Source: Macrostomum lignano (taxonomy: Eukaryota). Taken from it: a stretch of 59,036 nt of DNA. Positions within the stretch are counted from its first letter, which is position 1. Every line of letters starts with the position of its first letter. The DNA lies in assembly GCA_002269645.1 (NCBI GenBank), contig NIVC01004125.1, positions 1 to 59,036 on the forward strand. The letters are read 5' to 3'. The translations under genes were made by a program, and so were the position numbers. Shown here one piece after another: positions 1-59,036 of this stretch. Under the pieces are notes generated by a model. That model made no database searches. It was not told the DNA's origin and was given only the letters and a program-made list of their open reading frames with translations.

Positions 1-348
1 GCAATATTTAGAGACCTTGGCAACATCTAGAGACCCTAAAAGCGTCTAGAGACCCTGGGCAATATCTAAAGACACTAGAAATATCTAGAGACCCTGGCAA
101 CATCTAGAGACCCTGTAACATCTAAAGACCCTAGAGATATCTGGAGACCCTGACAACATCTAGAGAAATATCTAGAGACCCTGGCATTCTTCTAGGGACA
201 CTGACAACATCTGGAGACCCTGAAAATGTCTAGAGCCCCTGACATCTAGAGACCCTGACATCTAGAGACCCTGACATCTAGAGACCCTGACATCTAGAGA
301 CCCTGACATCTAGAGACCCTGACATCTAGAGACCCGGCAACATCTAGG
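1..348. repeat. Degenerate-to-perfect 16-bp minisatellite (GACATCTAGAGACCCT)n
   Basis: About 6 perfect 16-bp units at 241-340; degenerate 16-19 bp units sharing ATCTAGAGACCCT from position 1 (array probably continues left of the window). Confidence 0.9.
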
Positions 349-1507
349 AGCGTACTTGATTCAATAATCCACTGCCTTACCATTAACCCGGATTTTGTCC
401 GTTCTCTCCCCACCCCAGTCGAGCACAGTTCTTTCGAACTCCGCATTTTGCCTCTTCACTTGATGGCGAGAGGGCCGCGGTTAGCTCAAATACGAAGGCT
501 GTTGAGTGTCGAGAGACAAAGAGAGGCACTCGACATCAAATTATCGAATCGGACAGGGGATGCTGAGTTTACTGGTAGCCGAAGGTAGTGAAGCGAAAGA
601 GCACATCGATTGCCTGATGAGTTCCTAGTATACAGGACTGCGTAGCATGATGAAGCTGCTTCCCAGCCTCCCTGCAGTTGGGTCCGCCCGACTACCAAAG
701 CATGCGGGTGTTCTGTTGCAGCCTTGCAGCCGCTACGGTCTCTCCCCAACATGGACTTGCAGACTACAGAAGAAGCACTGGATATCTTCTGCAGCATGGT
801 AGAAAAAAGATGCTGTTTCTGGTACTTAATGCGATGTAGCATTTGTCAGCACTCAGTGTGACAAGCTTGTGAGTTAATCTCGCATCATATGCGCTGAGCA
901 GTCCATGGAATTCTGTCCTGCATCCAGAGATTCTGGACCAGTTGCGAGACGTGCTACAAGCGTCGTCAAAGCGTCATTATTTTAATTATCGTGACTCCAA
1001 GCCACTCAAGGATTCATGGGAGTAGTAGCGAGGGCGAGCTCTCAAAAGTTAATTCTCATTATAAGAAGCTACAGTGCGCAGGGCGGGGGGTCAAGGAGGC
1101 TCGGGCGGGGATGACTTCGTGTTCCTGGACTCCTCTGTGCTTGGGGCCTCCTGTAGCAAAAGCAGGCAGTTGCGAGATGGAGCTAAGAGGAAGCTGACGG
1201 GACTGCTCAAGGAAATTGCGAGTAGGGGGGGGAGAGTCTGCATGTCCGCGGAAGAGAGGAGGAGCCAAGAACTGAGCTGGGATTGAGGCTCCCGGAAATG
1301 GATAATCTGCCCAACGTAAACTGCAGCTTAATTAGCGGGGGCGAAGTCGAGCTCGCCTCGGCGGCTGTTAATTCGGTTTCTGGGCCCCCAGCCAGCCGTA
1401 CGATGGGGCGGCTGGTGCACGACTGCGAGGCTGGGGCCGCAGCTGGTCCGATTCAATTCTGTCGGGTGGCCAGGCTGAAGTAAGTGGCCGTGCGGCTCGG
1501 CAACTAA

Positions 1508-2025
<518 letters not shown>

Positions 2026-3221
2026 CTAGTGGCACCTTATCAGACTAATAGTAAAGCGCACCTGTTGCAATAGTCTCCAATTGTCCAGCAAGCAATGAAT
2101 TCCCACTCGAAAAGTGTTAGACTCGCAGGGAGGAACAGAAAAGCGTAAAACAAACAGCTGTTTCTGGTGTTGGCCCGCCAAAGCAACAGCAGTTTGTGTC
2201 CTTGCCGCATTTTTACCAGTTTTCTTCTACACAGATTATTTGCCCCTGTTTCCTGCCCCTCCCACAAAAATAACTATTAGCCGACAAGGACGCCGCCTCG
2301 GGCTGCAGGAGGCCAAATTGGCAGGCCGGGGACTGATGGAAGACACGAGACACTTGAAGGACTTGCAGGACCCGACAAAGCGGCACTGCGGCCGCGCGGC
2401 GGCTGCAATCGCTCTGCGGCCTCCGCACTTGGCTGTGGGGAGAGGGTGGGGTCTCCACCCAGTGCAGCCGAAGGTGCTAAAGATGCGGCAACTATGTGAG
2501 GGAGCGCGCCTCCGGGAACCGCTGCCCGGTGGTTCAGACCCGAAGGAATGCTAAAATTTTACCGCTGATTTCTTCCTTTCTCCCCCTGCCTCCCTCAAAA
2601 CGCGCCGCTCCCGTTTCCGCCATTCATCCAAGCAGCCTCAGTTTTTTTGGAAACTTTTAGACTGATGGACCGCTTTAGACTGAAGGGGGATCTGCTCCCC
2701 TTTCTGCTGATTCCCGACAGGCCCCGAGGGGCTGGAGAGAACTGACCCCCCCCTTGGTCCTAGGGCCTGCCAGCAGAGTGCAGGCCGGCTAAAAGGTCAC
2801 AGCGGGTGGCTAGTGGCCGGGTTCCCCCTACCCTTACGCGCATTTGTAGGAAACTTTCGATGAAGAAATATCTCGTCGCCGCGTCGCCCCTTGACCGTCA
2901 AGAAAGTGGCGGCTTGCGCTGCAGACTGACGGAAAAGAGGCTGGGGCCGAAGCGTCACGGAAGTCAGCCAGCGTCGCCTCTGACCGCCTGCGTCAACACT
3001 GGCCTGCGGGCGCGTCTGGTGCTTCTCCGCGCGCCATTATCGCAATTTCGGCCAGCTATAAACAATTCAAGCTTTGACGCAGCCGCTCTCAGACCCCACC
3101 TGCGGCCCACGGGCCTTGACTGGCAAGTGTCGGACGGGCTTCAGACTGAGTGGCAGTTTCCCTCCCCCTTGCTTCTGTCCGTCCATCCATCCACCAATGC
3201 GTCTGAGCTGCGTTGCAGCGT

Positions 3222-3730
3222 CGCTGTGGTGTCACTGTGGTGTCACTGACTTTCACTGTGGTGTCACTGTAGTGTCACTGTGGTGTCACTGTGGTGTCAC
3301 TGTGGTGTCACTGTGGTGTCACTGTGGTGTCACTGTGGTGTCACTGTGGTGTCACTGTGGTGTCACTGACTTTCACTGTGGTGTCACTGTAGTGTCACTG
3401 TGGTGTCACTGTGGTGTCACTGTGGTGTCACTGTGGTGTCACTGTGGTGGCTCGGTAGCGTCACTGTGGTGTCACTGTGGTGTCACTGTGGTGTCACTGT
3501 GGTGTCACTGTGGTGGCTCGGTAGCGTCACTGTGGTGTCACTGTAGTGTTACTGTAATGTCACTGTGGTGTCACTGTAATGTCACTGTAATGTCACTGTG
3601 GTGTCACTGTAATGTCACTGTAATGTCACTGTGGTGTCACTGTAGTGTTACTGTAATGTCACTGTGGTGTCACTGTAATGTCACTGTAATGTCACTGTGG
3701 TGTCACTGTAGTGCCACTGTAGTGTCACTT
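3222..3730. repeat. 11-bp minisatellite (TGTGGTGTCAC)n
   Basis: Tandem TGTGGTGTCAC units with TGTAATGTCAC/TGTAGTGTCAC variants toward the right end. Confidence 0.95.
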
Positions 3731-3748
3731 CAGTACCATTTAAGTTCC

Positions 3749-4218
3749 ACTGACTCCTCTGTGACCCCACTGACTCCTCTGTGACCCCACTGACTCCTCT
3801 GTGACCCCACTGACTCCTCTGTGACCCCACTGACTCCTCTGTGACCCCACTGACTCCTCTGTGACCCCACTGACTCCTCTGTGACCCCACTGACTCCTCT
3901 GTGACCCCACTGACTCCTCTGTGACCCCACTGACTCCTCTGTGACCCCACTGACTCCTCTGTGACCCCACTGACTCCTCTGTGACCCCACTGACTCCTCT
4001 GTGACCCCACTGACTCCTCTGTGACCCCACTGACTCCTCTGTGACCCCACTGACTCCTCTGTGACCCCACTGACTCCTCTGTGACCCCACTGACTCCTCT
4101 GTGACCCCACTGACTCCTCTGTGACCCCACTGACTCCTCTGTGACCCCACTGACTCCTCTGTGACCCCACTGACTCCTCTGTGACCCCACTGACTATTCT
4201 GTGACCCAACTGACTCCC
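3749..4218. repeat. 20-bp minisatellite (GTGACCCCACTGACTCCTCT)n, ~23 copies
   Basis: Near-perfect 20-bp units; only the last is degenerate. Confidence 0.97.
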
Positions 4219-5063
4219 CCAGGAATCTTCACACGAAGTTTCCACAGCATTTCGATTCATTTCCGTATAAGACTGTCAAAATTCGCAGTGCAACTCGCGG
4301 CTTGGCGTCAGGCGGTTTTGCCTGTCACGATCGGGCCCAGACTTGCCGTTTCGTCTCGTGAAAATCGAGAATGGCTCACCGGAGACTTGCGCCAAATCGT
4401 GGAAAGAAAATAAATTAAAGTTGGCACTTATTCTGGTTCGCAAGTTCCGGCTGCCAGATCTCTGGAGCAGATATTATATTAACTGCTGAGCACTGAGCAT
4501 TCCGAGGCCAGCATTAATATTGCCCCGTCCTCGTATTATTTCGCCATTTCTCACGGTAGGAAATGACCGTTTTGTTGCCGCCCAGTCAGCCGTTTCGCTG
4601 AGTGGCCTACCCGCTATTTTCCTCTCGTATGGAAGATATGGAAGCTCAATTCCCTCCCCTGCTCCCGTCCTTCCTGAGCTCCCCATTGAGAAATCTTCGC
4701 CCTCTCCTACGCAGCAATCTTGCTTCGATCTAAATCTTGTCGTGACCTGTCAATAGCATCGCCGCCTTTGCGACGGATGGCCTTCTCTAATCCTGTCAAC
4801 TGGTGTGGAGCAGACCTGATTGACAGCTTCAAATGGGAATTCTCTTATTTTTTAGCAAAATTAATAACTGGCCTGCGGTGAACGGACGGTAGCAAAGCAA
4901 TGCAGAGATGGGATAGTGCGCCCAGTCAATCAAAGGCAGAGAAAGGCCGCCCGCACGTTCGCGTTAATGTCTGGTCCAGGGCATCCAATTACTCCGAGGC
5001 ATTTAACTTCATCATTAACACCTTCAATACAATGCGTCTGCCGACCTGAAGCTCGTAAATTAT

Positions 5064-5328
5064 TAGTTGCAACCGACAGTTCAGCCGCAGCTATTGCGCG
5101 GCGCATCTGAAGGTTTCGTACGGCTGTTCAGTCCAAGGACTGGGGGGTCGCCACACACACCCTCAATTTCCCCAGCTAATGCTGGCACAAATGTACAGCT
5201 GGGTGAACTGAAGCAATGCAGAGTTAAGCGTCTTGCTCAAGGACACAAATCGTTCCAGTGGGATCGGGAATCGAACCCCCGACCTTTCAGGTCATGAGTC
5301 GGACGCAATCAACCACGATCCGTACAAT
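5064..5328 (-). mobile_element. tRNA-derived SINE family A (CORE-like central domain)
   Basis: Minus strand has a tRNA-like head with B-box GGTTCGATTCC, then GTGTCCTTGAGCAAGAC...CACCCAGCTGTA. Near-identical copies at 23494-23755 and 36410-36677. The similarity to the CORE-SINE domain is recalled, not searched. Confidence 0.85.
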
Positions 5329-6645
5329 GAAGTTAAGCATAACTGGTTACAGTTAGTATGCATCCCGCATTGCAGCCACGTTTAACAATAGAGAAAGTCA
5401 AGCTGATCTCTAGTGAGCACAGTTAATGATGATGTGAGCACAGATATAAGCTGGCCACTTAGCAGGGATTCAGACTATTACATCTTCTATTTATACGATG
5501 AAGTATCTTATTTAAATCCATTTGACTATGGAAGAAGCATTTACTTAATCGAGTGTGGTCGCCTCCAGTCCCTAGGTTAGATTGTCCTTAGTGCTCCTTA
5601 TTTCAAAAAACTCTATCATTCTATATACCTTCCTGTCCCCTCTTTTCTACCTCCGTTCCCGACGTCTATCTTTTAAAGGGGATGTTTATCCCCCCTTAGA
5701 ACGCTGTCTAGCCAGTCCCTCTGTTTGGTCTCTGCATATCTTGAGCAATCCCAACTTTGGCTGCGCAACCGGAAGCTGCTTATTTTTAAAGCTTATCATA
5801 AATTTTGGCACATTGTCAGACACAGGATGGCGTTGCAGTCACGCCATCAGCCTCGGTCACGCAATTTATTGTGCTGAGAGCTGCGAAACGGCTAAACGAA
5901 TCAAGGGTGGCATTGCGTCTCGCTGAATTTCAATAGACAGACGCGTGCCCAAGCTCCATGCTGTATAAGGCATGTCTGGCAGTCTAATCCGTGTATAACA
6001 ATGCTAACTTGGCTGGGAGCAGGCGGTGCAAAAGATTGGCACAAAAATCGCAGCTTTTTCATCAGACTCTCGGGAATTCGCTGCCAGCGAGCCAGGCAGT
6101 CGAAATCGTGAAAATGCCAGCCTCTCTCTCTGGCCTCCACAGAGAAAATCGCTGTTAAATTATTAATCGATGGCTGCTTAAATTGGCACTGGTTTCATGA
6201 CGCTGCTGTCTGCATCGCATTCGAGCTGACTTTGCTTGCTCGCATGCGTCTGGCGACAGGTGCTGGCGTCAATAATTCAGCAATTCTCCCAGACAGTTCA
6301 GGCAATCCGAAGATCTCCCAGGCAGCAGGCGTCCGGGATTCGATTTTTCGTGCCCACTTGCTGCGCTCATGTTTTATTAATTAAGCGCTAGAGAAAAAAC
6401 ACTCAAAGACAGATATGAAGTTGAGAAAGAAAATGCTGCTTTGCATGCTGTCTCGAGTGTGGGGAAGAACTCGCGCTGTCTCCTTCGGTTTTCAGCTTCC
6501 CAACGGGAACAAGACTTAAAGCATTACTCGCTGCTCTTCCCTATTTGAAGGATTCTCACGACTAAAGTTTTTTGTCTAATGGAAAAAAATGTCGGTCTCA
6601 TTTTTGGTGCAACCTAGTATATTGCCTATCAAAATCCGTCTACAG

Positions 6646-9600
6646 TCCGCACAGAGGCCATCGAGCTCGCAAGTTGCAGCGAGACCGAGTTCAACTTCGA
6701 GTTGGACACGTGCATCAACCGCCTGGGCCCGAGCACACGGAGTCACGTGTTTAACTACTCATTCGAGTCCAAGACCTCCGGTCTGGTGTCCGTGCTGCAG
6801 CTCAGCCTGCAGATGCCTGCACAGTTGGTTACCATCTGCTCGTGAGTGGTACAGGTGTTCTAGGGGTACAGGAGGGTTGTTAGTAAGATTGGTTTGAATA
6901 TTTATAGGACTGTCACGCACTAAAATCCACTTGCAGCAACCTGCGAGTCTACAAAGACTGTCAGGACGCGGCGGTGCGCAGGTTCCAGTCCAGCTGGTCT
7001 CGCTGCAGCTGGTGGCGGGCCAAGCAGGAGGAGTACTTTTACCGCTTTGACGGCTTTTTCAATGGCGTATGCGAGACAAGTGCGTACTGGAATAATATTC
7101 TGTTGTACTTGTATTCTCAGCGTTCTGAGCTGAATGCGGTTCCACGTTGCTCAAACATCTCAAATCGCTTTGATCGACAAATACGCTTTATGATTTCTCT
7201 TCCTTCAATGAGCAATGCTTTAGCCCTGTTGTTCACCTATAGAGGGTTGTCGTGTCAGCCTTGGCCTCAGCAGCTCCCCCGACAAGCAGCTCTCCTCAGT
7301 TCGCACTTTCTACTTCTCCAGACTACAGCAGCTACGCCCACTGCATCAGCAAGCAGCTGGACAGCTACCTGGCCCGGCGCTGCAACCTGATGTTCTCAGT
7401 GCGCAACCGGCTCATGGTCTCTGACGAGTGCGGGCTCAGCAACGAGTACCTCGGCTGTCTAAATGCTCTGGTTGCCACCGGCTGCGTCGGGCGCGTCGCC
7501 GAGTTGCGATTTCAAGACGTGGCTCCGTACCTGCTTGGCTCGGCGGCCTGCCGGGATCGATACGACTTTGCCAGGCCTGCGTTCGGTGAGTAAACTACGA
7601 AGACCAAAGGCGTGCAGTAGTTTCTAGGGAATAAAAAACTTTAAAAGAGCTTTATAAAAAAACCAAGAAACGCAGACACAAGATCGCGATTTGTCTAGAT
7701 CTAAATATGTTCGGGTCACGGATGTTAGTCCTAGCCTGCTTTGGCTATCAGTGCCCCAGTGCACCCGTCTCTGCCCCAGTGTGCCCTATAACTGTACCTG
7801 TCAAAAGCACTTTACAATCTGTTTAGCGAAATCCTCTCCTCCCTCCGCCTGGCCGTGATTTTCCAGCCTTCGCCTACGACAATCCGACGTGCGTGCCGCG
7901 CTTTCAAGAGATGCTGCAGAAAATTCGTGACGACTTTCTTAACGCCGTCGGAGATCCGTTCGTGCGGGGTCCCTACCCCTACCCGGTTCTGATGAGCGGC
8001 TCCAGCCAAATTCTGCGGAACAAAATTTGTCCGTAAGGATTATTTTCCTCTGTGCTCTGCGTTGACGCGTCCGCGATGGCGGGACACTCGGGGAGTTGGA
8101 GCTTCTCACATCGACGCCCCATTTTGCTTCCTCATTCCGGCATCCAGTCTCCTACTTCGTATTTGTAAATTATTAATCAGCCTCATTCACTCACTGGATT
8201 CCAGTTTCTGTCGCAGCTACTCCCGCAGTGTTAGACGCGCATTTCGCAGGGATCCAGAGCTCAGGGCTAGAAAAAAATTAAGCTGTTCAATGCAGCAGAC
8301 AGACGGTTCTTAGCACCTCAGCGTTCTTACTCTTTGTCCCTATAGTCATAAAAATTTCAATTATGGAAATAAAAGCTGCATCTTCGAGCTATCTGATACA
8401 TCTACATCCGCACCTGCATCCGCATTCACATTCACACCCGCATCCGCATCCGCATCCGCATCCGCATCCACATCCGCATCCACATCCGCATCCACATCCG
8501 CATCCACATCCACATTCACATCCGCATCTGCATCCGCATCCACATCCGCATCCACATCCACATTCACATCCACATTCACATCCACATTCACATCCGCATC
8601 TGCATCCGCATCCACATCCGCATCTGCATCCGCATCCACATCCGCATCCACATCCACATTCACATCCACATTCACATCCACATTCACATCCGCATCTGCA
8701 TCCGCATCCACATCCGCATCCACATCCACACCCACATCCACATCCACATCCACATCCACATCCGCATCCACATCCACATCCACATCCACATCCACATCCG
8801 CATCCGCAATCGCATCCTCAAACATCTTGGAGAATGGAGGCATGCAGTCTCCGCAAAAAATTCCTCTGGAAGATTCGCGATCCTATTTTCATTTTTTCAT
8901 TCGCACCATTGACTCTGACGAACCTCTCCAACAGTGCACTGCAGAGATACGAGAGCCGGTCAACCGAAGTGAAGAGCCGATGCCAGCACGGCTACAATTT
9001 GATTCGGGCCACGTTTGACTGGAGACTTCTCACCAATCAGCTGGAGTTCATCTGTGACAATATCGACAGTGAGTCAGTCAACTTGTTTGGTTTCCACTCA
9101 ACACTTAATGCGTAATTTCAAGTATCTATGTATCGCTGGTACGCTCCTATATGAAAGTTCATTTGAGAGACCAGTTTTTCTTAAAAGTACGTTAGCCAAA
9201 TGAGAATTTTTTGTTCTTTGTCACTTAGTCGACGAGTTTCCACCTTCTAGACTTCCGATACGAGCTGTACATGCATTGGGGGCAGAGCAGCTCAGAGGTA
9301 AACACGTCTGATTCTCGTTTCACGACCCCTGGTTCGATTCCGTTCGCAGCTCGTAGTAACATTAATTCTCGGCTTCTGCGCGAAACATTGCCGTAGTTGT
9401 CGTGCGATTCACACTCACGAGGGCCAACCTGCAATGCACAGAGAATTTACATGCCTGAAGATTAGCACGAGTCGTGACTGCGTGCCTGCGTACGGTATCC
9501 GCGCGCTTGTGTGTACTCAGGAGCGAGCGGAACGGAGTTAGAATTGTCTCACCGCTATTCGTTGCGCCCACATTCACAGAAAGAAGAACAAAATACGAGT

Positions 9601-9856
9601 TGCTGTTGTCTCTTTCTGCTAACTGACCAATATGGCCACATATTTTGAAAAACAATATCAAAGCAAAAACTGGACTCTTATATTGTTCCGTCTTCTAACT
9701 GGCTCGTACTAGAGGTTCTCGTCCTTAACTACTAGCTAGAAAATTATAAATGCACATGCAGATGCGCATTTCGTAATAGAAGAGAAAGTTATCCAGTGCA
9801 GGCGACACGTTGAGGACGGAAGAACTAAATGCTTATGAAAAAACAGCTCAGACAAG

Positions 9857-9891
<35 letters not shown>

Positions 9892-11587
9892 CCTGAGTGA
9901 GCGGTGAGGCCCTGAGACCGAGCGCACCCGACAAGTCCCCAGAGTCGGTGGCGGCGCTCAAGGACTCCGCGAAGAATAAATAGAAAACCAGTCCAGGGAG
10001 CGGACGCGTGCATTTGGAGCTGGAGAAGGTTGGGGCGGCGGCCCATTTAGGATTAAGCGGGATTGGCAAACTTGCGAGCTGGGAGATCCTAGGGAGGAGG
10101 GGGGTGCAGGCAGATGAAGCCGATAGGGGAAGCTGAGTCTCATGCCGAATTCTCTGATTAATATTGCATTTTGCCTCTCCCGATGGCCGAGTCGCTGCAG
10201 TTCATCTCTGTCTCTATCTCGTCCGTCTTTTCTCTTTAAATTGTGCACTCAAAAATGGCCGAAATTGGCTTCCCATTTCGGCGCGGGGCCTGTCAGATTG
10301 CGGTCTCTGCGCCGCGGGAAATGGCCGAGCCCTTGGGATGATCAAATAGATAAAACTATTTGCCTGTTAAGCAGGAGTCCTTCCCGCCCGTTACACCATA
10401 GAAAATTTTGGAGCTGTAAAACAATGACGTTTAGCTGCTTAGCTCATTGCGCATCAGCGCATGAGTTCGATGCTCAAAACAAATTGTTTCACGAATGAGG
10501 CGTAGTTCACTATAGTAGTCTCATCCATCTTAATGAGATCTCACATCCATATCATACAACGAAATTTTGTCGATCTGATTTTGATTTGATCTGATTTTGT
10601 CGACTCATTGGGATTTTTCCAGTCTCATTGGAAAGGAACCTCACTGACTCATTGGGATTTTTCCAGTCTCATTGAAAATGAATCTCACTGACTCATTGGG
10701 ATTTTTAAAAATCTCATTGGGAATATCATTGACTTATTGGGATTTTTTATAATCGCACTGATGATCTCACAAATCCAATTGGATCTCAAACCGATGCTGA
10801 CGTCCTGATGGAGAACTTAGCAATCCTATAATTGAGAATCTAACTTGTGATTTCATGATCTTTTTAAGGTAACGTACTGACTTATTCACAGATCTCGACT
10901 CTAGTATAGACCTGTAGGGCCACCTCTCGCCTTTAGCTTAGTAATAATGCGAATAGCCAGTCTACCCAACCCAGCTGTCAATCACAGCTTGATAAACACT
11001 GGCAAACCGCAGGCTACTCATCCGGGCTGCCCTGCATGCGCGCCGCCAGCCTGCGCAGCTGCGAGCACCACACGGACAAGGTGAACCGTCTGCTGTTCAA
11101 CCACTGGCAGATTCGCTGCACAGACTACTTAAAGCAGAGTCGGGCGGCCCTGTGCAAAGAATGGGAGGCGACAATTCGGTGCCTGTCAGCCGCAATGGCC
11201 AGGCAGTGCGGCAAGACAGCCGGCCAGCAGTTTGGCGTGCTGGTTGCCATGCAGAACTCGGAGCGGCGATACGAAATCAGCTGCTCGGGCGACTACCAGC
11301 CTCTGAACTTCACTGTGAGCTATTTTGTTGATAAGTACCTGGCGCCGGGGCAGCTGGATGTGCAGCAGCAGGAGCGGCGGCAACAGCAGCAGCAGCCGCT
11401 GTACCCCATGCTGAACGATGCAGCTGAGCTTGACGCAGACAAGCAGCAGCGCCAGCAGCAGCAGCAGCAACCTCGCCAGCTGGACGGCGAGACTGGCCGA
11501 GCCAGAACGAGCCACTGCTCCTTGCCGGCAGCGGTTATCATCACCTCTGCAATTTCCTTAGCTGCGACGAGCTGGCGTCAATCTTGA
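6646..11587 (+). CDS. Cys-rich, probably secreted/GPI-anchored protein with repeated helical Cys domains (DUF19/T20D4.11-like, tentative); 5' end not found
   Basis: Phase-compatible GT-AG exons: 6646-6841, 6965-7079 (needs a 1-nt indel), 7322-7585, 7867-8032, 8935-9068, 11013-11587 (stop). Regularly spaced Cys (e.g. [37 protein letters not shown]), a poly-Q linker and a hydrophobic C-terminal tail ([19 protein letters not shown]). Family assignment is by pattern only. Confidence 0.7.
8392..8815. repeat. Hexamer repeat (CATCCG/CATCCA/CATTCA)n, intronic
   Basis: Direct reading. Lies between exons 7867-8032 and 8935-9068 and produces the spurious poly-HP and poly-DV/DA ORFs. Confidence 0.95.
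9278..9430 (+). mobile_element. Diverged tRNA-derived SINE fragment, possibly related to family B
   Basis: A-box-like CAGCTCAGAGG, B-box GGTTCGATTCC, then ATTAATTCTCGGCTT resembling the ATTAATTT...TCTCGGCTT of family B copies. Confidence 0.5.
10602..10782. repeat. Dispersed repeat with 44-bp subunits (GACTCATTGGGATTTTTCCAGTCTCATTGGAAAGGAATCTCACT), copy 1
   Basis: About 2 units, then a tail ending TATAATCGCACTGATGATCTCACAAATCCA that is shared with 11743-12000. Confidence 0.85.
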
Positions 11588-11742
11588 CTGACAGAGCGCG
11601 TCTCCCAGACCACTGCTTTCAAAGTGTCTGCTGGCTTTGGGTGTCGCTTTTGATTAGGAGGCATTGTCCTGTACGAAATGAGTCCTGACCAATCACCGTT
11701 GGTTCTTGACCATTTTAGAGCAGGCGTTCTTAATTTATTGCA

Positions 11743-12000
11743 TTGGGATTTTTCCAGTCTCATTGGAAAGGAATCTCACTGACTCATTGGGATTTTTCCA
11801 GTCTCATTGGAAAGGAACCTCACTGACTCATTGGGATTTTTCCAGTCTCATTGGAAAGAAATCTCACTGACTCATTGGGATTTTTCCAGTCTCATTGGAA
11901 AGGAATCTCACTGACTCTTTGGGATTTTTTAAATCTCATTGGGAATCTCATTGACTTATTGGGATTTTTTATAATCGCACTGATGATCTCACAAATCCAT
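11743..12000. repeat. Dispersed repeat with 44-bp subunits, copy 2
   Basis: About 4 units plus the same tail as copy 1, in direct orientation. Confidence 0.85.
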
Positions 12001-14390
12001 CTCATCATCCCAGCTCGTAGATAGCTCGTATATCTCCTATTTTGGACTTTTCGATTTACAAACACGAGCTGTGTTCGCCGAGGCTGTTTCATGTGTTTCT
12101 CAAGAAACGTTTAAAAATGTTTTCAAGCCTAAAAATAAGTATTTTCAAAGATGTTGAAAACTTTGAGTCGAAACAGAAAGTCTACTGTATCGCTTTGTGA
12201 CAATCGCAGGTATCTTCATGGGTGAGTCAGAACTGTGCAACCAACTGTCAAGTGGACACGAACTTTCAATTGGCAAAGTTGTTTATGCAGACTCTTGGCT
12301 TCCTTCATCTGGTAACATGGGTTCAGTGCGGGCCAAAATTTTCACCTGTCGATGGCTTAAACAGCGATGATTAAAATAGCGCATCATTGCGGTGGTTTAT
12401 AAATAGAGGTCTTGTTCGCGGTTCCTATGCTAATTTTGCCTTGAATAACATGACCATGCAAACTATTTTTGTGTAATAATTATTTGCGATTAAAACTGGC
12501 TCGCATGTTGCAATAAGCTTCAAGTTCCATCACTTTGCTGAAAATATTCTGTTGTTACTTGGGCAGCACAAAGTTTTACCTCTACAGCTGAGTGTACATA
12601 ACCAACCACTGATTGAGCTCATTCGAAAGCATCAGACGGCAAACTCAATAATGCTCTTGCTTTGTTGTTGTTCCGATGTCGTATTTTAGCCGTTTCGGCG
12701 CAAAATATACTGTAAACTGTACTGTACAGCCTGTACAGTTCTTTGTAGGCCTCTGGACTGCGCGCTATGAAAGCTGAAAGGTAATTTATCGAGCATCTAA
12801 TTCAGCAGTTGATTAGCAATAATGAAGCCCACCCAAGTTCTCTCTTTGGCTATTCCAGTTTGATTTCCTAAGCAGCTTAATTTGCTATGAACAGTAAGCG
12901 TTGATAAGAGGGCTGGAGCCGATGTGAACTGCGCATGGCCTAGAAACGAACGGTTTGCAGTCAATACGAATAAAGTACGCCCTTTTGGGTGTAGTGAAGC
13001 ACCGAATGTGCAATATTATCCTGGTCAAACTAGCCGCCATCGATGCAATTTACTCTGCACTGCACTCTTGCTCAGCTCTCGCGCAACTACGCACACCCAC
13101 TTTTAATTAGGACTGGATTCGAACTAAACAGCCAAGCCGGTTACTGCTGTGCATGTACGAGTATTTCTGACTCCCGCCTGATCGGTGATTTTCACGATCT
13201 AACAAAGCAGCCTCGGCAGGCTCAGGCAAGTCTATTTCTCTTCGGTATCCGGGCAACCACCTCCAGCAAGGAAAGTTGTCTGCTGCCTCTGAAGCCTAAA
13301 AAGAAAGGAGAGAAGGAAAATGTCACTGTGATTTAGCAGCCGATCAACTCCATTGCCTAGAACGACTGCTACTAGAATTCCGGGAGTATGCGCGAGCGAG
13401 AAGGAAAACAGACCCAGTAGTGGTTGGAAGAATTCCATTTTAGGGGGGGGGGACAATAAAATCGGCTGGATCGCGAGCAGCTTACCAAGCCAGAATGGGT
13501 ATTGGTTCCCGCCTAAACCGCGAAGGCCAGTGTCTGAGAGGGGGTGAGAGCAGACGTTGCGCCTTGTCCACCTCCACGCAGCTCGGACCGCCCCCAGCTC
13601 GAGTTTCGATACGCTGTGGACTGTGTGGAGAATCGCCACACACACCCAAGGTCTCAAGCTCCCTAGCGTCTCAAGCTCCCTGCCCCGGTACGTTTTCGCC
13701 CTTATCGGCCTTGGAAGAAACGGGCAGCGGCTTGGGGCAGTCTAGAGGGGAGATTGTCGCACCGGAGCAGGGGGAGAGAGGCAAGCGACAACCCCAGCGC
13801 CGAGTCATAGCAAAATACGAAAGCATTTATGCTTAAGGAACCTTAAGGAACCTCGCGCCCTCGTCCAAGCGTGCACGGCTATACACACAATCTGGCTCAT
13901 GCGATTTCGAAATAGCAGACCAATTTTGCCAGCTAGCAAAGCAAAACGCTTGAGTCAAAACTCGCTGCAGGTCCGCGCAGCAAGCTAACTATCCAATCCC
14001 GCACGTTGCTGCGGGCTGCGCCACCCACCTGCCTGACTTCAGAAAAGGGTGAACTTAGCAGGGGCCTGCCATTTAAGCTGAGAAAATAGATAGATAGTGG
14101 CAGATTAGTAAAGGGACGGCTTTAATTTTTTTAGAGTAGCCGACAGAGCCATTTACAAAGATAAGGCCGCTGTTCATGAATGTGAGGTGCCGCTGACAAC
14201 CAGATAACGTGCCTTCGAACGCAGATTTGCCAAAGGCACGGGTTTTCGCTTGGCAAAAGTCAGAGCGAGAAATTTTGGTGACTAACTAAAGGCGGGACTG
14301 AGACGAAACAATCACGTGCTCTGAGCGCTGAGTTAGACGCAGCAAGCGGGTGCGGGAATCGCAGCGGGACTCAAACGCCAGAGAGACGCG

Positions 14391-17300
14391 ATGGCGGCAG
14401 CGCAAGTCACGGCTGGCTTGGCGAACCCACTGGTGGACCTCCTGGAGCCGGCTTTCAATGGCGGCATCCTGAATCCGCTGCTGGCCTGGGCCGCCGGGGC
14501 GCTACCCGACCGCCTGTCGATGTCGGATACTCCGGCAGGCGTCTTGCATCGAGTTGTCTCCGCCGACGTCAATAGGACGGGTTCAGATAGTCTCGAGTCC
14601 GTGCTCAAAGTCTGGCTTAATGGCCGGCTGCACTCTCACCTGGCGTATTTTATTCTGTCTGGCCTTTTGCTACTAATCTGGCTGGTTGCCTGCTGCTTTC
14701 TTCTGGGCGTCACCCTGCGCAGAGAGCGGCACCGGCGGGCCCGTCTGAAACGAATTCTACTGAAAAAAGACGATCAAGTGGACGCGCCGGACGAGAAGAG
14801 CGTAGCAAGGCAGCTTCCGCGCTCTCAATACCGACGATTCGGCGCCATGGTAATTCGACGAGTGCGCAGATGGACGCGAAACCGGCACCAGAGGAAACAA
14901 ACCGCGGAAGTGGAGGGTGCGACCGGTAAAAACTGGACCAAAGAACAGTTGAACGTTCAGACTGAAAGTAATAACAACCACAATAGCAGCCGCAATGGTC
15001 CCAATAACGGCTATGACTTGACGGACAACACCGATCCGTGGTCCATGACAGAATCGGCGTCGACTCAGACGACCACAAAAACGTCGTCGCCGGGGAAAGC
15101 AGCCGCGACGGAGGTTGTCCGAGCTGCAAACCTTTCAGCTAAAACTATATCGGTCAGAGATCACCGACTGCTGGCTCAGACCAGCGCAGCGACTTTGGCC
15201 ACTTTGCTGTGCGTCGCCCTACTGGTTGCCTACTGCACCCAGGCTGGGGGGATCCTCGCCTTGGCTTCCAGGGAGAGGGACGCCAACTCGGCGCGGTCTA
15301 TTGTCTCCGCCACTGTCGGTCACCTGGACAGGTTCCTGACTCGAGCATTGGTTGAGTCCAATCGGACTATTATTGACACGTTTGAAACCGCCTATCCATC
15401 GGTGGAAAAGCTGTTTACAGATTTTGGAACTGAGCTGCTCGAGCTGCTTATGGCTGACTATGGCATCGACAAGTTGATTGGTAGGTTGACTTGAATTTTG
15501 CGATGAACCTTTCCCAATGCACTCCTAAAAACTAACCCTTTACAAGAAAGCGTAATTGAACAAAACACATACAGGAGAGCAAAAAAGAGCTATATTTTTC
15601 TGCTCATCCATTCCCACTGCCAGGTCACTTGGAGTACTTCCTCACCACTGTAAACAGCACTGTAAACACCATGCGCGATATTGCCAGCGCCAGGGAGACC
15701 GTGATCAAGCCGCTGCAGCAGTTCTCCGCCCAGCTGCAGGTCCATCGGGACTCTCTGCAAGATCCGTTAAGCGCTGTCTGCGACCGGTTCGGCAACCTCT
15801 TCCCCGCTGGACACTGTGCCTCCCTGGTGACTCGCCTGACCGAACTGCGACTGGGCATCAACGATACAAAACTGGAGACAGACTCCAGCGTTGCCATAGT
15901 GACGCTTCTCAACAAGATGGTCAAGCTGGACATTGACAATGTGCAGAAGCAGGTGCAGAAGGCAAAGGAGTCGCTATCTACGGGTCTACAAGCGATTTCA
16001 GGCGTGGTCCGCCAGCTGCTGAACGGCTGGTGGACACGGTGTCGTCTCAGTTCGAGCAAGCGGAGCTCTCAATCGCCGTAGTGAAGGCTGGCTTCGACCG
16101 AGCAGCCAGAGATCCGGACCTTTGGGACGCAGTGGAGACGGCAGGTCAAGCTGTACTCATCCTGGTGATTCTCTCCTGCATTGTGTTTCTGCTCACTTGC
16201 GCGAAATGCTGCATCCTGCTGTGGGCCCTGGCTCGCTACCTGCGCACTGCCTGCCGGCTTGACCGCATGCCCTCGGTAGTGGTGGTCGCCGTGCCTACCC
16301 AGGGCCCCGCTCCCGTCGAGCTATCCACGAACTCGTCGCCACTTCGCCGATCGTCTGCTTCGTCCACAACGTCGGGTTTCTCCAGTGGCGGCTTCTCGAG
16401 TCCTCGCTGGTCGCCGCGTTTCGTCGATCGCAGCGTCGGGTTTACAGTAGTTGAGCACGAAGACTCCTCTGGGCGATTTTCGCGTCGGCGCCAGAAACTT
16501 CGCCGCCTCCAGGATCGGGAGTGGAAGGGCTTCACGTACTGTTGCTCGTTCGACTGCTCGGTTGCTATGCTCGTCGGCGCGATAGTATTGCTGCTGCCGC
16601 TGATGTTCCTGGCGTTGTTCTACGCCACCGGCGAGCTTCAGGTCGACGTCTGTCGGTACCTCGCCAGTTCGTCTGGCAACCGCGTGTGGGATGCCCGATT
16701 GGACGAGTTCACCGAAACCCGGCTGTGGCCGCTGGTGAAAGACGCGCTCGACCAGCGGACGGGACTGCCAATCTCGCTGCCAGCTCGACCGCCTGGCAGC
16801 CTCATCGCGACGGTGCGGGGTAGCTGCGGTGACCCGAACTCCACACTGTTCAGTGTATTCGGTCTGACAGGTAAACTTAAGCTCTCAAGTAGTTCAATCT
16901 CCATGGGCTCTAACTGATGCAAATTTATACGGAATCGTTTGCCCTCTCAGGTCTACTCAACGCCACGGCGCTGCTTTCAAGCAACCTGACCCAATCCCAA
17001 TTCCTCACGGGGGCCAGCCTAATCAAGAACCAGATCAACGCTACTGACGCCAATGCCTTGATCCCACCGGAGCTCGATAGCCTGACCTCGGTGCTGCCGC
17101 AGTTGGCAGGACTGCTCGATGCCGAGGACTACACCGACTCAATCGCCGAACTCGGGAAGCCGCTGCTCGTTATGCCGCAAACCGACGTCTTCATAGTTGA
17201 AGTGGCGAACGTAGTCGCTGCCGCTCTGGCCAATGAGCCAGGCAACAGCGACGCCGTAATCCTGCGGCACTCCCTCGCGCAGCTGAATGCGTCTATGCAG

Positions 17301-17911
17301 CGCTCCGCCGGTATTAAAGACCGCCTCGCCGAGCTTCGTCAACGCTTCCAACTGTTGCAGGCTTCGCGCAACTTCACGGGCCTAACTGGCAGCCTTCTGA
17401 CCGCCCTTAGCGATGTTCAGGCCACGCTGGCTGACAAGCAGGGCATGCTGGACCGCGTGGACGCTCGGTTCGGACCCTGTCTGGCCAGGCACCAGCCTCT
17501 GTTCGCTGCCTTTCTCGACCCTCTGGCCTCTGGCCTGTTAGCCAACGTCGGCCACTGTGACGACCTACGACTGGCGGTGAGACGCTCTCAGCTGACTTGT
17601 GCTCGGAGGCGGCGCCCAGGGCGAACCTGGCCGCCTTTCTGCTACTGCTGACCTCGTGCTTCTTTGCCGCTCTGTTCGGCCTGAGCTGGGGGCTGCTGGT
17701 TCGAGTTGGAAGGCACCAGGCGGCGGTGCTACAATTCGAAATTGAGGCGGCCGTCCGTCATCCCATTGAAGCTCCCGCAGTCAACGCCAGCAACTGGATG
17801 ACGCGTAAAGTTTCGCCCGTGCCGGAGGCTCCGTCGCCGCCAGTGCCGCCACCCAGACGCCACCATCGGGAACGGAGACCGCACCTGCGGCTCGGAGAGT
17901 CGGAAGTGTAA
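14391..17911 (+). CDS. Prominin-like pentaspan membrane protein
   Basis: Exons 14391-15480, 15624-16870, 16951-17911 with compatible phases and two apparent 1-nt frameshifts (~16030, ~17597). Five hydrophobic helices (LAYFILSG..., TLATLLCV..., AVLILVILSC..., VAMLVGAIV..., NLAAFLLLL...). Two large helical loops follow TM2 and TM4, with Cys flanking the TMs and a 'GELQVDVC' motif after TM4. This is the prominin topology. Confidence 0.72.
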
Positions 17912-18763
17912 ATTCAGTGAAGTCGGCCAACTTTGCCAGTCTTTCTGCACCCACACACAAGTCAATAAATCATCTTCGCAACCATACCAGCGCAACTTTA
18001 ATTAAGTCTCCCGTTCAGCGCCCGCCCCTGCATTTCGAGTCCGTGCTGATTTCCATTTACTTTGCACTTTTAATCTTAGGTTTAGTTCTCGATAGCTCGA
18101 GTCAGTGTAAAAATGTGCCGCTAATCTGCTCTTGAAGTCACTATTTACGTATTTGTGTGCCAAAAACTGTTTTATTTTAATCATCTGTTTTCGTAATTAT
18201 GCTCGTATGCTTTCTTATACTCGTATTTTATAGTGGCCTTAAAATGGCGAGCCTTGATTGTGTTGCCAGCGTGATAAATGGAGCTTATATTTTCCTGATT
18301 TCAATAAAACAGCATTACTGGTTTGTTCATTCCAGTGTGCCAGACTGCGCTTTGAAAAAAAGCGCAGGGGCAGGAGAAGCAATCATTGCATTGAATCTTT
18401 CATACACTCGGCAACGTGTTAAGGTCTCCACCCCCAACCAGTGGTCAGCAGCTTGGCAGCTTTGATCCAACTCCAGCCATAACTCTCCGCCGCGCATGAA
18501 CCGCAGGCGTGGATGCGAATTGCGTCACTCGGGGGGCTGAGATCTGAGAAAAGGTTGAGCACTGGTCTCGGGGTTGGTGAGTGCACTTGGACGCTAACGG
18601 GCCCGTTCGTTCTGTACTTATTTCCCGTCTTACTTAAGTCCCGTTGTAAACGTGTAAGAGCATTGGCTCCTGAACTCTCCACCGCGCAGCGAATATTGAT
18701 TGTTATGGATTGGTTTGTCTTCGTTCAAAACTTATCAGCACTGGCCTGAGACGGTCACTCAAA

Positions 18764-19065
18764 GGGGGCGTAGTAGCCCAGTGGTCTGGCGCGGCGCTCT
18801 GATGTACCAGCGGCCCAGGCTCGATTCCTAGTGCAGTCAGATTAATTTGGGGCTGAATTGGAATCTCGGCTTGGCTCTGCTCGTGAAATTAACGGCCTTA
18901 AGAGAGCCAACCCCCCAAGGCACAGTGAAGTGTACATGCCTAACCATAAATAAAGTTAGGGCCGCTGTACACTCCTGTGTGAGTGTGTGCCTGTGCGTAT
19001 GACTGCGTACGCATCCTTGCGCTTGTGTGCCTGCTCAGGGGAGTCGGCGGAACGGGCAATAATGC
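18764..19065 (+). mobile_element. tRNA-derived SINE family B
   Basis: A-box TAGCCCAGTGG and B-box GCTCGATTCC; body nearly identical to 39971-40310 and 52591-52950. Confidence 0.85.
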
Positions 19066-19824
19066 ATGATTTGTTGTATATATTGCGAATTAGGACATTA
19101 GAGCAGCAGATGAGCCTGATTTAGCCTATTTGTCTTTAAGCATACTGAATGCTTACTTCATGCAAAGTTTTACAAAAAATCCTAAACAGACATCCTACTG
19201 AAAGTAGTGTCTTCAGTTAATAAAGTTTTTTCTAGTTCTTCTAGTTGAGACAGACTGCTCTGGTTTACGTGTGCAGGTGTTTGCACCTGTGCAAACTCTC
19301 GTTGTCTGTGCACCTGCTTTCGGGAGTTGGGTGTGGTGCCGTCCCCAACCAATGCCTTTTTGTCTCGGCTTGTGCCTCATTGTGCAAGCCGAGGAACAAC
19401 TTCGTGAAAGCCTCACGTTTGTCGTAAATTTTATAGATTTATTTTTTAAAACTTTTTATCAATTTGCGGATCTCGGTAAGTAAAGACTTGTGTTTATGCT
19501 TTACAGATTGGTTGTGAGCACAGTGCTGTTGCAGCTGTCGCTCTGCTCAATGATTGCTTTAAAAGTGAACTAGCAATCTTTGCCCCTCATTGGGTAGGAA
19601 ACAAAGAAAATAAAAAAATTGAATAAAAATATAGAGGTATCTTTTAATCTGGTACAGTCACTATGTTAGTTTCTTAAGAAAAATTGTTTAACGCAAAAAA
19701 GCATCTGGCCTCCCCAGCTATCAGACCTTCGAGCTTTGGCGTCAAAGATATCGCTAAATCCTAACTGTCCCTTTGATGCCTGGCCTACCAATAGCAACAA
19801 CTCACAATTGATCCTTGACACCAC

Positions 19825-20255
19825 AGCAATCCCCTGTGAGCATTGACATCTCAGCAATTCCTCCCATGAGCCTTGACATCTCAGCAATTCCTCCCATGAG
19901 CCTTGACATCTCAGCAATTCCTCCCATGAGCCTTGACATCTCAGCAATTCCTCTCATGAGCCTTGACATCTCAGCAATTCCTCCCATGAGCCTTGACATC
20001 TCAGCAATTCCTCCCATGAGCCTTGACATCTCAGCAATTCCTCCCATGATCCTTGACATCTCAGCAATTCCTCCCATGAGCCTTGACATCTCAGCAATTC
20101 CTCCCATGAGCCTTGACATCTCAGCAATTCCTCCCATGAGCCTTGACATCTCAGCAATTCCTCCCATGAGCCTTGATATCTCAGCAATTCTGCCCGTGAG
20201 TCTTGATATCTCAGCAATTCCTCCCGTAAGGCATGATATCTCTAGAATTCCCCCG
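19825..20255. repeat. 30-bp minisatellite (GACATCTCAGCAATTCCTCCCATGAGCCTT)n, ~14 copies
   Basis: Direct reading; units degenerate at both ends. Confidence 0.96.
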
Positions 20256-21834
20256 TGAGACACAGTATTTCAGCAAAAACTCGCATGTGCTTGCTCAAGC
20301 AACACCTTACGGCCGGTTGCATTGGCAGCTCGCGATAAATTTTGCTCAAAGTGTTTTGGTCCACTAAGCCCAACCAATCGATCAGGTGCATTCACTCAGC
20401 CTTCCGTTAATTAATCTAATAGCACTTGCGACAGTAAAACACTCAGTTAGTTTCTATTTTTAACCTCTGCAGGCTTGAAAGAGTGGAATGAGTTGCGCCA
20501 TGGGTTTCTGCTTTTCAATGGTAGGAAAGCTGCAGATGCCGCCTTCAGTTACCGGCGTCAGGCGGTGCCAGCCGCAGTTTTCGAGATAAGTATCTATTTT
20601 GAGCAGACTCGCCTGGGACAAAGATGCTACTTTCAGAGATCAATATTATGAGCTGGCTTGTCACCATGGCAACCAGTTAGGCGGGCGTTAGTAGTGTTTC
20701 CGATTGAGTGTTTATCCCTATGCCGCCCCGCCTGCAGATGATGAAGGGTTGCTAGGCGTATCGAAATGAGTCGCTGCTTGAGTGAGAGCAGTGAGAGCAG
20801 TCTGTCTAGTATCTAGGCATCCGATGCTTTGCGTGAACCAGGGAACACTTGGGACGTTGAGTATAATCTCAGAGAGCATTTCATATTTTCAAATTTGTAG
20901 CACTAAGCAGGCAATGTTTTACCATTTCACGCTGCCGGATTGCAAACGAAGCAAATGAACATTTAACGATTTTTATGCAACTTTCCTAGGCAAAGTCTAA
21001 ATTCGCGGAAAGGGCATACACCGGGCAGGGGTCGGCAAGCTATCTTTAGCTCAAGGCCAGATAGAGAATCCAGCGCATGATTGCGGGCCAGAGGAGGGGA
21101 GAGAGGAGAGGGTCCGAGAAAATAGAGAAGAGAGATAGGAGAAAGGAGAGGCGCGGGAAGAGAGGAAAGAAGGACCAGAAGAGGAGATAAAAACAAGAGA
21201 TAATTAGAGAGAAGACAGCTGAGAAGACACAACCCCTGAGAGGACCCGAGAGCAGGACAGAGCACACAACCCCTGATAGACAGGCTTCGCGGGCCGCATT
21301 TCGCCCGCAAAAAAACAGTTGCTGCATATGCAAGGGAGCCTGAATGGTTTGTTTTTTGGGGCTGACGTGACGCGAAAGACAGGGGTTGGCGGCGGTAGAG
21401 AGGGAGCAAATTCCTCACCGCTAAGCAGCAGATCAGGCAGGCAGGCAGGCAGGCAGACAGGCGCTCAACGGCTGGGCGGCATGGGACAGCCGGATCGCCT
21501 GTACAGCCCAAGGACGAGAAACAGATGCTCTCAACTACCCGCAGCTAAAAAACCTTTCCACCCTCTGCTCAGCTCAGCATCTCAGACTTTTGTCTTTTTA
21601 GCTAGTCTCCATGGCAACCATGAGCCGTCAGCCTCCATTCCGTTGCCTCCCCTGGCCTGCACTGCCCTGCTCCCAAGGATTGGAGGGCTTGGAGATGGGG
21701 ATGGGCGTAAAACAATTCCTTGCTACTTTTTTGAAAGGTACAAATAGATGGAGCATAGGGCAGGGCTGCTGACAATTCCCTCTAGAATTCGCATCCGCAT
21801 CTTGCAGAGCCAATTCTCAATTGAGCAATCCGTT

Positions 21835-31098
<9,264 letters not shown>

Positions 31099-31127
31099 GC
31101 AACCGAGGAGGAAGCGAACGGAGGAGC

Positions 31128-31129
<2 letters not shown>

Positions 31130-31168
<39 letters not shown>
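31130..31168. repeat. (GA)n microsatellite
   Basis: Direct reading, just 3' of the otoancorin-like stop codon. Confidence 0.9.
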
Positions 31169-31170
<2 letters not shown>

Positions 31171-32629
31171 CCCACCGCTATGCCTGACCAGTAAGACCGA
31201 ACTCAGCAAGGTTTATCGATACTGTTTGAGAGAATGAAGCTTTAACACTCGAGCTTATTTGAGCCAAGTAGCCAGCCACATAGTTGTGGGAGAAGTTGCG
31301 AATTGATGATGCGAAAGATGTCTGAATTTCTTGGAAATGCCTTTACTGTCTGAATTGTTTCTGTGTTTAAATGTACTTTTAAGTGGCCTTTTCTGTTCCC
31401 AAGAGAAATCCAAGAAAATTCTCACTATTTTACAGTTGCATAGCAAACACTCCTTTATTTTGTCAAAAAATTATTACAAAAAACTTTTTATCTCTCTAGA
31501 AATATCCCCGATTGTATTATTGTTTTCGCGATTAAAAATATTGAAAAAAATCTGTTTTTTAAAAGTTCCAGCAAAACAAATTTTATTGACAAAATTCAGT
31601 AAAATAGCACGCTTTTTAATTTCGTTCAAAACAATTTTTTATACTGTCAAAAAGTTTTTTTCCAAACAAAAAGTTTTTTGTTTTTCATATGGCTTTGTTT
31701 TTATCGCAATTTTGTGTTTTTTTTATGCTCTGAAAGCTATCTAGCTAATTATTGATATTGACTATTTTCTCCCCTTACCGAGCTTCGCATGGGATAGAAT
31801 TAGATGATTATATATCAACCCAAATTGATCCGCAATTGCTCAGCACAAGAGCACTGCAACCACATGCAGTAAGCTGCTCTGGTCAAGTGCTCTCATGGAG
31901 AGTAGCTGGATGCCCTTGGGTCCGAGATAAAGCAGCTGACACCATGCAGGTACAAAACCTGCACCTTGATTCCGGGTCCCCGGGCTCATTGCTAATTTAA
32001 AAATAATTTTAGGGTGTTTAGTAGTATTTCGGGTGTCTAAATATTGCTAACAATGTTTAAGAGCGTACATGTCCTACAACAAGGTGTGAATTTGAATTGG
32101 ATTTGATGTCCCGAACAAAAGCCAGTTAAGGTAGTGAGATTTTTAAAAGCCGGGGCAGTGTCGGGGCAAAACAAGTTTGTTTTACTTGTGGCCTGTATAT
32201 TTACGGAAATTTAGCATTGTGTCATTATTTATATGATTTGTACAAACTGACATTAGTTAATATTCCCAGGTCCAAATTTTGTCAAATCCAGCTTCCAGGG
32301 TCACTGTGAGCAGAATGACGCATAGGTTACCCGGGCTCCACTTTATGAGCTTCCCAGTTTTTGACAGGGGTCCCTTTGATTCCGGAAAGCACTAAGCGGA
32401 GCCTACAGTTTATATTGCATATCGAAATTCAAGACTTGATTGAGTAGCCGTGAATTCAGCGCTGAATAATAGATGAATTGTAGTCTTAAATTTTTGGGCC
32501 TCGTACTCGTAGTACAAGTCCTCCTACTGTCAGTAGTCTGTGACGGAGAGGCAGGTATGGAGAATCACTGGAATACTGGCAAGCTGCCCATACTCTCAAA
32601 GAGTTGTTGCAACCACAACTTGGCGAAGC

Positions 32630-34288
32630 CTACAACCGGACGAGAAGCTCCGCTCGAATCTCGGCCCTGCAGATAGGACAGGCTTCCAGGCTGCGGCTGC
32701 AGCGGCTGCAGCAGCAGAAGTGGCCGCAGTGTCGCAGCAGCACGTCAGCCTGCCGGTCGAGGCAAACTTTGCACGAGCGCCAGGCCGGATCGCCGTCCAG
32801 CAGCGCCGGCGGCTCGGTGGGCCAGGCGGACCGAAGCCGGAGCAGCTGCTCAGCCAGGAGCTCCTCTGCCTCCAAGCTTCGGGACAGCCGTTCGGAGCGG
32901 AGCTGCAGCGCAGAGGCGAGCAGCTGCTCAGGGCTGGCGAAATCGTCGCCGGAGAGCGTCAAGCGCAGTTCAATCAGGACTCGAATTTCAGACGATGCTG
33001 AAAGCGCAGCACCGAAAACTCGATGAGCGTCCCGAAAAATCGGCAAGTCGACTCGCGCGCGGACGTCGCGCGGCCCGTTTCTGAAACGCAGTGCCAATTC
33101 TGCACTCGGATCTTCGGTGGCTGCTTGATCCGGTTCGAGCTCGTCTGGCGATCGCGATGAGGATGTCCATGAGGCTGCAGCGGCGCTGGCGGCCGCCTGA
33201 ACGGTTGGCAGCATCGATGCTCGAGCAGCGATGACGAATGCGGCACCGCGGCTCAGAAGCAGGTGAGGACAGCGAGGCGACCAGGTGGCATGCAGCACCC
33301 AGGGATCCTCGTGGGCTGGGCAGTGCGAGAGGCGGAGGCCGCAGCTGAAGCAGGCCAGGCGACACTGCCTAATCAAGAAGAACCCAGCCTCTGCCAGGAC
33401 GTCCCTTGTCGCCAACGGGAGGCTCAAGCAATCTTGCTCGGCTGGAAAGGTGCGCAGGCGAACAGTCAGGCTGAGCAGATCGGGCCAGAGTGGCTTAATG
33501 TGGGTAGCGCAGGCCTCCAGAGTCTCTAAATTGTCCAGAGCTTTTGGCGCCGCTGCGGCTACTGCAACTCTAGCGGAGACTGCCAGTGGTCCGTTTGCCG
33601 TCAGGACAGCTGCGGCCTCTGATGGCCCGAAACCGGTTCGCCTCTGCAGGTCGTGAGTTCGAGTCTCTGCCTTGGAATCCAAGGTACCGCAGGTTCCTTC
33701 GCTACATTGCACCCCCGGTTGGCACCGAGGATCGTCGCTTATTGGTACATTGCCAACATCTAGGTGTAGGACAAACGGACAGGTGCAAAACTGTCTGGCG
33801 TGAGCTGCCATCGGCGATTCGCCAGGCAGCCGGGGTCCCAGCTGTCCGCGGCAAAAAGCGCAGCGGGCGCAACCGCCATCCAAGTGAAAGCCGGCAGCTG
33901 CGAGCTCCGCTGCCTCGGCGTCGGCTGTCCGGAAGGTCGCCAGCCGAGCCGCCTCCGATCGCAGCTCAGCTAGCAGAGGGTCTGCTGACTGTTCGTTGAA
34001 TCGCAGCTGCTGCGGCCTCCTGGGCATCTGGCCTGAGCCACCAGCGTAGTACCGAAGGCAGCGAGCAACCGCAGTCTGGCTGGCAGTGTCGGCTGCAGCT
34101 CGATGCCCCGGCGGCGTCGGCGGCCGCGGCGGAGTTCCAACTTGGATTCCGGCGAGCACCTTGACGGTGAAACTTTCTGCTTCGGCCAGAGCTGCGCGCG
34201 TCTCGCAGCCTTTGACTGCCAGGGCCTCGAGTTCAGCGGCCTGATTGACTGCTCGCCGCTTAAACTCGCTGCTGAGTCCATGCGGCAT
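32630..34288 (-). CDS. Inhibitor-of-apoptosis (IAP/BIRC) protein: 2 BIR + UBA-like + RING, intronless, ~552 aa
   Basis: First ATG at 34288. Two BIR Zn motifs C-x2-C-x16-H-x6-C (CAFC...H...C and CFSC...H...C), each preceded by RLxTF. UBA-like segment (LIELRLTLSGDDFASPEQLLASAL). C-terminal RING CKVCLDRQADVLLRHCGHFCCCSRCSRSLEACPICR. Confidence 0.93.
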   Translation of the reverse strand: MPHGLSSEFKRRAVNQAAELEALAVKGCETRAALAEAESFTVKVLAGIQVGTPPRPPTPPGHRAAADTASQTAVARCLRYYAGGSGQMPRRPQQLRFNEQSADPLLAELRSEAARLATFRTADAEAAELAAAGFHLDGGCARCAFCRGQLGPRLPGESPMAAHARQFCTCPFVLHLDVGNVPISDDPRCQPGVQCSEGTCGTLDSKAETRTHDLQRRTGFGPSEAAAVLTANGPLAVSARVAVAAAAPKALDNLETLEACATHIKPLWPDLLSLTVRLRTFPAEQDCLSLPLATRDVLAEAGFFLIRQCRLACFSCGLRLSHCPAHEDPWVLHATWSPRCPHLLLSRGAAFVIAARASMLPTVQAAASAAAASWTSSSRSPDELEPDQAATEDPSAELALRFRNGPRDVRARVDLPIFRDAHRVFGAALSASSEIRVLIELRLTLSGDDFASPEQLLASALQLRSERLSRSLEAEELLAEQLLRLRSAWPTEPPALLDGDPAWRSCKVCLDRQADVLLRHCGHFCCCSRCSRSLEACPICRAEIRAELLVRL

Positions 34289-35144
34289 TGAGGAAGATCT
34301 GCGGATAAAAGCATTGAGAGGAATACGAGTAGAAGCAAGGAAGTCCAACAGCACAAATATTTCATCCAGGTTACTTGTAGCGAAGTCAAATTTAGACCTT
34401 ATTTAGTTGCTAAAATTAGAGCTTTCGACTTTGAGTTGAAAATCGACTGTACATTGAGGCTACGCTTATGTGTACATTCAGTACTCGCGAAGAGTGTACG
34501 AGTAGTTCATTCCCTGAGGATGCACTGTCTCGTAAGTCGAGCTCATAACCCAATACGTGGCCAAACTTTCGTGGACATTTCATTTTGTTAGCACAATCTT
34601 TTGACCCAAAATAGAATTTGATTGTTTAAACGCAGCGAATACCTTAGTTTCAGAGGGGGACCACAGAATATCAAAAATGATAATATCAAAAAAAATCATT
34701 ACCAAACTGTCTATATTGTACACAATGTGTCGAAATTACTTCTTTAGTACCGCTTTTCCTTAGAATACGGCACGCATTATTCTACTGTAAGTAGACTAAT
34801 TGTAGCAGTAGCGTGCGAACAATTTATTCAGTATTAAAAAGATATGAACGCCAGTACCTGTTGACAATTAATGACTTAGCACCTGTCCCCCAAGGCGCTG
34901 CTACACCCAGATTCAAGAGTGTACAGGAATGGCCTGGCAGAACTGTACAGCCAGTGAGTGTACATTGAAAGCCTGTATTTCTAATGCACGCAGTGCATTG
35001 AAAAGAAACTCTCTCTATCCCCAGCCAGCGATAAAGCCACATTGCATTGCCGGTTTTTTCAGTAGCTGGCGAAGAAAGCGGGAAAGGCCAAGAGAGCCGA
35101 AATAAAACAATAACCGGAATTATTAAAATTGCTGCTCAATCTCT

Positions 35145-38100
35145 ATGCTGCGCATTGGAATTGACGTTGGCGGCACCAACACGGATGCTGCTCTGTTGAA
35201 GGCCGCAGAAAATAGCACCGGCCGGCCCGCTGTGAGTCCTGCTTGTACACTGTCGATTGTTAATGGGGGGGAGATAGAATATGCAGGAACAGACACATTG
35301 TAGTTGTATGCATAGCCACCTAATAGCCTGCTGACGTGTAGATACGAAGGCGAAAAAGTACTTCTAGTCACCTATATTGATGGTCATTAATAGACCTTTG
35401 AACTGGAGGTCTGCCGAACCTTCCTGTGGGGGAAGACACCGAAGACGCCTTGTGACCCGGAGGAATCTGATGAGCTGTTGGGATGTTTTTGGTCGGGTCG
35501 GCGCGCTTCTTCGATAGATGGGTTCAGCTAGAGGTGATGAAGGTTTTCATTTTTTAGGTTGCAAAACTGACACAGCTTGCTCTCCTCGGTCGCTTCCTCG
35601 GAGGAAATTGTGTTTGGTAATGCAGCCATAAACTATGAGAGTCATGGTGAGGACCCGGTTGTGTCCGTTGGTTTTGATTCAAAAGGACCTTCTGGAGACG
35701 GTGCGATGGGTTCGGAACTGCCACTTAATATTTGGCGCTTGTTCACCAGCAAGGTTTTGCTACATGATTGATAACTGAGCGGGCAATCTAGTTTGGGCCA
35801 GGGAAGGAGCTGGAGGCATACCTGAGACGATTGAGGATCTCGAGTCAAGCCAGTTAATTACCCATTAGCCTTGAGTAACCTTGGTCTGCTGGAAAGTCAC
35901 CTTTATCTCTACCTGCGGATAGACGAGTTATCTGATACAGAACCCTAAATACTTGCTGCATAAAAACTGCTCTTTGACTTTGAACAGATCCTGCGCAGTG
36001 TCAAGACGCCAACAACTGACGACGTAACCGGAGGCGTCCGTCAGGCTCTGCGCGAAGTACTGCAAATCGGCTCTCCCGATGAAGTCAAGGAGCCTGTGCA
36101 GCTCGTCAGCATCGGCACCACGCACCTCATCAATGCTGTCTTGCAGCGTCGCGGCCTCGCCAAGATCTGCGTCGTCCGACTGGGCCGGCCAAGCACGGCT
36201 GCTGTACCGCCGTTCTCTGATTGGCCAGAGGACCTGCGGCAGGCGGTCCGTTGCCGCTGGCTGCTCGCTGACGGAGGCTACAATTATGATGGCGAGACTG
36301 TCATCACTGAGCCGAACGAGGCGCAGGTGAGCTGTCATGGAAAATATTCCTCAGCAAAATATGTGAATTTCAGAGTATTCTAAGCACTAAATGAAAATAT
36401 GCATAAATTGGGGTTGTAGCCTAGTGGTTACAGCGTCGGAATCACAACTTGAAGGTCGGGGGTTCCATTCCCGATCCCACTGGAACAATTTGTGTCCTTG
36501 AGCAAGACACTTACTCTGCATTGCTTCAGTTCACCCAGCTGTAAAATGGGTGCCCGCATTAGCTGGGATAATTAAGGGCGTGTTGCGACCTTCCCGTCCT
36601 TGGACTGAACAGCCGTACGCAGCCTTGAGATATGCCGCGCAATAGCTGCGGCTGAGCTGTCAGTTGCATATCTGGCCATTAGTGCAAACTGGCCTCTATC
36701 TCTATATGGTTACAGTAAGTTGTTATGTATTTCTCAACCCTTGCAGATAAAGGAATTCGCCAGGTCAACCAGCGCCGAAACTGGCTGCCGACGATTTGTA
36801 GTTGTGGGAGTCTTCGCTCCGGTGAGGCCAGACCAGGAGCTGCAAGCAGGCCGCTGGATCAGAGAGGCGGTGCCGGGCGCCAGCCTCACCCTGTCCCACC
36901 AGGTGGCTGGCAGTCTGGGTCTACTCGAGCGCGAGAACGCATCAGTGCTGAACGAGTGCCTGAAACCAGCCTGTGCGAGGGCGATTCGCGCATTCCAGGC
37001 TGCCATGACCGAAGTCGGATTGGCCTGTCCGCTGGTGCTGACGCTCAGCGACGGCACGGTGGCTACCGCACCGGACTGCCTCGACCGGCCCGTATCGATG
37101 CTGGGCTCCGGACCAACGAACAGCATGCGCGGGGCCGCATTTCTCACGGGCCTGTCCGATGCTATCGTTGCCGACATTGGAGGCACGACCACGGACATTG
37201 GCCTGCTTGTAGGAGGCTTTCCGAAGCCGGCCGCTGTCCGAGTTCGCATTGCGGGAGTGGCGACCAACTTCACCCAACCTGACGTCACATCGATTGCGCT
37301 CGGTGGAGGGTCCATCGTGACGGCTGGCCTGACTGGTGAATCGCCTTCTGTTGGTCCGCAGTCTGTGGGCTACAAACTCATAAAGGAAGCTCTGGTCTTC
37401 GGAGGGAACATCCCTACCGTAACTGATGCCGCCGTTGCTTCCTCGCCTCACGACGTGCAGGTGGGCGACGCTGATCGCCTCAGAGCTCGGCTCGCTGATG
37501 CAAACGAAGAGTCGCAGTCACTGAGTCGTCTGCTCAGGGCGGCCTACTCGATAGCTCTAACTAGCTTGGAGGCCGCTGTAGACGCCGCCCGTGTATCGAG
37601 TGCTCAGATGCCCGTCGTGCTGGTTGGAGGTGGCGCGGCTCTATTCTCGGGCGCCCGAAGCCTGGCCGGAATGCCGGTGCAAGTTCCCGCCGACGCCGGA
37701 GTGGCGAACGCGCTGGGCGCAGGTCTCTGCCAAGTAAGTGGCAACGTTGAGGCTACGTTGAATCTGGCGGATCCAGCCGAGCGAAAAGCCCGCCTAGACG
37801 AAGTCAAGGCTGCCGCTGTTGACGCAGCCGTTTCAAGAGGATCGGTGCGCTCTTCGACGCAACTAAAGGAACTACACGAGGTCCAGCTGCCCTATGTGCC
37901 AGGTGGTGCTTGTCGTGTCTCAGCCAGGGCTATTGGGGAGCTTGATATCTCTGCTGCTGCTCGTCTGAGCTTGCAGGTAAATGCGCATGCTGACGGTGCT
38001 GATGCCTCAGTTTTATCGGAGGAGGAGAGCGGTACCGCTGCCAAACAAGCTTCACGCAGTACCTGTGTGCCTGTGCCAGCACAGCGCGAGTTTGATGACC

Positions 38101-39320
38101 AAGGCGATTGGCTTCTCAGTGACTACGACACTCACTGTCTGAGCGTGGGCGCCGGGCTTATAGGTTGCGGGGGAGGCGGCAGCCCCTACGTCGGCCGGCT
38201 GATGCTCAACTGTCTGATGGAGAACGGTCATCGGCCTCGCATAGTGAAACTCGACCGAATGCTTGAGCTCAACGGAGCGGAAGGCCTGGTTGCCCTCCCT
38301 GGCTTTGTGGGCTCGCCGACAGTCTGCAATGAAAAAATCACTTCCGGTTTAGAGACAGCAACAGCCATTCGGCTCGTCCACCTGGCTGACGAGCTGCGTC
38401 GGCAGAAACCTGAGCAGCAGCTGCACTTTGTCGAAAGCTGCGATGCACTCGGTGGCGGTGAGGTCAAATGGGATGAAAAAATTGTCGGTGTAGCCTCCTT
38501 GGAGATCGGGGGATTAAACAGCATTGAGCCTCTGGTGGTAGCGGCTAAACTTGGTCTGCCCGTACTCGACATGGACGGCATGGGCCGGGCATTCCCGGAG
38601 CTGCAGATGGTTCTGCCGATGATTGGCGGTTGTCCAGCGGCCCCGGCTGCAATTGGCGATGAGTTCGAGCGAGGTGCCGTCATTGTCGAGTGTGATAGCG
38701 CCAAGGAGCTGGAGACGCACTTCCGCAGTGTCTGCGTCCAGCGTGGCTGTTCGGTTGGTATTGCGATGCCTCCACTGAAGCTGCAGCAGTGCAGAGAGCA
38801 CCTGCTGCCTGGCAGCTACACCAGAGCCTGGCGTCTCGGCGACGGCATCCTGCGAGCTCGTGCGGCCAAGACGGATCCAGTGGAAACCGCGCGCAGTTTG
38901 CTGAACGGTCGCGTGCTGTTGTCGCGCGGCAAGATTGCGGACGTCCGTCGAGTTACCAGCGGGGGATTCGCACGCGGCAGCCTGATTGTAGTTGAGGACA
39001 GGCGCGGAGAAAGCGAAGAGAGCGGCCTCGATGTGGAGTTCCAGAACGAGTACCTGCTCGTTAAGCGTCTGGGCGCGCCGGAAACTGAGGCACTGGCCTG
39101 CACACCGGACCTCATCATAGTGATGGACGCAGACTCCGGCGAGCCGGTAACGACAGAGGAGCTGCGCTACGGCCTCCGGGTAGCCGTGCTGGCTGCGCCG
39201 TGCCACCCGCGAATGGCGACGCCAGCCGCGCTCGCTGCCGTCGGGCCGCAGGCGTTCGGCTTCGACGGAATCAAGTACCGACCCTGCGCCGAGTATCGGC
39301 TCGATGCTGACGAAGCGTGA
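35145..39320 (+). CDS. Hydantoinase/oxoprolinase A-type domain fused to a C-terminal DUF917 domain, 999 aa
   Basis: Exons 35145-35231, 35988-36326, 36747-39320, all phase 0, no frameshift. Motifs GIDVGGTNTDA, VSIGTTHLINAV, GSGPTNSMRGA, DIGGTTTDIG, SIALGGGS and ANALGA mark hydantoinase A. GAGLIGCGGGGSPY, EIGGLNS, DMDGMGRAFPELQM, GKIADV, FQNEYL and PDLI...TTEELRYG mark DUF917. Confidence 0.9.
36410..36677 (+). mobile_element. SINE family A, intronic
   Basis: A-box TAGCCTAGTGG, B-box-like GGTTCCATTCC and CORE-like GTGTCCTTGAGCAAGACACTT...CACCCAGCTGTAAAATGGG; in intron 2 of the hydantoinase gene. Confidence 0.85.
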
Positions 39321-39732
39321 ACTCCTGGGCTTCTTGAAGCTTCTTGAAAACCAGCCAGTCTGGCAACCTAACGGACGATTGACTTTAAAATAGGACCTCC
39401 AAGTTGCGATGAAATATTCCAATTTTATTCAAGTTAAAACAATTCAAAATATTTAAATGTTTAAATATATTGCTGGATCAATATACGAGCTAAGTCTGAC
39501 TTAAGAATTGTTTCCGTTTTAGACAATAAAGAAGACAGCAAGACGCGAAAATGATTATAAAAATAAGAAATTGATGCCAGAAATTTGCACAATTTATTTA
39601 AAAGAGCAATACATCATAGTAGTCAAGGGACCGAACCCTGTGTCACAATGGCATCTAGCCTCCTGCGCAACTGTTCGCTAGGTGCTGACATCGGATGCTA
39701 ATGTTGGATGCCCGGAGTCCCGGACACCGGCC

Positions 39733-42700
39733 TCAGACGAGGCTGAAGCCCTCCGTCTCGTCGATTGCCAAGCAGCTTCTGGCGCAGGTCTCCCTGTCCG
39801 GGTAGCGCGGCAGGTCGAGCATGTTGTAGCAGGTGTGCGCCACCGGCAGACACCTGGGGCTGCAGTGGACCACCTGGATGCGCAGGCGAACTGCTGACAT
39901 TCCCTGCGTAGCGAGTAGGTTTTGGTTGGTAATCCTGGTTGAAGCAATGCACTGCTCTCAGGCTTCGGAAGCGCTCTGATGTACCAGTGGCCCAGGCTCG
40001 ATTCCAAGTGCAGTCACATTAATTTGGGGCTAAATTGGAATCTCGGCTTGGCTCTGCTTGTGAAATTAACGCCATTGAGGGCCAACCCCAAAGCACACTG
40101 AAGTGTACATGCCTAACGATAAATAAAGTTAGGGCCGCTGTACACTCCTGTGTGAGTGTGTGCCTGCGCGTATGACTGCGTACGTATCCGCGCGCTTGTG
40201 TGCCTGCTCAGGGGAGTCGGCGGAATGGCAGCAATGCCTCTTGCCGGTTGTGTGACAATGTCGCATAAAGTGCACCAGGGTGCACACAGCCCCTGCCTCC
40301 AATTAAAAAATTTTCCGAGACTTCATAAGCGCGAGCTCGTTATACTTATCGCCACTAAAGTAGGGACTCACCTGCACCGGCACGCGGTCGCTTCCCGTGA
40401 GGAAGCGCAAGAAGCGCCGCTTATTATCCTCGTCCAGATCCTGGTGAAACACCGACCAGAAGTTGGCGATGAGCTGCTGGTAATCCGGGCTGGGGTTCAC
40501 GTAATGGCCCCCTGCTCCAGCTGGTCCCAGTCGAAGCAGCCGCTCTCGCCATTGATGATCGCCTGCAGCTCCTGCGGCTCCAGCAGCGGCAGCACCGGGC
40601 TGCCGCAGGCGCGCTCGAATCCTGCCTGAAAAGCATCAAAGGCGTCGCGACAGCTGCGGTTCAGCACGAAGTCCACATAGGCGGACACGTAGGACTCTCG
40701 GTTGCCAAGGGTGACGCGGTCCTCCGGACTAGCCGACAGCGGCACGCGCTGCACGTGGTCGAACATTTTGGTCTCGATCTCGAAGTTCAACTCGAGTTCT
40801 TCCACTGAGTTCGCCGTCTCCGCATCAAGCAGCGACTGCAGGCTGTTCCCCACGGTCGGGTCGAGCTCTTTGAGGTCGTCAAGAGCAACCGGCTGTCGCA
40901 GAAGCTTCTTGAAGAGAGCCATCGGGAACGGCACAGCGGCCAGGATGCTGTTGTAGATTGCCAGGCCCAGCAGTGTTCCGATGAGGCTGAAGTTCTCGGG
41001 GCACTCCAGCGTGCTGTGGTTGAACCAGACAAGATTCGAGTCAAAGCAAGTGAACATGCCGTACACGGGGTCAAGGATCTGGCGAAAGATCAACAGAAAG
41101 AATTCTTTTGTTAGGCCACCCTCGTCAACGGCTTCTTCGCCCTTGAAGGTGATCCGAAGCGGCTTCTTCAGCTCGGCCGGGTGGCAGCTGCTGAGGCTGA
41201 CTACTGCATCCTGGATCAAGGCCTGCCGCGCCACCCGCAGCACTAGGAAGGGGCTACGCATGTCAAAGATTGCGCCGAACGTAAAACCCTGAAATAGGTT
41301 AAACATCATCGCCTCGCGAAAGGCCTGCTCCATCTGCATCCGAGCGTCAACCTTCAGCAGCTCCATCTTGGCGTGACTGTCGAACACGAATGGATATTTG
41401 AGAAAGCTAAACTGGTTCCGGTTTTCCGTCCAGGCGCGGTAGTCCTTCTCCAGGGGCACCCGGTCGCGAATTTCCGCGAGGTGAAACGAAGATGCGGGCA
41501 GGCGATCGCGTCGGTCACTGTTGAGGGCGTGCAATCGCTTCAGAAAGTCCAGGCACGGTCGGAGACGCCGGATCCGCTGCTCGTCTGCGTCGACTTTTGC
41601 AGCCTCATTTGCCTCACCATTGGCGTCGCAGTCGCTGGACGCGAGCAGGTGCTGAGCAGCCCGGATCAGGCAGCGCACCAGGCGGGCAAAGTGGCGAAGC
41701 CGGAGCTCCATGATCCAACTCAGCAGGACAGTCATCAGAGGTCGCGGTAGTCGGAGCACCAGCTCTGCCAAGGCCGGCTGCAGCGGTCCCGGTGACTCGA
41801 ACTCCGGACTGAGCGGCAGAAGCAGCAACAGACGAAGGCATTCGGCGTCTGCCAGGTGGGCTTCTTCGCGTTCTGTCAAGTCCGTTAGAAGCTCGGTCTG
41901 CGCCGCCAGCAGCTCCTGGCGTCTCTCCGGGTTACTGACCGCAGCTGCGCCCAGCCGTTTCTGCAGAAACTCGGCCGCTGCGTCGAGGTCGAGGCCATGC
42001 CAGCCCGGCCGAGGATTCTCGTGTTCAATATCGGGGAGCAGGAAGGCGCGGGCGTAGGCAGCGGGACACGCGGCGATGGCCAAACAGCCCGGCCAGTCAC
42101 CGTCGGGATCGCACGAGTCGAGCGACAAAAGGCCCTCCGGGATGGATGACTTTGCGGCCATCGGAGGCCCGCCGACTCGTAAGAATGCACGCCACCGCCA
42201 GCGGAAACATCAACGTCACCTGCACCGCCTGGGCCCAGGGTCAACGGCCAGGGTTTATTGCGACGCTAGCTGAGGGACCAACAGTACCAAATGCGTAAAC
42301 CCGGCCTCCTTGACAGCTGGCGTACGTGACTGAGGTGCCGCAGTCGGCGGTTACCACCCGAGAGCCCATCAGCTCCGCAACCTGTCGCGGTAGCGACTCG
42401 CTGGAGTTGCTTCCGTGGCCCAGCTGCCGAGGTCGCCGGCGCCAAATGTAAAGAGGCCGCCATCAGCAGTGACGGCAGCGGTGTGCTCGTGCCCGCAGGC
42501 AATCCGACGCACCCGTCGGTTGCGCAGGGCGGAGCACTCGAGCGGCCGGGTAGCAAAAGCGAGCAAAAGGCCCTCCGGGATGGATACTTTAAGAATCGCA
42601 CGGCCCGCCGACTCCAGCGGAAAAGAATGCACGCCCACCGCCAGCGCAAACATCAACGTCACCTCAACACCGCCAGGGTGGGCCCAGGGTCAACGGCCAG

Positions 42701-43888
42701 GGTTTATTGCGACGCTAGCTGAGGGACCAACAGTACCAAATGCGTAAACCCGGCCTCCTTGACAGCTGGCGTACGTGACTGAGGTGCCGCAGTCGGCGGT
42801 TACCACCCGAGAGCCCATCAGCTCCGCAACCTGTCGCGGTAGCGACTCGCTGGAGTTGCTTCCGTGGCCCAGCTGCCCGAGGTCGCCGGCGCCAAATGTA
42901 AAGAGGCCGCCATCAGCAGTGACGGCAGCGGTGTGCTCGTGCCCGCAGGCAATCCGACGCACCCGTCGGTTGCGCAGGGCGGAGCACTCGACTGGTAGCG
43001 GCCGGGTAGCATTTCCGTCCTCGTGCCGCATCCGAGCTGGCCGCGGTCATTGGAGCCCCAGGCCAGAAGGACAGCGCTGTGCGACAATACAAAGCTGTGC
43101 CGCCCACCGCAAGCGATCTGGCGGACTGGCAGACCGCCAAGGCGGCGCACTGGCGCCAGTCCGGAGCCGGTCTGACAGTGGCCGCGGCCCAGCTGGCCAT
43201 GCGAGTTGTCGCCGAACGCAAATACCTGGTGGTCTGCGGTGAGCACCAAGCTGTGGCCGCCTCCAGCAGCCACCAAAACCGCCCGGTGACCCATCAGGGG
43301 GGTCACCGGCCCTACTCTGAGCGAGCCACCGCCGCCTGACCCATCGTCCGCTCTGGGGCCCAGTTGGCCGCAGGAGTTGCTGCCCCACGCTAAGACCTGG
43401 CCTTCCGAAGTCAGCGCCAGCGAGTGCCGTCCACCGGCCTCCAGCTGCGTCACTCGACTCGACGTTGCCAGCGACTTGGCGAGACCCGGCACTGGCGCGA
43501 ACTCTTCGTCCTCGCCGTCGCCACTGCGGGACAGTGCGCTGCCGTCAGATGTCAAGAGCAGACAGTGACTGTCACCAGCTGCCACTGTGAGAACAGCAGC
43601 CGCCAATGTCGGTTTCAGGGCCACTTCGGTTGGCAGAGCCTGCCACGAGGTACGCGAGTCGTTAGCCGGGGACTTGGAGAGCGGCTCGCCAACCATCAGA
43701 AGCTTCGGTGTAGAATGCTGAGGTTCGCTTGTCCTGATGCTCTGCTTGGGAGCTGGCGGTTTTTTCCGGGTTGGCTGCTGATCAGAGAGTTTGCCACCAC
43801 TCTGCTGCGTTGACTTTGGCAGTAGTTTCCGCGAATCAGTTTGCTGTAGCAGTGGCTGCTTCGGGCGAGCCTTCTCGGCGCTGTCCAT
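39733..43888 (-). CDS. HERC4: Small HERC-type E3 ubiquitin ligase (RCC1 repeats + HECT), HERC3/4-like
   Basis: Exons ~43888-40372 and 39903-39733 (phase 0, PVQ|GMS). RCC1 repeats (AAGDSHCL, AGGRHSL, WGSNSCGQLG, FGDNSHGQLG). HECT motifs YPFVFD, LKKPLRITFKGEEAVDEGGLTKEFF, FLRFLTGSDRVP and catalytic AHTCYN. Several small frameshifts and a ~450-bp internal duplication. The symbol names the closest vertebrate type, not proven orthology. Confidence 0.88.
39971..40310 (+). mobile_element. SINE family B (slightly 5'-truncated), in last HERC intron
   Basis: Matches 18764-19065 and 52591-52950; ends in an A-rich tail AATTAAAAAA. Confidence 0.85.
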
Positions 43889-44629
43889 AGCTTGGATGTT
43901 GGATGCACTTATAAAATCACCGCGACCCGACGGCGGTCTTTCCAGCTTGTCCCCCTGTCGATTCAGGTAAGCCCTACTCAGGCTCTAGCTTGTGTTAGCA
44001 TAAAAAACTTTTCTCGCTTTATACTGTGGACTGGCTGTGAAGCTGTACGAGTCGTTATAGCAGCCATTTTTGTTGAACGGCTCTCTGTACTCTCAGGCAG
44101 CGCGCGGCCGCTCAACTCTGCCCTCGGCGCGCCCATCCCCCTTCCCCGTGCAGCCCCACCCCAACCCCCGATAGCCCGGCGCACGGGGCGAGAATTTCAT
44201 AACCGCGCGCGCTCCCCGACGTTGCCCGGACAGACACACTCACCTAAAACTATGCTGTAGACAAAGTACACGCTAGATAAAGATAGTAAGCACTGACTTC
44301 TGCGCGCAGTTACTACCCCATTACTTGCCACCAAGCAAGTACACGAACTCAACTGCAGGACAGGGAGGTTGCAATTTTCCAAGACCTCCTGCACCCAATT
44401 CCTCTGCCTTTTCATGCCATCAAGGACGCTTGACTACAAATCTGTTCCGAGAGGTAATGCGCTTCTAACTAACAGGCCTGCTCAAGAAACAAGCTTAACA
44501 TTCTCACGTAGATGCAATAAGCAAACTGCAGGTACTGTAAATGCATGTACGTGCGTTTCAAACTCCTAAGCATAAATATGATGCAGTACAGATTCATCGA
44601 GTACATACACGTACGACTGTTCAGTGAGC

Positions 44630-44695
44630 TAATGCTGGCACCCATTTTACAGCTGGGTGAACTGTAGCAATGCAGAGTTAAATGTCTTGCTCAGG
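44630..44695 (-). mobile_element. SINE family A internal fragment
   Basis: GCTAATGCTGGCACCCATTTTACAGCTGGGTGAACTG...GTCTTGCTCA matches copies at 5064 and 23494. Confidence 0.75.
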
Positions 44696-45175
44696 AATTT
44701 TTTAAACCTGACTACTCGTAGTAGCAATAAACAAATTAAAAAAAAACTCGCATCGTTGCGAAACAGTTGCAGAAAATTTATTCAAAACGACCAAGTCTAC
44801 AGGACTAACGCCTTTCTTTGGTTAATATTAACTTATTTTATTAAGGAATAAAAACTGGACCGACACTACTACTAGAAGCCAAGAGAAGTGAGTAGCAGCG
44901 ACTGCATTTTTACAGAAAAATTAGATATGCGTCTTTTCAACAGCTGGTGCAGTCAAAAAGACGAGATCAATTTGCAATTACGGTAAAGTCCATCGCAAGA
45001 CCTACCGAGTGCTTGCTAGACCGGGGGTCACAGCCTCAGTACGGTCACCCGCCCGCATCTTTAGTTCAGTCTGGAGTTCGAACTGCAGCGATTGTGCATG
45101 GTCTACAATAATATTGCACAACAGTAAAAAACACGTGTGTTGAAAAACGGAGCAGAGACACTTCAGAGCCTCCGA

Positions 45176-48100
45176 CTACTCAATCAGCTTGGACTTCAGG
45201 AAGTCAACGAAGTCGTCAATAAGCGACGGCCAGGCGCCTGAAATGTCGGATTGCAGAAATGTACTTTTATTTATCTGCGCTTTTGCCTGTACCACAGGTA
45301 CTAGAATAACTAGATGGGGCACTCGGCGCATTTGCGACCCCCCCGTCCTTGGACTGAAGAGCCGTACGCAGCCTTCAGATACACATCTGCCCAGTGGGGC
45401 AGGTGTAATCAATAATAATAATAAACATTGTGCCACATTGCTCAATAGCCCGCAGCCTACCATTGGATCATAGTCGGCCAGGTTGTCCGGGTTGCTCACA
45501 AAGTCGAAAAATAAATTCCAGGTGTCGCGAGAGACTCCGCGCACCTTGGCCTCGCGCAGGAAACGAAACCAGGACTCGAGCAGCTGACCGAAGGCCCGCC
45601 ATTCAGCAGCAGGTTCCAGTAGGGGATGGCAGTCTCCACAGCTGCGGGGTGGCGAATTCGTCAGATGAAACTACTAACAGTAGAATAAAATCGGCGAATC
45701 GGTGAGTGGGGATAGGGATAGGGATCCCGGGAGTCGGGATTTCGGAAGTCAGGATAAGGACTCGGGGGTCGGGATAGGGATCTCGGTAGTCGGGATAGGG
45801 ATTTCGAGAGTCGGACCTCGGGAGTCGGGACCTAGGAGTCGGGACCTCGGATTCGGGATCTCATAAGTCGATATCCGGATCGGGACCTTTGGAAGTCGGA
45901 TCTCCGGAGTTTGGGATCTCCGGAGTCGGATCGGGATCTAGGGAGTCGGGATAGGGATTTCGAGAGTCGGGACCCGGGAGTCGGGTCGATATCCGGATTC
46001 GGGACCTTTGGAAGTCGGGATCTCCAGAGTCGGGATCTCCAGATTCGGATCGGGACCTCGGGAGTCAGGATGGATCTCAGGAGTCGGGATCGGGATTTTG
46101 GGAGTCGGGATCGGGATCTCGAGAGTCGGAATCGGGACCTCGGGAGTCGGGATCGGGACTTCGGAAGTCGGGATCTCCAGAGTCGGGATCGGGACCTCGG
46201 AGTCAGGATCCGGATCTCAGGAGTCGGGATCGGGATTTTGGGAGTCGGATCGGGATCTCGAGAGTCGGAATCGGGACCTCGGGAGTCGGGGTCACAAAAC
46301 TCGCGGATAGGGACCTGGAGTCGGATCGGGATCTCGAGAGTGCGGGATCTCGGGAGTTGGGATTGGTTTATCAAAGATCCGAATTTTCGTCGCAGACTTA
46401 CGCAGCACTTTGGAGTCCCGCGACTCCCTAGCGAAGTCAAACGTGAAGGCGTGCAGGTCGCGCAGCTGCCCGACGTCCTGGGCCAGAGCCCGCTCGTCTG
46501 GGCCAGCCGGGAGCGCAGCTTGTCGAGGCTGTCGGCGCCCAGACGGCCGAGGCCGGTGACGAATTCGGCTCTGGAGAACTCGCCCTGAACACCGGCCTGC
46601 AGCTTCCAGGCCAGCACGAGGGCGGTGAGGGACACCGGGTCGATGCGCAGATCGTCTAACAGGCGACAAACTCCGGTAGGGTTGATGCGGTCGGGGTCAT
46701 CCTGAGAGTAAAGGCAGCGGTGCACAATACTGCTCATAAGCCTTGGTATACGGTTCGGGAACCTTAGTTGAATTTGGCGTTCCCAGGCAAACCGCCTTTG
46801 AGAGTCATTCACAGAACATGTGGGCTGTCGTGCGATTCACAGCCATGAAGGCCAGTTCCAAAGGCACAGAGAGTCAGGACCGCTGTACACCCTGTGTGAG
46901 CGTGTGAGTGCGTGCCTGCGTACAGTATAGGCTCAGAAGTCAGTGGAATGGGCAGAATTGCCTCAGCGCTGGTTGTGTTGGCTCAGAAGTCAGTGGAATG
47001 GGCAGAATTGCCTCAGCGCTGGTTGTGTTGGCTCAGAAGTCAGTGGAATGGGCAGAATTGCCTCAGCGCTGGTTGTGTTGGCTCAGAAGTCAGTGGAATG
47101 GGCAGAATTGCCTCAGCGCTGGTTGTGTTGGCTCAGAAGTCAGTGGAATGGGCAGAATTGCCTCAGCGCTGGTTGTGTTGGCTCAGAAGTCAGTGGAATG
47201 GGCAGAATTGCCTCAGCGCTGGTTGTGTTGGCTCAGAAGTCAGTGGAATGGGCAGAATTGCCTCAGCGCTGGTTGTGTTGGCTCAGAAGTCAGTGGAATG
47301 GGCAGAATTGCCTCAGCGCTGGTTGTGTTGGCTCAGGAGTCAGTGGAATGGGCAGAATTGCCTCAGCGCTGGTTGTGTTGGCTCAGAAGTCAGTGGAATG
47401 GGCAGAATTGCCTCAGCGCTGGTTGTGTTGGCTCAGAAGTCAGTGGAATGGGCAGAATTGCCTCAGCGCTGGTTGTGTTGGCTCAGAAGTCAGTGGAATG
47501 GGCAGAATTGCCTCAGCGCTGGTTGTGTTGGCTCAGGAGTCAGTGGAATGGGCAGAATTGCCTCAGCGCTGGTTGTGTTGGCTCAGAAGTCAGTGGAATG
47601 GGCAGAATTGCCTCAGCGCTGGTTGTGTTGGCTCAGAAGTCAGTGGAATGGGCAGAATTGCCTCAGCGCTGGTTGTGTTGGCTCAGAAGTCAGTGGAATG
47701 GGCAGAATTGCCTCAGCGCTGGTTGTGTTGGCTCAGAAGTCAGTGGAATGGGCAGAATTGCCTCAGCGCTGGTTGTGTTGGCTCAGAAGTCAGTGGAATG
47801 GGCAGAATTGCCTCAGCGCTGGTTGTGTTGGCTCAGAAGTCAGTGGAATGGGCAGAATTGCCTCAGCGCTGGTTGTGTTGGCTCAGAAGTCAGTGGAATG
47901 GGCAGAATTGCCTCAGCGCTGGTTGTGTTGGCTCAGAAGTCAGTGAAATGGGCAGAATTGCCTCAGCGCTGGTTGTGTTGGCTCAGAAGTCAGTGGAATG
48001 GGCAGAATTGCCTCAGCGCTGGTTGTGTTGGCTCAGGAGTCAGTGGAATGGGCAGAATTGCCTCAGCGCTGGTTGTGTTGGCTCAGAAGTCAGTGGAATG

Positions 48101-50620
48101 GGCAGAATTGCCTCAGCGCTGGTTGTGTTGGCTCAGAAGTCAGTGAAATGGGCAGAATTGCCTCAGCGCTGGTTGTGTTGGCTCAGGAGTCAGTGGAATG
48201 GGCAGAATTGCCTCAGCGCTGGTTGTGTTGGCTCAGAAGTCAGTGGAATGGGCAGAATTGCCTCAGCGCTGGTTGTGTTGGCTCAGGAGTCAGTGGAATG
48301 GGCAGAATTGCCTCAGCGCTGGTTGTGTTGGCTCAGAAGTCAGTGGAATGGGCAGAATTGCCTCAGCGCTGGTTGTGTTGGCTCAGAAGTCAGTGGAATG
48401 GGCAGAATTGCCTCAGCGCTGGTTGTGTTGGCTCAGGAGTCAGTGGAATGGGCAGAATTGCCTCAGCGCTGGTTGTGTTGGCTCAGAAGTCAGTGGAATG
48501 GGCAGAATTGCCTCAGCGCTGGTTGTGTTGGCTCAGAAGTCAGTGGAATGGGCAGAATTGCCTCAGCGCTGGTTGTGTTGGCTCAGAAGTCAGTGGAATG
48601 GGCAGAATTGCCTCAGCGCTGGTTGTGTTGGCTCAGGAGTCAGTGGAATGGGCAGAATTGCCTCAGCGCTGGTTGTGTTGGCTCAGAAGTCAGTGAAATG
48701 GGCAGAATTGCCTCAGCGCTGGTTGTGTTGGCTCAGGAGTCAGTGGAATGGGCAGAATTGCCTCAGCGCTGGTTGTGTTGGCTCAGAAGTCAGTGGAATG
48801 GGCAGAATTGCCTCAGCGCTGGTTGTGTTGGCTCAGAAGTCAGTGGAATGGGCAGAATTGCCTCACCGCTGGTTGTGTTGGCTCAGAAGTCAGTGGAATG
48901 GGCAGAATTGCCTCAGCGCTGGTTGTGTTGGCTCAGAAGTCAGTGGAATGGGCAGAATTGCCTCAGCGCTGGTTGTGTTGGCTCAGAAGTCAGTGGAATG
49001 GGCAGAAATGCCTCAGCGCTGGTTGTGTTGGCTCAGGAGTCAGTGGAATGGGCAGAATTGCCTCAGCGCTGGTTGTGTTGGCTCAGGAGTCAGTGGAATG
49101 GGCAGAATTGCCTCAGCGCTGGTTGTGTTGGCTCAGAAGTCAGTGGAATGGGCAGAATTGCCTCAGCGCTGGTTGTGTTGGCTCAGAAGTCAGTGGAATG
49201 GGCAGAATTGCCTCACCGCTGGTTGTGTTGGCTCAGAAGTCAGTGGAATGGGCAGAATTGCCTCAGCGCTGGTTGTGTTGGCTCAGAAGTCAGTGGAATG
49301 GGCAGAATTGCCTCAGCGCTGGTTGTGTTGGCTCAGGAGTCAGTGGAATGGGCAGAATTGCCTCAGCGCTGGTTGTGTTGGCTCAGGAGTCAGTGGAATG
49401 GGCAGAATTGCCTCAGCGCTGGTTGTGTTGGCTCAGAAGTCAGTGGAATGGGCAGAATTGCCTCAGAAGGCGTTGCGTCAGGGCGGCCGCACCTATCCAG
49501 CAATTAGTAATATTATTACGAGGGGTGTCCCCGAAAAGTTCTGACACTTTTAATTCCAGAGCAAAAACAGTCGCAACTGCAAGCACAACTTTGGTGTCAT
49601 TTTAAAGCGGCACATCTCTGCTTTCCACTGAATTAAGTCGCGTGTATTTTGGTCATTTCATTCAAAAGTTACGTGTCTTAGAGTAAAAGTTAAAAAATAT
49701 AAAAGTCGATTTTTTGTGTTCAAAGAAACGAATTGTAGTCATTCATCATTATCATCCTTCAAGGCAGCCTTGTCAACGTAGTCTCCACCTGTAGCAACAC
49801 ACTTTTCACATCGCTTGAGCATTCCGTGCCTTCGGCCTTTCAAATGCACACTCATGATGGTGTCAAAAATCACAAAAATCAAAACACTTGACCTTTGCAA
49901 GGTGCAAAACAGTGAGATTTGCTTACAAGTGACGGAGTGTATAAAATACTCAACACAGAAATGGTGGACGGTAAGAGAGGGATGCACTGTAAATTAGAGC
50001 CGTTTTGTGTACGCTCGTAAACGATTGTACTTGCGTGCTGCAAACAAGATCCATAAAAAAGCTATGTACTTCACCTTTTACTCCTGTAAGACTATCTGCA
50101 GCATTTTGATGGTTTTTCACACACAATTTTTGAATGAAATGACCAATATACACGCGACTTAATTCATGACATGGGCACCCCTAGTATATTATCTTTAATG
50201 TATTATTCTATTCTTTTTCATTTATATGATCCTACTGCTCAACTTCCCTCAACCGAATGCATTCAACGACACCACAGTGATCGCTAGCCAATGGCAGGCC
50301 TCCCGCACCTGACTAACAACATCACCCCCAATTAGGCAGCTTCTGAGTCCTGGTTCTCAGGGCGGGAGGGATTAAGATCGCTACGTCCCGTGGTTGAGTC
50401 TCACCTGAGACCGGTAGGAGTTGAACAGCGCGGCCACCTTTCTGGTGTCAACAGACAGCCGCTCGTCATATTTGGCGGGGCTGCTGTAATAATCGTCCAC
50501 TGCTGCATCCAGGCGCCAGGCATTCTGGCTGAGGCACTGCAGCGCCACCGGCTCCTGCGCCTCTGTGCACTGCACGAACCGCTGCACGAGCTCACGCTGT
50601 TCTCGCCGTAGTCGGTTCAT
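45176..50620 (-). CDS. DCUN1D1: DCN1-like protein (NEDD8 E3; UBA-like + PONY/cullin-binding domain)
   Basis: Exons 50620-50405, 46701-46402, 45641-45461, ~45238-45176. Motifs MNRLRREQRELVQRFVQCT...WRLDAAVDDYY, LDDLRIDP...VLAWKLQA..QGEFSRAEF, FTFDFA, TAIPYWNLLL, SRDTWNLFFDF and YD..GAWPSLIDDFV. Three apparent 1-nt indels. Confidence 0.92.
45330..45392 (+). mobile_element. SINE family A 3' fragment, intronic
   Basis: TTGCGACCCCCCGTCCTTGGACTGAAGAGCCGTACGCAGCCTT matches the 3' part of 36410-36677. Confidence 0.7.
45700..46360. repeat. Degenerate GGGAGTCGGGATC-type repeat with a ~140-bp higher-order duplication, DCN1 intron 2
   Basis: Mixed GAGTCGG/GATCGG/GACCTCG units; 46021-46150 recurs at ~46170-46290. 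Confidence 0.88.
46850..46930 (+). mobile_element. SINE family B fragment directly upstream of the 50-bp satellite
   Basis: AAAGGCACAG...AGTCAGGACCGCTGTACACCCTGTGTGAG...GTGCCTGCGTAC matches family B (AGTCAGGGCCGCTGTACACTCCTATGTGAGTGTGTGC). Confidence 0.7.
46931..49466. repeat. 50-bp tandem satellite (GCTCAGAAGTCAGTGGAATGGGCAGAATTGCCTCAGCGCTGGTTGTGTTG)n, ~51 copies, DCN1 intron 1
   Basis: Near-identical head-to-tail units without spacers, with a few recurrent single-base variants. Confidence 0.98.
49519..50184 (-). mobile_element. Non-autonomous Tc1/mariner (mariner-type) element with transposase C-terminal remnant
   Basis: TA|CGAGGGGTGTCC left end and GGGCACCCCTAG|TA right end. A 38-bp inverted repeat with 1 mismatch at ~49631-49668 and ~50128-50165. 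The minus strand encodes KRCEKCVATGGDYVDK, typical of mariner transposase C-termini. Confidence 0.85.
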
Positions 50621-51279
50621 GAGCCAGATTGCACCGGATGTCAACTAATCTAGCTTTTGTTTTTGTTTGTAAAAGTACATTTCAATAACAACTAGCTAAT
50701 TACTTTCTTTGTTGTCGATCAATTTTAAAGACTAGGGCATAAAATAGTTCTAAATGCTAGTTATATTAGTTAAATTGTTTAAAACACAATTGAGTCACAA
50801 TTTCATTTTGTGCTCAAGCATATACCTTGCACATGTTTAATTTTTGTATAGAACACACATTGACTTTGCACAGTTTTTATTAGAATTCAGGTTGCCATTT
50901 ACCACAAGTGCCCAAAAATTGAGGTGAATTTTTTTCAAGTTAAATGTAGCATTAAAACAAATTTTGCAAACCGAACTTATGTTAAAAGTGCAAAGCAAAA
51001 TTAAAGGCTAACAAACTATGATATTATTCCTTTTTTATCTATCAAAGAATATAATCAAAATGCATGCTAAAACTTTAATGTTTCTCTTCATATATAATTT
51101 GCAATAGATTAAACTAATAGATTGGCTCAACCAATTTCTACCAAACTTACATTGTTAGTTAGAGATTTATTTGAATTTTGTTTTTTGGCCATGAGAATGC
51201 TTATTGCTAAGGGAGATTAACCATTCAATGCTAAAGATGATCTATTCTATACTACAAGCAAATTTTAATATCTCTCCTA

Positions 51280-52243
51280 TATAGAGATGCTAATACTGGG
51301 ATCCTAGTTTTGAAAAATACTAGTTTTGGGCCATTTTTTGGTATTACCAATACCAGTATTAGGGTCCAGTATTGGTCCAGTATTGGTCTAAAATTATGTC
51401 TGTTTTTTTTTACAAATTTGCAATTTTTTATTTAAATTGCATTTTCCTAGACATTAAAAAATGCTTTTGCTTTGGCTTTTAGCTTTAAATTTACTTGGAA
51501 TTTGAGGATTTCTTAGAATTGGGGAAAATGTTCAACTTATGCTACTATAAGGAGTAAGCCTGGGGATACTCCTGGTTGCATGAGTGTCTGAGAGGCAAGA
51601 CACTATCTAATCAATCCAATGGAGAGAGAAAGGAGAAGGGCCATGTGGTGGATTGGAGTTGCCTGGGAAATGGACATGCAAATGGGGAATAGATTTACAA
51701 CCATTTACAACCATATATTTGCTTGTATTTATAGTAATTTTACTAAATATGGTGGACAATTATTAACAAAATTTAAGCAATAGTATGTATATAGTAAGCA
51801 TAGTAAAGCAAGGCAACATATTTAACCACTTAATAAGGAAAAATAGAATTGAAATATGAGTAGCAGATACATGTTTTTGTGATCTATTTAATGAACAATA
51901 TAGCTGTATTAAGGTGAATATGATAAGGCAATCAATAAGACAATAAGGTAAGGCTATTAAGAATGCTACTAAAATGATAAATACTGTACAAACAATTACT
52001 ATTATTTCACAAATTGATTGGATTTAAAAGTCAGGACAATTCAGTAAATGATTTATAATGCATTCAAAAGATAGGCAATACAAAAATAATAGGTAAAATG
52101 CAATAAAATTAGATTTTTTTTATTTGGGAGCTAAATATGAAAAAAGCTATTGAATTCTAGTATGCAAAACCAGTATTGGCAAAATTCTGGTATTGAATAT
52201 TGGGATCCCAGTTTTGTGCAAGTCTGGTATTTTAGCATCCCTA
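51280..52243. mobile_element. Non-autonomous hAT-like element (MITE), ~960 bp
   Basis: Ends TAGAGATGCTAATAC / GTATTTTAGCATCCCTA (inverted). Subterminal ATACTGG/CCAGTAT motifs and ACTGGGATCC in both arms. 8-bp target-site duplication CTCTCCTA at 51272-51279 and 52244-52251, with 2 extra nt on the left. Confidence 0.75.
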
Positions 52244-52590
52244 CTCTCCTATGGCTATACCTAATTTTTGACTGTACAAATTATTGCATAGAACTTTTTA
52301 TCAACATTTATAAAAATAACAAAGATCAAAGCCTAGTATAACACATTTGCTAATTGCCAATATATGCAATATGGGCAATATGTGTTTTATTGAACTACAT
52401 TAGTAGTTTATTTAGCTGCAGCTGTTTTTGCTAAAATCGATCACATAGATAAGATAGATACCTAAACCTACCAACAAACCATTTTTAGTATAATGGAAGT
52501 CACAATTCTTTTCCTTTATTGGTAAGGTGAACTATGCTATGTACATACATCAATAATTAAAATAGTAGGCCTATTTAATAGATATGTTTA

Positions 52591-52950
52591 GGGGGGCCAT
52601 AGCCCAGCAGTAGTGCAGCTGCTTTGGTATGCCAGTGACCCAGGCTCGATTCCAAGTGCAGTCACATTAATTTGGGGCTGAATTGGAATCTTGGCTTGGC
52701 TCTGCTTGTGCAATTAATGGCCTTGAGAGCCAACCCTCCCAAGGCACAGTGAAGTTTACATGCCTAACGATAAATAAAGTCAGGGCCGCTGTACACTCCT
52801 ATGTGAGTGTGTGCTTGCATACATAACCGCGCACTTGTATGCCTGCTCAGGGGAGTTGGCGGAATGGGCAGTAATGCCTCTCGCCAGTTGTGTACCTATG
52901 TCGCTTAAAGTATGCCAGGGTGCACACAACCCCCCTGCCTCTAATAAAAA
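52591..52950 (+). mobile_element. SINE family B, full length
   Basis: A-box-like TAGCCCAGCAG, B-box GCTCGATTCC, same body as the other copies, A-rich tail. Confidence 0.85.
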
Positions 52951-54875
52951 AATAGATATGTTTTGCAATTTAGATACTAGACTGATTTTTTAAGCAACAA
53001 GAGATTTTTGCATTTTCAAGGGTTATTAAAGTATTGTACGTAACGCAATAAGTACTACACATTTCAGAAATTTCCATATACCATTGTTGCAAATTGTAGC
53101 AGCTCATGATTATTATTATCACAAATTATGTAAACCTATGTGAATAGTAATTTTTGGATATTAAAGATGTATGTTCAGTCATGTTTACTACATAGCAATC
53201 AAACTTTTACTTTTTAGTTATGCTTAAAAAATTTTCCTCATAGAATATTTTCTACAAAGAGCAGTAGGAAAAGTTTAAGGATCTGAAATGTAATATTAAA
53301 TTGCTTTCTTATTTTTGTATGCACTTTCAAACAATTATCGAAAGGTGCTATATTATCGGTGGTGTGCGCACTGTGCGGTCATTCATTTTGTCTGCTGCCT
53401 TTTTGTCGTCGGGCCTTTTCATATTGCTTGCTCTGGTTCCAGAACCAGAACCAATTTGTGAAGTATAACTTTTTGTCTCCATAACTATAGGGAAATACGT
53501 GCTATAAAGTTTTTATTATTGAATGACAATCGCCAAGAAGAAAGTGAAAAATTGTGCTAAGTTAGGTTGTTAAGGCAGTCAAATATTAACAGAGTTTAAT
53601 AGTTATACTGGTGTTTTTCTTGGAATTCCGAACCGATTCTGCTTCTGTAATTGGAGGCATTGGTAATATGAAAAGGCCCGTCGTCGTCTGCCGGCAGACG
53701 TAAAAACTTTTTTAAAAAGTGAAATATAGCTACGAAAACTGTTAAGCTTAATTTTCATAACAAGAAATTGCAAGTCATGCAAAAAGTTATTATGTAATAT
53801 TTTTTTGCATGCGTAATATTGTTTAACGCAGTATTTCAAAGAAAGATATATAATTTAAACATCCGTTAAAAAAGTGAATGCTCGATCATGAGCATTGTTA
53901 TGATCCCTGGCCCCATCCCGATGATAATAACGTATTTGCTGTCCTGTTGCAAAGTTTATATAAACTTGTAACTTCGAATTATATTTATTAATTTTAAATT
54001 TAATGATAAAATTCATTATTTCTTGACCTATATTTGACTAGAATTTCTCCTTTGATATCGAATTTCTCTTTCTCATAAGTTAAAATAATGCATGCATTAG
54101 ACCCCTTATGGCCCTATTCAAGGGTGTTGCCATAGATTTTATGGTAGAGGGGATAAAGCCAAGAGTTCTACATGTAAATGTACACTTATACATATTTTTT
54201 AGTATTTTCAGCACTCAGCACTCATTTTGGTGTTGCAGCCACTTTATTTTAGTGCCACAGGCACATTTTGGTGCTGCAGATATTATGTTTTGTTACACTT
54301 AAGCAAATTGATTTCTATACTGGGATACAAACTTGGGAGACAAAGCAATGGTATTCCCCACCATCTTTTACTGGAAGTATGTCCCTTTGGCAATACTTGT
54401 AAAATATAAGTGCATTTGCTGCTGCTATGCTAGGCCCACCTTTTTTGTCTGTGCTTATAGTATTATAATATAGTATGATACTATAATATAATACAATAAC
54501 ACTCAACTCCAATGAGCCAAAAGTAAAAGACAGCCAATTCTAGAATAAATTTCTTAAAAATTTTGTTTTGTCAATTTTTCTCTAAAAAACAATTATTTAA
54601 TTTTTAGTACTAGTAAATCTTTTTTTTTCATTTTTTAATGCCAATGCCAGCAATCTTTTAATCAATATTTGATATGGACTGATAACCTATATATTTATTT
54701 CAATCACCTACTGTGTGATTTGCTCTCCATGAAGTGTACATAGTACTTATTTTATAATTACTTATTTAAATTCTTTTCGTTTCATTAGCCATGAAATTTT
54801 GTTCAAAGATTCATAGAAAAATTCTAGCTGCTCTTTCATATACTATATTTTTTACAAAACTTTACTCACTAAATG

Positions 54876-55095
54876 ACCTGTATAACTTTTGACACATTTT
54901 TACAACACTTTAAAAGCTGCAAAAAAGTGTTAAAAAAAGTGCTATAATAGTTAACTTTTGCTGACACATTTTCTAACACTTTTTGCAATATTTTAATGTG
55001 TTTTTAGAAAGATTTGTTAGCAAAAGTTACATTTTAAATGTTGTAAAAGTATTGGAAGATATATCTTGTCTATAGTTGACAAAAGTTATAAAGGT
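54876..55095. mobile_element. Small foldback/MITE
   Basis: 18-bp inverted ends ACCTGTATAACTTTTGAC / GACAAAAGTTATAAAGGT (2 mismatches), plus internal inverted GTTAACTTTTGCTGAC / GTTAGCAAAAGTTAC. No TSD seen. Confidence 0.55.
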
Positions 55096-55267
55096 AGGTC
55101 TACTAAATTGCTTACATTTACATACATGATACATGTATATAAAATATTGTGTTAATTGGAAAAAAATAAAAGAAGTCTACAAATTTCTGCAAAAATATAT
55201 CATTGCTTAACTAATTTATACTTAGACCAATTCAGCTGCTCCCATTTTTGTCTATGACACTGGTTAC

Positions 55268-55889
55268 TTTGGTTTCCAGTTCATTTGTCTACTAACAGTT
55301 CATCTGCTAAGTAGATGAACCAACTTTTTCTTATAAAACTGTTTGTCTACTGGGAAATAGGGTGGGGATGATTGAGGAGTAGGGTGGGGACTACGGAACT
55401 ACCCAGCAACCTCTCTCCATTGGCGTCAACATTGTTAAAGTGGTTCACAATGGGTCTTTCATTGTTTGTTAATTTCACAATATACACCTACAATAAGTCC
55501 CCCCTCTCTCTAAACTGTTTTCCTTAGTAAACTTGCATGTTGCTATAGCTGCATCTAGAGCATGCATTAAAAAATGTAATGCATTTCAAATTTAAAAAAT
55601 TTTCAAAGAAGTCCCTAATAGGCCTATATATATGGATGACATTCGTCATTCAAAGAGACTAACTGTCTCTATAGCATTTTAACAATGTTAATGACAAGGT
55701 TGTGGGTTGGGCAGTTTCCCACCCCACCCTACTCTTTATCCTCACCTCAATTCCTAGTAGACAAACAGTTTTACAAAGAAATAACTTTTTGTCTACTCAA
55801 CAGATGAACTATTAGTAGACAAAACAACTGGCATCCATTATTTTTGCTAGCAGCCAAATTGTCAGCAGACAAATTGACTGGGAACCAAA
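55268..55889. mobile_element. Long-TIR foldback (MULE-like) non-autonomous element
   Basis: About 170-bp diverged inverted arms, e.g. TTTGTCTACTAACAGTTCATCTG vs CAGATGAACTATTAGTAGACAAA, AAAACTGTTTGTCTACT vs AGTAGACAAACAGTTTT, and AACATTGTTAAA vs TTTAACAATGTT. Confidence 0.65.
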
Positions 55890-56979
55890 TTTTTCTTAGT
55901 TAGGCTTATCAGTTGTTAGGGTCTAAAATATTGACATAATTTAGGCATAATATTTTCTCCACTCAGCTTTTTATAAGATTAGTTCTAATGTAAAACCAGA
56001 CTAATTCTGATTTCAGAACCAAATTAGTAGGAAAATGAAACCATCAAATGTATTCTATATCTTTAAATATTAGTCTTTTTAATTAAGCATAATATTTAGG
56101 CTACTTTTGTCATTCTTTGACTTATTTCATCCTTTCAGCTAATCTATATGACAATTTTATATTGTTTGTCCATCTTTGTCTGTCTTTGATTTTTTGAAAA
56201 CTATTAAAATTAGCTTTAAAAAGGTCTAATCTTCTGGCAACCATTTATAACCTTTTTGATAAAAAATTCATATGGGAAGTAGGTCAATTGTTTAGAAAGA
56301 GTTTTTTCATTTTTTTCAATAGGCACCTTTATTTTTTAATTTAGTTGCTTAGTTCAACCATTTAGGCCTCTCCTTGGCCTTTGTACAGTGTTCAATATTC
56401 ACAATATAGCTAAGGAGTTTTATGACCCTTTATGTGGCAGGCTTGCAATTTAATTGTGGTATTGATTGATTTTTATTGTTTATTTAACTAGTCTGATAGC
56501 CAATGATTAATGAAAGTATAGGGAATTATAAAGATTTTTTTGTTTCTAGATCAGAATTTTAAGGCCATGCTTAAGAAGTTAACAGGGTATATATTAGAAT
56601 GAAATTTTGGCAATAGCTAATTGTGTTCAAAAAAATGAAATTCTGTACCAGGAATATCTCTCTAAAAAGGTCATTTAAATGAAAGATTTTTTATTTTTAT
56701 ATGGCTTACCAGACTGTATACCAAATATACATAAAAAATGTAGCATATAAGGTACATTTTTTAAAGCATGGAAATAAAGTCTAGGCCTAAGGATAATAGA
56801 TCAATCTGTGATTAAAACAGCTAGTTAAAGCAAGCAACAAAATTAAGTTTGTTTATCTTTCATGATTGGCTAGATAAAAAGTGACAAAAGAAGTTGTTAT
56901 GATTTGTAGAAGTGTAGCTTGTCTAACAAATAGTAGGAAAATAAACGTCAACAAAAACATAAAAAGTAAACTTTGGTAA

Positions 56980-57950
56980 ATTCTAGCCAACGCATTTCAT
57001 CAAACATAAGACGTCGTCAGGGCAAATTCAATCAACCTAAGATCACACCACCAATGTATTTAAGCAAAATCACTGTACAGTCCAGAGGCGGGTCAACACA
57101 GTCCGGTAGAATTTAGAAAATGCCAAGTACACAACAAAGTGAGAGAGAAAAAAAAATAATAAATAGGCATAGCTCTGCTCACAGTACTCTTAGCTTACGC
57201 TCCACCCCATTGCTAGCAAGCTGCACATTCAGGTTGGGTTTGTGCATTCTGATATATGAAGCTTCGATAATCTTAAGCTGGTGGTCAAATTTGCACCCAT
57301 CCAGCACTTTAAAGAGCTGAATCGGTTCACCGTCACAGCATTTTTTACAAACAAGCAGATGGTCATTAATCGCAGAGCTTTTTAGCCAATGTTCCCTAGC
57401 TCTAGTGTGCAGGTGTCGCTTCGTTTTTCCAATGTAGGAAATGCTCTGATCCTCAGAGCAGCGAAATTGGTAAACAACACCAGCCCTTAGAGCAAGTGGA
57501 ACAGCTGACTTGAGCCTGCTAGCATAGCAACCAATCTTTTCGGTGCGAAACACAATCCTAACGGTGCACTTAAGCCATTTGCTAAACATTTTCTCAAGTT
57601 TTTTCTTAAAGTCAAGTGAAGCGTTGCCAAAAAATAGGAGAACCAACAGAGCGTCCCAAGAATCTATCTCCGGTTGCCTGGGTCTCGCATTGCTAGAAAC
57701 TTTCTTAGTGACAAATGCATTGATAATACGGCTGACAAAACTAAGAGGGTAACCGTTAGATCTAAGGATTTTAGTCAGGGCACAAACCTCTTGGTAAAAT
57801 AAACTCCAAGAACTGCTCACCTCGTAGGCTCCATGAAGAAGGCACCTAACTAACCCGGATTTCCAGTGAGTTGGACATAAAGCATGAAAACTTAACATCA
57901 GCCCAGTAAATGTCGGTTTACGGTAAACTTTCATAAGAGGACAGTGTCCA
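56980..57950 (-). mobile_element. 5'-truncated Penelope-like retroelement (RT C-terminus + GIY-YIG endonuclease)
   Basis: ORF 57179-57934: VYRKPTFTG...HALCP..WKSGLVRCL...L..NGYP (PLE RT thumb region), then GVVYQFRC...YIGKTKRHLHTRAREH...SAINDH...IIEASYI...KPNLN (GIY-YIG). The RT catalytic core is absent. Confidence 0.92.
56986..57023 (-). ncRNA. Candidate minimal type-I hammerhead ribozyme in the Penelope 3' terminal region
   Basis: Minus strand GCC-CUGACGA-C-GUC-UUAUGUUU-GAU-GAAA-UGCG-UU-GGC. It has the core CUGANGA...GAAA...UH, stem I GCC/GGC, a 3-bp stem II and a self-complementary AUGCGU stem III. Confidence 0.65.
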
Positions 57951-58074
57951 GAACAGAAAGAAATGTTATGATTTCTTCTCTAGTGGAAGACAATGAGCGA
58001 AGACCTCTTAATAACTGCTCTCTAAACAAAGTTTCTTATTTCATGTTGTCATAACATTATTTTTTTATTTTCAA

Positions 58075-58160
58075 GCTTGAAGCATCGCTTCTTTAGCTTA
58101 TGGCTAGGTGTATGTGCGCTTGAAGCATCGCTTCTTTAGCTTATGGCTAGGTGTATGTGC
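58075..58160. repeat. Perfect 43-bp tandem duplication
   Basis: GCTTGAAGCATCGCTTCTTTAGCTTATGGCTAGGTGTATGTGC x2. Confidence 0.9.
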
Positions 58161-58282
58161 GACTGAGTCGTCTATGGCCACACCCAACAGAAGTGTCTTC
58201 CCCATACTGCTAATGGTATCCTATTGCAGCCAATGGCCATTTTCAACTATCTAGCATCTGTGCATTTAGCACAGATTGGTCT

Positions 58283-58490
58283 TTAGCTATATAGGCACAG
58301 CGTGGGTGGCGGGAGGTTGGGGCACCAGGGGCACATGCCCCCCCCCCCTAGAAAATGAGTCTACATGGTATAGCATTTTTAGTGCTTTTTCTGATTTTAG
58401 GCCCTAATTAGCAGCTTATAAAGGTACCTGTGCCCCCTTTGCCCTGTGCCTGATGCCCCCCCCCCTAAAATATTTGGCTCCACTGCCCCT
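58283..58490. mobile_element. Possible short GC-rich MITE remnant
   Basis: GC island in AT-rich DNA with GGGGCACATGCCCCCCC and GTGCCCCC motifs, ending GGCTCCACTGCCCCTG. The left terminus is not clearly inverted. Confidence 0.35.
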
Positions 58491-59036
58491 GAGGCACAAT
58501 CTAATATACTGATATAGTCTAGCACTAGAAAAGGGGGCATCTGGCACAGATCAGACCTTGACTACAAATGGGTGATAATATAATACCTAGAGTAAGAAAA
58601 TATAGCATATAGTATTAGCTAGTTTTTTCAGTAGAATAATGGTGCCATTTGGCATTCTAGGTCCAAAACCCTGATGCCAAACTGAAAACTAGAATTCCAG
58701 TTGGCATCAATAAAAAATGTTGAAATTAAGAAAATTCCTATCTTTCATCTGCCCCTCACCAGTGTTGTTATAGGAATTTCTGAAAAAAATTCCGCAGATT
58801 AAGAAAAATCTGCAGAATATATTTCTTATGAATTAGAAAGTTAAAAGATCCATTTTTAATCCTCAAAATTTGTTCACAATATTATTAAAACCAATTTCAA
58901 CAACATCCTAACCAAGGAATCTAAATCCTAATGTATTTCAGGTCTCCTAAAGTAAAATGCTAACAATATAAAATTAGCATAGTAGCAAAGCATATAAAAT
59001 TAGTGGAGACATATAGAGGGAAAAGGAGAGATAGAC

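Follow-up and report, generated by a model that had tools for sequence, protein, structure and literature searches.

On contig NIVC01004125.1 of Macrostomum lignano (59,036 nt, analysed over its whole length and referred to as the window), three plus-strand exons join into 3000 nt in frame that encode an intact protein of 999 amino acids with a single terminal stop codon (Table 1). Both introns carry GT..AG ends, and the frame with two canonical introns proposed in an earlier note on this DNA was thereby borne out. The N-terminus encoded by exon 1 could be aligned with the N-termini of 23 homologues, and a blastn search revealed no further copy of intron 1 elsewhere in the window. The translation matches the public M. 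lignano protein BOX15_Mlig028193g1 with 100% identity over 100% of its length; the gene is already annotated in public databases and, within a large family, it is an unremarkable member. Pfam analysis assigned Hydant_A_N to aa 3–183 (96.5 bits, cutoff 25.2), Hydantoinase_A to aa 204–472 (93.4 bits, cutoff 22.9), S-Me-THD_N (PF06032, formerly DUF917) to aa 603–785 (132.1 bits, cutoff 27) and S-Me-THD_C (PF20906) to aa 794–988 (186.8 bits, cutoff 27). As each of the four domains clears its cutoff by a wide margin, the hydantoinase-A/DUF917 fusion described in the earlier note passed its HMM check, and the C-terminal half, for which a failure to hit DUF917 had been named as grounds for rejection, was recovered by both family models.

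Table 1. Features of the fusion gene in window coordinates.
Feature	Position	Strand	Description
Exon 1	35145..35231	+	aa 1-29; start codon; ASKHA phosphate-1 motif DVGGTNTD at 35163-35186
Intron 1	35232..35987	+	756 nt, GT..AG, GTGAGT...AACAG, phase 0
Exon 2	35988..36326	+	aa 30-142; part of Hydant_A_N
Intron 2	36327..36746	+	420 nt, GT..AG, GTGAGC...TTGCAG, phase 0
SINE-like dispersed repeat in intron 2	about 36412-36675	+	tRNA-like head from 36410; box A/B-like motifs
Exon 3	36747..39320	+	aa 143-999 and stop codon (39318-39320)
Remainder of the short hydantoinase-A-like ATPase module	36747..37979	+	to about aa 553; phosphate-2 motif DIGGTTTD at 37173-37196
Variant segment VGPQSVGYKLIKEALVFGG	37350-37406	+	stands in place of GxxPGP of canonical HyuA proteins
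Disordered inter-module linker	37980..38066	+	aa 554-582; sole long stretch with pLDDT <50 in the full-length model; alignment-variable
DUF917 / S-Me-THD-like module	38127..39284	+	aa 603-988; Pfam, alignment and fold model
Gly loop GAGLIGCGGGG (DUF917 module)	38148-38180	+	
Motif DMDGMGRAFP (DUF917 module)	38568-38597	+	
Motif FQNE (DUF917 module)	39039-39050	+	

The element in intron 2 was classed as SINE-like because copies of it are dispersed in the window, with two further near-full copies on the minus strand (5068–5316, 86% identity; 23496–23753, 84%) and fragments at 44627–44693 and 45332–45381 (blastn). Neither ARAGORN nor Rfam called a tRNA on the intron-2 repeat; its dispersed copies and tRNA-like head fit the host SINE suggested previously. 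The neighbouring genes, a BIR+RING IAP-like gene and a HECT+RCC1 gene, are eukaryotic, and the GC content of the gene is typical of the host. Architecture, neighbours, introns and the SINE together led us to reject bacterial contamination or a recent bacterial transfer, and the view of the locus as a genuine nuclear gene holds. As had also been noted, the window offers no hydantoinase-B partner: the Hydantoinase_B domain (PF02538) is absent both from the protein and from all 148 window ORFs screened (97 aa or longer).

Judged by its Pfam scores and phosphate motifs, the N-terminal half is a member of the HyuA-type ASKHA ATPase superfamily, for which the motifs DxGGTxTD (phosphate-1), D[VI]GGT (phosphate-2) and GxxPGP (adenosine) have been defined (PMC8453981). 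The phosphate-1 (aa 7–14) and phosphate-2 (aa 285–292) sequences are invariant across 24 fusions, and the conserved Lys35 is likewise intact and invariant. The adenosine-binding motif GxxPGP is missing from the flatworm protein, where the aligned segment reads GYKLIKEAL; instead, the pattern VGPxSVG(Y/F)xLxxEALVFGG occupies this position in 54/54 eukaryotic fusions and 37/37 DUF917-paired prokaryotic proteins, while GxxPGP is present in the canonical HyuA sampled (n = 1). Searches by sequence (7hk5, 6yra, 5l9w) and by structure with Foldseek (9h03, 5svc, 5l9w, 6yra) placed this half nearest to the ATP-binding subunits of N-methylhydantoinase, acetone/acetophenone carboxylases and caprolactamase. 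An ASKHA fold, an inserted domain and the phosphate motifs are shared with N-methylhydantoinase (7hk5/9h03), 5-oxoprolinase (OPLAH), CapAB (6yra) and the carboxylases (5svc, 5l9w). In contrast to the HyuA/HyuB enzymes, however, the flatworm ATPase is shorter (about 550 versus about 690 aa), has no Hydant_A_C detectable by Pfam, carries the replacement of GxxPGP and comes without the hydantoinase-B module, which holds the Asp-His-Asp-His metal site in HyuB. HyuA/HyuB enzymes divide the work: the role of the A subunit is confined to ATP-dependent substrate activation, and the hydrolytic step belongs to the B subunit with its metal site (PMC8453981). A hydantoinase-A half should therefore supply no ring opening by itself, and the suggestion that the fusion couples desulfuration to ring opening could not be upheld.

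The model of the isolated DUF917 half (pLDDT 86.8, pTM 0.88) yielded a single significant fold match, 2o3i (Foldseek TM 0.68–0.76, E 6e-19), and across the PDB, queried by sequence and by fold, this was the only entry retrieved for the DUF917 half; neither a desulfurase structure nor anything resembling HyuB came up. As the model matches 2o3i only, the half does not have a HyuB fold, to which the DUF917 fold is unrelated. The entry represents CV_3147 of Chromobacterium violaceum, a structural-genomics DUF917 structure with 22% identity to the flatworm half, and it too falls below the desulfurase equivalog cutoffs (50–54 bits, with part of its sequence scanned). On the basis of both Pfam domains and the 2o3i fold, the C-terminal half belongs to the DUF917/S-Me-THD-like family (PF06032 + PF20906). 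The full-length model (pTM 0.85), in which disorder is confined to the linker, implies that the two modules would form a confidently docked body.

Other ASKHA proteins act as activators, such as GlmL, which reactivates a mutase, and the activators of dehydratases. The hydantoinase-A-like half might likewise use ATP to activate, chaperone or gate a DUF917 enzyme whose own chemistry is independent of ATP. Such a role would be in line with weak hits, all below threshold, to MutL/GlmL, BcrAD_BadFG and the acyl-CoA dehydratase activase, with activators and reactivating factors among the Foldseek neighbours, and with the apparently partner-free state of the characterised DUF917 desulfurases. The activator-type structural matches, however, lie far below the HyuA-type ones and reflect the shared ASKHA fold only, the best matches in sequence and structure being by far the substrate-activating subunits of hydantoinases, carboxylases and lactamases. 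As the DUF917 half also gives no sign of a radical, metal-cluster or cofactor state in need of reactivation, we regard this role as unlikely.

The earlier note had linked DUF917 to the thiohydantoin desulfurases of ergothioneine breakdown and proposed a (thio)hydantoin- or ergothioneine-degrading enzyme. The family link itself is sound, since DUF917 includes the thiohydantoin desulfurases of the ErtC type (NCBIfam NF058529) and the S-methyl thiohydantoin desulfurases (NF058532), is now called S-Me-THD-like in Pfam, and occurs in an Ert-type cluster on a Deinococcus plasmid. A role in the breakdown of ergothioneine or S-methyl-ergothioneine would have DUF917 desulfurise the thiohydantoin intermediates and hydantoinase-A open the ring, and thiohistidine derivatives do occur in the diet of marine invertebrates. 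The desulfurases share PF06032 and PF20906 with the flatworm protein; they have no ATPase partner and are clustered with lyase, hydratase, amidohydrolase and ErtE genes. The flatworm half scored only 48.3 bits on NF058529 (cutoff 440) and 57.7 bits on NF058532 (cutoff 450), and the amphioxus, fungal, algal and Willaertia fusions as well as bacterial HyuA-paired DUF917 proteins reached 42–132 bits on the desulfurase models. As a control, the DUF917 protein of the Deinococcus cluster scored 394.9 bits on NF058529 and is only 27% identical to the flatworm half. The Deinococcus cluster comprises a lyase, a thiourocanate-hydratase-like gene, the DUF917 gene, an amidohydrolase and ErtE, with no hydantoinase-A gene among them; ring opening in this cluster is the task of amidohydrolase-family and ErtE enzymes.

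Among 35 columns invariant in the HyuA-linked DUF917 clade, 21 are common to the Ert-cluster desulfurase, including the GGGG loop, E671, R756, A757, P759, R802, N909, E910, P929 and D930, so that the core chemistry may be related. The other 14 differ, and nine polar residues that are invariant in the HyuA-linked clade (E728, N733, D752, D780, E798, R877, Q908, Y950 and R953), all of them present in the flatworm protein, are missing from the Ert-cluster desulfurase. Around the closest bacterial relatives, the 25 commonest families among 143 flanking ORFs include neither urocanase nor aromatic-lyase families, and no ergothionase-like lyase, thiourocanate hydratase, hydantoinase of the amidohydrolase type or ErtE. 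As far as sequence comparison tells, the flatworm enzyme is only distantly related to the ergothioneine-breakdown enzymes of bacteria. Taken together with a HyuA subunit that is not known to hydrolyse anything on its own (PMC8453981), these data speak against the ergothioneine assignment, which we now consider quite improbable.

The nearest relatives in prokaryotes are encoded by pairs of genes. HyuA-type and DUF917 genes are adjacent in 78/80 prokaryotic loci, bacterial and in a few cases archaeal, and a fused ORF occurs in none of the 80; often two to three DUF917 paralogues accompany each ATPase gene. The partners are a 'hydantoinase/oxoprolinase family protein' of about 515 aa and a 'DUF917 domain-containing protein' of about 360 aa, as exemplified by Rhizobium rhizogenes (locus L052), Devosia (locus L017) and plasmids of Lactiplantibacillus plantarum (CP140148.1) and Parageobacillus (NC_015665.1). 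Each flatworm module is about 34–44% identical to its prokaryotic counterpart and has the variant HyuA motif and the nine DUF917 residues in common with it; the prokaryotic proteins come from separate genes in importer operons, whereas the flatworm has a single chain with a disordered linker. The ORFs flanking the closest bacterial relatives (n = 143) mostly belong to Opp/Dpp-type ABC importers and NCS1 permeases (27 Opp/Dpp ATPases, 6 NCS1 permeases), and a minimal Firmicute cassette consists of a PucR regulator, a 'cytosine permease', DUF917 and the hydantoinase. The family search returned 3136 representative DUF917 proteins at E ≤ 1e-3. In the literature we found no characterised member of the HyuA-linked DUF917 clade, and 'hydantoin utilization protein' led only to bacterial or irrelevant papers.

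This genomic context also bears on whether the enzyme could instead perform an ATP-dependent non-hydrolytic reaction, i.e. a carboxylation or an ATP-driven ring closure or ligation. The ATP-dependent enzymes of the HyuA superfamily include both hydrolases and carboxylases (PMC8453981), and the ATP subunits of acetone and acetophenone carboxylases are among the closest structures and NCBIfam matches. However, equivalents of the carboxylase beta or gamma subunits are absent, the bacterial import cassettes are typical of catabolism, and the known DUF917 chemistry is hydrolytic according to the NCBIfam names, which makes a non-hydrolytic reaction rather doubtful as an explanation.

Full-length fusions with 36–43% identity over 98–100% of the query were found in numerous phyla of animals as well as in green algae, amoebae and a fungus, with Amoebozoa, Heterolobosea and Anaeramoeba among the carriers. 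Four-domain fusions are exemplified by Branchiostoma LOC109483812, Stylophora LOC111345029, Lingula LOC106170126, the 'hydantoin utilization protein A' of Trichoplax, and proteins of Coccomyxa, Balamuthia, Willaertia and Ramaria. These other eukaryotic proteins measure about 950–1070 aa and share all motifs with the flatworm protein, which differs in that its exon 1 ends with a 7-aa insertion. The best named matches are all metazoan, and no vertebrate sequence appears among the 120 best matches, in keeping with the previously claimed absence from vertebrates; the idea that such fusions occur mainly in bacteria and fungi has to be revised, as the fusion is common in marine and freshwater invertebrates.

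Neighbour-joining (NJ) trees were computed without the canonical HyuA from locus L001, which had earlier joined the eukaryotes, probably by long-branch attraction. A split between eukaryotes and prokaryotes was recovered in 231/300 bootstraps, while either half alone was poorly resolved (32% support for this split). In 81–93% of NJ bootstraps the flatworm protein grouped within a clade of 10 or more taxa that contained no prokaryotes, and in 53% it grouped with metazoans. It sits on a long branch and is not stably placed among the eukaryotes, with mean identities of 43.8% to metazoans, 40.9% to other eukaryotes and 39.7% to bacteria. The amphioxus and Lingula genes have 17–18 introns at conserved positions, at least 14 of them common to both, whereas Macrostomum has two, neither at any of these positions. 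As neither is ancestral, the introns provide no link between the Macrostomum copy and the metazoan lineage; extensive loss of introns in flatworms would readily account for the low number.

The two non-ancestral introns, the long and unstable branch and an identity to metazoans only slightly above that to other groups would also be expected if Macrostomum had recently received the gene from a bacterium or another eukaryote and gained both introns later. Such an event is nevertheless highly unlikely given the eukaryote-specific fused architecture with its linker (0/80 prokaryotic loci fused), the metazoan best matches, a tree placement apart from prokaryotes, and the host-like GC content and neighbours with a host SINE in the intron. 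The broad eukaryotic spread of the fusion and the at least 14 intron positions shared by amphioxus and Lingula argue for an old fusion, and together with the eukaryote/prokaryote split in the NJ trees they leave the horizontal transfer put forward in the earlier note unsupported.

On balance, we lean towards the view that the flatworm protein is the single-chain eukaryotic form of a widespread two-component prokaryotic enzyme, old and vertically inherited, in which the ATPase would activate a cyclic amide or ureide for hydrolysis by DUF917. The mechanism is drawn by analogy. The Macrostomum copy would have lost the ancestral introns and acquired two of its own. The N-terminal module would bind Mg-ATP and phosphorylate the lactim or enol of a small cyclic amide or ureide, with hydantoin, lactam or pyrimidine-like rings as candidate substrates, and the docked DUF917 module would carry out a hydrolytic displacement at the activated carbon, thus taking the part played by the hydantoinase-B subunit in N-methylhydantoinase, 5-oxoprolinase and caprolactamase. 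The characterised DUF917 desulfurases carry out a formally equivalent reaction, at C2 of a thiohydantoin or its S-methyl form. Sulfide and methanethiol leave readily as they are, which would make ATP dispensable for the desulfurases; in the HyuA-linked clade phosphate would serve as the leaving group. Physiologically, the enzyme may serve to salvage or degrade a heterocycle that is imported or comes from the diet. Going one step further, and more tentatively, the clade could constitute a distinct class of ATP-dependent ring-opening hydrolases in which DUF917 stands in for hydantoinase B and, much as the related desulfurases expel sulfide, expels phosphate from an imidate activated by ATP.

The HyuA-DUF917 family comprises thousands of prokaryotic pairs and fusions across eukaryotic supergroups, and the eukaryotic fusion is Rosetta-stone evidence that the ATPase and DUF917 function as a single unit. 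Residues that distinguish the ATP-linked clade emerged when it was set against a genuine ergothioneine cluster. Enzymologists are thereby provided with a concrete hypothesis and a residue list. For annotators, neither 'thiohydantoin desulfurase' nor 'ergothioneine catabolism' should be transferred from the renamed Pfam family alone. If the proposed hydrolase class is real, many invertebrates, algae, fungi and amoebae would keep a catabolic or salvage reaction for a small heterocycle that was lost in vertebrates and apparently in insects and nematodes, and even a marine metabolite of the hydantoin type or one derived from thiohistidine could be its substrate.

Joining the three exons of the hydantoinase-A/DUF917 fusion gene gave a 3000-nt reading frame with one terminal stop codon that encodes 999 aa, with GT..AG borders at both introns. 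A Pfam scan of the translated product returned four domains, every score far over its cutoff, among them the Hydant_A_N, Hydantoinase_A and former DUF917 modules that the earlier note had proposed to search for, while no hydantoinase-B domain was detected among 148 ORFs of the window. The public M. lignano protein BOX15_Mlig028193g1 is 100% identical over the whole length. What had been read from the DNA, namely an intact frame with two canonical introns, the fusion itself and the missing hydantoinase-B partner, was confirmed in all respects: this is a real gene with an unbroken frame, annotated before, and it belongs to an old and widespread family. The flatworm protein carries a seven-residue insertion (NSTGRPA) relative to 23 homologues directly before the predicted intron-1 donor, which is also found in the public annotation.

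Features of the fusion gene, its product and the surrounding window
Feature	Position	Strand	Remarks
Fusion gene, exon 1	35145-35231	+
Region of NSTGRPA insertion	35205-35231	+	end of exon 1
Fusion gene, exon 2	35988-36326	+
Fusion gene, exon 3	36747-39320	+
Hydant_A_N	aa 3-183		Pfam
Hydantoinase_A	aa 204-472		Pfam
S-Me-THD_N (PF06032, former DUF917)	aa 603-785		Pfam
S-Me-THD_C (PF20906)	aa 794-988		Pfam
Near-full copy of intron-2 element	5068-5316	-	84-86% identity across copies
Near-full copy of intron-2 element	23496-23753	-	84-86% identity across copies
Fragments of intron-2 element	44627-44693 and 45332-45381
(TAGA)n microsatellite	29077-30694		very long, nearly perfect; ~404 copies, 99% matches
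IAP-like (inhibitor of apoptosis) gene	32630-34354	-	single 574-aa ORF; BIR domains and C-terminal RING finger; immediately upstream of fusion gene
HECT ubiquitin-ligase domain ORF	40497-42161	-	downstream of fusion gene
RCC1-repeat ORF	42818-43888	-	downstream of fusion gene, same strand as HECT ORF
Tandem array, 119-139-bp unit	45867-46349		near 50-bp minisatellite
50-bp minisatellite	46930-49466		~50.7 copies, 98% identity
AT-rich stretch	50000-57000		long; GC 0.30-0.36, no long ORFs; gene-rich part of window GC 0.55-0.64

The contig is eukaryotic, as are the genes flanking the fusion on both sides, of which the HECT and RCC1 ORFs are probably exons of a single HERC-like E3 ligase gene; together with the two introns, this upholds the claim of a genuine nuclear animal gene. 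As for the presumed host SINE, intron 2 does hold an element of ~260 bp with a tRNA-like head that belongs to a dispersed repeat family, but as neither ARAGORN nor Rfam called a tRNA in it, "SINE-like" is the fitting label. Elsewhere in the window, the (TAGA)n microsatellite accounts for a local AT-rich, strongly skewed stretch and spurious long ORFs, and the minisatellite, being open in all three forward frames, yields meaningless Pfam matches (PsbM, Antiholin, DUF6903). Other single ORFs match Cullin_binding (DCUN1-like), GIY-YIG, DUF3645 and vitellogenin open-beta-sheet domains, which is suggestive of additional genes or of a mobile element.

Full-length fusions (36-43% identity, 98-100% query coverage) were found in amphioxus, corals and other cnidarians, echinoderms, hemichordates, molluscs, a brachiopod, a nemertean, a priapulid, a sea spider and placozoans, as well as in green algae and Balamuthia, with remoter fusions in Pelomyxa, Willaertia, Anaeramoeba and the basidiomycete Ramaria. 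The 120 best matches to the flatworm protein included no vertebrate, insect or nematode protein. Exon maps revealed 17 introns in the orthologue of the amphioxus Branchiostoma belcheri and 18 in that of the brachiopod Lingula anatina (a gene of ~71 kb, one of whose introns contains a GPCR gene), at least 14 of which occupy identical alignment columns spread through both halves, so that the fused gene is older than the protostome-deuterostome split. Neither of the flatworm introns (following aa 29 and aa 142) coincides with any of these sites; the ancestral introns have been lost from this copy, which carries a pair of its own. The phylogeny suggested by the earlier note was run as neighbour-joining bootstraps on the concatenated halves of 35 eukaryotes and 14 bacterial pairs (879 columns); the split between eukaryotes and prokaryotes was recovered in 231 of the 300 replicates and a grouping of Macrostomum with metazoans in 160, with weaker values for each half alone; these neighbour-joining trees lend moderate rather than strong support. 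The proposed horizontal transfer is not supported, and a recent transfer from bacteria is very unlikely, a fused ORF being absent from all 80 prokaryotic loci retrieved.

In prokaryotes, at least 583 loci were found (one genome per species); of the 80 retrieved, 78 have a short hydantoinase-A-like gene (~515 aa) adjoining one to several DUF917 genes (~360 aa). The commonest order, with two DUF917 genes after a single ATPase gene, accounts for 21 of the 80. Many other loci contain from two to several paralogues of DUF917, or two full pairs, a hint that DUF917 proteins may assemble as hetero-oligomers. At one locus (L001), a canonical 677-aa HyuA with the motif GAFPGP directly follows the short pair. 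Among 143 flanking ORFs, 33 encode an ABC ATPase domain, 27 of these with an Opp/Dpp-type C-terminal region, and six encode NCS1 "cytosine/purine/allantoin" permeases. Annotated Lactiplantibacillus and Parageobacillus plasmids carry a minimal cassette of PucR regulator, cytosine permease, DUF917 and hydantoinase, the Ensifer pair is located in an ABC-transporter operon, and the Clostridioides difficile genes CDR20291_1615-1617 (permease, DUF917, hydantoinase) shift together in a transcriptome table (PMC12915319). Judged by gene neighbourhood, the pairs appear to be import-and-degrade cassettes, for which the literature searched named no substrate.

The earlier note had proposed a possible role of the protein in thiohydantoin and ergothioneine breakdown, and DUF917 does include thiohydantoin desulfurases, as represented by two NCBIfam equivalog models (thiohydantoin and S-methyl thiohydantoin desulfurase). 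As a positive control, we used a compact ergothioneine-catabolism-type cluster on a Deinococcus sp. KNUC1210 plasmid (NZ_CP092189.1, 179454-186504), annotated there in generic terms only. It comprises amidohydrolase-family genes, an aromatic ammonia-lyase, a Zn hydrolase that clears the ErtE equivalog cutoff (562.6 bits against 520), a urocanase-like gene (thiourocanate-hydratase model, 767 bits) and a DUF917 gene (thiohydantoin-desulfurase model, 394.9 bits), the latter two a little under the NCBI cutoffs, and contains no hydantoinase-A gene. In contrast, the flatworm DUF917 half reached 48 bits against a cutoff of 440, and 58 against 450 on the S-methyl model, and shares 27% identity with the control desulfurase; other eukaryotic fusions scored 42-100 bits and bacterial HyuA-paired DUF917s 67-132 bits. 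Of 35 columns invariant in 16 HyuA-fused or HyuA-paired DUF917s, 21 are common to the single control sequence, including the GGGG loop, R756, N909, E910, P929 and D930, whereas 14 differ, including E728Q, N733S, D752A, D780G, E798S, R877L, Q908M, Y950G and R953E. These low scores and differing columns mark the HyuA-linked proteins as a separate clade with its own conserved polar residues, and an annotation as ergothioneine enzymes should not be carried over to them; past distant family membership, the ergothioneine idea is unsupported.

The N-terminal half retains the ASKHA phosphate-1 and phosphate-2 motifs (as defined in PMC8453981) and the conserved lysine, and in every DUF917-linked ATPase examined VGPxSVG(Y/F)xLxxEALVFGG takes the place of GxxPGP, the canonical adenosine motif. 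The structures nearest to this half are the ATP-binding subunits of N-methylhydantoinase, acetone/acetophenone carboxylases and caprolactamase; in these enzymes, activation of the substrate falls to the A-type subunit, and the lactim so activated moves on to the B subunit, whose metal site is the place of hydrolysis (PMC8453981). The model of the DUF917 half (pLDDT 86.8, pTM 0.88) matched only the structural-genomics entry 2o3i and does not have a HyuB fold. In the full-length model (pTM 0.85), disorder is confined to the linker (aa 554-582), implying confident docking of the two modules.

On the best-supported reading, a cyclic amide or ureide would be phosphorylated by the ATPase half, and the hydrolytic displacement would fall to the DUF917 half in HyuB's stead. 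The desulfurases would carry out the same formal displacement without ATP, presumably since a thiol serves as their leaving group, and a Mg-phosphate intermediate would fit the additional acidic and arginine residues found in the HyuA-linked clade. Alternatively, the ATPase half may serve as an activase or chaperone, or the ATP-dependent reaction may be of a non-hydrolytic kind; the thiohydantoin route of the earlier note is a further rival. What is of value here is the hypothesis for the whole family rather than the M. lignano locus itself.

What the first reader, a model, noticed from the sequence alone, without database searches (positions are those of the whole stretch)
46850..49500. A 2.5-kb, 50-bp satellite apparently born in situ from the 3' region of a tRNA-SINE
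Seen: the unit GCTCAG--GAGTCAGTGGAATGGGCAGAATTGCCTCAGCGCTGGTTGTGT aligns by hand at about 39/50 with the SINE family B segment GCTCAGGGGAGTTGGCGGAATGGGCAGTAATGCCTCTCGCCAGTTGTGT (52845-52894; similar at 40206-40255). The ~80 bp just left of the array (46850-46930) match the SINE segment that precedes that motif in intact copies. Inference: one SINE copy in DCN1 intron 1 had an internal 50-bp segment amplified about 51 times. This would be a snapshot of SINE-to-satellite birth, with parent-family copies in the same window.
Basis: partly seen in the sequence, partly recalled or inferred. Interest (0 to 1): 0.78.

Follow-up and report, generated by a model that had tools for sequence, protein, structure and literature searches.

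The report
SINE-derived minisatellite in a flatworm intron
A 50-bp piece of an old, decayed SINE retroposon in intron 1 of a Macrostomum lignano DCN1-like gene has been copied head-to-tail about 51 times on this contig but only about 6 times on a second, near-identical contig, so this is a clear but ordinary case of a mobile-element fragment turning into a variable tandem repeat.

Summary
TRF finds a 50-bp array at 46930-49466: 50 full units plus a 37-nt end unit, no indels, 18 differences in 2500 bases. The unit matches the body of a tRNA-type SINE family found elsewhere in the window (41/50 to a 3-copy consensus; 0 of 2000 shuffles reach the score). About 108 bp to the left of the array (46822-46929) continue colinearly into the SINE segment that lies upstream of that motif. 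The right flank is not recognisably SINE, and no SINE head is detectable.

The window is a whole contig of Macrostomum lignano (Mlig_3_7). A second contig of the same assembly carries the same genes at 98.5-99.8% identity. It has the same array at the same junctions, but with only 5.7 units.

The locus is therefore a SINE-derived minisatellite (VNTR). It began before the two copies diverged and now differs nine-fold in length between them.

The SINE copy that holds the array is a mosaic of "family B" and a second SINE at 9278-9605, so no copy in the window is its direct parent.

This kind of repeat is already described: SINE-derived satellites in squamates and TE-derived minisatellites in humans. 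It is a new member of a known kind. Whether the unit occurs elsewhere in the genome could not be tested.

The parts
46822..46929 (+). Decayed SINE body segment directly left of the array. It corresponds to family B consensus positions ~111-246, with a 27-nt and a ~17-nt deletion.
   Evidence: Positions 46871-46928 against consensus 186-246: z=20. Positions 46820-46870 against consensus ~111-158: z 4.7-5.4. It also aligns with 9398-9498 of the second SINE. It is identical in the second contig.
46930..49429 (+). 50 full 50-bp units, consensus GGCTCAGAAGTCAGTGGAATGGGCAGAATTGCCTCAGCGCTGGTTGTGTT. They are homologous to SINE consensus positions ~264-313.
   Evidence: Position 8 is A in 38 units and G in 12; G is the state in all SINE relatives. 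Rare variants recur in multi-unit blocks (units 37-41 and 44-48 both read G a c a a).
49430..49466 (+). Truncated terminal unit (37 of 50 nt) at the right-hand array boundary.
   Evidence: The same truncated unit and junction occur in the second contig (L023 13331-13367).
49467..49530 (+). Right flank, not demonstrably SINE-derived. The first ~13 nt (AAGGCGTTGCGTC) share only CGTTGCG with the matching place in the 9278 element.
   Evidence: p between 0.03 and 0.8 depending on scoring scheme and target. No scheme is convincing.
52594..52952 (+). Full-length family B SINE with an A-rich tail, flanked by the target-site duplication ATAGATATGTTT. A relative of the array-bearing copy.
39973..40310 (+). 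Family B SINE copy with its 5' head diverged or truncated.
18764..19065 (+). Family B SINE copy with an intact tRNA-like head (box A TAGCCCAGTGG, box B GGCTCGATTCC). It is 3'-truncated at about consensus position 300.
9278..9590 (+). A second SINE with a different tRNA-like head (box B GGTTCGATTCC) and the same body. It shares diagnostic states with the array locus: TGTCGTGCGATTCACA, CTCAGGAG without the extra GG, and GAATTG.CTCA.CGCT.
   Evidence: Unit against this element: z 7-8.6. Left flank against this element: z 8.7-15.
46402..46700 (-). DCN1-like exon 2 (coordinates approximate). Its acceptor ...CTTTACTCTCAG| lies at 46701-46702, about 230 bp from the array. This copy has a 1-bp deletion (~46494) relative to the second contig.
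50405..50620 (-). DCN1-like exon 1 (UBA domain). Intron 1 is therefore ~46701-50404 and contains the array in antisense orientation.
   Evidence: (PF14555 UBA_4, E=4e-9).

Best explanation
What it is: a non-coding minisatellite (VNTR) that arose from the body of a tRNA-type SINE copy lying antisense in intron 1 of a Macrostomum lignano DCN1-like gene.

Proposed sequence of events:
1. Shown: an old SINE copy sits at this site. Only its body from about consensus position 111 onward is still recognisable.
2. Inferred: a ~50-53-bp segment of that copy was duplicated. The likely route is slippage or unequal exchange between the short TTGTGT direct repeats that bracket exactly this segment in intact relatives.
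3. Shown: the array already existed, with its present junctions, before the two duplicated or allelic copies of this region in the DV1 genome diverged by about 1%.
4. Shown as a state, inferred as a direction: one copy now has 5.7 units and the other 50.7. The very low diversity of the long array (3 rare variant types carried by 6 units, i.e. about 3-6 mutation events in 2.5 kb, apart from an A/G polymorphism shared with the short array) and the recurrence of rare variants in multi-unit blocks point to recent expansion by unequal sister-chromatid exchange or replication slippage in the window copy.

Function: no function is indicated. The long open reading frames through the array exist only because the unit lacks stop codons on the + strand.
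For: - Array anatomy.
- Unit homologous to the SINE: z 12.5-14.5, 0/2000 shuffles; second SINE, z 7-8.6.
- Colinear left flank.
- Flank and unit show the same mixed subfamily character, as expected if both come from one element copy.
- Relatives are true retroposed tRNA-type SINEs (target-site duplication, A-rich tail, box A and box B).
- The second contig, NIVC01002673.1, has the same array and junctions with 5.7 units. Its flanks are 98.5-99.5% identical and carry SNPs on both sides.
- The assembly is known to contain 180 Mb of duplicated blocks at 95% identity or more: (PMC5730564).
- TTGTGT occurs at consensus positions 255 and 308, spacing 53, bracketing the amplified segment.
- No protein relatives of the array ORF.
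- The same anatomy (an array with one extended terminal unit running into the SINE) is the common form of the SINE-derived satellites described in squamates: (PMC10702118).
Against: - The right flank cannot be shown to be SINE tail, and the SINE head is not detectable. That a complete SINE once sat here is therefore inferred.
- The ~17 nt that include the upstream TTGTGT in relatives are missing at the left junction, so the proposed initiating repeat is not preserved at the locus.
- 6-mer direct repeats at that spacing occur in 62% of shuffles of the consensus.
- The direction of change (expansion rather than contraction) is not proven.
- Copy numbers rest on a PacBio assembly with known errors: 64% error-free bases by REAPR.
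- Only about 75 kb of this genome could be examined, so other loci carrying this unit are not excluded.
Confidence: 0.78

Rival explanations
1. The array is the variable internal region of a composite mobile element, an SVA-like SINE subfamily that carries a tandem repeat. It arrived here already repeated and occurs at many loci, so it was not born at this site.
For: The array-bearing copy belongs to neither SINE lineage seen intact in the window, so an unsampled subfamily exists. The squamate study found sSat loci in large numbers in some genomes.
Against: All four intact or partial relatives in the window carry the segment once. No other array or partial array of the unit occurs in the window or in the 15.8 kb of the second contig. 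The nine-fold length difference between the two copies shows that most of the amplification happened at the locus in any case.
Confidence: 0.1
2. The copy number is an assembly artefact: either the 50.7-unit array is over-extended, or the 5.7-unit array is a collapse of the same allele.
For: Mlig_3_7 has only 64% error-free bases by REAPR, and the genome is rich in repeats. The window copy also has a 1-bp GG-to-G difference in DCN1 exon 2 that could be a consensus error.
Against: The two contigs differ by SNPs and small indels on both sides of the array, so they are separate copies and not one locus assembled twice. The long array has an aperiodic pattern of variants and no indels in 2.5 kb. 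A 287-bp array is easily spanned by single reads.
Confidence: 0.12
3. The satellite came first: a pre-existing 50-bp tandem repeat donated one monomer to the 3' body of the SINE family.
For: None specific.
Against: The array is joined colinearly to more than 100 bp of upstream SINE body. The segment is part of a body shared by two SINE lineages with different tRNA heads, so it predates their split. The array itself is nearly homogeneous and hence young.
Confidence: 0.03

Closest known systems
SINE-derived satellites (sSats) of squamate reptiles (Vassetzky, Kosushkin & Ryskov 2023, Mob DNA 14:21; PMC10702118)
   Same: Both are tandem arrays whose unit is a portion of a tRNA-related SINE. Typically one terminal unit is extended and runs on into the neighbouring SINE sequence on one side only. 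Longer arrays are more homogeneous. Origin is by local duplication followed by amplification.
   Different: Those were described from Squam1-3 SINEs in reptiles, often at many loci, with up to ~1000 units and a subtelomeric preference. Here there is one locus (plus its duplicate) in a flatworm, with 50-bp units and 5.7 or 50.7 copies. Number of loci and chromosomal position are unknown. The authors state that it is uncertain whether sSats exist outside squamates.
TE-derived minisatellites of the human genome (Ahmed & Liang 2012; PMC3389668)
   Same: A tandem repeat is initiated inside a transposable-element copy and expanded by local duplication of the unit. Some cases have an incomplete terminal unit, attributed to slipped-strand mispairing. 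Others have 5-20-bp direct repeats flanking the unit (the Haber-Louis model).
   Different: Most human cases have only two units. This array has 51 units and a documented nine-fold difference between two copies of the locus.
SVA VNTR region and other SINEs with internal repeats
   Same: SINE-related sequence joined to a variable-number tandem repeat.
   Different: In SVA the VNTR is part of the mobile unit and travels with it. Here the intact relatives carry the segment once, and nothing shows that the array is mobile.
SMalpha-related W-element W36.2 of Schistosoma mansoni (PMC8490949)
   Same: A satellite-like repeat in a flatworm with strong similarity to a SINE-like retroposon family.
   Different: There the ~335-bp repeated monomer resembles the whole SINE-like element, which carries a hammerhead ribozyme. 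Here only a 50-bp internal piece is repeated and no ribozyme is involved (Rfam: no hits).

Membership tests
SINE-derived tandem repeat (sSat / TE-derived minisatellite) | Head-to-tail tandem array | tested here: met
   TRF: period 50, 50.7 copies, 98% matches, no indels; unit map.
SINE-derived tandem repeat (sSat / TE-derived minisatellite) | Unit homologous to part of a SINE family dispersed in the same genome | tested here: met
   41/50 to the family B consensus, z=14.5, 0/2000 shuffles; z 7-8.6 to the second SINE; 3 family B copies plus 1 related copy in the window.
SINE-derived tandem repeat (sSat / TE-derived minisatellite) | Array flank continues colinearly into the adjacent SINE sequence (extended terminal unit) | tested here: met
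   Met on the left side: a single HSP covers SINE 185-300 and window 46872-46978, and homology runs back to ~46822. Not met on the right side. One-sided extension is the common form in the squamate study.
Minisatellite / VNTR | Unit of roughly 10-100 bp, array of 0.5 to tens of kb, and copy number that varies between copies of the locus | tested here: met
   50-bp unit, 2537-bp array; 5.7 units at the same junctions in contig NIVC01002673.1. Caveat: both numbers come from an assembly, not from reads.
Classical satellite DNA | Very long arrays at several loci, usually heterochromatic (centromeric or subtelomeric) | not testable with these tools
   Only ~75 kb of this genome could be read. No chromosome positions are available. 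The array is 2.5 kb and lies inside a gene intron.
tRNA-derived SINE (the parent family) | 5' head with RNA polymerase III box A and box B at tRNA-like spacing | tested here: inconclusive
   By reading, the 18764 copy has TAGCCCAGTGG and GGCTCGATTCC 43 nt apart, and the 9278 copy has GGTTCGATTCC. ARAGORN and Rfam tRNA models do not score them. The array-bearing copy itself has no detectable head.
tRNA-derived SINE (the parent family) | Retroposition hallmarks: A-rich tail, target-site duplication, dispersed copies | tested here: met
   The copy at 52594-52952 ends in AATAAAAAAA and is flanked by ATAGATATGTTT on both sides. Three dispersed family B copies are ~84% identical to each other.

The most novel reading that the evidence does not exclude
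This SINE body segment may be a recurrent seed for tandem arrays across the M. lignano genome, which is unusually rich in tandem repeats. The locus would then be one of many independent or spreading SINE-derived arrays. That would extend the 'non-random satellite genesis from SINEs' proposed for squamates to a distant invertebrate phylum, with an early (6-unit) and a later (51-unit) stage of one array preserved side by side in one genome.
Probability: 0.15. Interest if true: 0.55.

Novelty: new member of a known kind. Interest (0 to 1): 0.33.

Why it matters
Well-resolved cases that link a dispersed SINE to a tandem array are few. The one systematic study covers only squamate reptiles and leaves open whether the phenomenon exists elsewhere.

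This locus is a clean example from a flatworm:
- the parent-type elements are nearby;
- the SINE-to-array junction is preserved;
- two length states (about 6 and about 51 units) exist in duplicated copies of the same region.

It could therefore be used to time and dissect minisatellite expansion in a laboratory model animal. It does not change what is known about how such repeats arise, and nothing suggests a function.

Tried and rejected
1. Right flank as SINE tail. By eye, CAGGGCGGCCGCACC...CAATTAGTAA resembled the family B tail, and CGTTGCG resembled the 9278 element. Shuffle tests with three scoring schemes were not significant.
2. SINE head upstream of 46822. An apparent box B (GGTTCGGGAACC at 46752-46763) and a TTGAATTTGGCG motif were no better than dinucleotide shuffles against any of four heads.
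3. Searching for the unit elsewhere.
   - The metagenome scan with GGAATGGGCAGNANTGCCTC gave 21 single hits that match only the pattern itself.
   - The SINE head pattern gave no hits in the viral or prokaryotic genome collections.
   - A translation of the array found no predicted proteins among 5.8 billion.
   - None of these collections covers this animal's genome, so they say nothing about other loci.
4. Getting more of the genome. A look-up of the GIY-YIG ORF found nothing on record.
5. Rfam and ARAGORN gave no hits in the window or on a SINE head.
6. Hairpin-driven slippage. The unit contains the palindrome CAGCGCTG, but DNA folding of unit dimers is unremarkable (z -1.8 and -1.5).
7. 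The 11-nt match between the unit (GGAGTCAGTGG) and the 20-bp array at 3747-4217 is at the level expected by chance (my estimate is about 1-2 such matches in the window). I dropped it.
8. Block duplication inside the array. The shared context of the two rare C-variant units is suggestive only (rough p of 0.05-0.1 by my estimate).

Full report
**Observation**

Tandem Repeats Finder reports one array at 46930-49466 with period 50, 50.7 copies, 98% matches and no indels. Cut into register, it is 50 full units plus a truncated 37-nt unit. Only four positions vary (8, 17, 29, 37), and 18 of 2500 bases depart from the consensus GGCTCAGAAGTCAGTGGAATGGGCAGAATTGCCTCAGCGCTGGTTGTGTT.

**The SINE family**

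blastn with the element at 52594-52952 finds two further copies on the + strand, at 18796-19065 and 39973-40310, each about 84% identical to it.
- The 52594 copy ends in an A-rich tail and is flanked on both sides by ATAGATATGTTT, a target-site duplication.
- The 18764 copy has a tRNA-like head with box A (TAGCCCAGTGG) and box B (GGCTCGATTCC) 43 nt apart.
- ARAGORN and Rfam do not score these heads as tRNA. The 'tRNA-type' label therefore rests on the promoter boxes.

**Homology of unit and flank**

- The same blastn gives one colinear alignment from SINE positions 185-300 to window 46872-46978. It runs from the left flank straight into the first unit (72.6%, E=2e-8).
- Against a three-copy consensus, the G-variant unit matches 41/50 (z=14.5) and the majority A-variant gives z=12.5. 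No shuffle out of 2000 reaches either score.
- The left flank 46871-46928 matches consensus positions 186-246 with z=20.
- With gentler scoring, homology continues to about 46822 across a 27-nt deletion (z 4.7-5.4).
- Further left there is nothing significant against any of four SINE heads.
- To the right of the array nothing significant is found against the family B tail or the tail of the related element at 9278.

The locus is thus an array joined on its left to about 108 bp of decayed SINE body. It has no recognisable SINE head and no recognisable SINE tail.

**A second relative, and the parent question**

The left flank also hits 9398-9498. That region is a SINE (9278 to about 9590) with a different tRNA-like head (box B GGTTCGATTCC) but the same body.

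The array locus shares several states with this element rather than with family B:
- the exact 16-mer TGTCGTGCGATTCACA;
- CTCAGGAG without the extra GG;
- GAATTG.CTCA.CGCT.

Elsewhere it agrees with family B. At sites where the two lineages differ, the flank sides 13 times with the 9278 element and 11 times with B. The unit sides 4 and 9 times respectively. Two points follow. No copy in the window is the direct parent. And flank and unit have the same mixed character, as expected if both come from one element copy of an unsampled or older subfamily.

**Organism and second copy of the locus**

- The hydantoinase/DUF917 ORF at 36720-39320 is 99% identical to Macrostomum lignano protein BOX15_Mlig028193g1, whose longest contig is 59,036 bp, the length of the window.
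- The look-up shows that the window is contig NIVC01004125.1 of GCA_002269645.1. The same protein is also encoded on NIVC01002673.1.
- That second contig has the same gene order (hydantoinase, HERC-like, DCN1-like). Megablast blocks across the compared stretch are 94.4-99.8% identical, about 99.5-99.8% through the hydantoinase and 3' HERC part and lowest where the DCN1 intron 2 repeats differ by indels.
- At the corresponding place it carries the same array with exactly the same left and right junctions, but only 5.7 units, of pattern a a G G G plus the same 37-nt end unit (L023 13081-13367).
- The 400 bp on either side are 98.5% and 99% identical, with SNPs and small indels on both sides. None of these differences falls inside the SINE-derived flank.
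- The assembly paper states that Mlig_3_7, from the DV1 line with extra large chromosomes, contains 180 Mb of duplicated blocks at 95% identity or more, and that simple and tandem repeats make up 15% of the genome (PMC5730564).

The two contigs are therefore separate duplicated or allelic copies. The array predates their divergence, and its length now differs nine-fold.

**Mechanism**

*Shown:* the array is SINE-derived, it existed before the two copies split, and it is length-variable.

*Inferred, initiation:*
- In family B the amplified segment is bracketed by TTGTGT at consensus positions 255 and 308, 53 nt apart. The unit-to-unit junction (GGTTGTGT-T-GGCTCAG) reads like a fusion of the downstream repeat with the sequence after the upstream one.
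- This fits the Haber-Louis model of initiation between short direct repeats, cited for TE-derived tandem repeats.
- It is not proof. Such 6-mer pairs occur in 62% of shuffled consensuses, and the upstream repeat is missing from the left junction of the locus.

*Inferred, direction of change:*
- Apart from the A/G polymorphism at position 8, which the short array shares, the long array carries only 3 rare variant types on 6 of its units in 2.5 kb, i.e. about 3-6 mutation events. That is far less than the roughly 1% divergence of the flanks.
- Rare variants recur in multi-unit blocks: units 37-41 and 44-48 both read G a c a a.
- This suggests recent expansion in the window copy by unequal exchange or slippage, rather than contraction of an old long array. 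Homogenisation could hide the difference, however.

*Structure:* DNA folding of unit dimers is unremarkable.

**Function**

None is indicated.
- The array lies antisense in intron 1, about 230 bp from the 3' splice site of exon 2.
- The 854-codon ORF through it exists because the + strand of the unit has no stop codon in any frame. It has no relatives among 5.8 billion proteins.
- On the gene-sense strand each unit has no GT, three AG dinucleotides and one CTGAC. It therefore offers no cryptic donors but possibly decoy acceptors. This is speculation only.
- The copy with the long array also has a 1-bp deletion in exon 2, and its annotated product is 177 aa instead of 246 aa. This may be a consensus error or decay of a redundant gene copy.

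**Comparison with what is known**

- *Closest description:* the SINE-derived satellites of squamates. Their usual form is an array with one longer terminal unit that runs on into the SINE on one side, exactly as here. Longer loci are more homogeneous. The authors say it is uncertain whether such repeats exist outside squamates (PMC10702118).
- *In humans:* 23% of minisatellites and satellites are TE-derived and grow by local duplication (PMC3389668).
- *In flatworms:* one satellite-like W-element family of Schistosoma mansoni resembles the SMalpha SINE-like retroposon, but there the monomer is about the size of the whole element (PMC8490949).
- *Literature on this species:* two full-text searches on Macrostomum (one for tandem repeats and transposable elements, one for SINE) listed no paper whose title or abstract concerns SINEs or SINE-derived repeats in the genus. 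I did not open the individual hits.

**Verdict**

- It is imprecise on three points: only one side is SINE, family B is a cousin and not the parent, and the locus is a minisatellite rather than a satellite.
- The kind is known, and this is a new, well-resolved member from a new phylum.
- The main open question is whether this unit forms arrays elsewhere in the genome. It needs the whole assembly, which these tools could not reach.

Noticed in passing
window ~46494 (DCN1-like exon 2, minus strand): The window copy lacks one G (GCTC-GTCTGG against GCTCGGTCTGG in the second contig), which shifts the reading frame. The annotated product is 177 aa here and 246 aa on the other contig. This is either a consensus error or decay of a redundant gene copy, and it is the same copy that carries the long array.
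   Followed up: partly
window 42118-42997 (HERC-like gene, minus strand): A ~440-bp stretch is present twice in tandem here (copies ~91% identical) but once in the second contig (L023 8903-9326 aligns to both). It repeats an RCC1-type peptide. No HERC gene is called on the window, while a 1081-aa product is called on the other contig.
   Followed up: partly
window 23500-23770 (-) and ~5000-5320 (-): Two copies of a different tRNA-type SINE family. Box B is GGTTCGATTC, and the body contains TTGAGCAAGAC.CTTAACTCTGC and CACCCAGCTGT. It is unrelated to the array.
   Followed up: no
window 49629-49676 and 50119-50166: A 48-bp inverted repeat pair (91.7% identical) about 540 bp apart in the same DCN1 intron, 160 bp to the right of the array. 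It looks like the ends of a small DNA transposon (MITE).
   Followed up: no
window 45728-46349 (DCN1-like intron 2): A G-rich compound tandem repeat (TCGGGAGTCGGGATC and 21-, 42- and ~140-bp higher orders). It differs by indels between the two contigs (94% identity block), so it is a second variable array in the same gene.
   Followed up: no
window 29077-30694; 1508-2027; 27825-28226; 8398-8805; 3220-4217; 19809-20259: Very long simple repeats and minisatellites: (TAGA)404, (GTCT)130, (CTGT)100, (ACATCC)68, an 11-bp x46 array next to a 20-bp x23.5 array, and a 30-bp x15 array. This is in keeping with the reported 15% simple and tandem repeat content of this genome.
   Followed up: no
window 57179-57934 (-): A 251-aa ORF with a GIY-YIG nuclease domain (Pfam E=2e-6), possibly from a Penelope-like retroelement. 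No gene with this product is on record.
   Followed up: partly
window 32630-34354 (-): A 574-aa uninterrupted ORF with BIR and RING domains (an IAP-like protein). It is not among the called genes of the locus table.
   Followed up: no
window 18764-19065: This family B copy loses homology at about consensus position 300, inside the segment that is amplified at the array locus and within a few bases of where the array's last unit is cut off. The sequences that follow are unrelated. This may be coincidence or a fragile point in the element.
   Followed up: partly
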